In this document: positions 1 through 64,000 of the stretch, in pieces
Numbering within the stretch: position 1 is the first letter of the stretch
Layout: each line of letters opens with the position of its first letter
Assembly: GCA_024233835.1 (NCBI GenBank)
Contig: JACKPC010000001.1
Span: forward strand, 1,349,442 to 1,413,441
Direction: 5' to 3'
DNA: 64,000 nucleotides
From: Leptospiraceae bacterium
Lineage (GTDB): Bacteria; Spirochaetota; Leptospiria; Leptospirales; Leptospiraceae
Program-made: the position numbers and the translations under genes
Notes under the pieces: model-generated
What the model was told of the DNA's origin: nothing
Databases searched by the model: none
What the model saw: the letters and a program-made list of their open reading frames with translations, nothing else

Positions 1-928
1 TCCTTTGGATTGGAAGGTTGCAAGTTGATCCGGGAGAGCCTTCCCGGAGGGGATAATGTGGTTAACTTTGCTTATAGCAGACTGTTCTTTCAGGAGGTTA
101 TTATTTCCTACCACAAATTCTTTTAGCATAAGAACCTTTTTTTGAGCGTCCAAAAGTTTCAAAGACTTTATTTGAAACTTAACTCCATCCTGGTGCAGGG
201 GTTCAAATCGTATTGAACTTACCTGTAGGGGAGCCGGAAGTGCAAAAGTGTAATCATGCCAGTTTGAATCAATAAGGAGGGCCTGTTGTATCCTGTTTTC
301 TGTTCCCGGATTTTCAGTCAGAGGGAATTTTTCATTAAAATAATACAGGTTTACAGTATCTGCTTGAATCCTGTATTTCAAATAGGTTTTAGCAGGAATG
401 TATAGGCCCATTCCGAGAATTAACAACGCGAGAATAGAATGTAAGGTAAGTCTTTTTTTATAATCATCTATAGGAGTATGAAGTTCTTCGTTTTTTAACT
501 TTTTAAGTATTTTTTCTTCATAGTATAAAATCTGAGAAAGAAAAGTTTCGAAGGTTTCAGCTTCTTCTCCGCTGGGAGGAGAGTCTCCACTAAGCTTTTG
601 AAACTGAATTTCATTATCTTCTATAAGTTGGGTTAACTTCGTATCTTTTATTTTATTTTTACAGGTTTCCCTTTCCATGAGAGACCGGATGGGAGCTTCA
701 TCTTCTAAAAAAAGTCCGATGTTCAAGACATCGAGAGCCAGTTTTCCTGAAAGGATAGTGGAATCTTCGTATTTAGAATTGCTATTTAGAATCTCTATAG
801 ATTCCAACCTTGAATAAGCATTTTCAATTTTTTGATAAAGAGTCTCTCGCTTTTGTAAAGCCCTGGTTTCTTCCTCAGAAAGCTGGGGTTTCTTGTAAGA
901 AAATTTTAGTAATTCTTTCCAGTTCATC
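1..928 (-). CDS. Hypothetical membrane protein, partial. The start codon lies inside the window at 926-928 and the 3' end runs off the window start.
   Basis: Manual reverse-strand translation is open from 928 down to 1 (MNWKELLKFSYKKPQLSEEE...). One hydrophobic helix (ILALLILGMGLY). Tightly packed with the downstream minus-strand ORFs. It is absent from the ORF track because it is truncated. Confidence 0.45.
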
Positions 929-934
929 TCAGGG

Positions 935-1483
935 CTAAGATTCCTTTTTCTTTCTTACATTGTCCACATGGCGGGTAATGTGATACATGGTAAAGAAAAG
1001 CATTTCCCGTATAGAAATGAGACCGAGTATGGGATGCGGTAGCCTGTATTTGTCCAATTCTTCCTCTTTCCAGGTTTTTAAAGACGGATCAAAATCATGG
1101 CCGATCTTTTCCCAGTGGTCTATCATTCGTTTTCTGCCTACACTTTCGCCGGGGTACCCGGGTGAGAAAACGCCGGCTCCTGCACCTTTTTCCAGTTTAT
1201 CAATATAAGTATTTCGGATTTCGGCATAATCACGAGAACTATTACCTCCACTACCAAAAACCAGCAAGCCGATGCGGGGTAAACGAAGGGCTATAGGAAT
1301 AATGGAAGTCGACTTGGAAAGGTGCTCCAGATTTTGAGCCGGAGACCAACCAAAATCGGGCTTTACGAAGAAATCTTCATCCTGAAACGAGGTGAAAAGA
1401 TCTTCTGCTTCCTGAAATAATTGCTTTAAAGCAAATATTATCTGACTTTTGAAATAAACTTTTTCGAGTTCGGCCTGCTCCAA
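935..1483 (-). CDS. Hypothetical protein, possibly a DinB/YfiT-like (DinB_2-type) metal-dependent enzyme.
   Basis: 182-aa ORF with three spaced His-containing segments (NLEHLS, DHWEKIGH, MYHITRH) and a length typical of the DinB_2 fold. The family assignment is tentative. Confidence 0.4.
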   Translation of the reverse strand: MEQAELEKVYFKSQIIFALKQLFQEAEDLFTSFQDEDFFVKPDFGWSPAQNLEHLSKSTSIIPIALRLPRIGLLVFGSGGNSSRDYAEIRNTYIDKLEKGAGAGVFSPGYPGESVGRKRMIDHWEKIGHDFDPSLKTWKEEELDKYRLPHPILGLISIREMLFFTMYHITRHVDNVRKKKES

Positions 1484-1494
1484 GCCAGAACCTC

Positions 1495-2604
1495 CTAATA
1501 TTTAGCGGATACTATATCAAATTCATTGGCGGCTTTATATTTCAAGACAATTTCACTATCTTCTAACTGAATAAAGATCTGATTATCTTTGATATGATAA
1601 ATACCCACCTCGGTATAATCCCTATCATTACGGCTGGGATAATAAAATACTTTATTTTTGTATAAGGAAATTACATTACTACCGTATTTTATACGTAAAT
1701 TTGTAGTATAGGTATTGTTCAAGGTATTTTCTATGAGATTCAAAGGAAAATTATCTTTAGGTTCCGAACCAACGAGATATTCTCCTAAAGCATAACCATT
1801 TACTTCCTTGATATAATACCAGTTTGCGTACGTTCCACTCAATTTGATGACTTTTTTCGTCATTTTCACTGTAAGTTTTGTTCCGAAAGGAAGCAAGGTA
1901 ACTGTTTGAGAGGTGAAAGTAGGTTCTCGCTTTATTGCAAGTCCTGTTTTATGAACGACAAACTTTTCAATAAAAGCCACTCCTTCCGGGAACATTTCCG
2001 GATCGTCCTTGGGCTCCGGTACAACATGAGAACTGGCACTGGCTACTTCAGGTTTGGATTCGGGCACTTTTTCATTTTTTTCGACTTTGGGAGGAGTTTT
2101 CCCCTGGGTAGTGTAGGTGGCTCCACGCGAAATGTCTTTCCAGACACCTTTTAAATCAAAAAGATAAATAAAACCGGCTAAAAGGGTAAAACTTAAGGCC
2201 ACATAACGAACCGGCCTGGATTTCTGGTAATAGGTTAAAAACGTACTGGTAATTTTCTTTTTTAGCCTGTAGGATTCAATTTCATCCGACAGACCTTCTC
2301 GGTTCCAGTATTTTAGACAAATATCCCGGTAGTTGATGTATTCTTTGAGCTTGTCTTCGTAAAGGCGCTTTAAAACCGGGTCCTGGGTGGAATCCGGATG
2401 GTTATCTTTTACCTTGGTGTTAAACGAAGAGCGTATAGCTTTCTCGTTAGATTCTCCTACAACAAGGGCCAAACCTTCAAAACTATTAATAATTTCTTCT
2501 AATTGGCTATCCGTTAATTTTTCCGTATTCATAATCCCACCTCGGTACAAGCCCAAGGGAAAGTATTTTTTTTGTCCCTTAATAGGCAATAAAAATTTTC
2601 TCAT
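1495..2604 (-). CDS. J-domain (DnaJ-like) membrane protein.
   Basis: HPD tripeptide in a J-domain-like context (KVKDNHPDSTQDPVLKRLYEDKLKEY), followed by one transmembrane helix (YVALSFTLLAGFIYLF) and a C-terminal domain. Confidence 0.5.
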   Translation of the reverse strand: MRKFLLPIKGQKKYFPLGLYRGGIMNTEKLTDSQLEEIINSFEGLALVVGESNEKAIRSSFNTKVKDNHPDSTQDPVLKRLYEDKLKEYINYRDICLKYWNREGLSDEIESYRLKKKITSTFLTYYQKSRPVRYVALSFTLLAGFIYLFDLKGVWKDISRGATYTTQGKTPPKVEKNEKVPESKPEVASASSHVVPEPKDDPEMFPEGVAFIEKFVVHKTGLAIKREPTFTSQTVTLLPFGTKLTVKMTKKVIKLSGTYANWYYIKEVNGYALGEYLVGSEPKDNFPLNLIENTLNNTYTTNLRIKYGSNVISLYKNKVFYYPSRNDRDYTEVGIYHIKDNQIFIQLEDSEIVLKYKAANEFDIVSAKY

Positions 2605-2822
2605 TCAACCTTCACTTATTATACACCTATTTTAAAAAAAAGCACGTACTTTTTATCTTTGCTTCCGGTTCTGCTCTAAAAATAAGCATATTTTGAGTCT
2701 GTCAAAAAGACCGGATGTTTTCTTATTCTTTAATATCGGAAATAAATTTTTTATTCGGGGAATTTTATTCCGGAAAGCAATTTACGGGTAAGAACTGTAA
2801 TAAATGCTGAGTAGTGTAAAAC

Positions 2823-3830
2823 TTAGCGCATATTCTTCAAACTGAAGAATTCCTCTACAAGAGAAATATCCCTACTGGCTTCTATAAACTCTAAAATAGA
2901 TTCTTTTGCATCGTCGAGATGGAGTATTCTCAATTTCTTCATTAGAACCTGCTTTTTCTTTTCTCCTTTTTCTTTTAAAGGAATCTCTCCTATTTCCGGG
3001 TACAAAGATTTATAGACCCTTCCGTCGTGAAAAAAATAATCGATACGAAATAGACTTTTCTCTTTCGGACGAATCGCGGCTACAAGTCGCCGGTAGGTAA
3101 ATTTATAATTCAGTATATAAGGAGATTCTTCTATTAGACCTTTTGAAGGTTTTGTTTCGAAAATGGAAAACGGATCTCCCTTTTCTGCTGCTTTCAGGGG
3201 ATTCTTCCCTTTTAGTTTGTCAGAAAAATACGGATAGATTCCTAAAAGCAAATGTTTTTGATAAGACTGTTCTTCTTCTATCGTTTCTACAGGGTCTAAA
3301 CGATAGTCCCATTTTTCAACATTCTCGTAGTCAAATTCTTCTCGCCTTACTTCCTTATAGTGTTTGCGAAAGGAGAAATAACTTAAATCCAGATAGGAGA
3401 AGAAAGAACCCGGAAAAGTCTGCATCTTTTCTTCTTCCCTGATTTCCTGTAAAGACCCTGAATCTGTATTATATAAATAGATACGATTTTTAGAGTCAAT
3501 AAAGAGTTTACGTTTGACTTTTTTTGTCACATCTTCCCAGATATAAAATAGCTCACCCGCATTGGCTTCTCTCTTTTTCGCATTTACGAAGAGATGAATG
3601 ATTTTTTCCTCTTTGTTGATATAGGTATCTCGCATAGTTAATGTAGAGGGAGCATCCGGTCGAACCGGGATAGGTTTCGCTTCCCTCAGATAGTGCCTGA
3701 GTTTATAATAGCCGGCAGGAAGAGAAAAAGCCTTATCCATAAGTTCCGGGACATTCCATTTTTCTTCAGACCGCAATTCGGTTATATAAGTATATAGCAG
3801 GATACTAAGAATCAGGTAAATTGTTCGCAT
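2823..3830 (-). CDS. Secreted hypothetical protein.
   Basis: 335-aa ORF with an N-terminal signal-like hydrophobic segment (MRTIYLILSILLYTYI). Confidence 0.5.
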   Translation of the reverse strand: MRTIYLILSILLYTYITELRSEEKWNVPELMDKAFSLPAGYYKLRHYLREAKPIPVRPDAPSTLTMRDTYINKEEKIIHLFVNAKKREANAGELFYIWEDVTKKVKRKLFIDSKNRIYLYNTDSGSLQEIREEEKMQTFPGSFFSYLDLSYFSFRKHYKEVRREEFDYENVEKWDYRLDPVETIEEEQSYQKHLLLGIYPYFSDKLKGKNPLKAAEKGDPFSIFETKPSKGLIEESPYILNYKFTYRRLVAAIRPKEKSLFRIDYFFHDGRVYKSLYPEIGEIPLKEKGEKKKQVLMKKLRILHLDDAKESILEFIEASRDISLVEEFFSLKNMR

Positions 3831-3887
3831 GGCTTTCCTCTCAAATCTATTTTCATCCTATTACAGTGTGATAAGAATACAAGCACT

Positions 3888-4910
3888 TTACTCCTTTAGC
3901 TGTACTGATAGAGGACAACGGATTAAAAAAGAATCAAAAATTTGAGCCAGGTAAAGTTTATCTTTATAGATAAGGGCAGTACTGGCCGCAGAAATTTCCT
4001 TTCCGGAGTTGGCATACAGGATTTCCGGCTTTTGGGAACCGGGTCTCAGGATATGAACTACAGAAGGAGAAATATTTTCTTTAGATTTTTTATGCGATAA
4101 AAATTCGGAGAAAGAAGGATGTGAAGTAAAAAGTAAGGACTTATCCTCGGTTTCTGTTATATTATCTCCGGCTCCACCGAGCTCATACTCCTGCAATTCT
4201 TTTAGCTTGAGTTTGCCATCTATGCGTATTATCTTATACTTATATAGTTTTTTATCAAACATGGCCGTGCGAAATAAAAATTCTTCGTCCTTTTCTTTAA
4301 GATAGTGAATCCCGTTTCCTCCTCCTACTGCGTTTTCGAGGAGAGTCCAGCTCTTTCCATCAAAGTAGGCGATTCGACTTCGTTTTAAGCCGAATATTGC
4401 GTCTATGAGCATAGAAGATTCGCTTCTCGAGCTCTTATCGTTTGAAACGAAGATTTCTCCGGAAGGTAAAGCCACGAGTTCATTCGGACTAATGATTGAA
4501 GGATCTGTTATCTGTTTTATGTATTCAAGTTTCTTATCCTGTATTTTGAAAACTTCTATCCTGTGATTCTCTTCTTCTTTTAGGGGTCTTGAAATTACGT
4601 AAAGCAATTCTTCTGTATCTTTTTTAACAAGGCTCATTCCCAGCGGTTTAAAACCAGGAGGGTAAGAAGAATTTAATATTGTAGGTCGGGGCATATCTTC
4701 GTTGAGATTTAATAGAAAAATCTTTCCATCTTCTTCGGGTTTTCTTCTATTATGACTGCTAATATATAAAAGTCCTTTTGCTTCGTTGAGGGCAAAGTCT
4801 TCCGGCCCGGGGATAGCATCGATACGGCTACAAGAAGGAAGCTTTTTTTCCTGAAATGAAGAGCAGGAGATAAAAAATAAAAAGAGTAAGATACTGAGTC
4901 GTTTAGTCAT
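3888..4910 (-). CDS. Hypothetical lipoprotein.
   Basis: Signal peptide with lipobox (LLFLFFISCSS). Confidence 0.55.
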   Translation of the reverse strand: MTKRLSILLFLFFISCSSFQEKKLPSCSRIDAIPGPEDFALNEAKGLLYISSHNRRKPEEDGKIFLLNLNEDMPRPTILNSSYPPGFKPLGMSLVKKDTEELLYVISRPLKEEENHRIEVFKIQDKKLEYIKQITDPSIISPNELVALPSGEIFVSNDKSSRSESSMLIDAIFGLKRSRIAYFDGKSWTLLENAVGGGNGIHYLKEKDEEFLFRTAMFDKKLYKYKIIRIDGKLKLKELQEYELGGAGDNITETEDKSLLFTSHPSFSEFLSHKKSKENISPSVVHILRPGSQKPEILYANSGKEISAASTALIYKDKLYLAQIFDSFLIRCPLSVQLKE

Positions 4911-4922
4911 TTTGAATATCCT

Positions 4923-7900
4923 TTAATTTTTGCGTCTGAATACAAGAGAATAGATTCCGAAGCTATATTTGTTTTCCGGCATATTTTCCTTCCAGATTAG
5001 GTCTCCATCATCTTCATGAAAAGAAATTTCTTTATTATTTTCAAGTTGTATAAAATACTTATTATAGGGAAGTAAGTTGCCCTTCAAGGTTTCCGGTCTT
5101 TTTAGGGTATGTAAGCTATTTTCTTTATAGTTGTAAGCATATATAACATTATCCGAATGAAGGAAGGAAAACTCTCCAAAGCCTCCGAGGCTTTCCATTT
5201 TTTTAGGGAACTCCTCTATGACTTTATAGGTTTTGTCCGTATTTAGTCTGATAAGTTTTGTACCTTTTAAAAGCATAGAGTATTCTTCTGTACTTTTTAA
5301 TAAATGAGAGCTTCCTTCTCCTATTTCCGCAAGGGTTTGAAGCGGAGTTTGAGGTTTTAGTAAGGGGTTCAGGATAAGCCATTTGGATGTTTTTTCTTTA
5401 TCATCAAAAACCATGTAGAGCTTGCCATCTTTTGCACTGGACCATTTCGCATTTTTCTTTAAGCTGATACGGGCCAGAGTCTTTAAGGAAAAGCTAAAAC
5501 TCTGGAGTTTGTATTTTCCTTTTGTATCAATGTAAGAGGCATAGATATAGGTTCCGGCTTCTAATTGTAAAGGCTTTCGAACTTTTAAACTGATTCTACT
5601 TAAGGATTTTCCCGTTTTCAAATCAATCTGCTCGATCCCTTTTTTGGAAAAGGCATATAATCTTCCGTTAACTGCCAGTTTTTTGTAAGGAGTGGAGCTT
5701 TCTTTTCTCCACAATAAAGATTTGTTTGTGTTTCGATAGACTGCAATTGAGCGACCGTAGTTTACGATTAATTTTCCATTTACAAGAATCGGAAGGCCGA
5801 GAAAGCGATCCTTTAGAGGATACTTTTGTATATATACAGGTTTGTCTTCATAAGATTGCAAAAACTTTTCTGATTGCCTGGCCTGTTTGCTGTCAGGAAA
5901 TTTCTCTAATAACTCTTTACTCAAAGACGCCACTTCTTCTTTAAACTCCATTCGTTTATTATCCCGGATTAAGGCGTCAAGGACAGTGATGCAGGCAAAG
6001 AGATTTTTAGCATCCCTTTTAAGTTCTAAGGCTTTTCGAATATGCAATTCTGCTTTATCTAAATTGCCTCTGTCATAGTTTATATAGGCCAGATGGTATC
6101 TCGGATCAGGAAAATCCGGGTATTTTTTCACCAGACCTTCAAAGGCTTTCTCTGCTTCTTCGTAGAGTTCTTCGTTAAAATAAAGAACTCCAATATTATA
6201 AGGTGCTAATTCGAGCGCTGAATCTAATTTTTCCGCCCTTTCAAACTCTTCCCTGGCCTTTCCTTTCTCCCCGATTCCGTAATAGGCAATGCCGCGGGCA
6301 ATGTAGGTAGGTGCAAAACCGGGCCTTACCAGGATACTGCGATTCAAATACTGTATGGCCTTTTCTTTTTCCTCTGTTAGAAATAACAAACCCAGTTGGT
6401 AGGTACTGTAGTAAGCGTCCGGTTTTATTTTTAAGATATTATCCAACATTTCCTTTGCTTTATCATAGTCTTTGGTTTTAATATAGTAAGAGCTAATGGC
6501 TTCCTGTAGTTCAATTTTACTTTCCGGGTTCTTTTGAAGTTCGTGGTTTAAAAGTGCCAGAGCCTTTTCATTTCTACCGAGACCTATCAGGCAATCGGCA
6601 ATTTTAATAATCAGGGAGGTCCGCTTCATCTGCTTATACGCTTTTTCATAATGATGCATAGCGGTTTCGTAATCTTCCTTATTGAAATGCTCATTGGCTT
6701 CTTCTATGATAGGAAGAATGCTTAAGAAGCTTTTGTTCTCTTCTATAATCCGTCTGGTCTGGGCAAGCTCCGGAATGTCCGGGTTATTCTTTTCTGCCTT
6801 TGATAAGAAACCGAGGGCAGAATCATAGTTTTTGAGAGAGTTTTCTCGCAGTGCCATTTTGTAGTATAGAGTTCCGAGGCGGTAATGAATGGCTTCTGCA
6901 TTTTGTTTTTTCTTTTTAGCCTCTTCTAAAATACTTAAATAGAAGGTTTCTGCTTCTTCTAATTTTCCTTCGTCTTCATAAATCCTGCCTATGGCAATTG
7001 CAGCCAGTGGATCTTTTCCTGCCAAAACATTTAGCTTTTCCTTGTATTCAGAAAAGCGAGGATTTCTTGTTTTGGCATACAGACGAACCAGTCCCTGTAA
7101 AGAGGGAATGCTGTCCGCCTGTAGAGATAGAGCTTTTAAAAAGTTCTTTTCGCTTTCTTTGTAGCGGTTCATTAAAAAGAAAGCCCTACCGAAAGCGTTA
7201 TAGATGATATTTTCTCCCTTGTCTAACTGTAAGGCCTTATTGTATTCCTGTAAAGCTTTGTTGAAGTTTCCCTGTCTGAGTTGTGTATCTCCCGCATCAA
7301 GGATAATGTAAATATCACAAATTTGTAAATATTTATCCGCATTATCTTTCCCTTTTAGTTTTTTGGCTTGCAGGTATTCTTTTCTGGCTTCTAAATACCT
7401 TCCTTCCAATAAGAACAGGTTTCCCGTGTTTATATAGGCACTCTGGGAAGATGGATCTAATTCCTTTACTTTCAGAAAAGCTAACATAGCCTGCTTATTC
7501 TGTCCTATGTTCTGATAGGCCAGTCCGAGGCTATTATAGACAGAAGCGTGTTCCGGCGTTTTTTGCAGGGCCTCTTTTAGAGTTTGAATGGCTTTCGAGT
7601 ATAAACCATTCCCCGAATAAGCGCTGGCTAGACTCAGATAAGTTTCCCTATTTTTAGGGTTATATTTTAAAGAGCGCAGAGCATTTGCTTCTGCCTTAGA
7701 GTAATCTTCTTTTAAAAGATAGGTATTGGCAATGAGTAAATACGGTATGGATGGTTCTTTTGATTTTTTAGCAGCTTCTTCAAAGTAATGAATCGCCGTA
7801 TCATAATCCTTGCGCTTTAAACTCTCATTTCCTTTTTCTATAAGACCCGCTCTCTTACTCGCGCTCAGGGAGTTGGAAACCTGTTTCAAATCCGGGTTTT

Positions 7901-8540
7901 CTTTTTTGGCTTTCAGAAAGTATTCATCGGCCTGCTTATATTTCTTTAGTTGCAGGCATACATCTCCTAAGTGCATATAAAGCTGGGAGCGTTCCGAGAA
8001 TGATTCGGCTTTAACTGAAAGAAAGGTTTTATATGCTTCTTCGTTTTTCCCGAGCTCTTTTAAAAGAACCCCGGCCTTGAAAGGATAAATAGGTTCTGAA
8101 GGAAAGTCCTTCTGAAGTTTATTATATTCCTTAAGAGCTTCTTCACTTTTTCCGAGGCTTGTAAGACAATAGGCATACGAAAGGCGAATTTGTTCTGAAT
8201 TCGGAGACAGGTCTTTTGCTTTCCCGAAAGCCTCCAGTGCTTTATCGAATTTCTTTTGTTCAAATTCATTGATGCCCAGAAGATAATAGCTCGGGCCGTC
8301 AGGATAGAGTCCTATTGCTTTATTCGCGTATTCCCTGGACTTTTCATAATTTTTTTCCTGGAAATAACGATTCCCTATACTCAAATATTTTCTGGCTTTT
8401 TTATAATTCTTCCTGTCTTTAATAACGATGCTGTCTTTTTGAACGGAGTATGATTCGAAAACTTTCTTTTTCTGAAACATAGAACAGGAAAGCAAAAGAA
8501 ACGAAATTAAGAGATAGATAAGCTTAGTCTTCCTTATCAT
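4923..8540 (-). CDS. Large TPR-repeat lipoprotein (1205 aa).
   Basis: Lipobox (LISFLLLSCS). The N-terminal ~800 aa are densely packed with 34-aa TPR-like units (repeated AxxYxxLGxxYxxxGxYxxA patterns). The C-terminal part is beta-rich. Confidence 0.8.
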   Translation of the reverse strand: MIRKTKLIYLLISFLLLSCSMFQKKKVFESYSVQKDSIVIKDRKNYKKARKYLSIGNRYFQEKNYEKSREYANKAIGLYPDGPSYYLLGINEFEQKKFDKALEAFGKAKDLSPNSEQIRLSYAYCLTSLGKSEEALKEYNKLQKDFPSEPIYPFKAGVLLKELGKNEEAYKTFLSVKAESFSERSQLYMHLGDVCLQLKKYKQADEYFLKAKKENPDLKQVSNSLSASKRAGLIEKGNESLKRKDYDTAIHYFEEAAKKSKEPSIPYLLIANTYLLKEDYSKAEANALRSLKYNPKNRETYLSLASAYSGNGLYSKAIQTLKEALQKTPEHASVYNSLGLAYQNIGQNKQAMLAFLKVKELDPSSQSAYINTGNLFLLEGRYLEARKEYLQAKKLKGKDNADKYLQICDIYIILDAGDTQLRQGNFNKALQEYNKALQLDKGENIIYNAFGRAFFLMNRYKESEKNFLKALSLQADSIPSLQGLVRLYAKTRNPRFSEYKEKLNVLAGKDPLAAIAIGRIYEDEGKLEEAETFYLSILEEAKKKKQNAEAIHYRLGTLYYKMALRENSLKNYDSALGFLSKAEKNNPDIPELAQTRRIIEENKSFLSILPIIEEANEHFNKEDYETAMHHYEKAYKQMKRTSLIIKIADCLIGLGRNEKALALLNHELQKNPESKIELQEAISSYYIKTKDYDKAKEMLDNILKIKPDAYYSTYQLGLLFLTEEKEKAIQYLNRSILVRPGFAPTYIARGIAYYGIGEKGKAREEFERAEKLDSALELAPYNIGVLYFNEELYEEAEKAFEGLVKKYPDFPDPRYHLAYINYDRGNLDKAELHIRKALELKRDAKNLFACITVLDALIRDNKRMEFKEEVASLSKELLEKFPDSKQARQSEKFLQSYEDKPVYIQKYPLKDRFLGLPILVNGKLIVNYGRSIAVYRNTNKSLLWRKESSTPYKKLAVNGRLYAFSKKGIEQIDLKTGKSLSRISLKVRKPLQLEAGTYIYASYIDTKGKYKLQSFSFSLKTLARISLKKNAKWSSAKDGKLYMVFDDKEKTSKWLILNPLLKPQTPLQTLAEIGEGSSHLLKSTEEYSMLLKGTKLIRLNTDKTYKVIEEFPKKMESLGGFGEFSFLHSDNVIYAYNYKENSLHTLKRPETLKGNLLPYNKYFIQLENNKEISFHEDDGDLIWKENMPENKYSFGIYSLVFRRKN

Positions 8541-10230
8541 TATTTTTATCCTCCTCTTTATCCCGGATTATAAATAGGTCTGTAAATTCTGTATAAGTCA
8601 GGGAGAGAGAATTCAGGGCTTTAAGTTCTTCTGAGTCCATATCCCGGACAAGGACAGCAAGCCGCCATTCGGAAGCTGTATCAACTTCTGCAAAAAGAAG
8701 ATCCCTGCCACCAAGACCCAATTTGGCCTTAGCCGAATCTGAATCAATTTCGAGATGAAAAGCCCTGTCGGTTTTATCTTTTTCTTTTTTAAAGGTAAAG
8801 GAGTCCATAGTTTTAAGACCAAATTTTGTATCATACAAACTTACCCTTTCTCCTACTGTTTCGATAATGAATCTTGGTTTATCTTTTTCGAAAAAGCAAA
8901 AATACAGGTTCTCTTCTTTTTCCATGAAAGGAAAGGCTGCTTCCAATTTAAGAGAAGCCGGGGGAAAAGGCTTGGAGAAAACTCCATTCCAGCCGGAACT
9001 TTCTCTCTCTTTTTTTCGTTTAAATAAAAGACCACCCCCAAGTTTAGGTTCCAATGAACCATTACCCGAAACTGTCCAGAAATCCTGTGCCTCTTCACCC
9101 ACAGCATCTTTCAAATAAAAGGGAAAAGAAATATAAGAAGAATCCTTGGCTTTGAGTTCCAGACTCCATTTAAAAAGAGAAGAGTTCTTCTTTTCTTTTA
9201 GATCTTTCAGTATGTTTATATTATAGCGAGCCGGAGGTAAATTGTTTAAGTATAGAGGGCTTTCTCCCTGAATTTCACTGTTCCAGGCGACTTTCAAGCC
9301 GGAAGGATAGGTACTGATACCCATAGAAGAAAGTTTGAAATCGTCTTTCCATTCGATGAAAAGATTCAGAGAATCGCCAGCTCGAACAGTAACTTCTCTT
9401 TCTACTTCTTCCGCACCTGTTTTGTAGATTTTTAGTTTATGAGTACCTTCTAAAATGGGAAAGTCTTTTACCGGAAGCTTTCCGGCTTCCTTACCATCGA
9501 GATAAAATTCACAGTCACTCGATACAGTATTAATTTGTAAAACACCGGATATACTTTTTAAAAGCAGGGTTTTTAGTTCTTCCTTAGAAGCTTGCCTGGA
9601 AAAAGAAAACTCAGGAACTTTTTCTTCACTTAAAAGACGGTATCTGTCTTTCGAGCGAACGAGTTCAATACGTTCAAATGGTTTCTTGTCTTCTTCGGTA
9701 TCTTTTAAAACCTCCAGCTTATATTCGAGACTTCCGAAGAGACTTGCATTTACCGGGTCTTTCAAGTCCTGTTTGATCGTATAACTTATCTTATCAGTTT
9801 TTTCTTTCTCCGGTTTGTCTATTAGGATATTCGTATATATATAAGCATCGATATTTTTTTTCATACTGGCCTTTTGTAAACTATCCCTGTCTACCCAGAC
9901 CCGGAAAGGGAGTTCCACTTCTTGAAAGGAAGAATTTTTCCAGAGGAGTTTGAGTTCCTGTTCAATGATGCGTTTATCCAGGTCAGAAAATCCTTCCGGA
10001 AACAAAATGGGAGCAAAGGTATAAACCGGGATACCGCTGCTTTTTTTTCGCTCTTTATAATCTTTTCCACCGGAACCTTTATTTCCCGTGATTAAGCCCT
10101 CACGGGCCTTTTCGAGAACCGGAAGGGCCGGTATTTGAAAGGTTTTCCCGTTTATCCTCTGAACCGAAGAGCAGGAGAAAAACATACAAAAAAGCCCTGT
10201 AACTGAGATATAGCTGGTAATGGATTTCAT
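8524..10230 (-). CDS. Hypothetical lipoprotein.
   Basis: Signal peptide plus lipobox (LFCMFFSCSS). Its stop overlaps the start of the TPR gene, so they are likely an operon. Confidence 0.6.
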   Translation of the reverse strand: MKSITSYISVTGLFCMFFSCSSVQRINGKTFQIPALPVLEKAREGLITGNKGSGGKDYKERKKSSGIPVYTFAPILFPEGFSDLDKRIIEQELKLLWKNSSFQEVELPFRVWVDRDSLQKASMKKNIDAYIYTNILIDKPEKEKTDKISYTIKQDLKDPVNASLFGSLEYKLEVLKDTEEDKKPFERIELVRSKDRYRLLSEEKVPEFSFSRQASKEELKTLLLKSISGVLQINTVSSDCEFYLDGKEAGKLPVKDFPILEGTHKLKIYKTGAEEVEREVTVRAGDSLNLFIEWKDDFKLSSMGISTYPSGLKVAWNSEIQGESPLYLNNLPPARYNINILKDLKEKKNSSLFKWSLELKAKDSSYISFPFYLKDAVGEEAQDFWTVSGNGSLEPKLGGGLLFKRKKERESSGWNGVFSKPFPPASLKLEAAFPFMEKEENLYFCFFEKDKPRFIIETVGERVSLYDTKFGLKTMDSFTFKKEKDKTDRAFHLEIDSDSAKAKLGLGGRDLLFAEVDTASEWRLAVLVRDMDSEELKALNSLSLTYTEFTDLFIIRDKEEDKNNDKED

Positions 10231-10551
10231 AGACTCTTAACACACACTTTTCAAAATAGAGCCTTAAGAGACAAGCCCTAAATCAGGAGCTTTATCGTAT
10301 GAGTGGATACCGGGCTTCTGGCAGTTTCGGTGAGTGCATTTGTCAGAGCCGAAGCATAAATCGGCAGTCAGAGGGGCATTTTCTGCTTTGTTTCTGTCTT
10401 TTTCTGTATAGTTTTAGCATTGAAGGGCTTACTTTTTTGAGGTTGAAAAAAAGTAAACTTAATAGAGCTTAGTAACAGAATCTTTCCAGTTAATTAATTA
10501 GGTGGCTATATTGAATAGATTATTTTCTTACCGTAATAAAGGAATACAATC

Positions 10552-12108
10552 ATGACTAGTATCCAACAACGTGCAGAACTTCAGCGGCAAATCTGGCAAA
10601 TTGCTAACGATGTTCGAGGCTCAGTAGATGGCTGGGACTTTAAACAGTATGTCTTAGGCACGCTGTTTTATCGCTTTATAAGTGAAAATTTCGCAAACTA
10701 CATTGAAGGCGGAGATGAAAGTATTCACTATGCTGAGCTTTCTGATGATGTTATTACCGACGATATTAAAGACGATGCCATCAAAACGAAAGGCTATTTC
10801 ATCTATCCAAGTCAACTTTTTGAGAAGATAGTCGCGGGTGCGAATAATAACGAGAACCTAAACACGGATTTAGCCACTATATTTGCAGCAATAGAAAACT
10901 CCGCAAATGGCTATCCATCAGAAATGGACATCAAAGGTCTATTCGCTGATTTCGACACTACCAGTAACCGTCTGGGAAATACTGTTAAAGATAAAAACAC
11001 CCGCTTGGCTTCCGTATTAAAAGGAGTGGCAGGGCTAAAGTTTGGTCAATTTCAGGATAATCAAATTGACTTATTTGGCGATGCTTATGAATTTTTAATC
11101 TCAAACTATGCCGCCAATGCCGGTAAATCAGGCGGTGAGTTTTTTACTCCGCAAAACGTTTCCAAGCTGATTGCCCAACTTGCCATGCACAAGCAAGCCA
11201 GTGTCAACAAAATTTATGACCCTGCCTGTGGTTCCGGCTCCTTACTTTTGCAGGCGAAAAAGCATTTTGATAATCATATCATTGAAGATGGTTTCTTTGG
11301 TCAGGAAATTAACCATACCACTTACAACCTTGCACGCATGAATATGTTTTTGCATAATATCAATTACGATAAATTTAATATTCAACTGGGCAATACCCTA
11401 ATCGATCCGCATTTTAAGGATGAAAAACCCTTCGATGCCATAGTCTCGAATCCGCCTTATTCGGTGAAATGGATAGGTTCGGATGATCCAACCCTGATTA
11501 ACGATGAGCGCTTTGCCCCCGCCGGCGTTTTGGCGCCCAAGTCCAAAGCCGATTTTGCCTTTGTGCTCCATGCTTTGAGCTACCTTTCCAGCAAAGGTCG
11601 TGCTGCCATTGTTTGTTTCCCCGGTATTTTTTACCGCGGTGGTGCCGAACAGAAAATTCGTCAATATCTGATAGACAATAACTATGTGGAAACCGTGATC
11701 TCTCTGGCACCCAACTTATTTTTTGGTACTACCATCGCTGTGAATATCCTTGTGCTTTCCAAGCACAAAACCAACACCAACACCCAGTTTATAGATGCGA
11801 GCGGTGAAGATTTTTATAAAAAGGAAACCAATAATAATATATTAACCGATCACCATATTCAAAAGATTATGGATATGTTTGATAGCAAAAACGATGTGGA
11901 AAATATAGCCAAATTGATTCCTTTTGAGACTATTGCCGCTAATGATTATAATCTATCGGTGAGTAGCTATGTAGAAGCCAAAGATAACCGTGAGGTGATT
12001 GATATTACCAGGCTGAATGCTGAACTGAAAACCACCGTCAAAAAGATAGACCAGCTGCGAAAGGATATTGATGCAATTGTCGCCGAGATTGAGGGGAATG
12101 AAGCATGA
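10552..12108 (+). CDS. hsdM: Type I restriction-modification methyltransferase subunit HsdM (N6-adenine MTase).
   Basis: AdoMet motif I ([10 protein letters not shown]) and catalytic motif IV (NPPY) in the order typical of HsdM. The N-terminus matches the HsdM_N style ([31 protein letters not shown]). Confidence 0.9.
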
Positions 12109-13103
12109 GTAATGTCATTATTTACACAACTGATGATGGCTCCACAAAAATCGATTTGCGTCTGGAAGACGGCACGGTCTGGCTGTCGCAACTGCAAATT
12201 GCCGAACTGTTTCAAACCAGCAAGCAAAATATCAGCAAACACATAAAGGCTATTTATGATGATCATGAGCTGTATGAGCAGGCAACTGTCAACCAGGAGT
12301 TGACAGTTCAAAAAGAAGGCAAACGTGAGGTTTCACGCGGCATTATCTTGTATAATCTCGATATGATTTTGGCTATCGGTTATCGTGTGCGTTCGCTGCG
12401 CGGTGTTCAATTCAGGCGCTATGCCTCCACGGTATTGAAAGAGTATCTCGAAAAGGGTTTTGCTCTCAACGATGAACGCTTGAAAAACCTCGGCGGCGGG
12501 AACTACTGGAAAGAGTTGCTCGACCGGATTCGCGATATTCGCTCCAGCGAAAAAGTGATGTACCGCCAGGTATTGGAACTCTACGCCACCGCCACTGATT
12601 ACGACCCCCAGAGCGAAGAGAGCCTGACGTTTTTCAAAATCGTACAAAACAAACTGCACTACGCTGCCCATGGTCATACTGCCAGCGAAGTCATCTACCT
12701 GCGGGTTGATAGCGACAAACCTTTTGCCGGTTTAAGCAACTTCAAGGGGAGCCAGCCAACACAAGCCGAAGCCATGATCGCCAAAAACTACCTCAGTGAG
12801 CAGGAATTACGGATACTGAACAACCTTGTCTCCGCCTATTTCGATTTGGCCGAATTAAACGCCATCGAAGAACGTGAAATGCGCATGGTCGATTATGTGC
12901 GTGAGTTGGACAATATCCTCAGTTCAACCGGACGTAAATTGCTCGACAATGCCGGCAACGTCTCTCATGATGCTGCCAAAGAAAAAGCAAAACTGGAATA
13001 TAAGAAATACAAGGCCAGAACGCTGGAAAACGTAGAAAAAGACTACCTGAAAACTATTGCCGCATTAGAAAAGCAGGCCAAAAAAGAGAGCCGTAAAAAA
13101 TGA
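12105..13103 (+). CDS. rhuM: RhuM-family protein (Virulence_RhuM) embedded in the Type I R-M operon.
   Basis: The N-terminal segment ([51 protein letters not shown]...[23 protein letters not shown]) matches the conserved RhuM signature as I recall it. Its ATGA overlaps with the hsdM stop and with the hsdS start. Confidence 0.75.
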
Positions 13104-14368
13104 GTAATTTAAGCTTTATGGAAAAGCTGCTGGATGGGGTTGAAGTGGAATGGAAGCAATTGGGAGAAGTAGGAGAATTTATTCGTGGTAACGGAATACT
13201 TAAAAAGGACTTAATTGATACTGGTTTTCCAGCCATTCATTATGGTCAACTTCATACTAAATATGGCTTATCAGCTGATAAAGCTTTTACTTGTGTGTCT
13301 CATGAGTTTGCTAAAAAATTAAGAAAAGCCATTAACAATGATCTATTGCTTGCAACAACATCAGAGAATGATGAGGATGTAGTAAAACCACTAGCATGGC
13401 TTGGAGATGAAGTTGCTATTTCTGGTGATATGATGTTGTTTAGACATGAACAAAATGTAAAGTATTTAGCCTATTATTTTGAAACAGAAGCATTCCAAGA
13501 ACAAAAAAGGAAGTACATTAATGGGGCGAAAGTTCGTAGGGTTTCGAAAGATAGTTTAATTAAAATTCAAATCCCCATTCCCTGTCCCGATAATCCCGAA
13601 AAATCTCTCAAAATCCAAGCTGAAATCGTCCGCATTCTGGACGCGTTCACCGAACTTACCACCGAACTTACCACCGAACTTACCACCGAACTTACCTTGC
13701 GGAAAAAACAATACAACTACTATCGAGAGCAGCTATTTTCTTTTGATAAAGAGGACGTTATACACTTACCAATGGGACAAGAGGGTGTTGGTGATTTTAT
13801 TCGAGGTAGTGGGTTACTGAAAAAAGATTTTACCAAAACGGGTGTTGGCTGTATTCATTATGGTCAGATTCACACATATTACGGTACATATACAGATCAA
13901 ACTAAAACATTTGTTTCAGAAGATTTTGCTAAAAAAGCTCGCAGAGCAAAATCAGGCGATTTGGTTATAGCCACAACAAGTGAGAACGACGATGATGTTT
14001 GTAAAGCCGTCGCTTGGATTGGTGAAGGAGAGATTGCCGTTAGTAGTGATGCATGTTTCTATAGGCATACTTTGAACCCCAAATATGTGTCTTATTTTTT
14101 CCAAACAGAGCAGTTTAATAAACAAAAAAGACAGTATATTACGGGTGCAAAAGTAAGGCGAGTAAACGCTGATAATTTAGCCAAAATACTAATCCCCATA
14201 CCTTCACCAGATGAACAAGCCCGAATAGTCACTATCCTCGACAAATTTGAAGCCCTCACCAACTCTATCACCGAAGGCTTACCCCGCGAAATTGATTTAC
14301 GACAAAAGCAATATGAGTATTACCGCGATTTACTGTTGAGTTTCCCCAAGCCGGAGGTAAATGCCTAG
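13100..14368 (+). CDS. hsdS: Type I R-M specificity subunit HsdS with two homologous target-recognition domains.
   Basis: Two TRD-like halves are separated by the conserved central helix ([16 protein letters not shown]) and followed by the distal conserved helix ([16 protein letters not shown]). A TELT x4 repeat lies in the central conserved region. Confidence 0.85.
13648..13695 (+). repeat. 12-bp x4 tandem repeat (caccgaacttac) encoding [16 protein letters not shown] in the HsdS central conserved region.
   Basis: Read directly in the sequence. It is in frame and sits between the two TRDs. Confidence 0.9.
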
Positions 14369-15482
14369 TATGAGTCAGACGTTAATAAAAATTGCACAAA
14401 AGTTAAAAACAAACAACAAAAAAGTGCAGCTCATCTATGCTTTTAACGGCACGGGGAAAACACGCCTTTCGCGGGAATTTAAGCAGTTAATCGCTCCTAC
14501 AAGTGATGGTGATGAAGCAGAACTTTCACCGAGAAAAATCCTGTATTATAATGCTTTTACAGAAGACCTATTTTATTGGGACAACGATTTAAGACAGGAT
14601 ACAGAACCCAAATTAAAGATTCAGCCAAATTCCTTTACCGATTGGATACTGAAAGATCAGGGACAAGATCGAAATATTATTACAAACTTCCAACGTTATA
14701 CAAATGATAAACTAACACCTCTTTTTATTGATGACTTTACTGCGGTGAGTTTTTCTCTTGAACGCGGAGATGATGCAAGTTCAGGAAATCTAAAAATCTC
14801 CAAAGGAGAAGAAAGCGTCTTTATCTGGAGTGTTTTTTTTACCTTACTCGAACAGGTCATTAGTATTTTAAATGTTGCCGAACCCATTGAACGGGAGACA
14901 GATCAGTTCAATCAATTGGAATACATTTTTGTTGATGATCCTGTAAGCTCTTTAGATGAAAACCATTTGATTGAATTGGCGGTACAATTAGGAGCTTTGA
15001 TTACATCCAGTAGCTCAACTTTAAAGTTTATAATCACGACTCATAATCCGCTTTTCTATAATGTATTATTCAATGAGCTAAAGACGAAAGGGTGTTATAT
15101 GCTATTAAAAAATGAGGATGGAACGTTTCAGTTAGATGAAAAACATGGGGATTCAAATAAGAGTTTTTCTTATCACTTATATTTAAAACAGACCATCGAG
15201 GAAGCCATTGAAGGAAATAAAATTCAAAGATACCATTTTATGTTATTACGTAATTTATATGAAAAAACAGCAAGCTTTCTTGGCTACCCCAGATGGTCTG
15301 AATTATTGCCGGGTGACAAGCAAGCTTATTTAAATCGCATCATTCAGTTTACCAGCCATCGCACCTTATCGAATGAAGAAGTTGCCGAACCAAGCGAACC
15401 GGAAAAGCAAACCGTTAAGTTTTTACTAAATAATTTAATTAGTAACTATGGCTTTTGGCAGCAAGGAGAAAATAATGGTTAA
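14361..15482 (+). CDS. PrrC-like anticodon-nuclease candidate (N-terminal ABC-type ATPase, C-terminal nuclease-like region).
   Basis: Walker A ([11 protein letters not shown]) and Walker B / D-loop ([14 protein letters not shown]). The C-terminal LLRNLYE...FTSHR gives Arg, then Glu at +4, then His at +36. This is the same spacing as the PrrC Arg320/Glu324/His356 ACNase triad as I recall it. The position between hsdS and hsdR matches the prrA-prrB-prrC-prrD arrangement. The start may instead be the ATG at 14370, which has a GGAGGT RBS. Confidence 0.55.
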
Positions 15483-18400
15483 ATCCACAAAGCCCATCGT
15501 AGAATCAAAAAACTTTATCGTCTTAGACAAATACACAAGTGAATGGCAGGTCAATCAAAGCTACCAGAGTGAAAGTGATTTAGAAAGGGAGCTGCTCGAA
15601 GATCTAAAAAATCAGGGCTATGAAATTCTAACAGAAATAAACTCTACCGAAAAAATGCTGGCAAATGTACGGAAACAACTACAAAACTTAAATCATGTTC
15701 AATTTTCAGAAAGTGAATGGTCACGCTTTGTAGAACAATATTTAGATAAGCCGAGCGATACCATAGTCGAAAAAACCCGAAAAATTCATGATGACTATAT
15801 TTATGACTTTGTCTTCGATGATGGCCATATCGAAAACATTTATCTTATAGATAAAAAAAACATCTTACGCAATCACTGCCAGGTGATAAACCAGTTCGAA
15901 CAAACCGGAATGCAGACAAATCGCTATGACGTCACGATCCTAATTAATGGATTGCCACTGGTGCAAATTGAGCTAAAAAAACGTGGTGTTGCCATTCGGG
16001 AAGCCTTCAACCAGGTACACCGTTACAGCAAAGAGAGCTTTAACAGCGAACATTCATTATATAAGTATTTACAAATATTTATAATTTCTAATGGTACAGA
16101 TACTCGCTATTTTGCGAATACAACCAAGCGCGATAAAAACAGTTTTGATTTTACCATGAATTGGGCAAAGGCTGATAATACATTAATTAAAGACTTAAAA
16201 GACTTTACAGCCACGTTTTTTCAAAAAAACACTTTATTGAATGTCCTCATCCAGTATTCGGTATTTGATGTAAACAATACCCTACTTGTTATGCGTCCCT
16301 ACCAAATTGCAGCTACCGAGCGTATATTATGGAAGATCAAAAGTTCCTACCAGGCTAAAAACTGGAGTAAGACAGAAAGTGGTGGCTTTATCTGGCATAC
16401 CACAGGCTCAGGAAAAACCCTAACCAGTTTTAAAGCAGCACGGTTAGCTACAGAATTAGATTTTATTGATAAAGTGTTCTTTGTCGTTGATCGTAAAGAC
16501 CTCGATTACCAGACGATGAAAGAATACCAGCGTTTTTCACCGGATAGTGTGAATGGTTCGGAAAGTACCGCAGGATTAAAACGTAATCTGGAAAAAGAAG
16601 ACAATAAAATCATTGTTACCACGATTCAAAAACTCAACAACTTAATGAAAAGTGAAAATGATTTACCTATTTATCAGAAACAAGTTGTGTTTATATTTGA
16701 TGAAGCACACCGTAGCCAATTTGGTGAAGCACAAAAAAATCTAAAGAAAAAGTTCAAAAAGTACTACCAATTTGGCTTTACCGGTACGCCGATTTTTCCA
16801 CAAAATGCCTTGGGTGCCGATACCACTGCCAGTGTATTTGGTAGAGAACTACATTCTTACGTCATCACCGATGCCATTCGGGATGAAAAAGTATTGAAGT
16901 TTAAAGTGGACTATAATGATGTGCGCCCAAAGTTCAAAACGATTGAAACAGAACAAGATGAGAAGAAGCTAAGTGCTGCCGAAAACAAACAAGCATTTTT
17001 GCACCCCGAACGTATTCGTGAGATTTCTCGATACATATTAAATCACTTCAAACAAAAAACACACCGACTCCACACGGGTAGCAAAGGTTTTAATGCGATG
17101 TTTGCGGTGAGTAGTGTGGATGCAGCCAAGTCATACTATGAAGCTTTTAAAAAATCCCAAAAGGAAGCTGAAAGAAATAAACCTCTCATCATTGCTACAA
17201 TCTTTTCCTTTGTTGCCAATGAAGAACAGGATGCCGTCGGAGAAATATCCGATGAAAGCTTTGAAGTCTCGGCTATGGAAAGCAGTGCAAAAGAATTTTT
17301 ACGTGCAGCAATTGACGATTATAACACAGCATTCAAAACCAATTTTACTGTAGATAGCAATGGCTTTCAAAACTATTATCGCGACCTTGCGAAGCGTGTT
17401 AAAAATATGGAAGTAGATCTGCTGATTGTTGTAGGAATGTTTTTAACAGGCTTTGATGCCCCCACATTGAATACATTATTTGTGGATAAAAACCTACGTT
17501 ACCACGGCTTAATACAAGCCTATTCCCGTACCAATCGAATTTATGATGCAACAAAGACCTTTGGAAATATCGTTACCTTTCGGGATTTGGAAAAAGCTAC
17601 AATTGATGCAATTACTTTATTTGGTGATAAAAATACGAAAAATATTGTATTAGAAAAAAGCTATAAAGAATATATGGAAGGTTTTACTGATTTGGTAACC
17701 GGAGAAGCTCGTCGTGGTTATTTGGAAGTAGTATCAGAACTGCAAAGACGTTTTCCAAAACCTGATGAGATCATTAAAGAACAGGATAAAAAAGACTTTG
17801 TAAAATTATTCGGTGAATATTTGCGCGTTGAAAATGTATTACAAAACTACGATGAATTTGCCGGACTAAAAGCCCTGCAAAATGTAGATATGGATGATCC
17901 GGAAGCTGTTGAAGAATTTAAAGCTAAATATTATTTGAACGATGAAGACTTAAATACGATGCAAACGATAGAGGTACCGGCAGAAAGAACGATCCAAGAT
18001 TATCGTTCCGTTTATAACGATACTCGCGATTGGTTACGTCGCCAAAGAGCCGGAGACGAAAAAGAACCTTCGAGCATTGATTGGGATGATGTGGTTTTTG
18101 AAGTGGACTTGCTTAAATCCCAAGAAATCAATCTTGATTACATTCTGGAATTAATTTTTGAACATAACAAGAAAAACAAAAATAAAGCGGAGTTAATTGA
18201 AGAAGTTCGTCGTTTGATTCGAGCCAGTTTAGGTAATCGGGCTAAAGAAAGTTTAATTGTTGATTTTATAAATCAAACAAACCTGGATGAAATTATAGAT
18301 AAGGCAAGTATTATTGAAGCTTTCTTTTCCTTTGCACAGGCAGAACAAAAACGGGAAGCGGATGAGCTTATTCGTTCAGAAAATCTAAATGAAGATGCGG

Positions 18401-18582
18401 CTAAACGTTATATCCTAACATCATTGAAAAGAGAATATGCCAGCGAACATGGAACCGAGCTAAACTCCACTCTCCCCAAGATGAGTCCACTCAATCCCCA
18501 ATACAAAACCAAAAAGCAAAATGTTTTTAAGAAAATATCCGATTTTGTAGAAAAGTTTAAGGGTGTAGGTGGCAAATTATGA
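15475..18582 (+). CDS. hsdR: Type I restriction enzyme R subunit HsdR (SF2 helicase/translocase).
   Basis: Helicase motif I ([10 protein letters not shown]) and motif II DEAH box ([10 protein letters not shown]), with a ~1040-aa length. I chose the ATG at 15475 with the GGAGAAAATAATG RBS, which overlaps the upstream stop. The ORF track offers an earlier in-frame start at 15448. Confidence 0.9.
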
Positions 18583-18610
18583 AGCACTATATTGATATTG
18601 AGAGATTGCT

Positions 18611-18928
18611 GTGAAAAAGAAAAAAGTTCCGAATCCACATGGAAAGTTGGGTAGTCCAAAGCATCGAGAAAAAGTGAATGAAGTGGCAAAAGATATAGAA
18701 AAAAGAGGCTTTCTTGCAAGGCTAGAATATTTCATCCAATTAGTTAGTGGTAAAAAAAGGTATGTGGATGTAGCAGCTCTCGATTATAATCTGGATGAAA
18801 AAGAGTTTCACCAAATTGGAAAGCAAACTAAATCTGGGATACCAGTTAAAAGAGAAAGAGATGCAATAGAGGAAGTATACCAAGCAAAAGGAATTAAACC
18901 TCAATTTCATCCTTATAACAAGGAATAA
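18611..18928 (+). CDS. Hypothetical small basic protein (105 aa) with a GTG start and no Met.
   Basis: The ORF opens immediately after an in-frame stop, and the only available start is GTG at 18611. The N-terminus is Lys-rich (MKKKKVPNPHGKLGSPKHREK). The downstream ORF begins 4 nt after its stop. Confidence 0.35.
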   Translation: MKKKKVPNPHGKLGSPKHREKVNEVAKDIEKRGFLARLEYFIQLVSGKKRYVDVAALDYNLDEKEFHQIGKQTKSGIPVKRERDAIEEVYQAKGIKPQFHPYNKE

Positions 18929-18931
18929 ACA

Positions 18932-19459
18932 ATGAAAGGAAAACAAATAAACTTTTTCTTGACTCCGGAAGATGTAAAAGAATTGGATAAATATTTATCT
19001 GAAAATGAATTCGTGATTATTCCCCAGCCATTGTACAAAAATAAAATAGAGCTTATAGATTCGCTCCTATATTCTCCAGACAATGGAGAGAAAATACGTC
19101 CTGAAAAATATATAGTTTCTAAAAATGATTTGGAAAATATAGAGTTATCATACATTGATACACATAGGTATCATTTGATTGGATTGAATGATAAAAATCC
19201 TGCAATCGAATTCACATATATATCAAAAGCTCCGGAAGATAAAAAAATAAAAAGAGGCAGACTTTATTATACAGATGTATTTTATGATAATAGTGAACTG
19301 AGAAAAAAAAACGAACGTTTTACTGAATCAGCAAAAAATCTTTTTACATGGTTTAAAAAAATGTTTAATGATACAACTTTATCCGGTTATAAAGGGTATC
19401 AAATTTCCGCAAAAGCGGCGGAATGGAAGAAAAGCACAGGTGGAATATTAGAAATTTAA
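18932..19459 (+). CDS. Hypothetical protein (175 aa).
   Basis: ORF tightly coupled to the upstream small ORF. No recognisable motifs. Confidence 0.4.
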   Translation: MKGKQINFFLTPEDVKELDKYLSENEFVIIPQPLYKNKIELIDSLLYSPDNGEKIRPEKYIVSKNDLENIELSYIDTHRYHLIGLNDKNPAIEFTYISKAPEDKKIKRGRLYYTDVFYDNSELRKKNERFTESAKNLFTWFKKMFNDTTLSGYKGYQISAKAAEWKKSTGGILEI

Positions 19460-19492
19460 AATAATAGGGAATATATATACAGGAATACAGAA

Positions 19493-20305
19493 ATGGCTTA
19501 TAAAGACTTATATTACCAATTATTAAAAAAAGAGAATTTAGAAATTCTAAAAAACATTTTTGAAAAAGAAGATATTTTAAAATTTCTTAAAGTAAAAAAA
19601 GTTGAGTTACTTACACAAAATGAAATGCCATATATACTTTTTACCAGTGATTTCGACTACTATCATGCTGCTCAATATTTTGGTCTAATAATTGATATTA
19701 GAAATATTATTAAGGATTATGAACAAGAAAACTTTTATTTACCGGTTATAAGCTTTTCTGACAGTCACCCGGAAGTTATTCAAAACTTAATAAACCAAGA
19801 AATTTCGATCCAACATGAACTAATTCATATTAAAGATTTTTTTAATATCTTAGATAAAAATCCAGATTATACTGGAGACTTAATGAGATATGGTCTTTTC
19901 TTCGAAGTAAAGAATGAGGATCTTGAAAAATCTATTGATTTTGAAGTAAGAAAATTATTTTTAATTGAACCTAATGGATTAACCCATGATTATAATAATA
20001 ATGAACGTTTGATATATGATCAGTTTATGGGACGATTGATGAAATATTCATGCAGCACTTTAGAAGAATATCTGCAAATGAAAATGCTTACTTATATAGA
20101 TGAGATTAAATCGTTATTCAAGAATAAATTTAAAAATGAAAATGAAAGAATAGAAACTGAATTTGAAAAAAGTATAAACAAGTATGGAACAGGAATCTTT
20201 AATGATAATCCATATCAAAATTATAAATCTCTTAAAGAAGGATATTCTTCAAAGTTATTAAGTTACACTATATCTTCGATGAAAGAAGATAGTCATGGAA
20301 GATGA
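19493..20305 (+). CDS. Hypothetical protein with an HExxH motif (possible Zn-metallopeptidase-like).
   Basis: 270-aa ORF containing QHELIHIKD (HELIH). Confidence 0.4.
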   Translation: MAYKDLYYQLLKKENLEILKNIFEKEDILKFLKVKKVELLTQNEMPYILFTSDFDYYHAAQYFGLIIDIRNIIKDYEQENFYLPVISFSDSHPEVIQNLINQEISIQHELIHIKDFFNILDKNPDYTGDLMRYGLFFEVKNEDLEKSIDFEVRKLFLIEPNGLTHDYNNNERLIYDQFMGRLMKYSCSTLEEYLQMKMLTYIDEIKSLFKNKFKNENERIETEFEKSINKYGTGIFNDNPYQNYKSLKEGYSSKLLSYTISSMKEDSHGR

Positions 20306-20585
20306 GCTACAATTTGGTATGGCTACCATTGAGCCTTCGGAATTGAAGATATGCAGGAATATGAAGAATACGGAGAAGTGCTTATCAATTATTGATACCT
20401 GAACCCACCCAGGCCGCCTTTTTATACCTCTTCTATAAATTTGACATTGGTCTTAAGACCCTCAATTTCAGCTTTTCTTTTTTCTGTAAAGCGGCATAAT
20501 TGACCATTATGCAGATCGCCAATCCTATCTATGATGTAGCATTTCGCTATCTGATGGGAGACGAAAGAAAAGGGAGAGTTTTACA

Positions 20586-20756
20586 ATGGATATTTTTACT
20601 TTAATTTTATTTGTTTGGAGTATCACACTGGCCGTTTATTTCATTGTTGTTGGCTCTGTTGGTTTAATTACAGAGAAGTTCGACTCTAAAAATAGAAAAA
20701 TCGCTGTTTTGGAGGAAAGAATCAGGAATTTGGAAGTAAACCTAAAGAATAAATGA
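20586..20756 (+). CDS. Small single-transmembrane protein (56 aa), candidate.
   Basis: MDIFTLILFVWSITLAVYFIVVGSVGLI, then a charged coiled tail. Its stop overlaps the next small ORF's start (ATGA). Confidence 0.3.
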   Translation: MDIFTLILFVWSITLAVYFIVVGSVGLITEKFDSKNRKIAVLEERIRNLEVNLKNK

Positions 20757-20926
20757 TTAGCAATAAGAAATTATATATTCTAATAGGAGCACTTTATCTT
20801 TCATTGGGTCTGGCCTTATTACAGACATTTGGAAACTTAAAAGATTATATCCAACTGATCGTTTTCATCTTAAACGTACTTGCAAGTATTTTTGCAATTA
20901 TTGATTTTTTAACAAGAAAAAAGTAG
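20753..20926 (+). CDS. Small two-transmembrane protein (57 aa), candidate.
   Basis: MISNKKLYILIGALYLSLGLALL...LIVFILNVLASIFAIIDFL. Translationally coupled to the previous ORF. Confidence 0.3.
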   Translation: MISNKKLYILIGALYLSLGLALLQTFGNLKDYIQLIVFILNVLASIFAIIDFLTRKK

Positions 20927-21074
20927 GTGATAGTGGGGCTTTACTCGGCCTTCGGGCTGGTTGATTTTAATGGAGGAATCATCGGAGACTGAGTAGCGAA
21001 GCCGGAGAGCCGGAGGAAGGGAACTTGATACCTACATTCCAAATCTACTTGACTCATAAAAACCAGAGGTTGAA

Positions 21075-22874
21075 ATGAGTTCTATTATGATAAAGTTTCC
21101 CTACGGTATCATGGACTTTGATAAAATTATTACAGAAGCTTATTTCTATCAGGATAGGACAGCCTTTATAGAGAAATGCGAAAACTCGAACAGCACCCTT
21201 TTCTGTGTTCGACCAAGGCGTATGGGAAAAACTCTCTGGCTCGATACCCTGGCCAGTTATTACGATATTCTCAAAAAAAACCGTTTTGAGGACTTGTTCG
21301 GAAATCTTTATATTGGGAAGCACCCAACGCCCAGGCGAAACTCTTATCTTATCCTGAGGCTTGATTTTTCGAAGATACAACCGGGCAAAACAGTAGAAGA
21401 GATTGAGAGTAGTTTTAATGATTATATTTACAGAACAATTAAGAAGTTTTCAGAAGATTACAGAGATTTTATTGAATCAGATAAATTAGATCTATATAAA
21501 GATAGCTGCACTGGCTCTCTCGATAGTTTATGTAATTACGTCGAATCATCCGGCCACAAGTTGTATGTTCTAATAGATGAGTATGATAATTTTACCAACG
21601 AACTTATCAGCACCAATAGGTCGAAAGACTATTCGGATCTGGTTACAGGGGATGGCTTTCTAAAATCCTTCTTCAAAGTTCTGAAAGCCGGAAACATAGG
21701 TGCCATTGACAGAACCTTTGTGACAGGAGTTACTCCTATCACTCTAACCGATCTTTCCAGTGCCTATAATATTGCTACCCACATCACTTTTAAAGAAGAG
21801 TTTAATTCCTTGATGGGTTTTACGGAAGAGGAAGTGGAAGCCATGCTCGAAAGGGCCTTAGAAGAAATTGGCCTGATAGCTAAAAAAGAAGAAATTCTTT
21901 CTCAGATGAGATACTATTATGATGGCTATATTTTTCATGAGGAAAGCGAAGAGCATATTTATAACCCGACCCTGACCTTGTTCTATCTTCAGGCTCTATT
22001 AAAAGAACGTAAAATTCCTAAAAAGTTTTTTGATAAGAACCTTGATATGGACATCAATAAGTTGGAGCACATTACAAAGCTAAGCTCCGTGCATGACAAA
22101 GTATTTGCTCTTTTAGAAAATGAAGAAAAGGTAAGCATTTCACATATAGTCGAAGAATTTAAACTGAAAGAACTCCTTACTATGGACGAACAGGCGGATA
22201 ACTTTCTCTGGTCGTATTTGTTTTATCATGGCATCTTAACCTTTGCTGGAACAGATGCTTTTAATATTCTTCTGAAAATTCCTAATATTGTTTCTCGCCG
22301 TTTTTATTATGATAGAATTCGTGCAGCCTGCTTTCCTCCAAAGCTGGATGCCAACCAGATTCACAAATCTTTCTTCATAGATCTAAATCTTTCTGACTTA
22401 CAAACCTTTTTAGAAAAAACGGTACTGCCGTATCTATCCAACCGTGACTACATTCAGGCCAATGAACTTTCTATGAAAATAATGTTTCTCTCTCTCATGA
22501 TGCGGGAAGACCTGTATATCATAGACAGCGAAAAGGAAATCTTACGTGGCTATTGTGACCTTTTCTACCTGGGTCGCGGAGATACTCGAAAGAAATATGG
22601 TTTGAAAGATATATTAATCGAGTTCAAGTTTATTAAACTATCAGAATTGGAAGTCACACAGAAAGAAATAAAAGAACTTTCTTATGAAGAACTGGAAAAC
22701 CTTCCTCTAATTCAGGCAAAACTGAAAGAAGCTAATGAACAACTATCCATCTACAAAGAACGTTTGGAGAATAGATTTCTTAACCATAATCCCTTTTTTA
22801 AAGATATGAGTGATTTTGAAATACACCCCTTAAGTATTGTGTTTATTGGTTTTGACAGGGTAGTAGTGAAATAA
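21075..22874 (+). CDS. AAA-ATPase-like / PD-(D/E)XK nuclease-fold protein (DUF1703/PDDEXK_9-type), paralog copy 1.
   Basis: N-terminal block FYQDRTAFIEK...LFCVRPRRMGKTLWLDTLASYYD, cf. the RPRRFGKS motif of Pfam AAA-ATPase_like as I recall it. The C-terminal D...E-x-K signature is CDLFY...ILIEFKF. It is 85-99% identical to the five downstream copies. Confidence 0.8.
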   Translation: MSSIMIKFPYGIMDFDKIITEAYFYQDRTAFIEKCENSNSTLFCVRPRRMGKTLWLDTLASYYDILKKNRFEDLFGNLYIGKHPTPRRNSYLILRLDFSKIQPGKTVEEIESSFNDYIYRTIKKFSEDYRDFIESDKLDLYKDSCTGSLDSLCNYVESSGHKLYVLIDEYDNFTNELISTNRSKDYSDLVTGDGFLKSFFKVLKAGNIGAIDRTFVTGVTPITLTDLSSAYNIATHITFKEEFNSLMGFTEEEVEAMLERALEEIGLIAKKEEILSQMRYYYDGYIFHEESEEHIYNPTLTLFYLQALLKERKIPKKFFDKNLDMDINKLEHITKLSSVHDKVFALLENEEKVSISHIVEEFKLKELLTMDEQADNFLWSYLFYHGILTFAGTDAFNILLKIPNIVSRRFYYDRIRAACFPPKLDANQIHKSFFIDLNLSDLQTFLEKTVLPYLSNRDYIQANELSMKIMFLSLMMREDLYIIDSEKEILRGYCDLFYLGRGDTRKKYGLKDILIEFKFIKLSELEVTQKEIKELSYEELENLPLIQAKLKEANEQLSIYKERLENRFLNHNPFFKDMSDFEIHPLSIVFIGFDRVVVK

Positions 22875-23231
22875 AGGAAACTAATATCCTATTCTTTCTT
22901 TGTCAAGAAGATTCATTATAATGTTAAAAAAAGCCAATGCTGTTACTTTATAATTGCTTTAGAAACATGAAAAGAATTGTAAGGTGATATTTATCTTTAA
23001 AAGAGCTTTTAATATTCTCATATTGATCTATGGTCACATCACGGTTCATAAGAGCGTCCATTAATTTACTTCGATAAAGAGTAAAAGAATCATCCCCGTT
23101 TTTTTTGATAATTATTTCTTAATTCTAATAAACTAACTTCTCTAATTTTTTTAAATTGTATGATGACAGTGCCAGCAATTCCTTCTCGAAAATTGTCCAT
23201 CATACTACTAAAATATATGTATGTGCTTTTT

Positions 23232-24062
23232 TTAACAAGCTCTTTTTAGTAAATAAGTACCTACCCATTTTAATTTTCGATTAGAACCGAATCTCTCTCG
23301 CTTCTTAAAAAAGTGATATAGAGAACTTAGAGGATGACTCATATCTTTCGGATGACCGCTGATAGTAATAAAATAATAGTCTTGTAATCCTTTAATAGGA
23401 TAAAAATCGAAAGGTTTTATCAAAAGCTTTCCGAACATTCCGAACAGTATTTTCTTAGACTGCTTATTCAACTCAGCAAGGAAGACACTGTTACAATCAG
23501 TACTGGCCTGAATCGTTCTACCTCTTTTTAAGAAAATAAATTCGGTTGCATTATCATCATGGTCTTGAAAGTTTTCTGCCAGTATGGGTAAGTTGTAATA
23601 ACTTGCTGCCTCATAAGTTCCTATGGCAGCAACAGTGGAATCCTTACTGGCTAAAAGAACTCCTTCCGAAGTAGAGCTTAGCGGAACGATTTTTGGTTTT
23701 TTATTTAAGTTCGAATATAGTTTCTTTATACTATTCTCACATTGTGCCAGTGCTTTGGGATGAGAGCAAATGCTCTGAATGTTTTCAATTTTAGAGCGAC
23801 TGATCAGGTTGTGTTTGATTTTTAGTTCAACTCTATCAAAGATAACAATATCTTTATTTTTTAGTATAGCTTTAATCGAGTCATCCACATAACCTTCATG
23901 ATTATTTCGAAGCGGGATAATGGCTATATCAGCCAGTCCTTTTTTAAGTTGCAAACAACTGAGGTGCTGGCTTAAAAACTCATATTGACTATCCGGATAT
24001 CGATTCAAACCGGCTATATGGGTATTGCTAAAAGCAGGGCCAAGGCAATTAATCTTTTTCAT
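23232..24062 (-). CDS. pheA: Prephenate dehydratase-like protein (PDT domain plus C-terminal regulatory domain).
   Basis: PDT signature blocks (IIPLRNNHEGYV, FDRVELKIKHNLIS, ICSHPKALAQCENSI) and a C-terminal Y-F-x-x-x-GH ending. The gene symbol is tentative. Confidence 0.6.
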   Translation of the reverse strand: MKKINCLGPAFSNTHIAGLNRYPDSQYEFLSQHLSCLQLKKGLADIAIIPLRNNHEGYVDDSIKAILKNKDIVIFDRVELKIKHNLISRSKIENIQSICSHPKALAQCENSIKKLYSNLNKKPKIVPLSSTSEGVLLASKDSTVAAIGTYEAASYYNLPILAENFQDHDDNATEFIFLKRGRTIQASTDCNSVFLAELNKQSKKILFGMFGKLLIKPFDFYPIKGLQDYYFITISGHPKDMSHPLSSLYHFFKKRERFGSNRKLKWVGTYLLKRAC

Positions 24063-24280
24063 CTCATTCTCCTTAATAATAAGTCTATATTACAGGCAGT
24101 TCAAAATGTTTGCAGCAAGGATTTTGAAGCAAAAAGATGAAATAGAAAACATTCTATAATTTGTAAATAATCAGGTAGTTTTTTGATAAATTACTTATGA
24201 ATCTTCGTATTCGCTAAAAAAAACAGGAAGAAATTTCCTTGACTACCGGTTTAAGCCGGTAATCAGGGAGCGGATACATC

Positions 24281-26335
24281 CTACTCTGTTATTTTTGTGA
24301 TAAAACGATAGTAATCTTTTTTACCCCTATCAATAGGATCACTACTTCCAAAGGCCTTAGCGAAATCAATCATCTGGCTTTCCGCAATTCCCATAATATA
24401 GGTTGTAGTTTCAAAGCTCTCGATATTCACTATACTTTCACAATTAAGACCTTCAAAGAATTTCACATAAATAAGCCTGTCCTCCTTATCCATTTTTACT
24501 AAAACACCATCACCACTCTGACCATCGTTATTGAAGTAAATGTCTTGAGAGAACATTTGTCCGAAATTAAAATCACCCATATTCCAGTGATCATATTCTC
24601 CTCCGATGTATACGTTGCCGGAAGCATCCACATGGATCTGGTTTCCCATCCAGAGACTAAACCTGTCTGGAATAATTTCCTTTGACCAGAGATACTGCAT
24701 TTCGCTTGTAATAGGGGAATACGCCTGTATCTTAGTGGTAATGGTACCGGTATCGGGAAAGGGGCTTGCGTTCCCAAAGTCCAATCCCGGATATACGAGT
24801 CCGTTTGTATCTCCTAACAGATACAAAACTCCGGCGGGGCTTACCGCCATTTTCTGATAACGCAGGGCTCCCTTAAAAACTTTTACATCACCTAATGAAT
24901 CATCCGGATTAATACGCAAAAGAAAATAGTCTTCACCATCGCTTGTCTGTCGGATAGCCGAGGAACCAAATGCAGAACCAAAGTCTACTTTATCTGTAGT
25001 CCCGGTATCATTAAATGATCCCAGAACATAAATATTTCCGAAGGCATCTGTAGCCATATCTTTGCAGAGAACCTCCGTATTGCCCGTGCCTATTTTAAAA
25101 GATTTATAGTAACTTTCTCCATTAAACTTACTAATCAGTATCTGCTGCTTATAAGAAGAAAAAGACTCACTTGTGGAATCAAAATCCTGTCTCGGATTAT
25201 AATTCCCCCAAAAATTTGTACAGGCATATACAAAATTGGTATTATTCCTTCTTACAGCGGAAACAATATCCAACTCTTTGTTGTCATCCTTTTCCTGCAT
25301 CAGCTTTGTCCAGTGGTAGGAACCATCAGGGCCAATCTTTGTAATGAAGGCAGATTGGAAATAGGAAGAGCGACTATCGGTGCCTCCAAAATCTGCACGA
25401 AAGTTTATATCTCCATTGAAATAAGCAAAGAGGAGAATATTACCTCCTGAGTCAGTGATAATTTTTCTAACAAAGTTTCTACCGCTTCCACCGATTCTTC
25501 TAAGCCAGCCAAAGCTTCCATCCTTATTTATTTTTTGCAGGTAGATGTCTCCGTCAAAGCCAAGGGATTGCTTCCAGACTTCCCCTCCCCAGGCCTTAGC
25601 AAAATTATGTTTGCCGTAGAAAGAACCTGCTACATAAAGATTACCCTCAGTGTCTATAGCTGAAATCAGATTACCGACAGCGGGGAGCTGGCTTTTTGTA
25701 AATTGATAAATAGAGGTACTTGTATCCCCACCTGTTGTATTTCCGTCTGTTGTATTTCCGTCTGTTGTATCCCCGTCTGTTGTATCCCCGTCTGTTGTAT
25801 CCCCGTCTGTTGTATCCCCGTCTGTTGTATTATCTCCATTCGGAATCGGAATTTCCTCAGGGATAGAAGTAGTATCTGTTTTGGGTACCCTTATAGAAGT
25901 AATGGCTTTTTTATCTGTGTTATCTCTGGCAAGAAGCGTAAGCCATTCTCCTTCGAGTATATAATTCACATCGGCTCTGTCAATTCCCTTTCCTGAGATA
26001 AGAATCTTATCTTCTGAAACAGTTTCTGCTTCCTGAATGGTTTTTGGCTGCGTAGATGTCCTTATGAGTATTTTATAAATATCTTCATTCGGGGTAATAT
26101 CATCTTTGACTATTGGAAACTTTACTTTTCCTGAATTTATACCGGTAGAAGTATATTCCAGATTTCCGTTAAACTCGGGTGCTTTTGTATCTACAGGATT
26201 TTGGCTTCCGTTGCAAGCGGGCGACTTCAGAATAATACAAAAACCAGAGATATTCGAAGTAAAACTATCTTCCTTTTTCTGATTGCAAGTAAGCAAAAAA
26301 AGAAAGAGGTTTATAAAAACAAGTATATTTTTCAT
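24281..26335 (-). CDS. Lipoprotein with TTDGD pentapeptide repeat linker and a beta-propeller-like C-terminal region.
   Basis: The likely true start is MKNILVFINLFLFLLTC (lipobox) with a GGAG RBS. The ORF track extends 17 codons upstream. Its N-domain is paralogous to the N-domain of the 39177-41003 lipoprotein. Confidence 0.7.
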   Translation of the reverse strand: MKNILVFINLFLFLLTCNQKKEDSFTSNISGFCIILKSPACNGSQNPVDTKAPEFNGNLEYTSTGINSGKVKFPIVKDDITPNEDIYKILIRTSTQPKTIQEAETVSEDKILISGKGIDRADVNYILEGEWLTLLARDNTDKKAITSIRVPKTDTTSIPEEIPIPNGDNTTDGDTTDGDTTDGDTTDGDTTDGNTTDGNTTGGDTSTSIYQFTKSQLPAVGNLISAIDTEGNLYVAGSFYGKHNFAKAWGGEVWKQSLGFDGDIYLQKINKDGSFGWLRRIGGSGRNFVRKIITDSGGNILLFAYFNGDINFRADFGGTDSRSSYFQSAFITKIGPDGSYHWTKLMQEKDDNKELDIVSAVRRNNTNFVYACTNFWGNYNPRQDFDSTSESFSSYKQQILISKFNGESYYKSFKIGTGNTEVLCKDMATDAFGNIYVLGSFNDTGTTDKVDFGSAFGSSAIRQTSDGEDYFLLRINPDDSLGDVKVFKGALRYQKMAVSPAGVLYLLGDTNGLVYPGLDFGNASPFPDTGTITTKIQAYSPITSEMQYLWSKEIIPDRFSLWMGNQIHVDASGNVYIGGEYDHWNMGDFNFGQMFSQDIYFNNDGQSGDGVLVKMDKEDRLIYVKFFEGLNCESIVNIESFETTTYIMGIAESQMIDFAKAFGSSDPIDRGKKDYYRFITKITE
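25722..25833. repeat. 15-bp tandem repeat (~7 units, ggggatacaacagac-like) encoding (TTDGD)n.
   Basis: Read directly in the sequence. The units are in frame and vary slightly (GDTTDGDTTDGDTTDGDTTDGNTTDGNTTGGD). Confidence 0.85.
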
Positions 26336-26350
26336 GACTTTTTCTCCTTC

Positions 26351-26390
26351 ATAAAATTCAAAAGCCTGTGGGGACAAATTCCCCACAAGG
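26351..26390 (-). terminator. Rho-independent terminator candidate downstream of the 26399-28024 gene.
   Basis: 10-bp GC-rich stem with a 1-nt bulge (cctgtgggga / tccccacaagg), a 5-nt loop, and then CTTTTGAATTTT on the minus strand. Confidence 0.5.
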
Positions 26391-26398
26391 CGAGTAAG

Positions 26399-28024
26399 TT
26401 AGTACTGAACCGTTGCATAGCTTCTGTTTCCGGCACTCCAGGTCACATCAACGTGATTCATGGCCCGCAAGAGTTCCGAGGCTTTGTAGTAAACCCCATA
26501 ACCCTTGTAATTAGTTTTTCCATTTTCTGTGTAAGTCTCCCAGGAACTTGGGTCTAAGACTACATAATACTTCACTCCATCAAGTTCCGTCTTGTTTGCA
26601 ATGACAACGTAATGATTTCCCTCAAAGGAGTAATATCGTTTCGTAATGGGAAAGGTCGTATCACTTGTGTCCTTACTCAATTCTACCGTCTGGATGAGTG
26701 CCATAACCACACGGTTATTGTCTATTTCAGCATCAATGTCAGTTTCAAGAATATTTGAAGTTTTAGTCCTTCGAGAATAGACGGAACTACCCACATAATT
26801 ATTCATTATGGAATCTATATGAGTCCAGGTTAAATAACCGGTGGCATTGGACTTGCTTATGATGTAGTTTCGAATATCAGCTACCGAAACATTCTCGCAA
26901 GCCCCAAGGATGGCACAGGCCATTTTAGATGCACTGGCACCGCAGTTTGCATTCTGATAGGTTCCAGTATAAGCCTGACCGAAATAGATGTTTTTCTGAG
27001 ATACATCAATTTGTTTACCTGAATCGTCCACCATTTTACCGCTGTAAACTCCTTCCGGGATTAAGCTGTAAAGATTGGCAATTCCTGAATTGTTGTTGTA
27101 GAAACCAAGATGGGTTCCTGTATCAGGAGTCGCAAAAAAGGTAGATTTAAAGGTATATTGTTTAGTAACAATTTCCTTAATTTTATAATTCCCTTCTTTT
27201 GTGGAAATAAGTTTCGATGGGAATGTGCTATTGTTCTCCTTATCGGGTGCATAAGAAGAGAGACTCGAAGTAATGGGTAGGTAACTTTCGAGAGTGTATC
27301 CCACCACCTGATTGATTAGAGGTGTAATAAGCGGAGGGTGAGTTATAGAAGTGACCAGCACTCCTCCCTGCATCAGTTCTTCTTCGCTCGATGGCTTAAA
27401 ATCTTCAGGTAGATAACCTCTGGAAAGGGAAACTACATTGAGTCTCATACCTTTTGTTCCATCCACAGTGGCTCCTGCCGGAACAGCACCGCTGCTAATA
27501 AAAGACAGAAACCCGCTATTCCCAAGGTAATTTAAAACCCCCAGATGCACTGGCCCTGAAAAGGAACCCAGATCATACGAACAATCGTGTATATAATCTA
27601 TACTCTGTAAAGATAAGCCTGGAATCTCGTAATTTCCCGGAATGCTGCCTGTCAGCTCGCAAGAAAACTTCTTATTGAGACTTCCATCGTAAGATTGAAA
27701 TCTTATACTCTTGGAAGATTTCAAATAACTTCCGTTCTTAATTTGAAGCTTCCCTCTGGAAGGAATCGATCCATTTGACACGGTACTAATAGTCTGAAGA
27801 ATCGTTCCTGAACTAAGAGCGGCTTGTATCGCTGCGGCATTCGAAATCTCCTTTTCGTCGGCAAAGAGGCTTCGACCTCTCTGGCTACGAGGAACCGGTC
27901 TTTCAGAATACTCCTCCATTTTTGGAACATTCAGGAGTGTGAAGACTGAGCTTTTCTCAGGCTCCTTACCCTTTGAGCAGAAGGAGAGAAAGATGATAAA
28001 TAAAAATAAAAAAGTTGTTTTCAT
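26399..28024 (-). CDS. Hypothetical lipoprotein.
   Basis: The likely true start is MKTTFLFLFIIFLSFCSKG (lipobox). The ORF track shows a longer N-terminal extension. Ser/Thr/Gly/Asn-rich secreted protein. Confidence 0.55.
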   Translation of the reverse strand: MKTTFLFLFIIFLSFCSKGKEPEKSSVFTLLNVPKMEEYSERPVPRSQRGRSLFADEKEISNAAAIQAALSSGTILQTISTVSNGSIPSRGKLQIKNGSYLKSSKSIRFQSYDGSLNKKFSCELTGSIPGNYEIPGLSLQSIDYIHDCSYDLGSFSGPVHLGVLNYLGNSGFLSFISSGAVPAGATVDGTKGMRLNVVSLSRGYLPEDFKPSSEEELMQGGVLVTSITHPPLITPLINQVVGYTLESYLPITSSLSSYAPDKENNSTFPSKLISTKEGNYKIKEIVTKQYTFKSTFFATPDTGTHLGFYNNNSGIANLYSLIPEGVYSGKMVDDSGKQIDVSQKNIYFGQAYTGTYQNANCGASASKMACAILGACENVSVADIRNYIISKSNATGYLTWTHIDSIMNNYVGSSVYSRRTKTSNILETDIDAEIDNNRVVMALIQTVELSKDTSDTTFPITKRYYSFEGNHYVVIANKTELDGVKYYVVLDPSSWETYTENGKTNYKGYGVYYKASELLRAMNHVDVTWSAGNRSYATVQY

Positions 28025-28220
28025 TATCTTACTCCAAATTTTAATTAGAACAAGTTTCATTGTTCTGCTACTTAGATTATCATACCGGTATGTAAAGGAT
28101 AGTAGAAAGGAATCAGGAAAGAGCAAATTCTTACTGAATTGATAATTTAGCGAAAAAGTTCGATTTTTTTTATAATTTATAATGCAGTTCGACAGGAACT
28201 ATTTATCTACGGAGAAAAAG

Positions 28221-29909
28221 ATGGAAGAATATTTTTTGGAAAAAGATACAGGCCTAACTGTAAAGTTTTTAAGTACAGAAGAAAATAAAGAAATCAAACT
28301 CCTGTATGTATATTATTGGACTTACCACCATGTTAGACAACTACAAAAGAATTCCATTGTTCTTTCTCCAAAGAATACAGTAGACGATTCTAAAACACCT
28401 TCAGAGATGAAGGAATGTCATTTTCTGGTATTAATCGATTTTATGAATTACGATTTACTTATAGGTAACTCAGACACTCCTATATCAAAAGGAAGTAAAC
28501 AAATTTTATTCAAACAGAATATGGCTAAGTGGATATTCGAAAGCGAAGGCAAGGTAATAGAAGTTCCTGAAACGAATAGACTGCATAGGGAACTGAATAA
28601 GAAAGGAGAAGAGAGAAAATCGGCAATCATTGAATTTTTATCTTTATGCTTACTTAATAAAGAGAAAAGTAAGCACATAGAATTTTATGGTATGGATGAA
28701 CTGAAATCCCTTCAATCCTTTTCTCTTCCCGAATTAAAATCAAGGATAAACTCAGATCGAAAAAAAGCTCTTGTAGAAGCTATATCTTTATTAGGAGATG
28801 AAACATTTACAAACAAAACTATAGATTTTATCAGTAAGTTTATAAAGCTTATTCAGAATATTAAAATAAAAAAACATGTCGAAGAATTGATAGAGAAAGA
28901 TATAGAAAGCGGCTTATTTGGCAGTGAAATCAAAGATGTGAAAAGCTTTGCAGGTAAATTCGGCATAGAAGAAAAAACATTCAAAGCCTATTTTAAAACG
29001 AACAGCATAAGCCTTGAGTTTATATCCAAATTAAAAGAAGTATATCCCATTATTGATTTAAATAAATATATAATTCCGAAAACGAAAGGATTTTCCTTTT
29101 ATTCTGATGGCCCTTTTGTTACAGTCATTAATTTTCCTGATGAATCGGATAGAGAATTAAACCTCGGTCTGGAATGGAATACGGTTTCTTACTTCAAAGA
29201 AAAGGAGCCTAAAAAAGATTCGAATCCTTTCTTGAGAGAATTAGAAGGGAGAAAAGGTAGATATTACTTTTCTAATATATTTCCATCCGGACTCCACCGA
29301 CCGGAAAGAACAGGGGAAGATAAGGAAAGAAATTCTATTTTTAAAGACAAGTCTTTGATGAATGAAGAAATTTATACTCTCGCTTCATTTTTGCACTTTG
29401 CCTTTGGAATGGTAGGAGATAGAATTTATTCCTTGGATGAGAAATTAGAGATCATGAAAAATGCAAATGATTACTTTAATACCCAGGCATCTGAGTTTAA
29501 GCAATTGAATGAGATTGAAAGAAAACAAATAGAAGCAGAAATAGAATTAAAAAAGGAACGTTTTATTCATTTTTTAGACACAAGTAAAAAAGAAGATTCT
29601 CATTTCTATGGCTATGCCACTATAAGGCTTTTAGATGATGATTATATCGTTTCTACAGAACCCTATCGTGGTTTACGAATTGAAAGAAACAATTACAGGT
29701 ATAATACATTAAAAGAGAAATTTGAAAACAAAAAGAATATGATTGAAGGAAAACATTTTCTCAGAGTAATGATGCAGACCTTAGAAGAATGGAAAGCAAA
29801 TTCCAAAAACATGGATAATCTGAAAGCTATCAAACTATTTATAAATAAACTGAATCCTAACGAAGAGTATATTAAAGCTTGCAGGAATAACTTATCCGAA
29901 GATATATAA
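28221..29909 (+). CDS. Hypothetical protein whose C-terminal domain is paralogous to the 33770-34786 protein.
   Basis: I chose the ATG at 28221, which has a GGAG RBS 6 nt upstream. The ORF track start is 28182. It shares the FPSGLHR...FYGY..TRL...ERN..RYN blocks with the HTH protein. Confidence 0.5.
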   Translation: MEEYFLEKDTGLTVKFLSTEENKEIKLLYVYYWTYHHVRQLQKNSIVLSPKNTVDDSKTPSEMKECHFLVLIDFMNYDLLIGNSDTPISKGSKQILFKQNMAKWIFESEGKVIEVPETNRLHRELNKKGEERKSAIIEFLSLCLLNKEKSKHIEFYGMDELKSLQSFSLPELKSRINSDRKKALVEAISLLGDETFTNKTIDFISKFIKLIQNIKIKKHVEELIEKDIESGLFGSEIKDVKSFAGKFGIEEKTFKAYFKTNSISLEFISKLKEVYPIIDLNKYIIPKTKGFSFYSDGPFVTVINFPDESDRELNLGLEWNTVSYFKEKEPKKDSNPFLRELEGRKGRYYFSNIFPSGLHRPERTGEDKERNSIFKDKSLMNEEIYTLASFLHFAFGMVGDRIYSLDEKLEIMKNANDYFNTQASEFKQLNEIERKQIEAEIELKKERFIHFLDTSKKEDSHFYGYATIRLLDDDYIVSTEPYRGLRIERNNYRYNTLKEKFENKKNMIEGKHFLRVMMQTLEEWKANSKNMDNLKAIKLFINKLNPNEEYIKACRNNLSEDI

Positions 29910-29955
29910 CTGATATTGCTCAAAAAACAACAACCGAAATATCATTTTAGAATGT

Positions 29956-30741
29956 TTATAAGGCCAATCCTGAGAATACAATATCTTTCCAACCTGTTTT
30001 ATGTGACTCTTTTGTTTGGTGTCCGTAAAAGACAAAAGAAGTTCCAAAAAATTGAGATGTTTCTTTTATAGAACGAAGAGAGACTATACTCTTCCTGAAA
30101 GGTATTTTTAGAAAATCTTTAGATACTCGCAGAGAAAAAGAATAAAAACTTAGATACCGGGAATCACTTCGCTTATTGCCCAGCATAGAAAAAAGATATA
30201 TATGACAGTCCTTTTTCTCCCAGTCTTCCGGCAGAGTATATTCAGCCTGACCGGATGTACTTAGAACTTCTGTATAAATAGCTTTATGTCGAGTCTGGTT
30301 AAAGATACAGATAATCGTCTTCTGTTCTATAGCTACCTCTTCCTCCACTTTCCAGGAAAGAAAAATGGTTCTTCCTTTTGTCTGTAAGCGTAGGTCGGAA
30401 AGTTTTTCCAGGCTTCCCTCACTTACTTGAAGAGAACTGTAATCGAGACATTCGAGACCGTTAAGGAGTTTTAAGTGTTGCAGGTTTAAACTGTTGAACC
30501 GGCCTTTTCTTCGGCTACCATCTTTATCAGAAAAACCTAAGTGAATAATCTCTTTAAAAGCTTTTACTGTTTTTTGAAAGCGACCGAACCTTGTTTCATT
30601 CTTTGTTTGCGCCGGAGTAGTAGGAGCCTTTCGCCGCATAATCTTTCGTCTGACATAAGTTTTACCTTTACGCCTGTAAAACGTTACCGTATCAATACTG
30701 CCCCTTATGCCAGAAAAAATTGTGTTTTCAAATAAAGCCAT
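29956..30741 (-). CDS. Hypothetical protein (261 aa).
   Basis: ORF only. Basic N-terminus, no signal peptide. Confidence 0.45.
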   Translation of the reverse strand: MALFENTIFSGIRGSIDTVTFYRRKGKTYVRRKIMRRKAPTTPAQTKNETRFGRFQKTVKAFKEIIHLGFSDKDGSRRKGRFNSLNLQHLKLLNGLECLDYSSLQVSEGSLEKLSDLRLQTKGRTIFLSWKVEEEVAIEQKTIICIFNQTRHKAIYTEVLSTSGQAEYTLPEDWEKKDCHIYLFSMLGNKRSDSRYLSFYSFSLRVSKDFLKIPFRKSIVSLRSIKETSQFFGTSFVFYGHQTKESHKTGWKDIVFSGLAL

Positions 30742-31035
30742 GTTTTTCTCCTTTTTTGTTTGGCTTCGGCTCGATTCTCTCGCTCAGCCGGCAGCGACTC
30801 CTGAGCGTGCTTCGATGCACTTCGTTTACTCAGCAACCGGATGTGCCAATACTTCGGCGCTGGCTGAGCGAATGAAATGAGCCGAAGCCTGAGCCGAAGG
30901 ACAGCAACCGGATGAGCTGAAGGAAAAGTCGAAGATAGGAGTTTCTAAAGTCGAAGGAATGAGTAGGCATTCTAAATAGAAGAAGCGAAGCGAGAGGTGG
31001 CTAAGGTAGAGTGAGTATTATTATCTATTCTTGCC

Positions 31036-31063
31036 AAAAAAAGGGGTGAGAATCTCTCACCCC
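31036..31063 (-). terminator. Rho-independent terminator of the M23 peptidase gene.
   Basis: Perfect 9-bp stem (ggggtgaga / tctcacccc) with a 3-nt loop, followed by T7 on the minus strand, 19 nt after the stop at 31082. Confidence 0.7.
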
Positions 31064-31081
31064 ATCTGATAGAATGGTATT

Positions 31082-33631
31082 TTAGTAGTTTCTTTTCACT
31101 TTGATTTCAGTATCGCTTACACTGACTGCATTAATCGGAGGATCTGTATTCAGGCGGATTTTCAAGCGATTGTCGCCTATCTTTAACCAACTTCTGGAGA
31201 TAGTGATGCTTATAATGCTTCCCCCTGAATATGTTCCGGAGGTGATGCCGTTTCCCGTAGTGTTATCATAGACAGTATACCAGCCCGGGTTTGTAAGACC
31301 CGCTCCATTTGTTTTGCTTATCGTAACAACAAGGTTTCCACTTGCATTGATTACCGAAACAGCTTTGAAAACGTTGCTATCATAAGGCCAGGTTGTCATA
31401 CTTCCGTAGCTTGTAGAGCCTGAGATAATCTCCAAAGCAGACTGTTGCACGCAGGAGTTTCCTGATTGGATGTATCCGCTATTGCAGCCTATCACCGTGC
31501 AGGTGCCCCAATAACTTCCTTGCCAATATTGTTTCCCGGCTCCGTTTGAGATCGAGCAGCTCTTCTCATTCAGAATGCAGGAATCATTTTCCTTGTGGTA
31601 ATTGTAGTAGCAACTTGTGGGAGAACAAACCGAAGACCAGCTTCCCCAGTACCTATCATTACCACAGGTTCTTGTTTGTGAACCACTCCCATTTGCTATC
31701 GAACAGGATTGGCTTTCCTGCTGACCCGGAGTGCAGATCCCATCCTGAGTGCAGACTCCATTTTCAGGGTGGTAACCGCTATTGCAGTTGGTGATACAGG
31801 ATGAGAAATTACCCCATTGCCCATTTGAGGCACAGGTTCTTGATTTCGTGGAAGTACCATTTAAGAGGTAGCCACAACTCTGGGTATCTACCTGCCCGGG
31901 TGAGCAGGCTGCGTCCTGAATGCAAACTCCATTTTCAGGGTGGTAACCACTGTTGCAGTTGGTGATACAGGTTGAGAAATTACCCCATTGCCCATTTGAG
32001 GCACAGGTTCTTGACTTTGTGGAAGTACCATTTAAGAGGTAGCCACAACTCTGGGTATCTACCTGCCCGGGTGAGCAGGCTGCGTCCAAAATGCAGATAT
32101 CATTTTCAAGGTGGTAGCCGGTGTTGCAATTTGGTGCACAGGGAGTGAGTATCCAAATTCCGCTTGTATTGCAGTTCTGGGTTTTTATCATCATGCCATT
32201 CGAAATTGGCTCTTCACAGATAAGAGTTTTCGATTCTCCCGGCTTACAGGGTCCGGGAGGTGTCGTTCCATCACCTGTATCTATGGGTTCTACCGTCAGG
32301 TTGAATAGAGATGAGTTAAAAATGCCGGTTTCTCTATCTCTGAGGTAGAGTTTCCAGTCATTGGCGGGATTAAGATTATTAGGAACATCAAAACTTGCTT
32401 TTCCATTGTTCGAAAGATCTACTTCGTGCCTATAAAAATTTTTATTAGGAACATCACCCTTCTCTGAATCTCTCTTCAGGCTAATTATTACGGAATTAAT
32501 GTTTCCTATGGTATTATAGCTAAGGTTGATTTTTGCCCCTAACTTTACCGAAAGAGTTGTAGTTTCAATTCCGTAAAAGGAGCGGTAGCTTCCGTTTCGG
32601 CTAATAAGACCAATTTTGTCGGGGTCGATGTAGTATTTTTCTATAGAAGCTTTGTCTGCATAGCCCCAGGCCTCATAGTTAAGTGTTGTCTGGATTTTGA
32701 AGTGAAGATGAACACCATACTTGAAAGATATTCGGCTACCTGTTGAACCCATTCTACCGAGAACATCTTGATGACTTACGTTAACACCTACCTTGATTCT
32801 CGGATTAAGCTCAGAGAGGTGCCAGTAGACAAAATAAAGATTTTTCTTTTTCTCTTCGCTGTAGCTTTCCACTACTACAAGGTTACCGAGACCATTATTG
32901 CAACCGGTTTGCGCCCCTTCTTTACAGGAGGAATAGGTTTTGACCACCTTCCCATTGGAAGAAGAGAAGACTTCAGGGTAGACATTTGAATTTACTCGGA
33001 AAGAGTCTCTACCATCGTGGTAGGTTTTGTTTCCCCTGTAATCGTTTAGAAAACCGTTTTCGTTACCGTCATAGTCAGTAGATTTATACTCACCCTCCCG
33101 AAGAGGCTGGTAGAACTCGTCTATCGCTTTGTTGCCGTCATCGAAGACAACCTGAAAACCGCTTTGACTAAGAAGGTTCCTTTCCAGACTTTCCATCTTA
33201 CCATTTTCATCGAGCTTGAACCTTAAAAGACCGAGGTCATATCCGTCTTTTTTCACAAGGTAGATGTTTTCGCCGGTCATGGCTTTCAAGTTTATTTTTT
33301 TGGTATTGCTGCTATTGGCAAGTGTGTTTGGAAGAACTCTTTTTGGGTTTACCGGGTTCACCGTTTGTAATTCCGGAGTAATTATTTGGTTATTTATGTA
33401 GAAGCTTGCTGTTTTAGTGAAAGTTTGTTCTCCCTTTGGAGGTGGAGGTTCGGGATTCGTACCGGGTCCATCCGGAGTATTTGTACCTGTAGCTTTTCCC
33501 GTATCTGAAGTTACTTTTGCGAAGAGTAATTCGAAGAAACCATCCTCTTTTTCATCAGCACAATGGCTGTTGAAAACAATAAGAAGAAGCATTGCTGCTG
33601 TGGTGAGGGTCTTTGTTATTTGACGTTTCAT
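31082..33631 (-). CDS. Secreted M23-family (LytM-like) peptidase with C-terminal tandem Cys-rich modules.
   Basis: Signal peptide. M23 block: VYWHLSELNPRIKVGVNVSHQDVLGRMGSTGSRISFKYGVHLHFKIQ (HxH motif). Then ~57-aa Cys-rich modules follow (CNSGYHPENGVC...CSPGQVDTQSC...TCASNGQWGNFSTC), two of them identical. Confidence 0.75.
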   Translation of the reverse strand: MKRQITKTLTTAAMLLLIVFNSHCADEKEDGFFELLFAKVTSDTGKATGTNTPDGPGTNPEPPPPKGEQTFTKTASFYINNQIITPELQTVNPVNPKRVLPNTLANSSNTKKINLKAMTGENIYLVKKDGYDLGLLRFKLDENGKMESLERNLLSQSGFQVVFDDGNKAIDEFYQPLREGEYKSTDYDGNENGFLNDYRGNKTYHDGRDSFRVNSNVYPEVFSSSNGKVVKTYSSCKEGAQTGCNNGLGNLVVVESYSEEKKKNLYFVYWHLSELNPRIKVGVNVSHQDVLGRMGSTGSRISFKYGVHLHFKIQTTLNYEAWGYADKASIEKYYIDPDKIGLISRNGSYRSFYGIETTTLSVKLGAKINLSYNTIGNINSVIISLKRDSEKGDVPNKNFYRHEVDLSNNGKASFDVPNNLNPANDWKLYLRDRETGIFNSSLFNLTVEPIDTGDGTTPPGPCKPGESKTLICEEPISNGMMIKTQNCNTSGIWILTPCAPNCNTGYHLENDICILDAACSPGQVDTQSCGYLLNGTSTKSRTCASNGQWGNFSTCITNCNSGYHPENGVCIQDAACSPGQVDTQSCGYLLNGTSTKSRTCASNGQWGNFSSCITNCNSGYHPENGVCTQDGICTPGQQESQSCSIANGSGSQTRTCGNDRYWGSWSSVCSPTSCYYNYHKENDSCILNEKSCSISNGAGKQYWQGSYWGTCTVIGCNSGYIQSGNSCVQQSALEIISGSTSYGSMTTWPYDSNVFKAVSVINASGNLVVTISKTNGAGLTNPGWYTVYDNTTGNGITSGTYSGGSIISITISRSWLKIGDNRLKIRLNTDPPINAVSVSDTEIKVKRNY
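31742..32083. repeat. 171-bp near-perfect tandem duplication (2 units plus a degenerate third) encoding Cys-rich modules.
   Basis: Read directly in the sequence (cctga(g/a)tgca(g/a)actccattttcagggtggtaacc... recurs at a 171-bp period). Confidence 0.8.
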
Positions 33632-33769
33632 TTGCTTTTTCTCCTTTACAGGCTTGATAAAGCAAACTTACCATAGTTAATTTCGAAAGTCAACATTAAC
33701 TTATAGCTAATCACATTCTTATATGTAGATTAATTAATAATTAATATTTTATAAATCATTAATTAACAA

Positions 33770-34786
33770 TCAGAATGGATTTGAGTAACTTCTTTCTAAG
33801 ATTTCCCGGGTTTCAGATGAAAGTCCTGATAGAAAACTTTTTACATTCCCTTTTTTATTTATAAGGCAGTTTCTCAGGACTTCTATGCATTCAAGAGAAT
33901 TGCTGGAATTAAGAAAGACAATGTCTTTTTTTTCCGTAAAAAGCTTTAAGATTTCATTGTATCTCTTTTCATTTCTTTCTACCCGAAAGTAACGATTGGT
34001 TTCCGTACAAATGATGTGGTCATGATTCACAAGCCTTGTTATTGGAAAGCCGTAAAAGAAGTTATCGGGTTGATTGGAATGGCTGCTATCTAAAAAATAA
34101 AGTTCTCTTTTATTCCCCGTTTTGAAATAATCCATCATTCTCTTCAAAATCCGAATTTTGGTGTTTTCTGAGTAAAACCTTTCGGCAAACCTTCCGAAAC
34201 CGAATTGCAACAGACTTACTACCGTATAGAATTCCCAGTTGCGTAAATCAGGGTTTTTTCTTAAAACTTCCTGTCTTTCCTCGTCTATACTGTCTTTTTT
34301 GTTATTCTTGACCTTTACTTCCCGGTGCAAGCCTGAAGGAAAAGAATTGCTGATGTAGACTCTACCTTCCACTTCTTCCATTTTATGAAAGAATTTGTTT
34401 ATATCCATACCATTACTCAGTTCTTCTTTGATATAGCGTACTTCACCGGGTATAAAGGGAGTAAACCAATCATTATTGATTGTATTTCTCAACACGATTT
34501 CAGACATGTGCGGATTTTGTAGAGCGGGTTTGACCTGGAGTTCATCGTTTGAGAGAAGCCAGTTCAGATCAATTGTGTAGATTTCTTTTAGCTTGACAAG
34601 AAAGTCGAATGTAGGTAAAGCCGCATGTTCCACGTTCAATATTTGGCTTACCTGGGCTGTAGTTTTTCCCATCTGTTCGGCAAATTGTTTTTGACTTATG
34701 TTTTTATTGTCCAGTATGGTTCTCAATTTCTGAACAAAACTTTTTTTTAAAACCGACTTTACAGATTTTTTTCCATCCTTTTCCAT
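33770..34786 (-). CDS. HTH (XRE-like) domain protein with a C-terminal domain paralogous to 28221-29909.
   Basis: N-terminal helix-turn-helix segment (ISQKQFAEQMGKTTAQVSQILN). C-terminal FPSGLHR / FYGFPITRL / ERNEKRYN blocks. Confidence 0.55.
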   Translation of the reverse strand: MEKDGKKSVKSVLKKSFVQKLRTILDNKNISQKQFAEQMGKTTAQVSQILNVEHAALPTFDFLVKLKEIYTIDLNWLLSNDELQVKPALQNPHMSEIVLRNTINNDWFTPFIPGEVRYIKEELSNGMDINKFFHKMEEVEGRVYISNSFPSGLHREVKVKNNKKDSIDEERQEVLRKNPDLRNWEFYTVVSLLQFGFGRFAERFYSENTKIRILKRMMDYFKTGNKRELYFLDSSHSNQPDNFFYGFPITRLVNHDHIICTETNRYFRVERNEKRYNEILKLFTEKKDIVFLNSSNSLECIEVLRNCLINKKGNVKSFLSGLSSETREILERSYSNPF

Positions 34787-34842
34787 AGTTTTCTTATACC
34801 TGTCTTGTTTTCAGATTGTCAATGATTTAAAAAGCGGGGGCT

Positions 34843-37800
34843 ATGCCGGTGAGTCATTCAAAAGAAATTATCATTCCGAATTGTGATTATACAGAGGAAG
34901 AATATGAGAAAATTAAAAATCGTGTTAAACTCGATAGGGACACCTACAGGGACTTTCGGGATAACTTGCAATTTTTTTGGGAGAGTTATGAACTTGCCAG
35001 AGGTTCGGCGGTTTTAGAAAACCGTGTACGTTTCTTTGGAGAAGGTCTGACAACGGCTCTTGTTTTTCGTTGTGAAGCCCTGATTGAAGGCACAGCCGAG
35101 TCTCATGTCAGGGTGATGAAATATGACATGGCAGAGAACATTGAAAAGGAAATTGAGAATTTTAAGAATACCGTTCATAAAGGAGAAGAAATTTATCCCG
35201 GTCTCGAAGTCATCATAAAGCTTCCCCGTAAAAAAGCGATTCTTCCCATGAAATCAGCAAACGATTCTTCAGGGGCGGATAGTTCCTACAGTGTGATTGA
35301 GTTTCTCTGGCAAAAATATAAGAGTGAGAGAAACCATCTCTTTCACAGGGGAAGCATGATTGCTGAAGCCATTGAACAGGTATACGAAGGTCTATTTCAC
35401 ACATTTTACCGGATTGAAACCGGGCTTCATTTTGTTGAAGGTAAAAGTCTGTATGAGTATTACTATCCCAAGGTTAATCTAAAAAAGTTAAACCCGAAGG
35501 CGGACGAACACAGGTCCTATTTTGAAGCCAGCTGTAAATATTTAGGGGAAGATGTTAGCATCTATGAAACCTTTTTAAACCCGGAGGTTTCCTACCGGCC
35601 TCTTGAAACAGGACATGCCATCCACGGGGACTTAAATCCTTTTAATATTTTACTCGCTGTGAAAAATAAGAAGACAGAAATTCGGCCCATGCTCATTGAC
35701 TTTTTTGAAATTAAGTTTGTTTCAAAGGATGATTGGTGTCCCCTTTTGCATGACTTTGCCCGTCTCGAATCCCAGATTGTTTTTTATTACTTTCATTTTC
35801 TTTACGAAGAAGAGACAGACAAAACGGAAGCGTCCTTTCGACTGCTGTTAAGCGAGTTTGAAAAGCTGATGGTCTTGCTGAATTCAGGAGAATACCGGGC
35901 AATTCAGTCTTCTAAGCCGGAAAATCTAAACTCTGATGCTCTCAAGTATATTTTTAGAATCTTATATTCCTTGCGAAAGTTTGTTATAGAAAATTGTCCT
36001 GATGAAAATATAGAAGAATACTATGCAAACTATATCTATGCTGCCATGTCCTTCTCGTTTTTCTTTTTAAAGTTTACGAGTGAGAACGGCATGGAAATCA
36101 AAAGACATTTTGCTTTAAAGGCTGCTTTTGTACACAGGCGTACTTTAGAAAGCTTAAGTAATTTGAAATTTTTTACTCTCTTCCGGATGAGAAAAGTGGA
36201 CAGACTTTCTATAGACGATTCGCTTTTGAGTTTTTTGGAAGAAGAAAAAGATACTTACCTTCCACCTGAAGATGAGATTGAAGCTATATTAGATTTTTTG
36301 AAGAAAAAAGAAAAACAGTTTTTAATTCTTGAAGGTGTGCCGGGGGTCGGAAAAACGTCTCTTTCCAAATATATGTCACTTTTCTTAAACGCAGAAATCC
36401 CGGAAAAGAGTTTAGAAGTCGATACGTTTTGTCTGCCTTTCTTCTTTGGAAGTGATAAAAATCTCTGTAATGAAAGAGAAATTTACCCTGTATTTTCGAG
36501 GAAGCTTTTAGAGGCCTTTCCTGTCAGGTTGCCTGAGGAACTGGAAAACTCTTTAGACGAATCGAAAAAGTTTTTCAAGATACTGAATCTTGTTTACCAC
36601 GAACACCTGAAAGATAAGAGTCAGCTTATCTTCTGGTTTGATGCTATCAATGAATATGAGGGACTCGAACTCAAGAATGTGATTTCGAATATTTACCCTT
36701 CAGATGTCAGGCTGGTCGTGAGTACCCGTCCCGGTAACGAGAAGCTAAGAAAATTTTTAAAATCCACTAAGCATGAGTATATGGAGATAAAGCATTTCTC
36801 GGAAACCGAACTTATTCATTTCTTTGAAAGAAACGAAATGAACCTGGAGGAAGATGTATACAGGCTTATCTTTCAAAGAACAGGGGGCTTACAGGTTGCG
36901 GTAAAAGTAATCTATGAAATGCTTCTCGAAGAAGAGGGAAAACCCGCCAAGTTACATAAGGAAACTTTGAAGGAGGATTTACAAAACTTGCATGTAAGCG
37001 AGGACGACTACAGCGGTCTCTATGAGTTCTATTTGAAAATTAATGAGAATATCAGGGCTAAGTCTGGGGAAAAAGATATAGCGAAAAGGCTCCTTTTAAC
37101 ATTAAGTCTCGCCCATTCTCCCTTGAGTATTGAACAGCTTTATAGGATTAATCTTCATTCTCTCAAAGCAAAGCTTTCGGAATTTGAAGAGGATGCTCTC
37201 GACGAGTTAAGATCCGAGCTTCAAAAAATATCCGAAATTGTATTGAAGGATGAGAGTGGAAGATATCGTTTGTTTCATCCGACTTTTGAAGAGTTCCTGA
37301 GAGAGAAGTATAAGCAGAGCCTTGAAAAGGTTATCGAAGGCTTCTGTGCGTATTTACTATCCTATGCGGATTATCCCGAAGGGACTAAAGACTTCCTGTA
37401 TTGTATACAATTTGGCGGTGTTCATCTCTACGAATGGGCTGAAAAATACGGAGAAAGATACAAAGAGGCCTTGCATACCTTATTTCTTTCGGTTCTTAAC
37501 CTGGAGGAAGAACAGCATAAAATATGGAAGAAAATGCTCGGCGAATCCGGGTATTTTATTGTTTTACACCGGAACTGGAAAGAGGAATTCATATTTAAGA
37601 ATCTTCTGAGTTCTTTAAAGACCCGGGGTTTATCTTCTCAGGCTAAATATCAATTTGCAGAATTATTGGGAAGTATGGGAAAGAGAGTTGAGGACTTTGG
37701 TTTTAAATCAAGCTGGTCTTTGTTCTATTTTGAAGACTCTCTGAATATTAGGAAAGAATTAATAGCCTTAGAACCCGATAGAACCGATTTCAAAAGAGAC

Positions 37801-38100
37801 TATGCGAGTTCGCTCTTCTTTTTAAGCTTCCTTCTATACGAAGCCGGTGAGAATGAAAAAGGGACAATCAAGACAGAAGAAGCCCTTATGATAGCTGAAT
37901 CGCTGTTGCAAAAGGAACCGGAACACATCAAGTCTGCTATACTTCTCTTCGGTTTTTATGTCCGGCTTTTTTCTCTCTCAAAAGAAAATGAGTTTTTAAG
38001 TAAAGCCTTACAAACCCTACAGCCTTTTTATGAAGCAGAAAGGCTTCCTCAGGAATTTTTAGAGCTTTATGAAACCTTGAAAAAAGAACTGGAAACTTGA
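34843..38100 (+). CDS. Kinase-like / NACHT (STAND) NTPase / helical-repeat protein, paralog A (1085 aa).
   Basis: The N-terminus has a Gly-rich segment (FGEGLTTALVFRCE) plus Lys (VMKYD), a catalytic-loop-like HGDLNPFNILL and an IDFFE (DFG-like) motif, as in the APH/choline-kinase/ePK fold. The middle has Walker A (GVPGVGKTS), Walker B (LIFWFDAINE) and a NACHT-like VVSTRPGN. The C-terminus is helical TPR-like. Confidence 0.75.
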   Translation: MPVSHSKEIIIPNCDYTEEEYEKIKNRVKLDRDTYRDFRDNLQFFWESYELARGSAVLENRVRFFGEGLTTALVFRCEALIEGTAESHVRVMKYDMAENIEKEIENFKNTVHKGEEIYPGLEVIIKLPRKKAILPMKSANDSSGADSSYSVIEFLWQKYKSERNHLFHRGSMIAEAIEQVYEGLFHTFYRIETGLHFVEGKSLYEYYYPKVNLKKLNPKADEHRSYFEASCKYLGEDVSIYETFLNPEVSYRPLETGHAIHGDLNPFNILLAVKNKKTEIRPMLIDFFEIKFVSKDDWCPLLHDFARLESQIVFYYFHFLYEEETDKTEASFRLLLSEFEKLMVLLNSGEYRAIQSSKPENLNSDALKYIFRILYSLRKFVIENCPDENIEEYYANYIYAAMSFSFFFLKFTSENGMEIKRHFALKAAFVHRRTLESLSNLKFFTLFRMRKVDRLSIDDSLLSFLEEEKDTYLPPEDEIEAILDFLKKKEKQFLILEGVPGVGKTSLSKYMSLFLNAEIPEKSLEVDTFCLPFFFGSDKNLCNEREIYPVFSRKLLEAFPVRLPEELENSLDESKKFFKILNLVYHEHLKDKSQLIFWFDAINEYEGLELKNVISNIYPSDVRLVVSTRPGNEKLRKFLKSTKHEYMEIKHFSETELIHFFERNEMNLEEDVYRLIFQRTGGLQVAVKVIYEMLLEEEGKPAKLHKETLKEDLQNLHVSEDDYSGLYEFYLKINENIRAKSGEKDIAKRLLLTLSLAHSPLSIEQLYRINLHSLKAKLSEFEEDALDELRSELQKISEIVLKDESGRYRLFHPTFEEFLREKYKQSLEKVIEGFCAYLLSYADYPEGTKDFLYCIQFGGVHLYEWAEKYGERYKEALHTLFLSVLNLEEEQHKIWKKMLGESGYFIVLHRNWKEEFIFKNLLSSLKTRGLSSQAKYQFAELLGSMGKRVEDFGFKSSWSLFYFEDSLNIRKELIALEPDRTDFKRDYASSLFFLSFLLYEAGENEKGTIKTEEALMIAESLLQKEPEHIKSAILLFGFYVRLFSLSKENEFLSKALQTLQPFYEAERLPQEFLELYETLKKELET

Positions 38101-38111
38101 AGAGATGCAAG

Positions 38112-39032
38112 TTATTGTCCGAGTCTAAAAAAGTTTCTGTCGGAACACAGGTAAATAAACTCAAAGAGTTCCAATAAATCCAAATTTTCCTGAGTGATTT
38201 CTCTTTCCGGGTAGAGAATAATATCCACCCCGGTTTCCTGTAAATCTTTTAGTACCTGCAAGGGGCTATTCTTAAAATAAGGATGGGCTGGTTCCCAATT
38301 CACACAGACAAGGCCTCCCTGATTCTGGATGTCCTGCACCCATTCTTCTTTGTTTAGAGGAATATCTGAATTTTTTAATATACTACTATATCTTAGTGCT
38401 GGCTCAGGGTTACTCAGCATAAAACTTTTGGAATGTAAAAGTTCTTTTTGTAAAATCATATCCTCTTGTTTCTCTGTATGCCTGCTATTGTACACTTCCC
38501 AGGCTTTTTTTACCGGAAGCCCGATAGTAATCGTTTTATCGGAATAGCTTAGCTTACTTTCCGGTAAATCCTCTGTGTTCAAAATCGAATATAGGTCTTT
38601 TTTGGGTACAAGGATATTCTCACCTGATTTCGTAAAAAACTCTTCCGCCTCTTTTTCCGAAGCCAAAAGACGTTCTGGAAAATCTTTCTCCCGAAAAAGT
38701 AAGTTTACCAGGAAAAACTTGAAGATGTATAGGGTCTGATATACTTTTCCATCCCGTATGGTCTCTGCCTCCCAGAGAATACGGTTTGAATGCAGGGTTT
38801 TTAGTTTGAAATCAATCAAATAACGCAGGCCCGGAAGTTCTTCCTGAACTTCTCGAATACAGGTATTTTTAATGGAATAATCATCGAGTTCTCTTTCATA
38901 GTGTCCGCTGATGATGTTATAGCGTTCGTATCTCCGGTTGTATTGCAGCAATAATTTGTCTCCTACAAACAAAAGAACCCCGGCACCAATGCTGATTCGA
39001 TTTATCATGTTTTCCTCAATTTGTCGTTTCAT
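38112..39032 (-). CDS. Hypothetical protein with a divergent Nudix-like N-terminal domain.
   Basis: GAGVLLFVGDKLLLQYNRR...SGHYERELDDYSIKNTCIREVQEELPG resembles the Nudix box (REx2EE). It is not an exact match. Confidence 0.4.
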   Translation of the reverse strand: MKRQIEENMINRISIGAGVLLFVGDKLLLQYNRRYERYNIISGHYERELDDYSIKNTCIREVQEELPGLRYLIDFKLKTLHSNRILWEAETIRDGKVYQTLYIFKFFLVNLLFREKDFPERLLASEKEAEEFFTKSGENILVPKKDLYSILNTEDLPESKLSYSDKTITIGLPVKKAWEVYNSRHTEKQEDMILQKELLHSKSFMLSNPEPALRYSSILKNSDIPLNKEEWVQDIQNQGGLVCVNWEPAHPYFKNSPLQVLKDLQETGVDIILYPEREITQENLDLLELFEFIYLCSDRNFFRLGQ

Positions 39033-39176
39033 GTTATTTCATTAAAAGGGGCTGTCTCAAAAGTCGTTTCGATACACCATCGGATATCGAACTGGAGTTG
39101 CCGATCCCTGAGTAGGTCAAAGACCGTATCGAAGAGCGGCAACCTATAGAAGACAGTCCCGTTTTCACTTACCTTT

Positions 39177-41003
39177 TTAAAACCTTCCTATTACTTTGAA
39201 AGGATATTTTGAGAACGTTTTTGAACCTTCACAAACGGAATTTGCGTCGGCTATGGTTTTTAACCTGTAGCACTTGGTTTGTCCGTCTGTTCCGGGGCGT
39301 AAGTAAGCATAGGGAAAAGAGCCGGCTCCGTACGAGTTAGTTGAAACATAGCTTCCTACTAATTCCGGATCGCTTGTGCTGTAGTAGCAGGAGGTTTCAT
39401 AGACCTTAATGACTCCCGGACATTTCACCCCGGTACCATCGAGCTTTTTCAATTCTACCAGGACATGAAGCAGGTAATCATTTTCTGCTGTATAGTATCT
39501 TCCGGCGATAGTATTTTCTACTGACTCATAAGCATATACAGTCGAGTCTGATGTAACGCTGATGTCCTGACATTTATTTGATAGTGTATCATGAAATAAG
39601 CCGGACTGGCAGGAAGAGATTACACATTTTGTACCGCTTATCCAGCTCATACCGTCGGAAGAACAGGTATCGGTTCTATAGGCGGAGCTGGCGTATTTCG
39701 CAGAACAGCTTACCTGTTTTGTAGAGCCGGGAGTGCAAATCTTCTTTAACTGACAGCTTCCATTTACAATTTCACGTCCGCTATCACAGCTAAGTACCTG
39801 ACAGGATGTCTGGCTGCTATAGGCACTGCCGGTGGAGTTACAGGTTTTTGTGTAGCTTCCGGTTCCGTAGGGAACATAACAGGAAAAACTTGTAGTAGAG
39901 TTCGGCGTGCAGACCCAGGGGTAGCAAAACCCTCCTGAAAGGTAATGTCCTGTATTACATGAATCTAATATACAATTTCCCCAGCTTCCATTAGACCAGC
40001 TCATGGTTCCTGTTCCGTTCGAGCCCGAACAGGCTTTTGTGTTCGGCAGACACTGGTTATTTTCTTCATGTGTGTTTAAGGGACAGACTAACTCGTTTTT
40101 AACACAGGTATTATTTGACTCGTGGCTATCCAGGGGACAGGTTATCGTAAACGAGCAGTTTGCTACATTAGAAATCTGACCGCTTGCATTTTTAACTGTG
40201 TAGGTAAACGATGTGGTGCCGGCAAAATTAGCCTGTGCGGTAAAGATTCCATTTGCCTGGTTATAGCTTCCCTTGAGTCCGGCTGTATTGACAGAAGCAA
40301 TACTCAATCCGGAAGATGGTGTATCATTTGCTAATATATTCGTTGATACAGAGCTGTTATAGGCTATTGTGTAGGTATCATTATTTGCCACGGGTGGATT
40401 CGTTCCGGTTCCGGTTCCGGTTCCGGTTCCGGTTCCTGTTCCTGTTCCTGTTCCTGTTCCTGTTCCTGTTCCTGTTCCAGTTCCTGTGCCGGTTCCTGTG
40501 CCTGTTCCACCTTTTACCGGAGTTTCATCATACGATTCTCCTCCGACCGGTGGAATATAAGACGGAATTTTGATTGAAATAAAACTCAGGTTCTTACTCC
40601 GGTCTTCTGCAACAAGAGTAATGTAGTCTCCCGGCTTTAGCTTATCTAAAGGAACTTTTCCAAACATTTTCCCGGAGAGAATCGTATTCTTTTCTATAAG
40701 CGTCCTGAGTTCCTGTGTCGATTTGGGTTCATCGGAAGTTTTGAGTATTATCTCCCGAATGTCTTCTTTCTTTGTAAGATCATCCGTGACTTCCGGCACA
40801 GTAAGAATTCCGCTCGTGGCTGAATCTGCCTTGTAAGTCAAAACTCCAGCAAATTTAGGTGCTACTGTATCCGGCTTTGCACAGGGTCCCGTTTGAGACA
40901 GAACGCAAGAATGAATAAATGTATTTGCCAAATCTTCTTTCTTCTCTCCCGGACAGTTCAAAAAGAAGAAAGGAACTATCAATAAAACGATTGACTTTTT
41001 CAT
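39177..41003 (-). CDS. Lipoprotein with (GT)19 dipeptide-repeat linker and Cys-rich C-terminal modules.
   Basis: Lipobox (LLIVPFFFLNCPG). Its N-domain is paralogous to the 24281-26335 lipoprotein. Its C-terminal Cys-rich modules are homologous to those of the M23 peptidase (CNTGHYLSGGFC..CTPGSTKQVSC..). Confidence 0.7.
   Translation of the reverse strand: MKKSIVLLIVPFFFLNCPGEKKEDLANTFIHSCVLSQTGPCAKPDTVAPKFAGVLTYKADSATSGILTVPEVTDDLTKKEDIREIILKTSDEPKSTQELRTLIEKNTILSGKMFGKVPLDKLKPGDYITLVAEDRSKNLSFISIKIPSYIPPVGGESYDETPVKGGTGTGTGTGTGTGTGTGTGTGTGTGTGTGTGTGTGTNPPVANNDTYTIAYNSSVSTNILANDTPSSGLSIASVNTAGLKGSYNQANGIFTAQANFAGTTSFTYTVKNASGQISNVANCSFTITCPLDSHESNNTCVKNELVCPLNTHEENNQCLPNTKACSGSNGTGTMSWSNGSWGNCILDSCNTGHYLSGGFCYPWVCTPNSTTSFSCYVPYGTGSYTKTCNSTGSAYSSQTSCQVLSCDSGREIVNGSCQLKKICTPGSTKQVSCSAKYASSAYRTDTCSSDGMSWISGTKCVISSCQSGLFHDTLSNKCQDISVTSDSTVYAYESVENTIAGRYYTAENDYLLHVLVELKKLDGTGVKCPGVIKVYETSCYYSTSDPELVGSYVSTNSYGAGSFPYAYLRPGTDGQTKCYRLKTIADANSVCEGSKTFSKYPFKVIGRF
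40399..40512. repeat. Hexanucleotide tandem repeat (ggttcc/tgttcc-type, 19 units) encoding (GT)19.
   Basis: Read directly in the sequence. Confidence 0.9.
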
Positions 41004-41368
41004 GGTCTTTTCTCCAAATTTATTTGTTGCTTTAAACAGAACCGTTCAAAAACCTTTCCCTGACTTTCGGTTTAAACCGGCAGTCAGTAAGAGTAAATGT
41101 TATCCTTTTTAAAACAACCTTGAGCTTATTCTACACCTTCCCTGGTTTATTCGCAATTCCTTATAGTAGAGCAAAAAGGAAATCTGTGAGAGATTGATAG
41201 TTTATCGATTTTCCCTTGCTTTTTAGATAATTTATCCCGAACTCTATACATTTCCTTATAGGAAAATTTTTTTAGTGGATGTTTATTTAAGTAAAATTGA
41301 AAATTATCATAGTAATTTTCAGTAGACAAAGACTCGAATATAACTTTTACTGATGACAGGAGCCGGTA

Positions 41369-44300
41369 ATGAATTCAGAAATCATTCTTGACTATAGCCG
41401 TTTTTCCATCGAGGAACTGGCAGAAAAAGACTACACTACAGCCCAAAGCTTCATGAAAGAAAAAGTAGAGAAGAATCTTTTTCGAGAGATTTCCAAAGAA
41501 GCTTATAAAGAATTTGTAGAGAATCTAAAGGAATTCTGGCTGGAAGATCTGCGAGAATTTAAACCGGAGAGAGGTTTTACACTTACGATTCGCTTTATGT
41601 CAGCCGGCCTGACCGCTGCTTCTGTATTTCGCTGCGAGGTCGATATCTGCGGGGACATAGCCACTCCCAAAGTGGTTGTTTGTAAATACGACGAGAAGGA
41701 AAATATAGAAATTGAGTCTCAAAACTTTAGAATGGTTATAAAATCAGGAGAGTCGGTCTTTCCGGACATCCAAAAAGCCCAGGCTTTTGAAAATGGGATG
41801 GCTCTTTTAACCATGCGTTCTGCTATCGAGAGTAAGAGTGCCATCACGGTTTTCAGTGCTATCAAGTTTATCCTCGATAAATACGGGCAGAACGAAAGAA
41901 TGCTGGAATTTTATGCCAAAGTATTCGCGAATCATACCGGGATTGTCTACCGGGATATGCGGGATAAACTGTATCATACGCCGAATGCTCACTGGACTTC
42001 TCAGGACTCATTTCGCGGGCTTTATGCAGGTAAGACGGACTTAAAGGTTTTAGACGATAAAACAAAAGCCAGTCCGAATGGAACTTTCTCCGAAAGACTG
42101 AAAAAAGTCTGTTTAGATACCGGTCTGGAATATGAGAGTTTTCTAAATTTCTTAAGTACTTTTCCCGATTGCAGGGCTTTACTCTCCGGTGTGGCTATCC
42201 ATAAGGATTTGAATCCTAACAATATCTTACTGGCTATCGGGGAAGATAGCGATAGGAATGAAATCATCAGTCCTATGCTGATTGACTTTTTTGAAATGCA
42301 GTATAAAGAGAATGAAAGGGGAGAAAACTGGCTTCCCCTGCTTTTTGATTTTAGCCGCTTTGAAGCCCAGATGTTTTTGTATTATTTCAGCTATTTAAGT
42401 AAAAGCTCAAATTCTAAAGAAGTTTTCTTTCAATCCTTTAAAAGGCTGATAGATGCCCTGAACAGGGGCAGGCTCGTAAAAATCAATTCAGCGGATCCGG
42501 CTGTTATAAGTAATGAAGCTCTTAGCTATATCTTTACTATCTTTTTCAAGCTTCGAGGCTATGTCTTTCGTGATTTAGCCGAACTGGGAATTGAGAAAAA
42601 GCTTATATACCAGAACTACCTATCTTCTCTGTCTTCGTTTTACTTTTCCTTTTTGAAAATGGATAAGGAAGAAGCTTTTCAAGATAAGTGGAATTTCTCC
42701 CTTCTGGCTGCGGATACCTGTAGAAAAAACATTATCGAGCTAACCGATAAACTGGACTATGACTCGATTTATCGGGAATCCAAATCGGACAGGCTGCATA
42801 TCGGTGATTCCATGATGGCTCTTTTAGAAAGGAAACGTTATCACCATATAGCTCTTTCTGATAACTTACAAAAAGTTAAGGATTTCTTACACTCGGATAA
42901 GCAAATCCTTTATATCGAATCATCACCGGGAATGGGGAAATCCTCCTTTCTGGCTTATATCTGTGATGCTCTGAACGATAATATCCCGGAAAGTGAATTA
43001 CCGGGAAACGTGTTTTGCATCCCGGTATTTTTTGATGATAAAGACAAGGCAAAAGTAAAAGAAAGAGAAACCAACAGGGCACTGAAGACAAAAGAAGAAC
43101 AAAACATCGAGCTTAATTTTCAGGACATAGCCGATTATTTTGTCCAAATCCTCTGTGCTGCGTTTCATAAAGTGGATAAAGCACCGGAAGAAAAAAGCAC
43201 CGACCGTTTTATCCGGCTCTGCCACGAAATTTATCCTGAGCTGGAACAAAAAAAGCAACAGGTCGTTTTCTTAGTCGATGCTCTCGACAGGAATTTTATA
43301 GAACTCGAACACTATGTCCTGACCAACCGTCTGCCGGGGCGGTTTCAGTATATTTTATCGAGTAGACCCCAAAATCCGCGCTGGGAAAGCTTTTATAATG
43401 AGCAGAGGCAGTTCTTTCGCTCAGAAACCTATAAGCTGGCAGAGTTTTCCAAAGATGATATTCGGGCTCTCTTTCAGGAATGGAAGGTGAGTCCGGAACT
43501 GACAGAAGAGGAAGCCGCATTACTCCATGAAAAAACCGGTGGTTACCCCATTTATGTAGAATTTATCCGCAGGCTTTTAGTAGCTGAAAAAGGCCGGGCA
43601 GCCAAGATGAGGCGGGAGGAACTGAAAGAGAGGCTGCATAGCTTTTCCAAAGAAGGTTTTGAAAGGGAATTATTTGATTATTATGATGAGCTGGTAAAAT
43701 CCAAAAATAAAATTGTAAAACAGGTTCTGTTTTGTCTGGTGCTGGCAAAGGACTATCTTTCGGCTGCACATCTGGCCCGAATTTTATACGAGGAATTGGA
43801 AAGAGAGTATCATACGGATATAGAGGCCGACCTGATAGATGTTTTAAAGGACGACATTCTTCCTGTTATCCGGGAAGTCCTCGAATACGATGAAAATCAA
43901 AACTTTCGAATCTTTCACCGAAGCTATGAAAGATACCTGGAAGAAAAGTATCAGGGAAAAGGAGGTCTTCGAGATTTCCGGGCAACTTTTTTTCGGTATC
44001 TTAAGCAGTACAGAGACTATGCAGAAAACGAGGAGGAGAGAGTTCACTTTCTCTACTGTAAGAATTACCTCGGTTTACACCTCTACGAATGGGCACAATC
44101 CGAGAAAAGTTATCAAGAGAAATTCGATACTATTTTTGCCGAAATTTTTTCTATGGAAGAGGAAGAATACAGACTCTGGAAAAAGCCCCTGAAAGCCATG
44201 GTTTATTGGATGATGGAGAATCAGCCTTATAATGAAACTGAATTTATGCTGACTTTTTTAAAAAGTCAGATTCCGGCTATCTTTAGTTATCGCTACTTCC

Positions 44301-46204
44301 TGTTTTTGACTGAGATAATCGAGAAAAAGAAAAACAAGGGCTATGATACAACCTGGAATGCTTCTCTTCATTTCTTAAATTTGGAATTGATACAGGCTTT
44401 ATCCAAGTCCGAACCCAATAACACTCAGTATAAAAGAGACATTTCGGTTTCTTATGACAGAATTGCTGATGTGTATGTATCGAGGGGAGAGACCGATAAA
44501 GCTCTGAAACATTTCACCGAATCTCTACTGATTGCAGAACAATTATCAAACTCCGAACCCAATAACAGTCTGTATAAAAGAGACATTTCGGTTTCTTATA
44601 ACAGACTTGCTGATGTGTATGTATCGAGGGGAGAGACCGATAAAGCTCTGAAACATTTCACCGAATCTCTACTGATTGCAGAACAATTATCCAAGTCCGA
44701 ACCCAATAACACTCAGTACAAAAGAGACATTTCGGTTTCTTATGACAGACTTGCTGATGTGTATGTATCGAGGGGAGAGACCGATAAAGCTCTGAAACAT
44801 TTCACCGAATCTCTACTGATTGCAGAACAATTATCCAAGTCCGAACCCAATAACACTCAGTATAAAAGAGACATTTCGATTTATTTAAATAAGATTGCTG
44901 ATGTGTATGTATCGAGGGGAGAGACCGATAAAGCTCTGGAGTATTACACCGAATCTCTACTGATTGCAGAACAATTATCAAACTCGGAACCCAATAACAC
45001 TCAGTATAAAAGAGACATTTCGATTTATTTAAATAAGATTGCTGATGTGTATGTATCGAGGGGAGAGACCGATAAAGCTCTGGAGTATTACACCGAATCT
45101 CTACTGATTGCAGAACAATTATCCAAGTCCGAACCCAATAACAGTCTGTATAAAAGAGACATTTCGGTTTCCTTTAATAACATTGCAGATATATATGTAT
45201 CGAGGGGAGAGACCGATAAAGCTCTGGAGTATTACACCGAATCTCTACAGATTGCAGAACAATTATCAAACTCGGAGCCCAATAACACTCAGTATAAAAG
45301 AGACATTTCGGTTTCTTATGACAGAATTGCTGATGTGTATGTATCGAGGGGAGAGACCGATAAAGCTCTGGAGTATTACACCGAATCTCTACTGATTGCA
45401 GAACAATTATCAAACTCCGAACCCAATAACACTCAGTATAAAAGAGACATTGTTCATAGTTTAATTAAGAAAGGTAATATCTTGATCTTCAAAGGAGATG
45501 TAGGAAAAGCAAAAAGTAGTTATGAAAAAGCTTTATCGCTTATAAATGTGGATGTTATAGATGTATCTATATTTTTTACAAAACTCAAGGCGGAAGTGCT
45601 ACAGGGTCTTGTTACGGTCTCTATGATGGATTCTGAAGAACAGGATTCTGATAAAATTTTCAGTTATTCTCTGGAAGCCCTTTCCTTATGGGAGAAACTA
45701 AAGGAAGAATATGGCACAATCGATATACAAGTGCTAAATGGATTAGGAAAGTCTAATTTTCTCTTAGCTGTATTATCTGGTAATTTAGAAACGGGTGAAC
45801 AGAGAAAATATATACATAAGGCTATTAAAAATCTTTTGGAAGTTCATAAAATTCAAGCAGATAATCCGGATGTTTTGATGATGCTTTCGAATGCTTATTC
45901 TATGCTTGGCAATGATTACTTAGAAAAAGAAGAAACAGAAAAAGCCAGAGAAGTAATTGAAAAATCTATAAATTATAGCCGAGCACTGGTTGAAAAATTT
46001 CCCGAAAATTACAACTATAAGCAAAGTATAATTTTTCCTTTAATAAGTATTGCTCAACTGGAAGATGATGAATCAAAAGCAATAGAATATTTAAAAGAAG
46101 CTTATGAAACGATTATAGCTTTGGAAAAAAAAGGCTATCATATACCGGGGATAGAAGAAATGAAGAATTGGATTCAATCTGTTATAGAAGGGAATGAAGA
46201 ATGA
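41369..46204 (+). CDS. Kinase-like / NACHT (STAND) NTPase / tandem helical-repeat protein, paralog B (1611 aa).
   Basis: Collinear with paralog A: GLTAASVFRCE, VCKYD, AIHKDLNPNNILL, IDFFEMQY. Walker A (SSPGMGKSSF), Walker B (VVFLVDALDRNF) and ILSSRPQNP. The C-terminus has seven-plus 48-aa near-identical repeats and then further helical repeats. Confidence 0.8.
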   Translation: MNSEIILDYSRFSIEELAEKDYTTAQSFMKEKVEKNLFREISKEAYKEFVENLKEFWLEDLREFKPERGFTLTIRFMSAGLTAASVFRCEVDICGDIATPKVVVCKYDEKENIEIESQNFRMVIKSGESVFPDIQKAQAFENGMALLTMRSAIESKSAITVFSAIKFILDKYGQNERMLEFYAKVFANHTGIVYRDMRDKLYHTPNAHWTSQDSFRGLYAGKTDLKVLDDKTKASPNGTFSERLKKVCLDTGLEYESFLNFLSTFPDCRALLSGVAIHKDLNPNNILLAIGEDSDRNEIISPMLIDFFEMQYKENERGENWLPLLFDFSRFEAQMFLYYFSYLSKSSNSKEVFFQSFKRLIDALNRGRLVKINSADPAVISNEALSYIFTIFFKLRGYVFRDLAELGIEKKLIYQNYLSSLSSFYFSFLKMDKEEAFQDKWNFSLLAADTCRKNIIELTDKLDYDSIYRESKSDRLHIGDSMMALLERKRYHHIALSDNLQKVKDFLHSDKQILYIESSPGMGKSSFLAYICDALNDNIPESELPGNVFCIPVFFDDKDKAKVKERETNRALKTKEEQNIELNFQDIADYFVQILCAAFHKVDKAPEEKSTDRFIRLCHEIYPELEQKKQQVVFLVDALDRNFIELEHYVLTNRLPGRFQYILSSRPQNPRWESFYNEQRQFFRSETYKLAEFSKDDIRALFQEWKVSPELTEEEAALLHEKTGGYPIYVEFIRRLLVAEKGRAAKMRREELKERLHSFSKEGFERELFDYYDELVKSKNKIVKQVLFCLVLAKDYLSAAHLARILYEELEREYHTDIEADLIDVLKDDILPVIREVLEYDENQNFRIFHRSYERYLEEKYQGKGGLRDFRATFFRYLKQYRDYAENEEERVHFLYCKNYLGLHLYEWAQSEKSYQEKFDTIFAEIFSMEEEEYRLWKKPLKAMVYWMMENQPYNETEFMLTFLKSQIPAIFSYRYFLFLTEIIEKKKNKGYDTTWNASLHFLNLELIQALSKSEPNNTQYKRDISVSYDRIADVYVSRGETDKALKHFTESLLIAEQLSNSEPNNSLYKRDISVSYNRLADVYVSRGETDKALKHFTESLLIAEQLSKSEPNNTQYKRDISVSYDRLADVYVSRGETDKALKHFTESLLIAEQLSKSEPNNTQYKRDISIYLNKIADVYVSRGETDKALEYYTESLLIAEQLSNSEPNNTQYKRDISIYLNKIADVYVSRGETDKALEYYTESLLIAEQLSKSEPNNSLYKRDISVSFNNIADIYVSRGETDKALEYYTESLQIAEQLSNSEPNNTQYKRDISVSYDRIADVYVSRGETDKALEYYTESLLIAEQLSNSEPNNTQYKRDIVHSLIKKGNILIFKGDVGKAKSSYEKALSLINVDVIDVSIFFTKLKAEVLQGLVTVSMMDSEEQDSDKIFSYSLEALSLWEKLKEEYGTIDIQVLNGLGKSNFLLAVLSGNLETGEQRKYIHKAIKNLLEVHKIQADNPDVLMMLSNAYSMLGNDYLEKEETEKAREVIEKSINYSRALVEKFPENYNYKQSIIFPLISIAQLEDDESKAIEYLKEAYETIIALEKKGYHIPGIEEMKNWIQSVIEGNEE
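44395..45450. repeat. 144-bp tandem repeat array (7 full units plus a partial one) inside the paralog B gene.
   Basis: Units begin with tccgaacccaataac every 144 bp. Differences are confined to a few codon positions (TQ/SL, VS/IY, YDR/YNR/LNK/FNN, KHF/EYY, K/N). Confidence 0.9.
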
Positions 46205-46413
46205 TTTAGTGTTGATATATTTTTTAATGTAAAAATACATCCTGATGAAGTAGATCTATATAACAGGCTGTAAGAAATAACTTGGATGATAGAAAATAAA
46301 TAGCACTCTGTGATTCAGGAAAGAAACTCTGTTACCCTGACTCTGTATTTCTGTATCCGATCTTTTTTCACGCACTTCCAAATCTACTTGACTCATAAAA
46401 TCCAGAGGTTGAA

Positions 46414-48219
46414 ATGAGTTCTATTATGATAAAGTTTCCCTACGGTATCATGGATTTTTCTGACATAATTACAGAAGCTTATTTCTATCAGGACAGGACG
46501 GCCTTTATAGAGAAATGTGAAAATACAGCCAAGACTCTCTTCTGTGTTCGACCAAGGCGTATGGGAAAGACTCTCTGGCTCGATACCCTGGCCAGTTATT
46601 ACGACATTCTCAAAAAAGACCGTTTTGATGACTTGTTCGGAAGTCTTTATATCGGGAAAAACCCAACACCCAGGCGAAACTCTTATCTTATCCTGAGGCT
46701 CGATTTTTCGAAGATTCAACCGGGCAAAACAGTAGAAGAAATCGAGAGTAGTTTTAATGATTATATAACAAATATTACTCGTGAGTTTTTGATAAATTAT
46801 AAAGATTTCCTGATTGATTATTCAATTGATTTCAGTTCCAAAAAGGCAAATCATTCTCTGGATCAACTTTTAAGCTCTGTAAAACTATCCGGTCACAAGT
46901 TATATGTTCTAATAGATGAGTATGATAATTTTACCAACGAACTCATCAGCACCAACAGGTCGAAAGACTATTCGGATCTGGTTACAGGGGATGGCTTTCT
47001 GAAATCCTTCTTCAAAGTTCTGAAAGCCGGTAACATAGGTGCTATTGATAGAACCTTTGTGACAGGAGTTACGCCCATCACTCTAACTGACCTTTCGAGT
47101 GCCTATAATATTGCTACCCACATCACTTTTAAAGAAGAGTTTAATTCCTTATTGGGTTTTACGGAAGAGGAAGTAGAAGCCATGCTCGAAAGGGTCTTAG
47201 AAGAAATTGATCTGATGGCTAAAAAAGAAGAAATTCTTTCTCAGATGAGATACTATTATGATGGCTATATTTTTCATGAGGAAAGTGAGGAGCATATTTA
47301 TAACCCGACCCTGACCTTGTTTTATCTTCAGGCCCTATTAAAAGAACGTAAAATTCCTAAAAAGTTTTTTGATAAGAACCTCGATATGGACATCAATAAG
47401 TTGGAGCACATTACAAAGCTAAGTTCCGTGCATGACAAAGTATTTGCTCTTTTAGAAAACGAGGAAAAGGTAAGCATTTCACATATAGTAGAAGAATTTA
47501 AACTGAAAGAACTCCTTACTATGGATGAACAGGCGGATAACTTTCTCTGGTCGTATTTGTTTTATCATGGCATCTTAACCTTTGGTGGAATAGATAGAAC
47601 AAGGGTCCAATTAAAAATACCGAATACAGTATCCAGACATTTCTATTATGATAGAATTCGTTATAGCATTTTGCCGAAGAAATTAGATATATCTGAAATG
47701 CAGGAGAAGTTTTTTCTGGATTTAAATCTTTCTGAATTACAATCCTTTTTAGAAAAAACGGTACTGCCTTATTTATCTAACCGTGACTACATTCAGGCCA
47801 ATGAACTGTCTATGAAAATAATGTTTCTCTCTCTCATGATGCGGGATGACCTGTATATCATAGACAGTGAAAAAGAAATCTTACGTGGCTATTGCGACCT
47901 TTTCTACCTCGGTCGCGGAGATACTCGAAAGAAATATGGTTTAAAAGATATATTAATCGAGTTCAAATTTATTAAACTCTCAGAATTGGAAGTCACACAG
48001 AAAGAAATAAAAGAACTTTCTTATGAAGAACTGGAAAACCTTCCACTAATTCAGACAAAACTGAAAGAAGCCAGAGAACAACTATCCATTTACAAAGAAC
48101 GTTTGGAGAAGAGATTTCTTAACCATAATCCCTTTTTCAAAGATATGAGTGATTTTAAAATTCACCCCTTAAGTATTGTGTTTATTGGTTTTGACAGGGT
48201 AGTAGTAAAACCCGCTTGA
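46414..48219 (+). CDS. AAA-ATPase-like / PD-(D/E)XK protein, paralog copy 2.
   Basis: Same family signatures as copy 1. Mosaic with module variants B, X and Q (see findings). Confidence 0.8.
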   Translation: MSSIMIKFPYGIMDFSDIITEAYFYQDRTAFIEKCENTAKTLFCVRPRRMGKTLWLDTLASYYDILKKDRFDDLFGSLYIGKNPTPRRNSYLILRLDFSKIQPGKTVEEIESSFNDYITNITREFLINYKDFLIDYSIDFSSKKANHSLDQLLSSVKLSGHKLYVLIDEYDNFTNELISTNRSKDYSDLVTGDGFLKSFFKVLKAGNIGAIDRTFVTGVTPITLTDLSSAYNIATHITFKEEFNSLLGFTEEEVEAMLERVLEEIDLMAKKEEILSQMRYYYDGYIFHEESEEHIYNPTLTLFYLQALLKERKIPKKFFDKNLDMDINKLEHITKLSSVHDKVFALLENEEKVSISHIVEEFKLKELLTMDEQADNFLWSYLFYHGILTFGGIDRTRVQLKIPNTVSRHFYYDRIRYSILPKKLDISEMQEKFFLDLNLSELQSFLEKTVLPYLSNRDYIQANELSMKIMFLSLMMRDDLYIIDSEKEILRGYCDLFYLGRGDTRKKYGLKDILIEFKFIKLSELEVTQKEIKELSYEELENLPLIQTKLKEAREQLSIYKERLEKRFLNHNPFFKDMSDFKIHPLSIVFIGFDRVVVKPA

Positions 48220-48241
48220 CTTACTGAATATAAACCTTGAA

Positions 48242-50047
48242 ATGAGTTCTATTATGATAAAGTTTCCCTACGGTATCATGGATTTTTCTGACATAATCAC
48301 AGAAGCTTATTTCTATCAGGACAGGACGGCCTTTATAGAGAAATGCGAAAATACAGCCAAGACTCTCTTCTGTGTTCGACCAAGGCGTATGGGAAAAACT
48401 CTCTGGCTCGATACCCTGGCCAGTTATTACGACATTCTCAAAAAAGACCGTTTTGATGACTTGTTCGGAAGTCTTTATATCGGGAAAAACCCAACACCCA
48501 GGCGAAACTCTTATCTTATCCTGAGGCTCGATTTTTCGAAGATTCAACCGGGCAAAACAGTAGAAGAAATCGAGAGTAGTTTTAATGATTATATAACAAA
48601 TATTACTCGTGAGTTTTTGATAAATTATAAAGATTTCCTGATTGATTATTCAATTGATTTCAGTTCCAAAAAGGCAAATCATTCTCTGGATCAACTTTTA
48701 AGCTCTGTAAAACTATCCGGTCACAAGTTATATGTTCTAATAGATGAGTATGATAATTTTACCAACGAACTCATCAGCACCAACAGGTCGAAAGACTATT
48801 CGGATCTGGTTACAGGGGATGGCTTTCTGAAATCCTTCTTCAAAGTTCTGAAAGCCGGAAACATAGGTGCTATTGATAGAACCTTTGTGACAGGAGTTAC
48901 GCCCATCACTCTAACTGACCTTTCGAGTGCCTATAATATTGCTACCCACATCACTTTTAAAGAAGAGTTTAATTCCTTATTGGGTTTTACGGAAGAGGAA
49001 GTAGAAGCCATGCTCGAAAGGGTCTTAGAAGAAATTGATCTGATGGCTAAAAAAGAAGAAATTCTTTCTCAGATGAGATACTATTATGATGGCTATATTT
49101 TTCATGAGGAAAGCGAAGAGCATATTTATAACCCGACCCTGACCTTGTTTTATCTTCAGGCCCTATTAAAAGAACGTAAAATTCCTAAAAAGTTTTTTGA
49201 TAAGAACCTCGATATGGACATCAATAAGTTGGAGCACATTACAAAGCTAAGTTCCGTGCATGACAAAGTATTTGCTCTTTTAGAAAACGAGGAAAAGGTA
49301 AGCATTTCACATATAGTAGAAGAATTTAAACTGAAAGAACTCCTTACTATGGATGAACAGGCGGATAACTTTCTCTGGTCGTATTTGTTTTATCATGGCA
49401 TCTTAACCTTTGCTGGAGTAGATGCTTTTAATATTATTCTGAAAATTCCTAATATTGTTTCTCGTCGTTTTTATTATGATAGAATTCGTGCAGCCTGTTT
49501 TCCTCCGAAGCTGGATGCCAATCAGATTCACAAATCTTTCTTCATAGATCTAAACCTGTCTGAATTACAAACCTTTTTAGAGAAAACGGTATTACCTTAC
49601 CTATCCAACCGTGACTATATCCAGGCCAATGAACTTTCTATGAAAATAATGTTTCTCTCTCTCATGATGCGGGATGACCTGTATATCATAGACAGCGAAA
49701 AGGAAATCTTACGTGGTTATTGTGACCTTTTCTACCTCGGTCGCGGAGATACTCGAAAGAAATATGGTTTAAAAGATATATTAATCGAGTTCAAATTTAT
49801 TAAACTCTCAGAATTGGAAGTCACACAGAAAGAAATAAAAGAACTTTCTTATGAAGAACTGGAAAACCTTCCTCTAATTCAGGCAAAACTGAAAGAAGCC
49901 AAAGAACAGCTATCCATCTACAAAGAACGTTTGGAGAAGAGATTTCTTAACCATAATCCCTTTTTTAAAGATATGAGTGATTTTGAAATTCACCCCTTAA
50001 GTATTGTGTTCATTGGTTTTGACAGGGTAGTAGTAAAACCCGCTTGA
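48242..50047 (+). CDS. AAA-ATPase-like / PD-(D/E)XK protein, paralog copy 3.
   Basis: Nearly identical to copy 2 except for the third variable module (P). Confidence 0.8.
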   Translation: MSSIMIKFPYGIMDFSDIITEAYFYQDRTAFIEKCENTAKTLFCVRPRRMGKTLWLDTLASYYDILKKDRFDDLFGSLYIGKNPTPRRNSYLILRLDFSKIQPGKTVEEIESSFNDYITNITREFLINYKDFLIDYSIDFSSKKANHSLDQLLSSVKLSGHKLYVLIDEYDNFTNELISTNRSKDYSDLVTGDGFLKSFFKVLKAGNIGAIDRTFVTGVTPITLTDLSSAYNIATHITFKEEFNSLLGFTEEEVEAMLERVLEEIDLMAKKEEILSQMRYYYDGYIFHEESEEHIYNPTLTLFYLQALLKERKIPKKFFDKNLDMDINKLEHITKLSSVHDKVFALLENEEKVSISHIVEEFKLKELLTMDEQADNFLWSYLFYHGILTFAGVDAFNIILKIPNIVSRRFYYDRIRAACFPPKLDANQIHKSFFIDLNLSELQTFLEKTVLPYLSNRDYIQANELSMKIMFLSLMMRDDLYIIDSEKEILRGYCDLFYLGRGDTRKKYGLKDILIEFKFIKLSELEVTQKEIKELSYEELENLPLIQAKLKEAKEQLSIYKERLEKRFLNHNPFFKDMSDFEIHPLSIVFIGFDRVVVKPA

Positions 50048-50069
50048 CTTACTGAATATAAACCTTGAA

Positions 50070-51875
50070 ATGAGTTCTATTATGATAAAGTTTCCCTACG
50101 GTATCATGGATTTTTCTGACATAATCACAGAAGGTTATTTCTATCAGGATAGGACGGCCTTTATAGAGAAATGCGAAAATACAGCCAAGACTCTCTTCTG
50201 TGTTCGGCCAAGGCGCATGGGAAAGACTCTCTGGCTCGATACCCTGGCCAGTTATTACGATATTCTCAAAAAAGACCGTTTTGAGGACTTGTTCGGAAAT
50301 CTTCACGTAGGGAAACATCCAACATCAAGGCGAAACTCTTATCTTATCCTGAGGCTCGATTTTTCGAAGATCCAACCGGGCAAAACAGTAGAAGAAATCG
50401 AGAGTAGTTTTAATGATTATATTTACAGAACAATTAAGAAGTTTTCAGAAGATTACAGAGATTTTATTGAATCAGATAAATTAGATCTATATAAAGATAG
50501 CTGTACAGGTTCTCTCGATAGTTTATGTAATTACGTCGAATCATCCGGCCACAAGTTATATGTTCTAATAGATGAGTATGATAATTTTACCAACGAACTC
50601 ATCAGCACCAACAGGTCGAAAGACTATTCGGACTTAGTTACAGGGGATGGCTTTCTAAAATCCTTCTTCAAAGTTCTGAAAGCCGGTAACATAGGTGCCA
50701 TTGATAGAACCTTTGTGACAGGAGTCACGCCCATCACTCTAACCGATCTTTCGAGTGCCTATAATATCGCTACCCACATCACTTTTAAAGAAGAGTTTAA
50801 TTCCTTATTGGGTTTTACGAAAGAGGAAGTAGAAGCCATGCTCGAAATGGTCTTAGAAGAAATTGGCCTGATAACCAAGAAAAAAGAAATCTTATCTCTT
50901 ATGAAATATTATTATGACGGTTATACTTTTAGCAGAAGAGCTAAAGAGCATATTTACAATCCCACCCTGACCATGTATTTTCTGAATAATTTATTGGAGG
51001 AAAAAGATATACCACAACAACTTCTGGACAGGAACCTTGATATGGACATCAATAAGTTGGAGCACATTACAAAGCTAAGCTCCGTGCATAACAAGGTATT
51101 TGCTCTTTTAGAAAACGAGGAAAAGGTAAGCATTTCACATATAGTAGAAGAATTTAAACTGAAAGAACTCCTTACTATGGACGAACAGGCTGATAACTTT
51201 CTCTGGTCGTATTTGTTTTATCATGGCATCTTAACCTTTGGTGGAATAGATAGAACAAGGGTCCAATTAAAAATACCGAATACAGTCTCCAGACATTTCT
51301 ATTATGATAGAATTCGTTATAGTATCCTTCCGAAGAAACTAGATATATCTGAAATGCAGGAGAAGTTTTTTCTGGATTTAAATCTTTCTGAATTACAATC
51401 CTTTTTAGAAAAAACGGTACTGCCTTATTTATCTAACCGTGACTACATTCAGGCCAATGAACTGTCTATGAAAATAATGTTTCTCTCTCTCATGATGCGG
51501 GATGACCTGTATATCATAGACAGTGAAAAAGAAATCTTACGTGGTTATTGTGACCTTTTCTACCTCGGTCGCGGAGATACTCGAAAGAAATATGGTTTAA
51601 AAGATATATTAATCGAGTTCAAATTTATTAAACTCTCAGAATTGGAAGTCACACAGAAAGAAATAAAAGAACTTTCTTATGAAGAACTGGAAAACCTTCC
51701 TCTAATTCAGGCAAAACTGAAAGAAGCCAAAGAACAGCTATCCATCTACAAAGAACGTTTGGAGAAGAGATTTCTTAACCATAATCCCTTTTTCAAAGAT
51801 ATGAGTGATTTTAAAATTCACCCCTTAAGTATTGTGTTCATTGGTTTTGACAGGGTAGTAGTAAAACCCGCTTGA
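50070..51875 (+). CDS. AAA-ATPase-like / PD-(D/E)XK protein, paralog copy 4.
   Basis: Module variants A, Y and Q. Confidence 0.8.
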   Translation: MSSIMIKFPYGIMDFSDIITEGYFYQDRTAFIEKCENTAKTLFCVRPRRMGKTLWLDTLASYYDILKKDRFEDLFGNLHVGKHPTSRRNSYLILRLDFSKIQPGKTVEEIESSFNDYIYRTIKKFSEDYRDFIESDKLDLYKDSCTGSLDSLCNYVESSGHKLYVLIDEYDNFTNELISTNRSKDYSDLVTGDGFLKSFFKVLKAGNIGAIDRTFVTGVTPITLTDLSSAYNIATHITFKEEFNSLLGFTKEEVEAMLEMVLEEIGLITKKKEILSLMKYYYDGYTFSRRAKEHIYNPTLTMYFLNNLLEEKDIPQQLLDRNLDMDINKLEHITKLSSVHNKVFALLENEEKVSISHIVEEFKLKELLTMDEQADNFLWSYLFYHGILTFGGIDRTRVQLKIPNTVSRHFYYDRIRYSILPKKLDISEMQEKFFLDLNLSELQSFLEKTVLPYLSNRDYIQANELSMKIMFLSLMMRDDLYIIDSEKEILRGYCDLFYLGRGDTRKKYGLKDILIEFKFIKLSELEVTQKEIKELSYEELENLPLIQAKLKEAKEQLSIYKERLEKRFLNHNPFFKDMSDFKIHPLSIVFIGFDRVVVKPA

Positions 51876-51897
51876 CTTACTGAATATAAACCTTGAA

Positions 51898-53697
51898 ATG
51901 AGTTCTATTATGATAAAGTTTCCCTACGGTATCATGGATTTTTCTGACATAATCACAGAAGGTTATTTCTATCAGGATAGGACGGCCTTTATAGAGAAAT
52001 GCGAAAATACAGCCAAGACTCTCTTCTGTGTTCGGCCAAGGCGCATGGGAAAGACTCTCTGGCTCGATACCCTGGCCAGTTATTACGATATTCTCAAAAA
52101 AGACCGTTTTGAGGACTTGTTCGGAAATCTTCACGTAGGGAAACATCCAACATCAAGGCGAAACTCTTATCTTATCCTGAGGCTCGATTTTTCGAAGATC
52201 CAACCGGGCAAAACAGTAGAAGAAATCGAGAGTAGTTTTAATGATTATATTTACAGAACAATTAAGAAGTTTTCAGAAGATTACAGAGATTTTATTGAAT
52301 CAGATAAATTAGATCTATATAAAGATAGCTGTACAGGTTCTCTCGATAGTTTATGTAATTACGTCGAATCATCCGGCCACAAGTTATATGTTCTAATAGA
52401 TGAGTATGATAATTTTACCAACGAACTCATCAGCACCAACAGGTCGAAAGACTATTCGGACTTAGTTACAGGGGATGGCTTTCTAAAATCCTTCTTCAAA
52501 GTTCTGAAAGCCGGTAACATAGGTGCCATTGATAGAACCTTTGTGACAGGAGTCACGCCCATCACTCTAACCGATCTTTCGAGTGCCTATAATATCGCTA
52601 CCCACATCACTTTTAAAGAAGAGTTTAATTCCTTATTGGGTTTTACGAAAGAGGAAGTAGAAGCCATGCTCGAAATGGTCTTAGAAGAAATTGGCCTGAT
52701 AACCAAGAAAAAAGAAATCTTATCTCTTATGAAATATTATTATGACGGTTATACTTTTAGCAGAAGAGCTAAAGAGCATATTTACAATCCCACCCTGACC
52801 ATGTATTTTCTGAATAATTTATTGGAGGAAAAAGATATACCACAACAACTTCTGGACAGGAACCTTGATATGGACATCAATAAGTTGGAGCACATTACAA
52901 AGCTAAGTTCTGTTCACGACAAAGTATTTGCTCTTTTAGAAAACGAGGAAAAGGTAAGCATTTCACATATAGTAGAAGAATTTAAACTGAAAGAACTCCT
53001 TACTATGGATGAACAGGCTGATAACTTTCTCTGGTCGTATTTGTTTTATCATGGCATCTTAACTTTTGGTGGAGTAGATGCTTTTAATATTCTTCTGAAA
53101 ATTCCCAATATTGTTTCTCGCCGTTTTTATTATGATAGAATTCGTGCCGCCTGTTTTCCTTCAAAGCTGGATGCCAACCAGATTCACAAATCTTTCTTCA
53201 TAGATCTAAACCTTTCTGAATTACAATTCTTTTTAGAAAAAACGGTATTGCCTTATTTATCCAACCGTGACTATATCCAGGCCAATGAACTTTCTATGAA
53301 AATAATGTTTCTCTCTCTCATGATGCGGGAAGACCTGTATATTATAGACAGCGAAAAGGAGATCTTACGTGGTTATTGTGACCTTTTCTACCTCGGTCGC
53401 GGAGACACTCGGAAGAAATATGGTTTGAAAGATATATTAATCGAGTTCAAATTTATTAAACTCTCAGAATTGGAAGTCACACAGAAAGAAATAAAAGATC
53501 TTTCTTATGAAGAACTGGAAAACCTTCCTCTAATTCAGGCAAAACTGAAAGAAGCCAAAGAACAACTATCCATCTACAAAGAACGTTTGGAGAAGAGATT
53601 TCTTAACCATAATCCCTTTTTCAAAGATATGAGTGATTTTAAAATTCACCCCTTAAGTATTGTGTTTATTGGTTTTGACAGGGTAGTGGTGAAATAA
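51898..53697 (+). CDS. AAA-ATPase-like / PD-(D/E)XK protein, paralog copy 5.
   Basis: Module variants A, Y and P. Confidence 0.8.
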   Translation: MSSIMIKFPYGIMDFSDIITEGYFYQDRTAFIEKCENTAKTLFCVRPRRMGKTLWLDTLASYYDILKKDRFEDLFGNLHVGKHPTSRRNSYLILRLDFSKIQPGKTVEEIESSFNDYIYRTIKKFSEDYRDFIESDKLDLYKDSCTGSLDSLCNYVESSGHKLYVLIDEYDNFTNELISTNRSKDYSDLVTGDGFLKSFFKVLKAGNIGAIDRTFVTGVTPITLTDLSSAYNIATHITFKEEFNSLLGFTKEEVEAMLEMVLEEIGLITKKKEILSLMKYYYDGYTFSRRAKEHIYNPTLTMYFLNNLLEEKDIPQQLLDRNLDMDINKLEHITKLSSVHDKVFALLENEEKVSISHIVEEFKLKELLTMDEQADNFLWSYLFYHGILTFGGVDAFNILLKIPNIVSRRFYYDRIRAACFPSKLDANQIHKSFFIDLNLSELQFFLEKTVLPYLSNRDYIQANELSMKIMFLSLMMREDLYIIDSEKEILRGYCDLFYLGRGDTRKKYGLKDILIEFKFIKLSELEVTQKEIKDLSYEELENLPLIQAKLKEAKEQLSIYKERLEKRFLNHNPFFKDMSDFKIHPLSIVFIGFDRVVVK

Positions 53698-53803
53698 AGG
53701 GAAGAGTTCGGAGAAGTGCTTATCAACTCTTGAAACCTGAAACCATCTTTTCTTTTTTTCAACACTTCCAAATCTACTTGACTCATAAAATCCAAAGGTT
53801 GAA

Positions 53804-55603
53804 ATGAGTTCTATTATGATAAAGTTTCCCTACGGTATCATGGACTTTGATAAAATTATCACAGGTGGCTATTTCTATCAGGATAGGACGGCCTTTATAG
53901 AGAAATGCGAAAACTCGAACAGCACCCTTTTCTGTGTTCGACCAAGGCGTATGGGAAAAACTCTCTGGCTCGATACCCTGGCCAGTTATTACGATATTCT
54001 AAAGAAAAACCGTTTTGAGGACTTGTTCGGAAATCTTCACGTAGGGAAACATCCAACATCAAGGCGAAACTCTTATCTTATCCTGAGGCTCGATTTTTCG
54101 AAGATTCAACCGGGCAAAACAGTAGAAGAGATTGAGAGTAGTTTTAATGATTATATAACAAATATTATTCGTGAGTTTTTGATAACTTATAAAGATTTCC
54201 TGATTGATTATTCAATTGATTTCAGTTCCAAAAAAGCAAATCATTCCCTGGATCAACTTTTAAGTTCTGTAAAACTATCCGGTCACAAGTTATATGTTCT
54301 AATAGATGAGTATGATAATTTTACCAACGAACTCATCAGCACCAATAGGTCGAAAGACTATTCGGATCTGGTTACAGGGGATGGCTTTCTGAAATCCTTC
54401 TTCAAAGTTCTGAAAGCCGGAAACATAGGTGCTATTGATAGAACCTTTGTGACAGGAGTTACACCCATCACTCTAACTGATCTTTCCAGTGCCTATAATA
54501 TTGCTACCCACATCACTTTTAAAGAAGAGTTTAATTCCTTGATGGGTTTTACGGAAGAGGAAGTAGAAGCCATGCTCGAAAGGGTCTTAGAAGAAATTGA
54601 TCTGATGCCTAAAAAAGAAGAAATTCTTTCTCAGATGAGATACTATTATGATGGCTATATTTTTCATGAGGAAAGCGAAGAGCATATTTATAACCCGACC
54701 CTGACCTTGTTTTATCTTCAGGCCCTATTAAAAGAACGTAAAATTCCTAAAAAGTTTTTTGATAAGAACCTCGATATGGACATCAATAAGTTGGAGCACA
54801 TTACAAAGCTAAGCTCCGTGCATAACAAGGTATTTGCTCTTTTAGAAAATGAAGAAAAGGTAAGCATTTCACATATAGTCGAAGAATTTAAACTGAAAGA
54901 ACTCCTTACTATGGACGAACAGGCGGATAACTTTCTCTGGTCGTATTTGTTTTATCATGGCATCTTAACCTTTGCTGGAGTAGATGCTTTTAATATTATT
55001 CTGAAAATTCCTAATATTGTTTCTCGTCGTTTTTATTATGATAGAATTCGTGCAGCCTGTTTTCCTCCGAAGCTGGATGCCAATCAGATTCACAAATCTT
55101 TCTTCATAGATCTAAACCTGTCTGAATTACAAACCTTTTTAGAGAAAACGGTATTACCTTACCTATCCAACCGTGACTATATCCAGGCCAATGAACTTTC
55201 TATGAAAATAATGTTTCTCTCCCTGATGATGCGGGAAGAGCTGTATATCATAGACAGCGAAAAGGAAATCTTACGTGGCTATTGCGACCTTTTCTACCTC
55301 GGTCGCGGAGATACTCGAAAGAAATATGGTTTAAAAGATATATTAATCGAGTTCAAGTTTATTAAACTCTCAGAATTGGAACTTACACAGAAAGAAATAA
55401 AAGAACTTTCTTATGAAGAGCTGGAAAACCTTCCTCTAATTCAGGCAAAACTGAAAGAAGCTAATGAACAACTGTCCATCTACAAAGAACGTTTGGAGAA
55501 GAGATTTCTTAACCATAATCCCTTTTTTAAAGATATGAGTGATTTTGAAATACACCCCTTAAGTATTGTGTTCATTGGTTTTGACAGGGTTGTGGTAAAA
55601 TAG
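53804..55603 (+). CDS. AAA-ATPase-like / PD-(D/E)XK protein, paralog copy 6.
   Basis: Module variants B, X and P. Its N-terminus (DFDKIIT, ENSNSTLF) is like copy 1. Confidence 0.8.
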   Translation: MSSIMIKFPYGIMDFDKIITGGYFYQDRTAFIEKCENSNSTLFCVRPRRMGKTLWLDTLASYYDILKKNRFEDLFGNLHVGKHPTSRRNSYLILRLDFSKIQPGKTVEEIESSFNDYITNIIREFLITYKDFLIDYSIDFSSKKANHSLDQLLSSVKLSGHKLYVLIDEYDNFTNELISTNRSKDYSDLVTGDGFLKSFFKVLKAGNIGAIDRTFVTGVTPITLTDLSSAYNIATHITFKEEFNSLMGFTEEEVEAMLERVLEEIDLMPKKEEILSQMRYYYDGYIFHEESEEHIYNPTLTLFYLQALLKERKIPKKFFDKNLDMDINKLEHITKLSSVHNKVFALLENEEKVSISHIVEEFKLKELLTMDEQADNFLWSYLFYHGILTFAGVDAFNIILKIPNIVSRRFYYDRIRAACFPPKLDANQIHKSFFIDLNLSELQTFLEKTVLPYLSNRDYIQANELSMKIMFLSLMMREELYIIDSEKEILRGYCDLFYLGRGDTRKKYGLKDILIEFKFIKLSELELTQKEIKELSYEELENLPLIQAKLKEANEQLSIYKERLEKRFLNHNPFFKDMSDFEIHPLSIVFIGFDRVVVK

Positions 55604-55768
55604 AAGGGAAGGGTGTTTTTCCATAATTCGTTTTCTGTACCTATCGAGAAAGTAGAAAAAGTAAGAAAGATGAAATTTGAGAAATTAACTTAGCATTAAA
55701 AATCTATATCTCTTATAGTTTCGGATAATTTACAAGCGATATTCGGTTATACTTGAATTTAAGCTGAA

Positions 55769-56395
55769 TCAGTAGACCCGGTTGAGCATGGGGACAAAAC
55801 GAACATCTCCGAAATACTCTTTTTGTAAGCCTTCCTTTTTTTTTGTGATTCGTAGTAGTTTCTGTTTCTTTTCTCCTACGGGTAGAACCATAATTCCATT
55901 TTCTTTGAGTTGTTGAATCAGTCTTTCGGGTGTTTCCGGCGGGCAGGCAGATAAAATAATCCTATCGAAAGGAGCTTTCTCTTCTAAGCCTAAAAAACCA
56001 TTTCCGTATATTACCGAAACATTATCATATTTCAATTGTTGTAAAAGATGAGAGCTGGATTCAGCCAGGGCTGCAATGTTTTCGATGCTGTAAACCTGTT
56101 TATAAAGATTCGCTAATACGGCTGCTTCATAGCCGGAACCACAACCAATTTCTAATATATTCAAAGATTTAGAAGCTTCTGAAAGTTCGGCCATATAGGC
56201 AACGATAAAGGGTTGAGAAATGGTCTGGCCATAACCTATAGAAAGTGGATAGTCTCCATAAGCTTTGGAAAGTAGATCTTCCGGAATGAAAAGGTGGCGT
56301 TCAACCTGCATCATGGCCTTAAGCACAGATTCATTTACAACTCCATATTGTTTAATCGTTTCCAACATTTCTTTTCGTCTGCTTATAAAATTCAT
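55769..56395 (-). CDS. pcm: Protein-L-isoaspartate O-methyltransferase.
   Basis: GQTISQPFIVAYM and LEIGCGSGY motifs. 208 aa. Confidence 0.9.
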   Translation of the reverse strand: MNFISRRKEMLETIKQYGVVNESVLKAMMQVERHLFIPEDLLSKAYGDYPLSIGYGQTISQPFIVAYMAELSEASKSLNILEIGCGSGYEAAVLANLYKQVYSIENIAALAESSSHLLQQLKYDNVSVIYGNGFLGLEEKAPFDRIILSACPPETPERLIQQLKENGIMVLPVGEKKQKLLRITKKKEGLQKEYFGDVRFVPMLNRVY

Positions 56396-56399
56396 ATAC

Positions 56400-56792
56400 T
56401 TACCTTATATCTTCGTACCGCTTTAATTCGTATCTTAAGGCTTTTCCGGACACAAGGGTTTCCCAGAAGCTGATACTTAAGGAAATGAGCATAAGAAATA
56501 AGGAAACTCCGAATACAGATCTTCCCGCTAATTCTTTATTCAGAAAGAGTAATATCATGGAAATTACACAGAAAGTAAAGGCGGCGATTCCGAAGGCTTG
56601 CATGAATTTAATGAGCTGAATCCTGAGACGAAGATTGGCGATTTGTTTTTGAATATAAGTATCTTTTTCCGGAATTTTACCGGCAAGCCCTCTTATTAGG
56701 GAAGCGAGGGCTAAAAAACGGTTGGTGTAGGCGAGAAGTAATAAGGAGATCGCCGGGAAGAGAAGTGCGGGAGTTGTAATATTGATTTGCAT
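56400..56792 (-). CDS. Small integral membrane protein (possibly DUF2721-like).
   Basis: 130 aa with three hydrophobic helices (LLLLAYTNRF...). The family call is tentative. Confidence 0.45.
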   Translation of the reverse strand: MQINITTPALLFPAISLLLLAYTNRFLALASLIRGLAGKIPEKDTYIQKQIANLRLRIQLIKFMQAFGIAAFTFCVISMILLFLNKELAGRSVFGVSLFLMLISLSISFWETLVSGKALRYELKRYEDIR

Positions 56793-56907
56793 ACTCCGAA
56801 ATTATTAAGACTTTGTTTTCTCTGCAAGCAGGAATTTCAAAACTGAAATTTCTTTTTTTCTTTACAGGAAGAGTAAAAAGAGGGATATAAATGAAAAAGG
56901 TAGATTT

Positions 56908-59700
56908 ATGTCGCAGGAACTTCCTAAAATTTTATATCTCGATGATGAAATTGAGAACCTCAGTAGTTTTAAAGCCCTCTTCCGTCCGTACTATGAAATT
57001 TATACCTGTGATGAGGTGGAAGAAGCCAGGGCAATTTTAAAGGAAGAGGAAATCCATATTGTAGTTGCTGACCAGAAAATGCCCGATATCAGCGGAGTAG
57101 AATTTTTAGAAGAAGTTGCAAGGCAGTATCCCTTGTTACCCAGAATTTTATTAACCGGCTACAGCGATGTGGATGCCATTATCCAATCTATCAATCGGGG
57201 AGAAGTCTATCGATATATTACCAAACCCTATATTGCGAATGATTTTAAACTTACGCTGGATTCTGCCTTTGAACTCTATTCTTTGAAAAAGAAAAATCAA
57301 CTTTTATTAATAGAGCTGGAAGAAAAAAATCGTACCCTAGAAATGAAGCTGGAAATGCAAAAGCGAACAGAAGCTGAATTGCGCTTGAGTCAGGCCAGGC
57401 TTATGATAACTATTGAATCAACGGGGCAGGGGATCTGGGATTGGAATCGGAAATATAATCGAGTTAATTTAAGTGAAAACTGGTTGAAGTTTTTGGAGTA
57501 TTCCGAGATGGAAATTCAACCTTTGCATAATCAATGGAAGAAGTTTGTTGATTCGGAAGATATAAAAAAACTAAAAAAAGAATTCTTTGTACATTTTCGG
57601 AATAAGACCTCTCGTTTCGAGGTTGAATTTCGACTGAGAAAAAAAGGCGGGGACTTAATCTGGGTATATGCTGCCGGAAAAGTAATCGAGGAACATAGAG
57701 GAAAGCCTTTACATATTGTGGGCCATTTTATGGATATTACCCAGAAGAAAGAAGCAGAATCCAAGCTTTTAGCTTTAAATGAAGTTCTGGAAGCTAGGGT
57801 GATGGAGAGAACGAGGGCTCTTGCTATAAAACAGGAAGAACTAAGGACAGTTAATAACAAATTGCTCTTGCATATAGAAAATACACCTCTGGCTTATATC
57901 GAAATTGATGAATACGGTCTTGTGAAGGCCTGGAATCCTTCTGCTGAGAGAATATTTGGATATAAAAAGGAGGAAGTGCTCGGGAAGGATATTTTTTACT
58001 TTTTTAAACAGGTTCCGGAGCTTAGGAATTATCCTCAGGATGATTTATTAATTTATAATGATAAGGATTCTATAAATACAACCAGTGTATCGCTACGAAA
58101 AGATGGTAAAAAGATTATCTGTGATTGGTATTCTACTACTTTATTCAATGATAAAAAAAATATTATTGGTGTTGCAAGTCTTGTGCATGATGTAACCGAG
58201 AGATTGCTGGCCGAAAAGGAAACGGTTGAAACGAATCTCGCCCTGAAGAAAGCAAAAGAAGAAGCCGAGAAAGCGAATAAAGCCAAGAGTGAATTTTTAG
58301 CCAACATGAGCCATGAAATACGTACTCCTCTAAATGCAATTATTGGATTTACAGATTTATTGGAAGATTTAGTAAAAGAAACCACACAAAAACACTATCT
58401 GAATTCTATTAAAACAAGTGGCAAGGCCCTTTTGGCTCTCATTAACGATATATTAGATTTATCAAAAATTGAAGCCGGTAAATTAGTATTATCTTATGAA
58501 ATGGTAAACCCTTATTCTATTTTTGAAGAAATTAAAAATATCTTCTTTCATGCAATTACCCGAAAAAAAATAGATTTCCTCTTATCTATTGAACCGGAAA
58601 TGCCGGGTCTTATGCTGGATGAAATTCGCTTGAGGCAGGTCTTGATTAATCTTGTAGGGAATGCTGTCAAGTTTACCAGTGAAGGTTTTATAAAGTTAGA
58701 AGTAAAGTATAAGCCTATTTATGATATGGAAGGTTATATAGAGTTGTTTATATCCATACAGGATACGGGAATCGGGATTTCTTTTGAGGAGCAAAAGCTG
58801 ATTTTTGATGAGTTTCGGCAGAGTCAAAAAACCTTGAATCAACATGGTGGAACGGGTCTGGGTTTAACAATTAGTAATCGCCTGGTAAAGACTATGGGGG
58901 GAGAAATCATACTCAGCAGCAAAGAGAATGAAGGAAGTATTTTCACCATTCATCTTCCGAGGGTTCGTATCGGAGAGGTCTGGCAAAAAGAAGAGGAGAA
59001 ATCGAATGAATTTATAAACTACAAGTTTAAGGGATCTAAAATATTACTGGTTGATGATATAGAAAGTAACCGGAATTTGATTATAGGATATTTAAAACCT
59101 GAAAACTTAAAATTATACCAGGCAAAAAACGGAATAGAAGCCATTCAACAGTTTCATAAACATAATCCGGATTTAATCCTTATGGATATTCGTATGCCCT
59201 TAATGGATGGGAATGAGGCAGCAAGGAAAATTCGTATGCACAGTAAGGATGTCTGTCTTATTGCCCTTACAGCTTCGATTTTAAACGAAGAGGAAAATGA
59301 GCTATTTAATAAATATTTACGAAAACCGATTCGGAGGACGGAACTTTTATCGGAGTTATTTAGCTTCTTGCCGCATCATATTGAAGAGGAAACGAAGGCG
59401 GAAACTCTTGAGAATCCGGATGAAAGAGATAATAAAGAAACCTGGAGAGAGTTACTTTTAATTTTAGAAAAGATTTTTGAAACTGAATTTTCGGGACTTA
59501 AGGAGAGAATGATTTTTGATGAGCTTATTAAGTTTGCCGATAAGATTCAATACTTTTCTGAAATTCATCACTGGCAGAGATTGAAGATATATGCAGAAAG
59601 AGTAAAATTTGAAGCCGAGCTTTTTGATATAAAAGCTTTAGAGAAATCTCTCGAATCTTTTTACGAGTATATTGAATACTTGAAAAAACAGTTGCTCTGA
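56908..59700 (+). CDS. Hybrid sensor histidine kinase / response regulator (REC, PAS, HisKA, HATPase, REC).
   Basis: N-terminal REC (ILYLDDE...VVADQKMPDISG...ITKP), PAS-like repeats, H-box (LANMSHEIRTPLNAI), G-boxes (GGTGLGLTIS) and a C-terminal REC (ILLVDDIESNRN...ILMDIRMP). Confidence 0.85.
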   Translation: MSQELPKILYLDDEIENLSSFKALFRPYYEIYTCDEVEEARAILKEEEIHIVVADQKMPDISGVEFLEEVARQYPLLPRILLTGYSDVDAIIQSINRGEVYRYITKPYIANDFKLTLDSAFELYSLKKKNQLLLIELEEKNRTLEMKLEMQKRTEAELRLSQARLMITIESTGQGIWDWNRKYNRVNLSENWLKFLEYSEMEIQPLHNQWKKFVDSEDIKKLKKEFFVHFRNKTSRFEVEFRLRKKGGDLIWVYAAGKVIEEHRGKPLHIVGHFMDITQKKEAESKLLALNEVLEARVMERTRALAIKQEELRTVNNKLLLHIENTPLAYIEIDEYGLVKAWNPSAERIFGYKKEEVLGKDIFYFFKQVPELRNYPQDDLLIYNDKDSINTTSVSLRKDGKKIICDWYSTTLFNDKKNIIGVASLVHDVTERLLAEKETVETNLALKKAKEEAEKANKAKSEFLANMSHEIRTPLNAIIGFTDLLEDLVKETTQKHYLNSIKTSGKALLALINDILDLSKIEAGKLVLSYEMVNPYSIFEEIKNIFFHAITRKKIDFLLSIEPEMPGLMLDEIRLRQVLINLVGNAVKFTSEGFIKLEVKYKPIYDMEGYIELFISIQDTGIGISFEEQKLIFDEFRQSQKTLNQHGGTGLGLTISNRLVKTMGGEIILSSKENEGSIFTIHLPRVRIGEVWQKEEEKSNEFINYKFKGSKILLVDDIESNRNLIIGYLKPENLKLYQAKNGIEAIQQFHKHNPDLILMDIRMPLMDGNEAARKIRMHSKDVCLIALTASILNEEENELFNKYLRKPIRRTELLSELFSFLPHHIEEETKAETLENPDERDNKETWRELLLILEKIFETEFSGLKERMIFDELIKFADKIQYFSEIHHWQRLKIYAERVKFEAELFDIKALEKSLESFYEYIEYLKKQLL

Positions 59701-59840
59701 ATGGAAGCCTGTCGTGTCAGAACCGGGTGTAGTGAAAAATCTCGGTTCTTGAAGATGATAAATCGCAGTTTCTAAGAATATTAATTGACACGAAAAAAAG
59801 AAACAGAAATCCTCCTATTAGTCAGTTTCAGGGGGAATTA

Positions 59841-60218
59841 ATGGGATTAGCTCCGGAAGGCCTTGGTCCGCTTCTCGTTCAGCTTATTTTTGGTATAGGA
59901 TTTTCTGTTGTAATTTTAGGTTTAGCCCTTCTTATCAGCCCAAAAAAACGTAGTAAGCCGCATGATACCTTTGAGTGTGGTGTTACCTACTACGGGGATG
60001 CGAGAGGACTTTTTAATATAAAATTCTATCTGGTTGCCGTTCTTTTCATTCTATTTGACATTGAAGCTGTATTTCTTTATCCCTGGGCTGTCAATTTACG
60101 GAAATTTAAAGAGGCGGGACTCGGCAACTTTGTCATGCTCGAAATGTTTCTATTCATCTTTATACTTGTCGTAGGCTTATATTATATTTGGAAGAAAGGA
60201 GCTCTGGAATGGGATTAG
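59841..60218 (+). CDS. nuoA: NADH-quinone oxidoreductase subunit A.
   Basis: Three transmembrane helices and the [13 protein letters not shown] motif. Confidence 0.9.
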
Positions 60219-60769
60219 CTGAAGTTCTAAAAAACCCCGGTCAGGCCCTCGGCGACTTTGCACAGGTTGCCAATCTCGAGACTTTTATCAACTGGGGGAA
60301 AAGTTATTCTCTCTGGCCCTATCCGTTTGCAACTGCCTGTTGTGGAATTGAGTTTATGGGAGCTGCCTGTTCGGATAATGATATTGCGAGGTTTGGTGCG
60401 GAGAGACCTTCTTTTTCTCCGAGACAGGCAGATATGATACTCGTTCTCGGAACGATTACCTACAAAATGGCACCGGTACTCCGACAGATCTACGACCAGC
60501 TTTCCGAGCCGAAATACGTTATCAGTGTAGGAGCCTGTGCTTCTTCCGGTGGTATGTTTGATACCTACGGAGTGGTTCAGGGGATTGACAGGTTTTTACC
60601 TGTAGACCTTTATATTCCCGGTTGTCCGCCCAGACCCGAAGCCATCCTTGATGCTCTTGTAAAACTTCAACAAAAAGTAAAAACTCAGGGCCTTGAAGAA
60701 AGGCGTAAAGAAGTAATGCAGAAAATTCAGGAAATCAACGAAAGAAACAGGCCCCAGATCGTAAAATGA
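60209..60769 (+). CDS. nuoB: NADH-quinone oxidoreductase subunit B.
   Basis: Fe-S ligand motifs ([18 protein letters not shown]). I chose the ATG at 60209, which has an AAGGAG RBS. The ORF track start is 60188. Confidence 0.9.
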
Positions 60770-61272
60770 AAGAAAAAATACAGTCTTTATTAAAAAGCAA
60801 ATTTTCAAGTTCTATCTATAGGGAAGAAGAAGTAAAATCTAATATCCCGGTCTTTTTTATAAAACCGGAGGGAATTCGGGAAGTTGTGAAAGCACTGAAA
60901 GAAGACCTGCAATTTACTTTTTTAAACGACCTCACCGCCATAGACTGGCTCGGAAAAAAGGAGCCTCGCTTTGAAGTATGTTACCTCCTTCGTTCTCCTT
61001 CCAATAAACATGCAAGAGTGATGTTAAAAGTTCCGGTAGAAGAAGGAGATTCAGTTCCGAGTATCACTTCCATCTTTAAAGGTGCTAACTGGCCGGAAAG
61101 GGAGGTCTATGACCTGATGGGAATCGAGTTTTCCGAGCATCCTTACATGGAAAGGCTAATTTTGCCGGATAACTTTCAGGGTCATCCCCTGCGAAAAGAC
61201 TACCCACTCGAAGGTTTTGGCCAGGATTATTTAATTTCCGATCTTTTACAGATTCACCAGGAGGAAATATAA
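60766..61272 (+). CDS. nuoC: NADH-quinone oxidoreductase subunit C (30 kDa).
   Basis: [16 protein letters not shown] motif. ATGA overlap with nuoB. Confidence 0.85.
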
Positions 61273-61276
61273 GCGT

Positions 61277-62497
61277 ATGGCAATGTATGAAAAAACAGCG
61301 GAACGGTTTAAGGGAAAGTTTCAAAACCTCCCGGAAGGCCACATGCTTATCAACCTCGGCCCTTCTCATCCCGCAACCCACGGAATTTTACAGAATGTTA
61401 TTCAACTCGATGGAGAGCGGATCGTAGAAGCAGAAGCGATTATCGGTTATGTTCACCGCTGCTTTGAAAAGTTGGGTGAACGTTATGACTACAACCAGTT
61501 TTTAGTCTGTACGGATAGGATGAACTACGTTTCTACCCCGATGAACAATATCGGCTGGATCCTTGCCGTAGAAAAAATGCTACAAATTCAGGTGCCCGAT
61601 AAAGTAACTTATGTTCGTATGATTATTTCCGAACTTTCTCGGATTATGGATCATATTATTTGCACTACGATTCTCGGGGTGGATTTAGGTGCTTTTTCCG
61701 GAATGCTGTATTTATTTCATCACCGCGAAAATATTTACCAGATCCTCGAAAAGCTTACAGGCGCAAGGCTTACAACTACCTTTTGTCGGGTTGGTGGGAT
61801 GGAAAGAGACCTGTATCCTGAATTTGAAAAGGAAGTAAAACTGGTTATCAAGGGTCTTACTCCTGCAATTGATGAGTTTGTTAACCTTTTGATTAATAAC
61901 CGTATTTTTAATGAAAGAACTGCCGGTATCGGTGGAATTTCAGCGGAAGACGCAGTAGCCTACGGTTACAGCGGTCCGAATCTGAGAGCTGCCGGGGTAG
62001 ACTGGGATGTTCGTAAAGATGAACCTTATATGTTCTACGATAAGGTCGACTTCGATGTAGCTGTTGGAGAAGATGGCTCGGCTCTGCACAGAACTCTGGT
62101 TCGAATCGAGGAAATGCGCCAGTCTATCCGTATTATTGAGCAATTAATCGATAATATTCCTTCCGGTCCTTTTCATGCAGACATTCCGACTGTTTTTCTC
62201 CCGGAAAAGCAAAAGGTTTACAGCAGCATGGAAGAGCTTATCTATCACTTCAAAATCATCATGCACGGAATCAGTGTTCCGCCGGGTGAATACTACATGG
62301 CAACCGAAGCTGCGAACGGGGAACTGGGTTTTTATATTGTATCAGAAGGAGAAAAATCTCCTTACCGGGTGCATGTGAGAAGACCCTGTTTCTGGTATTA
62401 CCAGTCTTTTCCTGAGCTGGTCAAGGGAGGCCTGATTGCCGATTCCATTGCCACCATGAGTTCTTTAAATGTTATCGCCGGGGAGTTAGACTGTTAA
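61277..62497 (+). CDS. nuoD: NADH-quinone oxidoreductase subunit D (49 kDa).
   Basis: 406 aa with conserved blocks ([21 protein letters not shown]). Confidence 0.9.
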
Positions 62498-62498
62498 A

Positions 62499-62978
62499 AT
62501 GGCATATCAATTCACACAAGAATCAGAAAAGAGATTTACAAAGCTTCTGGAAATGTTTCCCGATAAACGCTCCATGATACTTCCGGCCCTTTACCTCGTG
62601 CAAAGAGAGAAAGGATTTGTAGATAAAGAAAGTATGCAATATATCGCGGATAGGATAGGGGCACCTATTTCTCTGGCGAATGTTTACGGTGTAGCTACGT
62701 TTTATACAATGTATAATAAAAAACCCGTAGGCAAGTTTCATATCCAGATCTGTTCCAATATTTCCTGCTATGTCATGGGTTCGGACAAAGTAACCGACCA
62801 TGTCTGCAAGAAATTAGGAATCAAAGAAGGAGAAACTACGGCAGACAAGAAATTTACTGTTAGCGAAGTGCAGTGCCTCGGAGCCTGCGGTTACGGTCCT
62901 ATGATGCAAATTAATGATACGTATTACGAACACCTGAACCTTGAAGAAGTGGACAGGATTCTGGATTCTCTGGAGTAA
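62499..62978 (+). CDS. nuoE: NADH-quinone oxidoreductase subunit E (24 kDa).
   Basis: CxxxxC...C(x3)C pattern ([10 protein letters not shown] ... [14 protein letters not shown]). Confidence 0.85.
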
Positions 62979-62981
62979 AGA

Positions 62982-64000
62982 ATGGCGGAATTGAAATTAT
63001 TAACCAAACACCTTGGAGAAGAAGGCTGCGGAACTTTAAAACACTACCAATCGGTAGGAGGTTTCACCGCTCAAAAAAAAGCTCTTTCCATGAAAGGTGC
63101 AGAACTCATTGATGAAGTAAAAAAATCCGGATTGAGAGGAAGGGGAGGTGCGGGTTTTCCTACCGGCATGAAGTGGTCTTTTATTCCTCAGACTGATAAG
63201 CCGAAGTATCTTCTCTGCAATGCAGATGAGGGAGAGCCGGGCACTTTCAAAGACAGGGTTCTTCTGGAGCAATTACCCCACCAGATTATTGAAGGAATGG
63301 TAATTGCAGCTAAAGCCATTGATTCCCATACAGGTTTTATCTATATTCGCGGTGAATACAAAAAAAGTTATGATATACTCCAGGCAGCCATAGACGAGTG
63401 TTACAAAGCCGGACTTCTCGGAAAAAACATTATGGGTTCCGGTTTTGATTTCGAACTCGGTCTTTATGCCGGTGCCGGTGCCTATATCTGCGGAGAGGAA
63501 ACCGCTCTTATCAATTCTCTCGAAGGAAGGAGAGGTCATCCCCGTTTAAAACCGCCTTTCCCGGCTGTAGCAGGGCTTTATAATTGCCCTACCGTTGTAA
63601 ACAACGTAGAAACTTTCAGTGCGGTTCCGCATATTATCAATAATGGTGGAGAATGGTATGCTAAGATGGGAACACCCAAGTCTACCGGAACCCGTCTTTT
63701 CAGTGTATCGGGACCTTTGAAGAAACCCGGTGTGTATGAAATCGAACTCGGCACACCTCTCATGGAACTTATTAATAACCTCTGCGGAGGAATGGCAGAA
63801 GGACATGAGCTGAAAGCTATTATTCCGGGTGGTTCTTCTGTACCTATTTTAACCGCAGAAGAATGTAAAACTGCCAATATGGATTTCGAATCCATGATGG
63901 AACATAAAACCATGCTCGGAAGTGGTGCGGTAATCGTGCTTTCTGATAAAACGAACCTGGTAGAAACCACTTATCGCTTGGCCAGTTTTTATGCGCATGA
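62982..64000 (+). CDS. nuoF: NADH-quinone oxidoreductase subunit F (51 kDa), partial. The 3' end runs off the window.
   Basis: Manual translation from the ATG at 62982: [22 protein letters not shown]...[18 protein letters not shown] (NADH/FMN site motif). The frame is open to 64000. Confidence 0.85.

Follow-up and report, generated by a model that had tools for sequence, protein, structure and literature searches.

The anticodon nuclease PrrC of E. coli (EcoPrrC), a well-studied 'suicide' enzyme that cuts tRNA, combines an ABC-type NTPase with a HEPN-like RNase in a two-domain plan, and its gene is embedded between hsdS and hsdR of the prr restriction-modification (R-M) locus. Signal relay in E. 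coli PrrC involves GTP hydrolysis and dTTP binding, and PrrC is reported to occur in most strains of Leptospira interrogans and, across RefSeq, in about 3% of genomes. A second E. coli PrrC-like subfamily, represented by WP_061091424 (a 414-aa 'AAA family ATPase' from locus L002), takes up the same hsdS/hsdR slot of a type I operon. RloC likewise joins an N-terminal ABC ATPase to a C-terminal nuclease with conserved Arg/Glu/His; according to PMC3458546 and PMC2610378, a long Rad50-like coiled-coil/zinc-hook insert interrupts its ATPase domain, and linkage to R-M is rare. The association of PrrC with RhuM and R-M genes was described by Anantharaman et al. in 2013 (PMC3710099), whose cassettes, also represented by the PADLOC model PDC-S05, combine hsdMSR with genes for a RhuM-like protein and a PrrC-like ABC-HEPN protein within a single operon.

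Here we compare these systems with a 64,000-nucleotide stretch of DNA (the window) whose host is a low-GC Leptospiraceae-type metagenome-assembled genome, in contrast to the enterobacterial host of prr. A sequence-only reading had proposed a PrrC-like anticodon-nuclease candidate here, and profile, alignment, catalytic triad and locus all bear this out: judged on sequence, positions 14370–15482 very probably encode a genuine PrrC-family anticodon nuclease inside a type IC R-M cassette, for which we infer activity, target and trigger.

Organisation of the R-M cassette

Five genes on the forward strand form a translationally coupled cassette in the order hsdM-rhuM-hsdS-prrC-hsdR, and Pfam and NCBIfam searches confirm the order first read from the open reading frames. 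The methyltransferase gene hsdM (10552–12108, the prrA equivalent; Pfam N6_Mtase, E=1.5e-118, and HsdM_N; 652.8 bits to TIGR00497) encodes a product sharing 85% identity with its counterpart in the E. coli prr-type locus (L001), and the hsdM stop overlaps by 4 nt the start of a rhuM-family gene (12105–13103; Pfam Virulence_RhuM, E=5.2e-100; PDC-S05, E=2.3e-150). This insertion between hsdM and hsdS distinguishes the window from the E. coli prr locus, and the gene can be regarded as an extra passenger, a putative toxin or defence gene. The specificity subunit hsdS (13100–14368, the prrB equivalent) contains two target recognition domains (TRDs) matching Pfam Methylase_S in two stretches; it is 37% identical overall to the E. 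coli HsdS, with the conserved regions aligning and the TRDs differing. The last gene, hsdR (prrD equivalent), encodes a type IC restriction/translocase subunit at 15475–18582 with Pfam HSDR_N, ResIII, SWI2_SNF2, T1R_D3-like and EcoR124_C domains, scores 690 bits against TIGR00348 and aligns from its first Met with the E. coli HsdR at 79% identity. EcoR124_C (PF12008, E=2.5e-74) is a type IC marker and, together with the kinship of HsdM and HsdR and a 12-nt repeat in hsdS, assigns the system at the sequence level to type IC, the EcoR124I/EcoprrI family.

A single unbroken forward-strand reading frame spans 14361–15482, with 373 aa counted from the first ATG, the length originally given to the protein. 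The likelier prrC start is nevertheless the ATG at 14370, giving a 370-aa protein (MSQTL...) with 14361 as an alternative upstream ATG, because an identical database protein (P0001) begins at the same Met, the alignment to E. coli PrrC begins there, and the gap to the hsdS stop is then 1 nt, exactly the E. coli spacing; ATG 14361 is disfavoured since the GGAGG at 14353–14357 sits just 3 nt ahead. At the distal junction, the earlier observation that the prrC stop overlaps the hsdR start holds, with TAA at 15480–15482 lying inside hsdR. The hsdR start is most likely ATG 15475 rather than the alternative ATG 15448, because a Shine-Dalgarno sequence AAGGAGA (15463–15469) lies upstream and the resulting 8-nt overlap (ATGGTTAA) equals that of the E. 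coli locus, in which hsdR runs from 9086 and prrC ends at 9093. The position of the gene between hsdS and hsdR therefore mirrors E. coli prr as had been suggested, in a homologous type IC hsdMSR operon whose spacing at both junctions of the gene is the same.

A scan of 10100–19600 for sigma-70 promoters and terminators returned counts at or below shuffle expectation, and a tRNA scan of the window returned zero tRNA genes. GC content rises mildly over hsdM-rhuM (0.40–0.44 against about 0.37–0.38), and the profile has no sharp island boundary. Searches of the three open reading frames downstream of hsdR against PHROGs, PADLOC and Pfam yielded no usable annotation; the one match, a weak one, was that of a 175-aa frame to PDC-M04B (E=0.0016).

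Assignment to the PrrC family

The PADLOC PrrC model matches the product of prrC with 500.5 bits (E=7e-151), aligning protein residues 4–371 with profile positions 18–352 of 372, a score that rules out a chance reading frame or motif coincidence. The second-best PADLOC model, PDC-S06, reaches 46 bits and is limited to the Walker B region, the PDC-S06 models being ABC ATPases of 700–860 residues. Against the 396-aa E. coli 'anticodon nuclease' WP_032251799, BLASTP gives 67% identity and 79% positives over the full length. This E. coli protein fits the published EcoPrrC numbering at H251, D287, S288, F292, Y294, H315, R320, E324, K325, D341 and H356, and also carries the Lys-anticodon recognising peptide (LARP) at 284–294, as in the EcoPrrC literature. 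Among 33 essential EcoPrrC residues, 30 are identical in the window protein, the three differences being D223→E, N352→Q and H297→Y; the window protein further departs from EcoPrrC in the substitution Y285→H and in missing about 16 N-terminal residues (EcoPrrC about 17–32) and a few short loops. By sequence the gene is plainly orthologous to E. coli prrC, and clearly closer to this prototype than to the WP_061091424 subfamily, with which it shares 53% identity and the catalytic triad, and which differs by a divergent LARP region (EQKTDS-PFSY) and extra inserts.

The assignment has some value for annotation, as the identical database protein goes under the bare NCBI label 'AAA family ATPase' and homologs carry mistaken RloC-type names. 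The PrrC family is already detected by standard defence-system finders, and the locus raises no new mechanistic question; what it adds to the known family is a PrrC/type IC cassette that is well preserved in a Leptospiraceae-type genome of low GC content.

The ABC-type NTPase domain

The elements characteristic of EcoPrrC, from the PrrC box, Walker A and B, signature-like motif, D-loop and linchpin His to the catalytic triad with its spacing, are shared by the window protein, and the motifs picked out by eye in the sequence-only reading (Walker A AFNGTGKT, Walker B IFVDDP and the C-terminal LLRNLYE...FTSHR) were all found as described. The P-loop AFNGTGKT (14439–14462) corresponds to EcoPrrC A40–T47 with the essential K46 and T47, conserved in 89/92 and 90/92, respectively, of the family representatives (50% clusters). 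It is followed by the core of the family-specific 'PrrC box' (14553–14588), which was defined as EcoPrrC 68–94 in PMC1484252; here an 18-residue stretch matches EcoPrrC without a difference, and the essential E88, W93, D94 and N95 are all kept. The ABC signature-like motif KISKGEES (14793–14816; EcoPrrC K168, S170, K171) has a Ser that is invariant in 92/92 representatives, as is the switch or linchpin His (15042–15044; EcoPrrC H251). Walker B YIFVDD (14922–14939) runs on into the D-loop PVSSLDENH, the two together spanning 14922–14966, and their residues (EcoPrrC D215, D216, S219, S220, D222, D223, N224, H225) all match save D223→E, a change that keeps EcoPrrC toxic (PMC3025547, Table 1). With that one exception the essential NTPase residues are identical (17 of the 18 comprising K46, T47, R48, K168, K171, D215, D216, S219, S220, D222, D223, N224, H225, K245, T250, H251, N257 and E262).

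An AlphaFold model of the protein (pLDDT 86) was searched with Foldseek, in which the N-domain resembles the ATPase heads of SMC, Rad50 and ABC proteins. The ABC head dominated the whole-protein search, and the C-domain was therefore modelled separately. Sequence searches of the PDB, run once with the protein alone and once with a profile built from 63 sequences, returned no PrrC or RloC structure; a kinesin-like match (E=0.005) is spurious, and a Rad50 match is confined to the Walker B region. No cryo-EM structure of PrrC came up in a search of the literature.

The nuclease domain and its likely target

The predicted C-domain resembles HEPN RNases, a HEPN-type fold with an R-x4-6-H motif being found in the modelled nuclease domain. 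Its active-site region (15249–15359) comprises R294, N295, E298, R323, Q326 and H330 (numbered on the 370-aa form), equivalent to EcoPrrC R320, N321, E324, R349, N352 and H356, and includes the HEPN R-x6-H motif; the codons of R294, E298, R323 and H330 lie at 15249–51, 15261–63, 15336–38 and 15357–59. The R-x3-E-x31-H spacing, given in the earlier reading as that of PrrC Arg320/Glu324/His356, is correct according to PMC1484252 and identical to EcoPrrC in the alignment, and it recurs in 114 of 120 close homologs. The triad itself is unchanged across 63 diverse homologs, the most distant of them 32% identical, and is present in 89–90 of the 92 50%-cluster representatives, the remainder being gaps or one Lys. 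Other essential nuclease-domain residues are identical at six of eight positions (D276, H295, H297, K299, H315, N321, R349, N352). Of the two exceptions, N352→Q is tolerated in mutagenesis with EcoPrrC toxicity retained; H297→Y replaces a residue essential in EcoPrrC, at a family-variable position where 92 of 108 close homologs have Tyr and the toxic SmuPrrC has Met.

The LARP equivalent (15141–15173) matches EcoPrrC 284–294 at 10 of 11 residues, the single mismatch being Y285→H, and among 120 close homologs only one variant is commoner. On the strength of this peptide, the protein appears to belong to the EcoPrrC-like, tRNA-Lys-specific subgroup, whose marker, an NK insertion, occurs in only about 9–12 of the 92 representatives. 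A PrrC-family RNase that cleaves another RNA, such as a different tRNA, or that is activated other than by R-M inhibition, or both, is the alternative with most to be said for it, and we consider it improbable. It draws on the argument in PMC1484252 that PrrC homologs vary in substrate specificity, on the Y285H change and the Tyr at position 297, and on a spirochaete-type host with phages unrelated to T4. LARP conservation, moreover, does not guarantee phenotype, because NmePrrC has a 10/11 LARP match and is yet non-toxic in yeast. Set against this, the residues implicated in recognising tRNA-Lys (D287, S288, F292 and Y294) are all identical, the D-S-N-K-S-F-S-Y stretch with its NK insertion is found in just about 10% of representatives, and the locus architecture matches the prototype.

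The LARP also bears on whether the protein could be an RloC-type wobble-nucleotide-excising tRNase, as four homologs (P0060, P0075, P0080, P0114) are named in their source (JGI/NCBI) and as the common organisation of ABC ATPase plus R/E/H nuclease might suggest. RloC has no LARP, and the window protein fits none of the features that set RloC apart: at 370 aa, its model contains no coiled-coil insert, its single Cys precludes a CXXC hook, its gene is embedded in an R-M operon, and the PADLOC PrrC model outscores PDC-S06 by 500 bits to 46. Length, architecture and profile scores thus effectively dispose of an RloC identity, which we regard as highly improbable. That the protein is instead an ABC/AAA ATPase accessory to type I R-M, catalytically dead or lacking a nuclease role, as could be read from AAA_13 being the sole domain recognised by Pfam, the lack of any matching model in an NCBIfam scan and the generic database label, is equally implausible and rejected in view of the intact catalytic and NTPase residues, a C-domain conserved like the N-domain (96 of 131 residues identical to EcoPrrC, compared with 171 of 239), a triad invariant in the family and close homologs that bear the name 'anticodon nuclease'.

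Putative function of the cassette

For the favoured reading, a PrrC ortholog directed against tRNA-Lys, the E. coli prototype suggests that the protein would be produced together with the R-M subunits and kept latent by association with their complex, a proposal backed, by analogy, by the operon architecture and translational coupling. A phage anti-restriction factor disabling the R-M complex would then lead the NTPase domain to relay the signal, with the result that translation would halt and infection abort. The likeness to the E. coli prr-type locus stands, but the T4 Stp peptide, the trigger in that system, cannot be assumed to be the natural trigger here: it is specific to E. coli/T4 and the host is of Leptospiraceae type, so that Stp itself is an unlikely trigger. 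In RhuM the cassette probably carries a second, independent passenger effector.

The repeat in hsdS may add a further level of variation. A perfect 12-nt tandem repeat of 4.1 copies (13648–13696; TRF score 98, 100% matches) encodes (TELT)x4 in the central conserved region, in which the E. coli prr HsdS has a TAEL-type repeat with three rather than four 4-aa units. The analogous TAEL repeat of EcoR124I/II determines whether the gap is N6 or N7 (PMC3874165), and by this analogy the gap within the recognition site probably varies in length with the copy number of the 12-nt repeat. Two metagenome copies of the locus (L004 and L006, 99.7–99.8% DNA identity) have three repeat copies against the four in the window. 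In the literature surveyed we found no description of a four-repeat natural type IC HsdS beside a three-repeat form in one population.

A joint R-M/PrrC/RhuM idea was put forward on genomic grounds in 2013. We would extend it only tentatively, to a three-layer modular defence unit in which the R-M complex guards two latent effectors, PrrC acting against tRNA and RhuM occupying one of three interchangeable slots, and in which slippage of the hsdS repeat between three and four copies in the same natural population re-tunes DNA specificity, with a predicted N7 or N8 gap, while leaving masking undisturbed; this scheme is possible, though on balance rather doubtful.

Distribution of the cassette

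The order hsdS-prrC-hsdR is found in 80 of 80 related genome loci, wherever the contig allows, and the whole cassette recurs at 65–87% protein identity in Pseudomonadota, Cyanobacteria, Chlorobi, Verrucomicrobia, Firmicutes, Actinobacteria and Spirochaetes, a recurrence over many phyla that points to horizontal spread. A RhuM homolog accompanies PrrC in 17 of the 80 loci, spread over three slots: between prrC and hsdR (nine loci), after hsdR (four) and between hsdM and hsdS (four). The first two are common in PrrC and RhuM cassettes, while the window uses the third, which it shares with a Pelagicoccus locus (L012) and a gammaproteobacterial metagenome-assembled genome (L053), whose RhuM proteins are 86% and 83% identical to its own.

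Identification of a predicted PrrC ortholog

The ORF at 14361–15482 on the + strand, which the sequence-only reading had put forward as a PrrC-like anticodon nuclease, is real and without interruption. Its product matches the PADLOC PrrC profile at E=7e-151 (500.5 bits, residues 4–371), the second-best PADLOC family scoring 46 bits over the Walker B region only, and an NCBIfam scan of the protein returned no match, to a PrrC model or any other. When complete E. coli genomes were searched at the DNA level, genes annotated as ‘anticodon nuclease’ turned up between hsdS and hsdR; of these, the 396-aa protein of one prr-type locus (L001, WP_032251799) was taken as the EcoPrrC prototype because it carries all the residues at the numbers used in the EcoPrrC literature (H251, D287, S288, F292, Y294, H295, H315, R320, E324, K325, D341 and H356); its Lys-anticodon recognising peptide (LARP) spans residues 284–294. 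The window protein is 67% identical to this prototype over its full length (79% positives), with conservation alike in the N-domain (171/239 identities) and the C-domain (96/131), so that profile and alignment both support the PrrC-like reading. Judged on sequence, the gene is an intact PrrC ortholog with an NTPase site, a PrrC box, an RNase site and a LARP, inside a type IC operon.

Neither sequence nor profile searches of the PDB detected a PrrC or RloC structure. An AlphaFold2 model (62 sequences, mean pLDDT 86) matched SMC, Rad50, cohesin, PtuA and retron ABC-ATPase heads in Foldseek, in agreement with the published description of the PrrC N-domain as a Rad50/SbcC-like ABC NTPase (PMC3710099).

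Operon organisation

The gene order read earlier, hsdM-(rhuM)-hsdS-ATPase-hsdR, is borne out by Pfam and NCBIfam: hsdM lies at 10552–12108 (N6_Mtase, E=1.5e-118; TIGR00497), a RhuM-family gene at 12105–13103 (Pfam, E=5.2e-100; PADLOC PDC-S05), hsdS at 13100–14368 (Methylase_S), prrC at 14370–15482 (+) and hsdR from 15475 to 18582 (HSDR_N, ResIII, SWI2_SNF2, T1R_D3-like and EcoR124_C; TIGR00348), the EcoR124_C domain being a hallmark of type IC. The probable prrC start is ATG 14370 rather than 14361, giving 370 aa (MSQTL...), since the identical database protein P0001 begins there, the E. coli PrrC alignment begins at that Met, and the 1-nt gap left after the hsdS stop then equals that in E. 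coli. The overlap noted earlier between the prrC stop and hsdR amounts to 8 nt (ATGGTTAA) with the probable hsdR start, ATG 15475, which is preceded by AAGGAGA at 15463–69; the E. coli locus has the same 8-nt overlap (hsdR start 9086, prrC end 9093). Neighbouring genes overlap by 4 or 8 nt or lie 1 nt apart throughout, and this tight packing indicates that the five genes form a translationally coupled operon. Promoters and terminators were predicted no more often than in shuffles, no tRNA genes were found within the window, and the GC profile has only a mild bump over hsdM-rhuM.

Functional residues and alternative readings

The motifs quoted in the sequence-only reading are all present: Walker A AFNGTGKT (nt 14439–14462), Walker B YIFVDD (nt 14922–14939) and the C-terminal LLRNLYE...FTSHR with its R-x3-E-x31-H spacing. 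Thirty of the 33 essential EcoPrrC residues (Meineke et al.) are identical in the window protein. D223 is replaced by E and N352 by Q, and the EcoPrrC mutants D223E and N352Q both kept toxicity (Meineke et al.). H297 is replaced by Y; this residue was deemed unlikely to be catalytic, since a toxic Streptococcus homolog has Met there (Meineke et al.), and the equivalent position is variable in alignments, Tyr being usual among close homologs (92/108). The Arg320/Glu324/His356 triad, to which mutagenesis and chemical rescue pointed as catalytic residues (PMC1484252), corresponds to R294/E298/H330 (R297/E301/H333 in the 373-aa numbering). Loss of the triad in orthologs had been named as grounds for rejecting the assignment, and instead it does not vary among 63 aligned sequences with identities as low as 32%, nor in a 27-sequence C-domain alignment, and is found in 89–90 of 92 representatives of 50% clusters. 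A non-nuclease ATPase is very unlikely, being excluded by that intact, invariant active site.

The ‘PrrC box’ is essentially identical to that of EcoPrrC, and the LARP is identical at 10 of 11 positions. D287, S288, F292 and Y294, implicated in tRNA-Lys recognition, are all retained, as is an N-K insertion common to EcoPrrC and only about one in ten family representatives. A PrrC-family member with a different RNA target or trigger is improbable. RloC, less likely still, is excluded because the protein is 370 aa long, has one Cys and no coiled-coil insert, carries a LARP and is linked to restriction-modification (R-M) genes.

For an anticodon nuclease of the PrrC type, the E. coli system (PMC1484252, PMC3874165, PMC3710099) would predict that PrrC is kept latent within the R-M complex until a phage anti-restriction factor inactivates the complex and unmasks it; N-domain GTP hydrolysis and dTTP binding would license the C-domain, which would cut tRNA-Lys 5' of the wobble base and so halt translation.

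Distribution of the cassette

The cassette is a member of a family already described, in an arrangement already described. HsdM and HsdR of the E. coli prr-type locus are 85% and 79% identical to those of the window, while the HsdS proteins have conserved regions in common but different target-recognition domains. The PrrC family is large: it gave >8000 word-sharing matches, and of the representatives of 50%-identity clusters 798 score E≤0.001 and 190 E≤1e-30. A genome scan found 80 loci (65–75% identity), all 80 with the order hsdS-prrC-hsdR as far as the contig permits, and their spread over Pseudomonadota, Cyanobacteria, Chlorobi, Chloroflexota, Verrucomicrobia, Firmicutes, Actinobacteria and Spirochaetota indicates that the whole cassette has moved horizontally. 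Of 402 Leptospira interrogans genomes, 391 are reported to carry PrrC, as are ~3% of RefSeq genomes. The window itself matches an NCBI MAG contig (JAGQJM010000151, GCA_020430645.1) at 100% over 9.8 kb.

Annotation of the family is inconsistent. At NCBI, P0001 is labelled ‘Leptospiraceae bacterium’ and named ‘AAA family ATPase’, while homologs ~74% identical (P0060, P0075, P0080) are named ‘anticodon nuclease’ or ‘wobble nucleotide-excising tRNase’, the RloC function. PHROGs phrog_23661, labelled ‘unknown function’, matches PrrC at E=3.8e-170, so PrrC homologs exist in phage or prophage genomes too. A second E. coli PrrC-like subfamily is represented by a 414-aa protein between hsdS and hsdR (L002:7956–9200, NZ_CP018991.1), annotated just ‘AAA family ATPase’ and 53% identical to the window protein; it keeps the triad, but its divergent LARP region (EQKTDS-PFSY) suggests that this subfamily has a different substrate.

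RhuM homologs occur in 17 of the 80 loci, in three alternative slots (hsdM|hsdS in 4, prrC|hsdR in 9, after hsdR in 4; loci compared include L012, L017, L053, L025, L028 and L030), which suggests that RhuM is a passenger gene inserted modularly and repeatedly. L012 (Pelagicoccus) and L053 share the arrangement of the window, with RhuM 86% and 83% identical. The association of PrrC, RhuM and R-M genes was already described in 2013 (PMC3710099).

Variation in the hsdS repeat

Within hsdS a perfect 12-nt tandem repeat (CACCGAACTTAC, 4.1 copies, 13648–13696) encodes TELT four times in the central coiled-coil region of HsdS. Two other metagenomes (L004:4138–5394 and L006:1774–3030, 99.7–99.8% DNA identity) carry otherwise identical hsdS genes with three copies, exactly one fewer. 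Because two or three copies of the homologous TAEL repeat set an N6 or N7 gap in EcoR124I/II, EcoprrI having three (PMC3874165), one natural population probably carries hsdS alleles of different recognition-gap length; the predicted gaps are N8 in the window allele and N7 in the other.

Other genes in the window

Six paralogs of ~600 aa with AAA-ATPase_like (PF09820) and PD-(D/E)XK (PDDEXK_9, PF08011) domains lie in the window, one at 21075–22874, ~2.5 kb downstream of hsdR, and five as a head-to-tail tandem array at 46414–55603; three of the six were scanned and the other three assigned from near-identical length and spacing. Directly after hsdR, a markedly AT-rich stretch (18611–20305, GC ~0.30 against a background of 0.37) holds three ORFs of 105, 175 and 270 aa. 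None has a Pfam or PHROG match, and the sole PADLOC match among them is a weak one of the 175-aa ORF to PDC-M04B (E=0.0016); these ORFs may belong to the same island as additional cargo.

Follow-up and report, generated by a model that had tools for sequence, protein, structure and literature searches.

The window, as we call the whole 64-kb stretch of DNA that was analyzed, comes from an environmental Leptospiraceae MAG and carries a set of restriction-modification (R-M) genes in the order hsdM-rhuM-hsdS-prrC-hsdR, with the following coordinates and supporting matches:

10552..12108, + strand: hsdM, 518 aa (Pfam N6_Mtase and HsdM_N; 989 bits against the EcoR124 M protein 7bst_D, residues 1-517)
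12105..13103, + strand: RhuM-family gene between hsdM and hsdS (Pfam PF13310, E=5e-100; PADLOC candidate system PDC-S05, E=2e-150)
13100..14368, + strand: hsdS, specificity subunit of a Type IC R-M system, 422 aa (Pfam, PDB, AlphaFold2/Foldseek)
14370..15482, + strand: prrC-like anticodon-nuclease gene, 370 aa per public records (PADLOC PrrC, E=7e-151; Pfam AAA_13; gene calls of the sister assembly L001)
15448..18582, + strand: hsdR, ORF of 1044 aa (Pfam HSDR_N, SWI2_SNF2 and EcoR124_C, the last at E=2.5e-74; 1843 bits against EcoR124I HsdR 2w00_A, residues 12-1044)

A longer prrC ORF spans 14361-15482 (373 aa), with the PADLOC PrrC match covering its residues 4-371, and the public record places the hsdR start at 15475, which gives a protein of 1035 aa. 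Start and stop codons overlap by 4 nt at both ends of rhuM (hsdM/rhuM and rhuM/hsdS), and the genes therefore look like one operon. The RhuM gene itself appears to be translated together with the R-M genes.

All sequence-based criteria tested place the locus in the Type IC (EcoR124) family, such families being defined by sequence similarity and subunit exchange: the conserved regions of HsdS can be aligned with those of EcoR124, and both HsdM and HsdR are close to the family prototypes. Moreover, prrC is embedded between hsdS and hsdR of the Type IC operon, the arrangement of EcoprrI-type PrrC cassettes, such that the layout is that of an EcoprrI-type Type IC system with a RhuM insert. We observed this placement of a PrrC homologue, familiar from E. 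coli EcoprrI, here in a Leptospiraceae MAG. The HsdM and HsdR proteins (989 and 1843 bits, respectively) are very near the subunits of the enterobacterial plasmid enzyme EcoR124 over their full length despite the spirochaete host, suggesting that the cassette was acquired by fairly recent horizontal transfer.

Other genes of the window can be noted beside this cassette. A 1085-aa NACHT-domain protein (named after the NCBI record) is encoded at 34843-38100 on the + strand, and its presence together with the Type I/PrrC/RhuM cassette suggests a defense-rich region. Six paralogous genes of about 600 aa, also on the + strand, lie at 21075-22874 and 46414-55603 and belong to a family with the PF09820 predicted AAA-ATPase domain, which was scanned in three of the six and assigned to the others from their size and layout; five of them are arranged head to tail, beginning at 46414, 48242, 50070, 51898 and 53804.

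The 422-aa HsdS ORF contains two Pfam Methylase_S matches, and in a phmmer comparison with EcoR124 HsdS as solved by cryo-EM (PDB 7bst_A, E=2e-59) its N-terminal, central and C-terminal conserved regions all align. An AlphaFold2 model built on 76 sequences (mean pLDDT 90.5) consists of two globular TRDs and two long helices, and its best PDB structural match by Foldseek is again 7bst_A, EcoR124I HsdS. Within hsdS we distinguish the following parts:

13142..13579, + strand: TRD1, about residues 15-160 (Pfam Methylase_S; 57% identical to TRD2)
13595..13735, + strand: first long helix, D1, of the central conserved region, residues 166-212 (DSSP on the AlphaFold2 model; aligns with the EcoR124 central region)
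13648..13696, + strand: perfect 12-bp tandem array, 4.1 copies (Tandem Repeats Finder, raw sequence, translation)
13757..14203, + strand: TRD2, about residues 220-368 (BLASTP of the HsdS halves)
14207..14341, + strand: second long helix, D2, of the C-terminal conserved region, residues 370-414 (DSSP on the AlphaFold2 model; gapless against EcoR124)

The tandem array is the feature on which this study centers. Its unit, CACCGAACTTAC, recurs with a period of 12, 100% matches, no indels and a score of 98 in Tandem Repeats Finder, in agreement with the raw sequence. Read in codon register, the array is (ACC GAA CTT ACC) x4 at 13649-13696, encoding TELT x4 as residues T184-T199 of HsdS, directly followed by L-RKKQY. 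The original prediction that a perfect 12-bp unit occurs four times in frame between the two TRDs is thereby borne out by Tandem Repeats Finder, the sequence and its translation alike; its coordinates, 13648-13695, describe the same array in the register of Tandem Repeats Finder, the uninterrupted perfect run being 49 nt long and ending at base 13696. Four successive perfect 12-mers are far beyond what chance would be expected to yield, and 8 of the 11 ACC codons of hsdS reside inside the array.

Tandem arrays scoring at least 50 number only five in the 64-kb window, that of hsdS among them. Among the repeats seen elsewhere in the window, the hexanucleotide GTTCCT is present in 17.8 copies at 40402-40508 (91% matches), in frame within an ORF for a Big_9 Ig-domain protein (39177-41003, - strand), and is both longer than the hsdS array and more likely to undergo slippage. 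A 15-bp repeat occurs 7.4 times at 25720-25830 in ORF 24281-26386, a 171-bp repeat 2.3 times at 31743-32136 in an 849-aa gene of the peptidoglycan DD-metalloendopeptidase family, and a 144-bp repeat 7.3 times at 44399-45451 in the 1611-aa ORF 41369-46204.

In the predicted structure, the TELT array (residues 184-199) falls within the D1 helix (166-212), placing a tandem repeat of 12 bp and 4 aa inside D1, between the two TRDs. D2 is probably the antiparallel partner of D1, a pairing taken from the solved S-subunit structures described in PMC3874165. The two TRDs resemble each other: in BLASTP, the N-terminal half of HsdS, up to and including TRD1, and the C-terminal half, beginning with TRD2, shared 57% identity over 161 aa (E=1e-64), and given this identity the half-sites are probably alike and the target is probably a near-palindromic bipartite sequence. 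Searching the window with HsdS by tblastn for silent copies returned hsdS itself and no other, which leaves no role here for TRD shuffling by inversion. No homologue above 80% identity was found in the HsdS homologue search; the nearest ones, from E. coli and its relatives (75% identity), have the same TRD types and linkers of 9 or 13 aa.

To relate the array to the repeats of known enzymes, HsdS was aligned with the two-TAEL EcoR124 chain by HMMER. The array aligns to the TAEL repeats in the central conserved region of this Type IC HsdS, with one 4-aa gap at the repeats and otherwise no gap from the end of TRD1 to the start of TRD2, so the expected equivalence of position with the EcoR124 repeats holds. 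The single 4-aa gap also means that the window HsdS exceeds EcoR124I by exactly one unit and equals EcoR124II in length. The facts on which this expectation had drawn are correctly cited: EcoR124I has two TAEL units and an N6 gap, and EcoR124II three units and an N7 gap (PMC3874165). By its sequence, the TELT array belongs to the spacer-length repeats of the TAEL/LEAT class known from Type IC HsdS.

It had further been proposed that four units predict an unusually long spacer, a claim that did not survive measurement of the linker. Between the conserved ILDxF and RKKQY motifs the window HsdS has 17 aa. For the 120 closest homologues, in which the segment was delimited by ILDxF and R[KQ]KQY, we found 13 aa in 70 and 17 aa in 35, with 9 aa in four, 5 aa in one, 14 aa in one and 39 aa in one (the last an apparent artefact of the pattern), while in 8 of the 120 the central linker was not measurable. 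None of these 120 homologues has a credible central linker above 17 aa. Wherever the distal (D2) linker could be measured, in 106 homologues, its length was 17 aa. Counts of units cannot be compared between the two proteins, because EcoR124II, which reads TALT-AELT-AELT-AELN-M, also contains four xxLT units, the first of them degenerate. Judged by these sequences, four units give the symmetric 17/17 arrangement that is common among family members, and the quantity with predictive value is the length of the linker and not the number of perfect units, a distinction that corrects a tempting miscount. By family analogy, the 4-unit allele would correspond to the class in which the methylated adenines are 8 nt apart, and a 3-unit allele to the 7-nt class (Table 1 of PMC3874165), although the actual number of N depends on the half-sites of the window enzyme.

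We then examined variation in the number of units, reaching sister assemblies of the locus via the neighboring RhuM and PrrC proteins. Five assemblies were compared, the window and four others, with the following identities, unit numbers and haplotypes (written as SNP 11497 / unit number / sites 14330 and 14341):

Window: haplotype A / 4 / TT
L001 (GCA_020430645.1): 100% identical to the window over 9.8 kb; 4 units; haplotype A / 4 / TT
L003 (ERZ28655569): 99.8% identical to the window; 4 units; haplotype G / 4 / TT
L002 (ERZ27248703): 99.8% identical to the window, with 2 mismatches and a 12-bp gap in 7.0 kb; 3 units; haplotype A / 3 / AA
L004 (ERZ27309295): 99.7% identical to the window, with 1 mismatch and a 12-bp gap in 4.3 kb; 3 units; haplotype G / 3 / TT

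Units have thus been gained or lost in nature, as had been anticipated: these near-identical contigs carry either 3 or 4 of them, and the unit number differs between genes that are otherwise the same (99.7-100% nucleotide identity). L001 and L003 encode the window HsdS. In L002 and L004 the aligner set the 12-bp deletion at 13648-13659, and their 3-unit alleles encode a full-length HsdS of 418 aa with a 13-aa linker. Genuine differences among the assemblies are confined to 11497-15605, beside a misaligned 30-nt junk end of L003; a run of A substitutions at 15595-15605, at the contig end of L003, is most likely an assembly artefact.

The same one-unit step was found among the homologues. Three pairs (P0022/P0028, P0012/P0024 and P0005/P0006) are 100% identical outside the linker and one unit apart within it; all three belong to the E. 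coli group, P0006 being from E. ruysiae, and share their TRD types with the window HsdS.

A metagenome scan with the flank plus first unit, CTGGACGCGTTCACCGAACTTACC, returned no match, and the Logan contigs L011-L013 begin inside the array or stop short of it and are uninformative on unit number. Scans of genome and metagenome collections with two exact units retrieved only three hsdS genes, all with other TRDs: L006, from a Spirochaetales MAG (17-aa linker), L007 (13 aa) and L008 (17 aa). A further match of this two-unit scan, L005 from an Alistipes MAG, was rejected as a chance match, and the L005-L008 matches added nothing to the variation within the lineage. L006 is of interest in its own right: at 5560-5760 (- strand) of the Spirochaetales bacterium MAG JAFGWI010000277.1, an hsdS with unrelated TRDs has near-identical central DNA, encoding TELT x3 plus TELG in a 17-aa linker with one synonymous change in the first unit. 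A TELT-type D1 module therefore travels with different TRDs.

A difference of one repeat unit between metagenome assemblies could in principle be an artefact of assembly or sequencing at a tandem repeat, since assemblers can collapse such repeats and one Logan contig assembled at k=31 (L011) does break within the array. Typical short reads are longer than the 49-nt array. The contig names of L002 and L004 suggest k=141, likewise longer than the array, and each state is present in at least two independent assemblies. Together these points make such an artefact unlikely; furthermore, the difference amounts to exactly one in-frame unit and both resulting lengths coincide with the two canonical classes of the family. 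We therefore consider this explanation extremely improbable, and take the 3/4 polymorphism to be natural.

SNP 11497 (A/G) and unit number (3/4) occur in every possible pairing, four in all, implying that the unit number changed more than once, that recombination has taken place, or that strains were mixed in assembly. Consensus contigs from metagenomes can be chimeras of co-existing strains, and the four-haplotype pattern may thus reflect recombination or assembly mixing and not recurrent change. Whichever of these gave rise to the four haplotypes, both alleles circulate in very closely related populations.

We consider it probable that the TELT array is a length-setting module of D1, in which 3- and 4-unit alleles give gaps of n-1 and n at the same half-sites and slippage or unequal exchange alters the unit number. 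The distance between the TRDs of Type IC enzymes is set by an antiparallel coiled coil of the D1 and D2 helices, and here D1 and the C-terminal helix D2 would be expected to pair in the same manner and keep the two TRDs apart. In EcoR124I/II, as in EcoR124-EcoDXXI hybrids, the gap differs by 1 bp for each TAEL unit (PMC3874165); by extension, each 4-aa unit (12 bp) gained or lost in D1 would shift the separation of the methylated adenines, and hence the non-specific gap, by 1 bp. The 4-unit allele, with its 17-aa linker, falls in the class of EcoR124II, EcoDXXI and EcoprrI and matches the fixed 17-aa linker of D2, and the 3-unit allele of the sister contigs, with its 13-aa linker, falls in the class of EcoR124I. 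Both alleles would recognize the same two half-sites, separated by gaps of n and n-1, and units would be gained or lost by slipped-strand mispairing or unequal crossing-over in the perfect 48-nt array. The recognition sequence and the 1-bp shift are in this case extrapolated from relatives with other TRDs, and any effect on the methylated motif, like the manner and rate of unit change, would follow from the same analogy. Even EcoR124 is without a settled account of how the coiled coil takes up a change made in D1 on one side only (PMC3874165).

The repeat might instead represent nothing beyond the periodicity of a coiled-coil helix, with differences in unit number being strain variation that leaves the recognized sequence as it is, and indeed TELT- or TAEL-like periodicity is general in the D1 helices of Type IC enzymes. 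Yet each Type IC enzyme that has been tested, namely EcoR124I/II, the EcoR124-EcoDXXI hybrids and NgoAV, shifts by 1 bp per unit (PMC3874165, PMC6789123), and the linkers of the homologues, apart from the single 14- and 39-aa values given above, come in steps of four only (5, 9, 13 and 17 aa), as a functional ruler would give. We regard a neutral role as very unlikely.

A separate question is how readily the unit number changes, since it had also been proposed that gain or loss of units switches specificity in a phase-variable manner. The locus could be a true contingency locus, in which reversible, high-frequency switching between 3 and 4 (perhaps other) units within clones would serve bet-hedging, with dual specificity in both defense and methylome. 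The perfect 48-nt repeat, the separation of 3- and 4-unit backgrounds by only 1-2 SNPs and the occurrence of all four SNP-by-repeat combinations are consistent with such switching, as is the range of 0 to 3 LEAT units among gonococcal strains, with matching changes in motif, in NgoAV (PMC6789123). Set against this are the modest size of the array, only four units with a 12-bp period, from which a low or modest switching rate may be expected; the alternative origins of the four-haplotype pattern in recombination or chimeric assembly; and the precedent of EcoR124, in which unequal crossing-over at the 12-bp repeat, and not classical phase variation, is given as the cause of the change in unit number (PMC3874165). 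Moreover, both alleles encode a full-length HsdS, and ON/OFF switching by a frame-shifting repeat with truncated products is impossible here because the 12-bp unit is in frame; a survey of phase-variable hsd genes leaves out repeats divisible by three, and names TAEL only as a known change of specificity (PMC7383803). Taken together, we view a contingency locus of this kind as unlikely. Bolder, and in our judgment quite doubtful, is the proposal of a fast and reversible switch between 3 and 4 (perhaps 2 or 5) units, coupled to a PrrC guardian, by which a free-living Leptospiraceae population would hold at least two Type I specificities at once. If true, such a switch would represent in-frame specificity phase variation outside host-adapted pathogens, operating on the same half-sites with gaps of n-1 and n.

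Returning to the length-setting module as our preferred interpretation, its conceptual gain is small because the mechanism itself is textbook. What the locus offers is a natural 3-/4-unit allele pair of one Type IC specificity subunit in an environmental spirochaete lineage, a ready-made pair with which the one-unit-per-base-pair rule can be put to the test. By analogy, the principle of one 4-aa unit per bp of gap known from EcoR124I/II and NgoAV would extend beyond enterobacterial plasmids and Neisseria, and methylome motifs of this lineage would be expected in two versions whose gaps differ by 1 bp.

Three known systems bear comparison with the locus. NgoAV, a Type IC system of Neisseria gonorrhoeae with 0-3 LEAT units, shares with it a strain-to-strain variation in the number of 4-aa repeats in the central region of HsdS, and has as its own feature a demonstrated 1-bp change in the gap of the methylated motif, with GAC N6 TGC methylated by the one-LEAT form and GAC N7 TGC by the two-LEAT form (PMC6789123). 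Unlike the window hsdS, in which none was noticed on reading, NgoAV has a poly-G tract that truncates HsdS, with specificity switched by frameshift.

EcoR124I and EcoR124II (TAEL x2 and x3, recognizing GAA N6 RTCG and GAA N7 RTCG, respectively) share with the window the position in D1, the unit of 12 bp and 4 aa, the occurrence of 13- and 17-aa linkers both as natural alleles, and the flanking conserved sequence IVRILDxF ... RKKQYNYYR, and their HsdM and HsdR are near-full-length homologues. The unit itself differs, being TELT in the window and TAEL in EcoR124, and whereas the four units of the window are identical in DNA, in the E. coli enzymes the first unit is degenerate (TALT) and the tail differs (NM). 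In addition, the window has a pair of mutually similar TRDs unrelated to those of EcoR124, the host is a Leptospiraceae MAG from the environment as opposed to an enterobacterial plasmid, and the operon carries the rhuM and prrC inserts.

Finally, EcoprrI (CCA N7 RTGC, three TAEL units) resembles the locus in being a Type IC system that contains a PrrC homologue (PMC12707154), encoded in the window between hsdS and hsdR, and in its 17-aa class of D1 linker, as deduced from the three TAEL repeats (PMC3874165). Enzymes with three TAEL units, namely EcoR124II, EcoDXXI and EcoprrI, represent the apparent optimum according to the same review (PMC3874165). Compared with EcoprrI, the window locus differs in its TRDs, in its perfect TELT array and in having an additional RhuM gene, placed between hsdM and hsdS.

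Follow-up and report, generated by a model that had tools for sequence, protein, structure and literature searches.

Two large genes in the stretch of Leptospiraceae DNA analysed here (64,000 nucleotides, hereafter the window) encode proteins in which a kinase-like domain precedes a STAND NTPase and a C-terminal repeat region, and they raise the question of whether a phosphotransferase can serve as the output of a bacterial immune receptor. In the characterised NLR-like (STAND) immune receptors of bacteria, killing is mostly carried out by nucleases, proteases, NADases, or membrane disruption. Kinase outputs of the APH type have so far, as far as the literature found extends, been catalogued by computation only. 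Should the two proteins, designated paralogs A and B, prove to be ligand-activated kinases, they would represent a new effector chemistry for prokaryotic innate immunity, and the substrate could be sought in a defined system made up of receptor, Nudix partner, and Xre regulator. If they are ordinary signalling proteins, the locus would merely hold a well-annotated rare paralog pair.

Two Paralogs with a Common Tripartite Architecture

Paralog A (34843..38100, plus strand) has 1085 residues comprising a kinase-like N-domain, a NACHT-like STAND NTPase, and a C-terminal helical (TPR-like) region; public gene callers place its start at a GTG two codons downstream (P0002). Paralog B (41369..46204, plus strand, 1611 residues) is tripartite like A, with an expanded TPR array. 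Both open reading frames lie exactly where the earlier note on this DNA had placed them, and all the kinase and NTPase motifs that it quoted are found in the two proteins. The paralogy and shared architecture that it claimed are borne out by an identity of 31% over 1057 columns (BLASTP, E = 5e-126) and by the presence of the three modules in each protein. A and B are also the only matches to the family HMMs in the window.

The same note had called A and B a sensor/effector pair, a designation that is not supported, since each is complete and intact and the two, which are not arranged head-to-head, have the appearance of a tandem duplication that has diverged. A related proposal would be an obligate sensor/helper NLR pair, in which one protein detects the ligand and the other executes the response. 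The spacing of only 3.3 kb between A and B, together with the tandem paralogs also present in the metagenome loci L002 and L003, speaks for such a pair. However, the kinase, P-loop, and repeat modules are complete in both paralogs, a single family gene is present in each of the retrieved loci L005, L007, L008, L009, and L014, and, because two opposite-strand genes separate them, A and B are neither head-to-head nor co-transcribed; an obligate pair is therefore considered very unlikely. Promoter and terminator scans gave a signal no higher than the shuffled expectation.

The N-Terminal Kinase-Like Domain

The N-domain of A (residues about 1–460; 34843..36222, plus strand) is kinase-like, of the APH/ChoK type and similar to TCAD9, and its counterpart in B spans 41369..42811 on the same strand. 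In A, the Gly-rich loop GEGLTTALVFRCE (residues 66–78; 35038-35076) is followed by the beta3 Lys within VRVMKYD (89–95; 35107-35127), the alphaC Glu (in 35140-35163), the catalytic loop HGDLNPFNILL (261–271; HGDLNPFN, 35623-35655), the Mg-binding Asp of LIDFFE (284–289; 35692-35709), and DFARLE (35743-35769). The corresponding motifs of B are SAGLTAASVFRCE (78–90; 41600-41638), VVVCKYD with the Lys (102–108; 41672-41692), HKDLNPNNILL (278–288; HKDLNPNN, 42200-42232), and LIDFFE (304–309; 42278-42295), and the catalytic set (Gly-rich loop, beta3 Lys, alphaC Glu, HxDxxxxN loop, and DFx Mg-Asp) is complete in both proteins.

In an alignment of 11 sequences sharing 19–35% identity, the columns that never vary correspond to the canonical positions of a kinase, namely G68, T70, K93, E103, H261, D263, N265, N268, D286, D304, and R307. 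Among these, K93, E103, H261, D263, N268, and D286 are invariant both in the family and in TCAD9-like proteins further removed from it, and the D-x-A motif of the APH type that follows DFx (DFARLE) is conserved likewise. The N-domain has a bilobal kinase fold, and the positions of its catalytic residues agree with the strands and helices of the structure model. In Pfam, A matches TCAD9 (PF19974) with 64.9 bits as a whole protein and 68.6 bits as the N-domain alone (cut-off 40), the alignment covering only profile positions 283–419 of 429; B reaches 27–31.7 bits, under the cut-off of 40. Structurally, the domain comes closest to metabolic kinases of sugars and small molecules, and a comparison with PDB sequences gave nothing beyond marginal matches in the catalytic loop, to ULK2 and IRE1. 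The TCAD9 match of A, the catalytic set, and the structural matches support the placement of both N-domains in the protein-kinase-like superfamily, within the APH/choline-kinase branch, as the earlier note had read them. Because every catalytic residue is invariant in the family, the domain can be argued from its sequence to be an active enzyme.

The STAND Core and the C-Terminal Repeats

The STAND NTPase core and winged helix of A (36334..37299, plus strand) contain the Walker A motif GVPGVGKTS (residues 498–506; 36334-36360), the Walker B motif LIFWFDAINE (595–604; 36625-36654), the sensor-1 motif STRP within VVSTRP (625–630; 36715-36732), GGLQ (36880-36894), and FHPTFEEFL (37270-37299). In the core of B (42920..43939, plus strand), the same positions are occupied by SSPGMGKSS (518–526; 42920-42946), VVFLVDALDR (632–641; 43262-43291), SSRP within ILSSRP (662–667; 43352-43369), GGYP (43535-43549), and FHRSYERYL (43910-43939). 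The Pfam scores of A are 32.5 for NACHT (cut-off 26.7), 28.3 for NPHP3_N (24.8), and 26.2 for NB-ARC (23.5), while B scores 31.6 for NPHP3_N and 20.4, below the cut-off, for NACHT. Among seven family cores, AAA_16 is matched in all seven, NPHP3_N in five, and NACHT in four, and the motifs GxPGxGK(T/S), hhhhD(A/G)h(D/N), S(T/S)RP, GG(L/Y)(Q/P), and FHxxxxE(F/Y)L are conserved in the family. Against PDB sequences, the STAND profile found generic P-loop matches only (RFC and Clp), with no solved STAND close by sequence. The Pfam STAND models above their cut-offs and the conserved motifs support the prediction of a NACHT-like STAND NTPase, to which no finer clade is assigned.

The TPR-like array of B (44399..45451, plus strand) consists of 7.3 near-identical copies of a 144-nt (48-residue) unit (TRF, 92% matches), seven of them complete, and confirms the sevenfold 48-residue array described previously. 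The copies diverge mainly at repeat positions 3, 9–10, 17–22, and 37–39, and a per-codon analysis found that 14 of the 19 variable codons alter the amino acid. Pfam matches in B include TPR_12 (152 bits) and TPR_2 (127 bits), among others; the C-terminus of A is 33–35% identical to the repeats of B (BLASTP) and has no Pfam TPR match at E ≤ 0.01. The assignment of the C-terminus as a TPR sensor-like array is supported and, as the paralogs differ most in this array, A and B probably recognise different ligands. The database protein P0001, which has six units fewer than B, was considered as a real difference in repeat number and set aside as a probable assembly collapse, its assembly being fragmented.

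Genes Surrounding the Paralogs

An Xre-type HTH gene (33770..34786, minus strand) is divergent from A across a gap of 56 bp and encodes a protein of 338 residues with a conserved C-terminal domain and a Pfam match to HTH_3 of 25.3 bits. This protein has a 37% identical counterpart at the same position in L014/L015, gives no match against PDB sequences, and is a candidate regulator of the locus.

A and B bracket a Nudix-like gene and a lipoprotein gene, as had been claimed. The former (38112..39032, minus strand) is convergent with A, not in an operon with it, and co-directional with the lipoprotein gene. Its product of 306 residues has an N-terminal Nudix-fold domain with the variant box GHYERELDDYSIKNTCIREVQEELPG and a C-terminal alpha/beta region. 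The canonical Nudix box reads GX5EX7REUXEEXGU. The REVQEE part of the variant (R60, E61, E64, and E65) is invariant in four homologs, and its G...E...RE spacing exceeds the canonical one by 4 residues. A Nudix fold was found in a low-confidence structure model, and the Pfam NUDIX match is weak (E = 0.21). The lipoprotein gene (39177..41003, minus strand), upstream of the Nudix-fold gene, encodes a putative secreted protein of 608 residues with a signal/lipobox-like N-terminus, a Big_9 domain, and a Gly-Thr linker. The protein shares homology in its C-terminal region with the M23 peptidase encoded at 31082-33631, and its membership of the kinase-STAND system is uncertain.

The locus had also been assigned to an island with a Type I R-M locus and an AAA/PD-(D/E)XK array. 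Both elements are present: the R-M locus occupies 10552-18582 together with RhuM and an AAA_13 gene, and the window holds six AAA-ATPase_like/PDDEXK_9 ORFs of 599–601 residues each. The Pfam scan covered two of these, at 21075 and 46414 (88% identical), and confirmed both; the other four lie at 48242-55603. However, island is a loose term here, because about 16 kb and a prephenate dehydratase gene separate the R-M locus from the paralogs. The vWA, MoxR, and VMAP domains were absent from all window ORFs scanned with Pfam.

Distribution of the Family and Loci of Its Relatives

An exhaustive HMM search with the N-domain profile found 19 matches among 1.84 billion representative proteins, located in MAGs of Leptospirales, Spirochaetia, and Caldilineaceae and in metagenomes. 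The rarity count is taken from this search, since a word-indexed homology search, which gave no match with the N-domain of A and one protein with the family profile, is nearly blind to the family. As lower bounds, the genome scan contains at least four loci and the metagenome scan at least three; no match to A was found in plasmids (tblastn), and no relative in the viral contigs scanned. Members of the family are extremely rare and patchily distributed, and the housekeeping role that the earlier note had allowed for is contradicted by this count.

In relatives, a syntenic locus has the order M23 peptidase, Xre gene, receptor, and Nudix gene, with a tyrosine-recombinase-like gene adjoining it and, between receptor and Nudix gene, a gene of 369 residues that is absent from the window. 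Nudix-fold homologs and the Xre-type HTH gene are conserved neighbours of kinase-STAND genes in these relatives, although the loci that keep synteny may all come from related spirochaetes, so that shared ancestry could explain part of the linkage. The receptors of these loci carry the kinase-like domain on nSTAND1 (308 bits) with a WD40 sensor. With kinase head and flanking genes kept and STAND and sensor exchanged, the locus clearly illustrates how receptors evolve in nature by the exchange of modules.

More distant relatives adjoin cyclase-like, caspase-domain, and Sa_NUDIX-like genes, and weak Tpt1/KptA-like neighbours also occur beside distant members; the cyclase-like, Sa_NUDIX-like, and Tpt1/KptA-like neighbours would fit a nucleotide-centred theme. 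A cNMP-binding protein adjoins the relative in L011. Caspase-like neighbours common to L003, L005, and L007 were considered and rejected, since the region common to these neighbours is an N-terminal cyclase-like domain, of which no homolog was found in the window; the Pfam caspase domain (Peptidase_C14) is matched only in L007 (309-3101), and L005 14043-15746 aligns to that caspase region by BLAST. The window Nudix protein has no direct similarity to the 222-residue Sa_NUDIX-like protein of L003, so the two genes are not treated as orthologous partners.

The recurrence of separate candidate effector genes beside the family (Nudix, Sa_NUDIX-like, Peptidase_C14, and cyclase-like) bears on the possibility that the kinase-like domain is a regulatory or adaptor module, acting by autophosphorylation, nucleotide sensing, or the recruitment or activation of a partner, and that the effector acts in trans, as the Nudix protein in the window and, in relatives, as proteins resembling caspases or cyclases. 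Such a role would agree with the report of Kaur et al. that, in related conflict systems, many kinase domains lack catalytic activity and function non-enzymatically. However, all catalytic residues are invariant in this family, no partner gene common to all of its loci was found, and effectors of Avs/bNACHT-type proteins usually sit at the N-terminus, which makes an effector in trans unlikely.

Functional Reading and Proposed Mechanism

Domain folds, motif integrity, paralogy, rarity, and a conserved neighbourhood are demonstrated for A and B. The reading favoured for both proteins is that of NLR-like STAND receptors of a conflict system, probably directed against phages or other mobile elements, which would be triggered by a ligand and have an APH/choline-kinase-type phosphotransferase as output; its probability is put at roughly 0.5. 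The ligand would be bound by the C-terminal TPR array, leaving the NACHT-like module free to take up or exchange NTP and to oligomerise, and oligomerisation would bring the kinase-like domains together and turn them on. The kinase would then phosphorylate a hydroxyl on a small molecule, a nucleotide-derived compound, or a peptide, and the product would poison the cell or the invader, or serve as a signal. The nucleotide-type substrate or product of the kinase may also be acted on by the Nudix-fold neighbour, which would thereby reset the system, provide immunity, or carry out a second step, and the divergent Xre-HTH gene would govern expression. A more specific version remains tentative: kinase-STAND receptor and Nudix partner would form an NLR-like immune module of a new kind with small-molecule chemistry as its output, where the kinase phosphorylates a nucleotide- or ribose-containing compound or RNA to yield a toxic or signalling product, and the Nudix protein makes, destroys, or resets that compound.

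The signatures counted for a conflict system were rarity and patchiness, tandem paralogs, near-identical repeats with clustered differences, the swapped STAND and sensor at a syntenic locus next to a tyrosine-recombinase-like gene, and the cyclase-like, caspase-domain, and Sa_NUDIX-like genes that adjoin more distant relatives; the intact kinase active site and the STAND module were counted for the reading as well. Counted on the other side were a kinase that is not obviously a toxic effector, the lack of relatives in the viral contigs and plasmids searched, and the kinase and STAND modules missed by PADLOC, along with the operon separation of the Nudix gene, its low-confidence model and non-canonical spacing, the missing 369-residue gene, the possible shared ancestry of the syntenic loci, the distance of the R-M locus, and the interspersion of defence and non-defence STAND clades.

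Alternatively, A and B may be non-immune signalling STAND kinases, that is, intracellular sensors that phosphorylate a metabolite or a regulatory protein on an endogenous or environmental cue, by a logic comparable to that of PknK, a mycobacterial kinase-STAND-TPR protein, or of MalT/AfsR-type STAND regulators. The interspersed clades of the published STAND phylogeny would permit this, and the envelope-protein neighbours (M23 peptidase and lipoproteins), the metabolic kinases as closest structures, the cNMP-binding protein beside the L011 relative, and the missing PADLOC system match point in the same direction. Against it stand the extreme rarity and patchiness of the family, the exchange of STAND and sensor at a syntenic site next to a recombinase-like gene, the caspase-domain and cyclase-like genes that adjoin relatives, and the Pfam scan, which found a DNA-binding output domain in neither A nor B; moreover, immune-type receptors typically show tandem paralogs that diverge and arrays of near-identical repeats. 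A non-immune role is accordingly regarded as doubtful.

Comparison with Known Systems

The order of N-terminal enzyme, STAND, and repeats is that of Avs/bNACHT proteins, as previously pointed out, but the claim that a kinase in this position had not been described was overstated. TCAD9 was named from predicted NTP-dependent conflict systems (2020/2021) and appears as a kinase-like (PKL) family in KINtaro, aminoglycoside-kinase-like effectors were noted in such systems by Kaur et al., and protein kinases are listed among bNACHT N-terminal effectors by Kibby et al. Furthermore, public MAGs contain fusions of TCAD9-like domains with nSTAND1 and with WD40. TPR-like sensors, as in B, predominate in defence STANDs (published STAND phylogeny).

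The kinship with TCAD9 lies in the score of A, in the HGDLNPxNIL, IDFGE, and WDFxRL motifs shared by more distant relatives, and in an APH-like, small-molecule-type kinase placed within conflict-system architectures. However, only the C-lobe part of the model aligns to A, and B falls below the cut-off; the A/B subfamily has DF(F/A/M/Y) in place of DFG, its domain runs directly into a NACHT-like STAND with TPRs within one polypeptide, and the ternary vWA-MoxR-VMAP association was not found among the scanned neighbours. With Avs (AVAST) and bNACHT proteins, A and B share the tripartite order and NACHT-type motifs, but A and B would use an APH-type kinase where those proteins have a nuclease, protease, TIR, or SIR2 domain as effector. 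In PADLOC (PADLOC-DB v2), A has no match and the one model that B matches is a generic TPR model, with kinase and STAND modules unmatched in both, so that membership of a validated defence family (Avs1-5, bNACHT, and others) is not established.

Among APH, choline, and sugar kinases (NahK, 4ocj; MTR kinase, 2olc; APH, 3csv; and the lanthipeptide kinase LxmK, 9dk1), the family shares the HxDxxxxN catalytic loop, the Mg-binding Asp, and the D-x-A helix-cap motif, at a sequence identity of 9–13% and a Foldseek TM of 0.3–0.47; A and B differ from them in an additional helix at the N-terminus and in a long helical stretch that extends the domain at its C-terminal end into the STAND. Finally, the nSTAND1-type receptors of Leptospirales and related MAGs (L011 and L014/L015) differ in having nSTAND1 (308–322 bits) instead of a NACHT-like core, and WD40 or Lcl_C sensors instead of TPRs. 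Nevertheless, they carry the kinase-like N-domain (174–196 bits to the family profile), and those of L014/L015 are flanked, as in the window, by an M23 peptidase, an Xre-HTH protein, and a Nudix-fold protein.

The paralogous ORFs A and B and their neighbours

ORFs A (34843-38100, plus strand, 1085 aa) and B (41369-46204, plus strand, 1611 aa) lie exactly at the coordinates proposed in the earlier note. Their paralogy is clear (31% identity in an alignment of 1057 columns, E = 5e-126), and no other ORF of the 64-kb window matches the family profiles. This paralogy would also suit an obligate sensor/helper pair, a reading that we consider very improbable.

Two minus-strand genes lie between A and B. 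The first encodes a 306-aa Nudix-like protein (38112-39032), whose stop codon is 11 bp from that of A, and the second a putative lipoprotein of 608 aa (39177-41003). Upstream, an Xre-type HTH gene (33770-34786, minus strand, 338 aa) is divergent from A across a 56-bp gap. The GC content of the window is ~37%, and an FLNC lipobox and SBBP repeats are present; together with the relatives identified for A and B, these features make a Leptospira-like spirochaete the probable origin of the window. The lipoprotein gene contains a hexanucleotide repeat (GTTCCT x 17.8 at 40402-40508), which encodes a (Gly-Thr)n linker and is a candidate site of length variation. The Cys-rich C-terminal region of the protein shows homology to the M23 peptidase encoded at 31082-33631, at the C-terminus of the latter, and to its counterpart in L014, a locus of a relative. 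The Xre-type protein, in turn, has a C-terminal domain in common with a 575-aa ORF (28182-29909, plus strand; 32% identity over 255 aa), with the conserved motifs FPSGLHR, FYGxxxxRL, and RxERNxxRY and no match in Pfam or the PDB.

The kinase-like N-terminal domain

Residues 240-400 of A match the Pfam family TCAD9 (PF19974); the score is 64.9 bits with the full-length protein and 68.6 bits with the isolated N-domain (cut-off 40), and B, at 27-31.7 bits, is under that cut-off. RIO1, Kdo/WaaP, ULK2, and IRE1 are marginal matches, all aligned on the HxDLxPxN catalytic loop. When A and B are aligned with relatives at 19-35% identity to A, seven of them close and three distant, few columns are invariant. 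Among these is the canonical kinase set: G68/T70 of A in the Gly-rich loop, the β3 lysine K93, the αC glutamate E103, H261/D263/N265/N268 in the catalytic loop, and the Mg-binding D286 of the DFx motif. Invariant too are D304/R307 in a DFARLE motif, which we take to correspond to the D-L-A helix cap that APH and choline kinases typically have. On this alignment, AlphaFold2 yields a confident model of residues 1-470 of A (pLDDT 83.8, pTM 0.86), with the catalytic residues on the expected β1-loop-β2, β3, αC, and catalytic loop. Foldseek agrees with a kinase fold at low TM scores (0.3-0.47), which place the domain far from any solved structure. The assignment of an APH/choline-kinase type fold, originally made from the sequence alone, is thus correct.

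The complete catalytic set is retained in both A and B. It is against this retention that a second alternative has to be weighed, in which the kinase-like domain would be regulatory or an adaptor and the true effector would be encoded in trans; we regard it as improbable. The domain is also rare: searched exhaustively with an HMM of the A and B N-domains, 1.84 billion representative proteins yield only 19 matches at E <= 1e-3, of which 11 reach E <= 1e-10.

The STAND core and the TPR tail

A exceeds the curated Pfam cut-offs (in brackets) for NACHT with 32.5 bits (26.7), NPHP3_N with 28.3 (24.8), and NB-ARC with 26.2 (23.5), and B exceeds that for NPHP3_N with 31.6. Among seven family cores, AAA_16 is matched by all seven, NPHP3_N by five, and NACHT by four. 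The core alignment exhibits the motifs GxPGxGK(T/S), hhhhD(A/G)h(D/N), S(T/S)RP, and GG(L/Y)(Q/P), as well as a winged-helix FHxxxxE(F/Y)L, which resemble DGhDE, TSRP, and FxHxSFQEFL of NACHT proteins. A PDB sequence search with the core gives generic P-loop matches only. The tail of B is strongly TPR-like (TPR_12 at 152 bits). These matches and motifs bear out the proposed NACHT-like STAND NTPase followed by helical repeats, here TPRs, an assignment that stops short of the exact clade.

The seven-unit array of 48-aa repeats noticed in B is found at 44399-45451 (144 nt x 7.3, 92% matches). Its seven full units differ at 19 codons, 14 of which change the amino acid, and these changes cluster at repeat positions 3, 9-10, 17-22, and 37-39. 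A copy of B in the database is six units shorter; as its contig, only 6.2 kb long, belongs to a fragmented assembly, the shortfall is probably an assembly collapse.

Exchange of receptor modules in a conserved neighbourhood

The kinase-like/STAND/helical-repeat architecture is common to all complete close relatives. The genome matches listed include Leptospirales, Leptospiraceae, Spirochaetia, and Caldilineaceae MAGs, and no relatives were found on viral contigs or plasmids. The same kind of head is also carried by other receptor bodies, namely nSTAND1 (322 bits) with Lcl_C in locus L011, WD40 in L010, and nSTAND1 (308 bits) with WD40 in L014/L015.

The 306-aa protein holds an invariant REVQEE segment, with a box spacing four residues over the canonical one, and matches Pfam NUDIX at E = 0.21 only. 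It has just four homolog clusters, and its gene adjoins a repeat-bearing receptor gene wherever the locus includes sufficient context. In L014/L015 the genes run M23 peptidase (minus), Xre-like gene of 365 aa (minus), kinase-like-nSTAND1-WD40 receptor (plus), 369-aa gene (plus), and Nudix-like gene (plus), mirroring the M23 (minus), Xre (minus), A (plus), and Nudix genes of the window, which is devoid of the 369-aa gene and has its Nudix gene inverted. Between these loci, the Xre proteins share 37% identity and the Nudix proteins 46%, whereas the receptors, whose STAND type differs, share only ~23%. In L017-L019, a B-like TPR receptor (44-49% identity to the repeats of B, for the C-terminal receptor part that these contigs contain) is followed by a 371-aa gene and then by the Nudix-like gene. 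These comparisons of gene order and sequence indicate a lasting set of kinase head, Xre gene, and Nudix gene around which switch and sensor modules are replaced, as would be expected of a mobile, diversifying receptor cassette. To our knowledge, a neighbourhood of this kind, with its Xre and Nudix genes conserved and its STAND modules swapped, has not been described.

The 369-371-aa protein between receptor and Nudix-like gene (L014 8847-9956; L017 2370-3485) is helical, conserved in relatives, and without a Pfam match. Directly after the Nudix-like gene, relatives hold a convergent gene (L014 10917-11351; L018 3744-4340) assigned as tyrosine-recombinase-like by its motif alone (HPHAFRHT...GHENIQTTE.FY), which suggests that the cassette lies at a mobile-element edge in these relatives; in the window, no such gene was seen in the vicinity of A or B.

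In the loci L002/L003 of more distant members, the receptors are tandem paralogs, and 3 bp after each of them comes a 222-aa gene whose Sa_NUDIX match is sub-threshold (22.4 bits, E = 1.3e-4). Neighbours in L003 (6789-8063), L005 (12294-14006), and L007 (309-3101 and 9569-12619) have in common an N-terminal region bearing motifs like those of class III cyclases (GD, NIAARLE; Pfam Guanylate_cyc E = 0.0024-0.06), which has no homolog in the window and in L007 309-3101 is joined to a caspase domain (Peptidase_C14, residues 673-913). Just upstream of the relative P0006, L007 5096-6139 gives a sub-threshold match to the RNA 2'-phosphotransferase Tpt1/KptA (23.7 bits, cut-off 26), at this one locus only.

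Predicted mechanism and relation to defence

A and B have the anatomy of an NLR-like switch, in which a STAND NTPase connects an N-terminal enzymatic output to a repeat sensor. From the observed folds, intact motifs, rarity, paralogy, and conserved neighbourhood, we infer a mechanism whose downstream steps are all predictions: the TPR array would bind a ligand, binding would trigger NTP-dependent oligomerisation, and proximity would activate the kinase-like heads towards a hydroxyl on a small molecule, a nucleotide-derived compound, or a peptide. The Nudix partner may take part in the same chemistry, and expression may be under the control of the Xre protein. We give this overall reading a probability of about 0.5. 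The narrower proposal, that an NLR-like receptor responds by phosphorylating a nucleotide or small molecule and is paired with a Nudix enzyme, is tentative and rather doubtful.

That A and B are instead non-immune signalling STAND kinases is unlikely. Several observations nevertheless weigh against defence: PADLOC gives no match for A, STAND clades with defence and non-defence roles are known to be interspersed, and ~16 kb, including a prephenate dehydratase gene, separate the pair from the Type I R-M locus. This R-M operon (10552-18582) consists of hsdM (10552), hsdS (13100), and hsdR (15448-18582), with two inserted genes, one of the RhuM family (12105-13103) and the other encoding a 373-aa AAA_13 protein in a PrrC-like position (14361-15482). 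The window also holds six ORFs of 599-601 aa, one at 21075-22874 and five head-to-tail directly after B (46414-55603). The two copies subjected to a domain scan, at 21075 and 46414, both bear AAA-ATPase_like and PDDEXK_9 and are 88% identical as proteins. In the fragmented public assembly (L023), this array too has collapsed.

Comparison with known systems

To regard a kinase fold in this position as undescribed was an overstatement. The Pfam family TCAD9 takes its name from predicted vWA-MoxR-VMAP conflict systems, and KINtaro counts it among its 71 kinase-like families. Active aminoglycoside-kinase-like effectors in such conflict systems are mentioned by Kaur et al., and protein kinases figure among the bNACHT N-terminal effectors of Kibby et al. 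No experimental work on any such protein was found in the literature, and kinase effectors are absent from the main text of a 2026 STAND survey. The A/B subfamily is tiny and is covered by the TCAD9 model in part only, and the ternary-system partners are missing among the window ORFs scanned.

Follow-up and report, generated by a model that had tools for sequence, protein, structure and literature searches.

What generated six nearly identical genes for a predicted ATPase-nuclease in one uncultured Leptospiraceae genome, and why do the copies differ chiefly in a few short, strongly divergent segments? On the evidence set out below, we consider it probable that the locus is a recently expanded cluster of six functional DUF1703 paralogs shaped by unequal crossing-over and gene conversion, in which the divergent segments would act as specificity or assembly surfaces of a repertoire of ATP-switched nucleases.

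Organization of the array and integrity of the copies

The 64,000-nt stretch of metagenome-assembled genome (MAG) analysed here, called the window, contains six intact ORFs for full-length paralogs, one solitary and five head to tail (Table 1). The coordinates bear out the preliminary description of six near-identical paralogs, five of them in tandem; its range of 85–99% DNA identity gives way to 84.8–95.8% for pairwise comparison of whole genes, with only long stretches reaching 100%. The identical 22-bp spacers that it described hold for the first three intervals of the array, but not for c5/c6. NCBI gene models for all six copies are four codons shorter and start at MIKF. No truncated or partial paralog was found within the window, and each of the six copies retains 54 of 54 family-invariant residues along with all catalytic residues.

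Table 1. Coordinates of the paralogs, spacers, leaders, motifs and variable blocks in the window
Feature	Position	Strand	Length or residues	NCBI accession	Remarks
Leader of c1	21030..21074	+	~45 nt (~40–45)		…TTCCAAATCTACTTGACTCATAAAAACCAGAGGTTGAA; nearly identical to leaders of c2 and c6
c1	21075..22874	+	599 aa	MCP5499493	Solitary; M0-1, A, X, P
Array c2–c6	46414..55603	+			Head to tail
Leader of c2	46369..46413	+			Same conserved leader as c1
c2	46414..48219	+	601 aa	MCP5499505	First array gene; M0-2, B, X, Q; C-terminus …VVVKPA*
c3	48242..50047	+	601 aa	MCP5499506	M0-2, B, X, P
c4	50070..51875	+	601 aa	MCP5499507	M0-2, A, Y, Q
c5	51898..53697	+	599 aa	MCP5499508	M0-2, A, Y, P; C-terminus …VVVK*
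c6	53804..55603	+	599 aa	MCP5499509	M0-1, B, X, P
Junctions c2/c3, c3/c4, c4/c5	48220..48241, 50048..50069, 51876..51897	+	22 bp		CTTACTGAATATAAACCTTGAA; identical
c5/c6 spacer	53698..53803	+	106 bp		Includes leader copy
Block M0 in c2	46453..46539	+	Gene nt 40–126; residues 14–42		Helices preceding NTPase strand β1; for c3, c4, c5 add 1828, 3656 or 5484
Walker A variant of c2	46549..46572	+	Residues 46–53		RPRRMGKT
Block M1 in c2	46765..46893	+	Gene nt 352–480; residues 118–160
Walker B of c2	46912..46926	+	Residues 167–171		IDEYD; invariant in family
Block M2 in c2	47209..47376	+	Gene nt 796–963; residues 266–321
Block M3 in c2	47584..47724	+	Gene nt 1171–1311; residues 391–437
PD-(D/E)XK nuclease domain of c2	47803..48213	+	Residues ~464–600		E464, D495, E516, K518

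Protein family and predicted fold

Profile searches upheld the assignment to an AAA-ATPase-like/PD-(D/E)XK family. PF09820 matched c2 at 172.6 bits and c1 at 175.8 bits (1.2e-51) against a cut-off of 26.1, and PF08011 was borderline (25.2 bits for c2 and 24.6 for c1, cut-off 25.5); homologs carry a precomputed PF08011 annotation. The motifs that define the family, namely Walker A RPRRxGK[ST], Walker B DEYD and nuclease E…D…ExK (Knizewski 2007), are intact, with RPRRMGKT, IDEYD, E464, D495 and E516-x-K518 invariant across 115 homologs and the six copies. An atypical Walker A motif has been reported for DUF1703 (PMC1913061); its residues R46, P47, R49, G51 and K52 are invariant in the 115 homologs.

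The AF2 model (pLDDT 87, pTM 0.86) predicts a STAND/ORC-like NTPase followed by a C-terminal PD-(D/E)XK nuclease. Its predicted nucleotide-binding domain, helical lid and winged-helix module together make up the STAND core; STAND/ORC-like NTPase module is a more exact label than AAA-ATPase-like. A C-terminal repeat or sensor domain (TPR, WD40 or LRR) is absent: Pfam returned only PF09820 and PF08011, and the model contains no repeat. No PDB chain matched the family profile by sequence.

Four two-state blocks

In the DNA alignment of the six copies, 342 of 1806 columns are variable. The differences are blockwise, as first proposed, with 223 variable sites in 525 nt of block sequence (0.42 per nt versus 0.088 per nt elsewhere). 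The three two-state modules of the preliminary description (M1 to M3) were recovered with exactly the states that it gave for c1 to c6 (AXP, BXQ, BXP, AYQ, AYP and BXP), but a fourth block, M0, had been overlooked. M0 spans nt 42–126 by its column pattern 011110, which sets c1 and c6 against c2–c5, and has pS 0.55 and pN 0.13. M1 is predicted to be a helix-loop-helix insert between β2 (91–97) and the Walker B strand (162–168), and its A and B states differ at 69 of 129 nt and 30 of 43 amino acids (pS 0.72). M2 would comprise the second lid helix, a loop, helix 298–311 and the next loop; X and Y differ at 57 of 168 nt (pS 0.73), and the charges of its two halves are reversed between alleles (X, -4/+4; Y, +2/-2). 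M3 is modeled as a β-hairpin (389–401) and two helices running to the nuclease, with P and Q differing at 62 of 141 nt (pS 0.88). Between states of M1–M3, dN is 0.29–0.79. The background outside the blocks has pS 0.08–0.22 and omega 0.04–0.09, is ~98–99% identical in protein, and is under strong purifying selection.

Recombination among copies and age of the alleles

All four allele combinations were reported for every pair of blocks, although the states listed for c1–c6 contain no B with Y. A PHI-like homoplasy statistic gave 0.156 as against 0.439 +/- 0.006 in permuted data, and none of 1000 permutations reached the observed value. Exchange extends beyond the blocks because backbone SNPs are likewise mosaic (Hudson-Kaplan Rm = 34 across copies). 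Long identical tracts also change partner along the gene: c4 and c5 are 100% identical over nt 1–1010, c4 and c2 share identical tracts in the 3' third (nt 1271–1475 and 1483–1631), c3 and c2 have 5 differences over nt 1–1171, and c3 equals c6 over nt 1114–1418. Allele combinations, homoplasy and partner switching support recombination or gene conversion as the source of the mosaic, and we regard the locus as clearly an example of the ordinary recombination seen in gene families.

Judged from these alignments, unequal crossing-over most likely enlarged the array, and gene conversion homogenises and reshuffles it. Expansion of c2–c5 would have proceeded with a period of 1,828 bp, the gene plus its 22-bp junction. 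In this process c4 may have arisen approximately as a hybrid of the 5' part of c5 and the 3' part of c2, and c3 as a c2 duplicate that received a conversion patch of ~300 nt from c6. Non-allelic conversion would maintain the near-uniform backbone, while each of four short segments survives in two deeply diverged forms that may move whole between copies and so reassort freely.

The allele states differ from each other as much as they do from homologs of 65–70% identity. Because of this divergence and their high synonymous distances (0.72–0.88), the block alleles are judged ancient and did not arise within the array. The earlier view that conversion generates the combinatorial variants is sound for reshuffling among copies, but the alleles themselves are older, old variation being reshuffled rather than created. 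Because dS between block alleles is saturated and dN/dS is below 1, positive selection is not demonstrable.

Block replacement across the family

Replacement at the same places was found in relatives. Sister genes P0124 and P0126 are identical over the 1,622 nt outside M1 but differ at 76 positions of the 139-nt M1. In 59 close non-Leptospira homolog pairs scanned in 30-aa windows, those with at least 40% mismatch fell almost only at 1–40, 101–160, 241–320 and 391–420. Across 112 homologs the charges of the M2 halves are inversely related (Spearman -0.48 to -0.58), and the M2 partner window shows the most negative correlation in the whole protein; the sequences in these family-wide tests are phylogenetically non-independent and come mostly from short-read metagenomes. 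Block replacement at four fixed positions thus appears to be a family-wide feature. The blocks are predicted to be structured parts of the NTPase/winged-helix module that lie at these positions; most likely they are ligand- or DNA-recognition surfaces or protomer-protomer assembly surfaces, and they probably mark specificity surfaces of a widespread protein. M2 would supply a charge-complementary segment pair that is reversed between alleles. The cluster may accordingly encode a small repertoire of ATP-switched nucleases, each a single chain with nucleotide-binding domain, lid, winged-helix-like region and C-terminal nuclease, which would have differing specificities or mutually insulated assembly.

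The strongest competing account is neutral concerted evolution, in which the blocks are segments too divergent for heteroduplex formation, not yet homogenised, and reassorted with no effect on specificity. Conversion is indeed pervasive along the entire gene, family-wide entropy in the blocks is somewhat above average (1.5–2.1 versus 1.34), block dN/dS is below 1, and searches of the literature and of PADLOC gave no functional evidence for the family. We nevertheless hold this account to be unlikely. Although the blocks can evidently be transferred whole, neither allele of any of the four has been lost. Residues 341–360 and 521–580, which are equally or more variable in the family, show no variation among the six copies and have been fully homogenised. 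The same four positions are block-replaced in unrelated lineages and in a sister subfamily, and the coordinated charge reversal of M2 implies a functional contact. Moreover, the M1 alleles are 30% identical, as far apart as family members of 40% identity, which is hard to fit with a homogenised backbone that had once been equally divergent.

Comparison with other assemblies

One assembly, presumably long-read, is the source for the number and order of the copies and for the phase of their blocks. Since short-read assemblies from this strain do not agree within the repeats, errors of assembly or polishing could account for part of the apparent recombination in the backbone. L082 has 962 nt that are 100% identical to the sequence upstream of c2 and lead directly into a gene 100% identical to c5. 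The independent sample L083 has 1535 nt of 100% identical upstream sequence and two patchwork genes, E1 and E2, each segment of which is identical to some copy in the window. In L001, 17 of 17 mismatches lie within the paralog backbone. The short-read versions are collapsed (L082) or patchwork or chimeric (L083, L001). The same observations could be read to mean that errors in assembling or polishing a smaller gene family, or strain variants, gave rise to the copy number, order or block combinations seen here. This is improbable. The 2.05-Mb contig suggests long reads, and assemblers collapse such repeats rather than expand them. The three 22-bp junctions are precise and in frame, and the junction is also present in L083, as are all six block alleles; L082 reproduces the c5–106 bp–c6 junction at 100% identity. 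Blocks that are ~50% divergent cannot come from polishing. As a practical warning, short-read MAGs of this strain collapse the array or scramble its copies into chimeric genes.

Genomic context and possible function

The preliminary description had suggested defence or conflict from the location. The solitary gene c1 is situated downstream of a type I R-M operon, at a distance of 2.5 kb; the array directly follows a STAND-TPR gene. This suggestion was not corroborated: PADLOC-DB v2 gave no significant match, its sole hit (to E2; E = 0.0048, 14.4 bits) being at chance level, and close and distant relatives occupy heterogeneous neighbourhoods of unrelated, often housekeeping genes. Our literature search found no functional study of the family. 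A defence role is plausible, and the most probable role would be conflict with foreign nucleic acids in an NLR-like sensor-effector manner.

A bolder version of this proposal, which we regard as rather doubtful, treats the four blocks as a code for recognition and assembly that would hold for DUF1703 proteins in general, seen as a widespread class of compact NLR-like sensor-nucleases. M1, which as a helical insert ahead of Walker B occupies the place of the initiator-specific motif in ORC/Cdc6-type ATPases, would set target or ligand specificity, as would the winged-helix hairpin of M3; through the charge reversal of their M2 alleles, paralogs expressed together would oligomerise orthogonally. 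Arrays in tandem would then be recombining repertoires, a prokaryotic analogue of NLR clusters with cassette exchange of the HsdS-TRD type.

Secretion of the products as effector nucleases against a eukaryotic host is very improbable. It has been suggested for the expanded, recombining family in Cardinium cCpun, where secretion is predicted (PMC6387759). Here, however, the N-terminus (MSSIMIKFPYGIMDF…) leads straight into the NTPase core and has no hydrophobic signal-like stretch by inspection, STAND-like modules switched by ATP are characteristic of sensors in the cytoplasm, and the family is widespread in free-living Desulfobacterota, Chloroflexota, Bacteroidota and large sulfur bacteria. 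Dedicated programmed diversification, which discrete cassettes in combinatorial arrangement resemble only superficially, is already effectively refuted: the window's larger ORFs include no reverse transcriptase and differences involve all four bases, not adenines alone (diversity-generating retroelement); all copies are direct on one strand, with only two weak inverted repeats and no recombinase, invertase or integrase among the larger ORFs (hsdS-type shufflon); and six complete ORFs with start codons and all 54 invariant residues, with no partial copies in the window, do not form an expression site with silent cassettes (pilE/pilS, vlsE).

Comparison with known systems

DUF1703 is found in thousands of bacterial genomes, including human-gut Bacteroides, and is often multicopy. 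As a natural experiment, the present locus has a near-constant backbone that isolates four short segments kept different by selection or recombination. Together with the M2 charge pair, the block-replaced segments are concrete, testable candidates for determinants of specificity or assembly in the family. Expansion and recombination of DUF1703 are already known from Cardinium hertigii cCpun. The same two-domain family (PF09820 and PF08011) has undergone a lineage-specific expansion to 25 members in that symbiont, and both RDP4 and PHI indicated exchange within genes among the paralogs (Siozios et al. 2019, PMC6387759); that study does not mention blocks at fixed positions. Those paralogs are dispersed, have 39% mean amino acid identity and show no homogenisation (PMC6387759), whereas the Leptospiraceae genes are closely spaced head to tail, and their discrete two-state blocks occupy four fixed positions in a backbone of ~98–99% identity. 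The archaeal 'Arch_ATPase' proteins PAB2304 and SSO1545 (PDB 2qen, 2fna) share only 14–15% identity and lack a nuclease domain.

Unlike antiviral STAND proteins (Avs, NLR-like), which have an N-terminal nuclease effector, the Leptospiraceae proteins carry theirs at the C-terminus, are only ~600 aa long, have no TPR or other sensor and have no PADLOC match. Shuffling of TRDs in type I R-M HsdS is similar in that discrete, highly divergent modules set between conserved sequence are recombined combinatorially, a specificity role being only presumed for the blocks here. HsdS systems use inverted partial genes, usually a site-specific recombinase, and one expressed copy, whereas every Leptospiraceae copy is complete, in direct orientation and potentially expressed alongside the others. 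Plant NLR (NB-ARC) resistance genes also occur in tandem clusters that evolve via unequal crossing-over and gene conversion, with variation concentrated in the C-terminal LRR sensor. The Leptospiraceae proteins differ in having no repeat sensor, variable blocks inside the NTPase/winged-helix module and a C-terminal nuclease as effector. If a defence role is confirmed, recombining plant NLR clusters would have a bacterial parallel in this array.

Organization of the paralog array

The window carries six complete paralogs of about 600 amino acids, as the preliminary description held, all of them on the plus strand and with ORFs of 599-601 residues; no truncated copies were found within the window. 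Whole-gene DNA identity ranges from 84.8 to 95.8%, which agrees with the lower end of the 85-99% first given, but not with the upper. The tandem genes had been described as separated by identical 22-bp spacers, and this holds for c2/c3, c3/c4 and c4/c5 (CTTACTGAATATAAACCTTGAA), while c5 and c6 are 106 bp apart. A leader of roughly 40 nt (…TTCCAAATCTACTTGACTCATAAAAxCCAGAGGTTGAA) lies 5' of c1, c2 and c6. Thus, the array is a four-unit repeat with a period of 1,828 bp (c2-c5), after which comes c6 with a leader of its own. Array GC content (0.35-0.37) is that of the surroundings, and a promoter and terminator scan returned a background level of hits (33 found versus 33.3 expected) and no operon evidence. 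Minus-strand ORFs of 89-108 aa occur antisense to the 5' ends of c2-c5 (46393-46719, 48221-48547, 50049-50318 and 51877-52146); they overlap the array junctions, and the simplest view is that the repetition itself produces them.

Coordinates and character of the six paralogs (window positions) and of the four variable blocks (gene nucleotides)
Feature	Position	Strand	Description	Basis
c1	21075-22874	+	ends …VVVK*	ORF, 599-601 aa range
c2	46414-48219	+	ends …VVVKPA*	ORF, 599-601 aa range
c3	48242-50047	+	ends …VVVKPA*	ORF, 599-601 aa range
c4	50070-51875	+	ends …VVVKPA*	ORF, 599-601 aa range
c5	51898-53697	+	ends …VVVK*	ORF, 599-601 aa range
c6	53804-55603	+	ends …VVVK*	ORF, 599-601 aa range
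M0	gene nt 42-126		c1, c6 versus c2-c5	DNA alignment
M1	gene nt 354-480		A = c1, c4, c5; B = c2, c3, c6	DNA alignment
M2	gene nt 797-962		Y = c4, c5; X = c1, c2, c3, c6	DNA alignment
M3	gene nt 1172-1309		Q = c2, c4; P = c1, c3, c5, c6	DNA alignment

Profile comparison confirmed family membership, with c2 scoring 172.6 bits against PF09820 and 25.2 bits, slightly below the cut-off of 25.5, against PF08011. The DUF1703 family has an atypical Walker A (RPRRxGK[ST]), a Walker B of DEYD and a nuclease E…D…ExK signature (Knizewski et al. 2007, PMC1913061). Array proteins have RPRRMGKT and DEYD, and putative nuclease residues at E464, D495, E516 and K518. Because a search of PDB sequences with the family profile gave 0 matches, a fold search was used.

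Blockwise variation and recombination

Differences among the six copies are concentrated rather than scattered, as had been claimed. Of 1806 aligned DNA columns, 342 vary, and 223 of these variable sites fall inside four blocks that together span 525 nt (a density of 0.42 per nt, versus 0.088 elsewhere). The three two-state modules originally recognized are present, but a fourth block, M0, had been overlooked. The reported allele combinations for M1-M3 were reproduced: copies 1 to 6 carry AXP, BXQ, BXP, AYQ, AYP and BXP, respectively.

Several lines of evidence support the initial reading that the mosaic arose by recombination or gene conversion. All four allele combinations are present for each pair of blocks; a PHI-like homoplasy statistic is 0.156, compared with 0.439 +/- 0.006 under permutation (0 of 1000 permutations as low); Hudson-Kaplan Rm for the six-copy alignment is 34; and long identical tracts switch partner copy along the gene. 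Thus, c4 equals c5 over nt 1-1010 and, within its last third, matches c2 over long identical tracts (nt 1271-1475 and 1483-1631), so that c4 would be a hybrid of a c5 5' part and a c2 3' part generated by unequal crossing-over. Similarly, only 5 sites separate c2 from c3 over nt 1-1171, and c3 equals c6 over nt 1114-1418; c3 would then be a duplicate of c2 with a conversion patch of about 300 nt, including M3, received from c6. Unequal crossing-over and gene conversion in tandem families are textbook processes, and we hold this genetic account of the array with high confidence.

Mechanisms employing diversity-generating retroelements, shufflons or silent cassettes were rejected: neither a recombinase nor a reverse transcriptase was found among the larger ORFs of the window, the copies are all direct and complete, and substitutions affect all bases.

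Two further paralogs in the source genome, P0006 (MCP5502290) and P0124 (MCP5502292), are about 67% identical to the array. They lie one gene apart on a 462,701-bp contig (L084/L087) and are identical except for the last few residues. Exchange between these sisters and the array is unlikely, there being only two common exact runs of at least 17 nt.

Reliability of the assembly

The window derives from a 2,049,248-bp contig of a metagenome-assembled genome, and three short-read contigs evidently come from the same strain. The first, L082 (GCA_020440905.1), matches the window at 100% identity over the 962 nt 5' of c2 and then passes straight into a copy that is 100% identical to c5, with the 106-bp spacer and the beginning of c6 after it; c2-c4 are thus missing from L082. 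All 17 mismatches in the second (L001) fall in its first 435 nt, within the c1 backbone, and the other 7,770 nt are identical. The third, L083 (ENA ERZ27248703), contains the c1 flank and, after it, a tandem pair of genes with the window's 22-bp junction between them. It might be taken for a second strain with a BYQ combination and a duplicated c1 locus. That reading is made unlikely by 1535 nt of flank 100% identical to the region upstream of c1 and by the patchwork nature of the genes, whose segments are each identical or nearly so to some window copy. L083 is probably an assembler chimera, and its use was limited to confirming the junction and the alleles. Together, the short-read contigs provide independent confirmation of every block allele and of two junctions, the 22-bp head-to-tail one and that between c5 and c6; for copy number and order and for the phase of the blocks, the long contig is the only source. 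An exact search of JGI metagenomes with the 22-bp junction gave 0 matches.

Age of the alleles and recurrence of the blocks

Alleles of a block differ far more than the genes that carry them. Between alleles, pS is 0.72 for M1, 0.73 for M2 and 0.88 for M3, indicating saturated synonymous sites, and dN is 0.79, 0.29 and 0.42, with amino acid identities of 13/43, 33/56 and 25/47, respectively. Backbone pS among c1-c6 is 0.08-0.22, with an omega of 0.04-0.09. Block states are as divergent from one another as from homologs that are 65-70% identical overall, and M1-A is as distant from everything as family members of 40% identity. This divergence, along with synonymous saturation, implies that the alleles are old; recombination reshuffles and does not create them. 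All 54 residues invariant in a 115-sequence family alignment are kept in all six copies.

Evidence from homologs points to the block positions as a family-wide property, as judged from a set of non-independent sequences, most of them taken from short-read metagenomes. Among 59 close pairs of non-Leptospira homologs (0.5-12% overall difference), 30-residue windows with at least 40% mismatch are confined almost entirely to residues 1-40, 101-160, 241-320 and 391-420. P0126, a variant of the P0006/P0124 sisters from another data set (Logan SRR14234040), matches the P0124 gene at every site of nt 1-302 and 442-1761 (0 differences) and shows 76 differences within nt 303-441, a segment that is exactly M1 and represents complete block replacement. 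Furthermore, regions 341-360 and 521-580, which vary strongly across the family, are identical among the six copies; thus, the blocks are not simply the least constrained parts of the protein.

Block positions were assigned from the secondary structure of a predicted model, in which all four are well ordered (pLDDT 82-95). M0 is predicted to comprise the helices preceding β1. M1 is predicted to be a helical insert that separates β2 (91-97) from the strand bearing Walker B (162-168); it takes in helix 107-128 from its midpoint on, then a 16-residue loop and helix 145-159. By inspection, hydrophobic F125, Y129, F132, L149, L152 and V156 are common to both M1 alleles, with substitutions in between. 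In initiator-clade and STAND-type ATPases, an insert at the equivalent position serves to contact DNA or to pack subunits. M3 is predicted to be a β-hairpin (389-401) and two helices running to the nuclease.

M2 covers a predicted lid helix (268-282), a loop, helix 298-311 and the following loop, and retains conserved YYDGY and IYNPT anchors. Its two alleles are reversed in charge, residues 286-294 and 308-321 carrying -4/+4 in X and +2/-2 in Y. Charges of the two segments are anticorrelated over 112 homologs (Spearman -0.48; -0.58 for window 307-320), and in this comparison the eleven most negative 14-residue windows of the whole protein start at residues 303-313. These data point to electrostatic contact between the M2 halves, within or between protomers, which would explain inheritance of M2 as one unit.

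Genomic context and function

A type I R-M operon (10552-18582; hsdM, rhuM, hsdS, an AAA_13 gene and hsdR) is located upstream of the solitary copy c1, at a distance of 2.5 kb that includes two unknown genes. Two extra genes interrupt this operon, one of the RhuM family (12105-13103, between hsdM and hsdS) and one for an AAA_13 ATPase (14361-15482, between hsdS and hsdR). The coding sequence of hsdS (13100-14368) contains a perfect 12-bp tandem repeat (CACCGAACTTAC, 4.1 copies, 13646-13696) in the central region of the specificity subunit. In EcoR124-type systems, the number of TAEL repeats determines how long the spacer of the recognition sequence is; the hsdS repeat resembles TAEL repeats and, by analogy, could be a slippage-prone specificity switch.

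The array follows a gene for a STAND-TPR protein (41369-46204, 1611 aa; weak TCAD9 match of 27.0 bits, below threshold), and a TCAD9-NACHT protein is encoded at 34843-38100 (64.9 bits against a cut-off of 40). Both are NACHT/NB-ARC-like STAND NTPases. Between them are two minus-strand genes, 38112-39032 (no Pfam match) and 39177-41003 (Ig-like Big_9 domain). This region looks like the conflict-system neighbourhoods described for multicellular bacteria. Housekeeping genes (PDT, PCMT, hybrid kinase, nuo) adjoin both the c1 and array loci.

Other in-frame repeats were noted in the window. A 144-bp unit encoding TPR-type repeats is present 7.3 times in tandem (44399-45451, 92% matches) in the STAND-TPR gene; L082 is without about six units, the number being either variable or collapsed there. 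Minus-strand genes contain GTTCCT x17.8 (40402-40508, Big_9 protein), a 171-bp unit x2.3 (31743-32136, M23 peptidase) and a 15-bp unit x7.4 (25720-25830, SBBP β-propeller).

Relatives occupy contexts that differ from those of the window. P0008, a 65% identical homolog, is a single gene between CDP-alcohol phosphatidyltransferase and recR/dnaX, and another homolog adjoins groES/EL. Of 80 loci in unrelated genomes, 11 had a duplicate gene nearby; the contig scan behind this count was dominated by the ubiquitous DEYDNFTN motif, gave only relatives of 30-39% identity and served for duplicate counts alone. The family is rare in phage (27/50,697) and plasmid (57/72,556) records, figures uninformative for function. 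The defence role raised in the preliminary description is putative. An account of the blocks as a repertoire of specificities is tentative, its chances lying somewhat short of even.

Comparison with known systems

PF09820 is among the domains seen in RdrA of RADAR according to a review (PMC10952713), whereas a PADLOC search with c2 matched no defence-family model. Tight DUF1703 tandem pairs are not unique to the Leptospiraceae genome: the closed genome of the cable bacterium Candidatus Electrothrix scaldis (CP138355.1; L085 8206-11797) has a pair separated by 10 bp, set among metabolic genes and with a RecD-like helicase and an nSTAND1-WD40 protein encoded nearby. Our literature search for studies of DUF1703 evolution found only that of Siozios et al. 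2019 (PMC6387759), who reported 25 dispersed paralogs of about 39% identity in Cardinium cCpun; in that study RDP4 and PHI pointed to recombination within the genes, and the paralogs showed no homogenisation. New here is a backbone that is nearly homogenised, together with discrete blocks of two states each that associate freely. Also new are the finding that blocks recur at these four positions across the family and the charge-reversed M2 pair.
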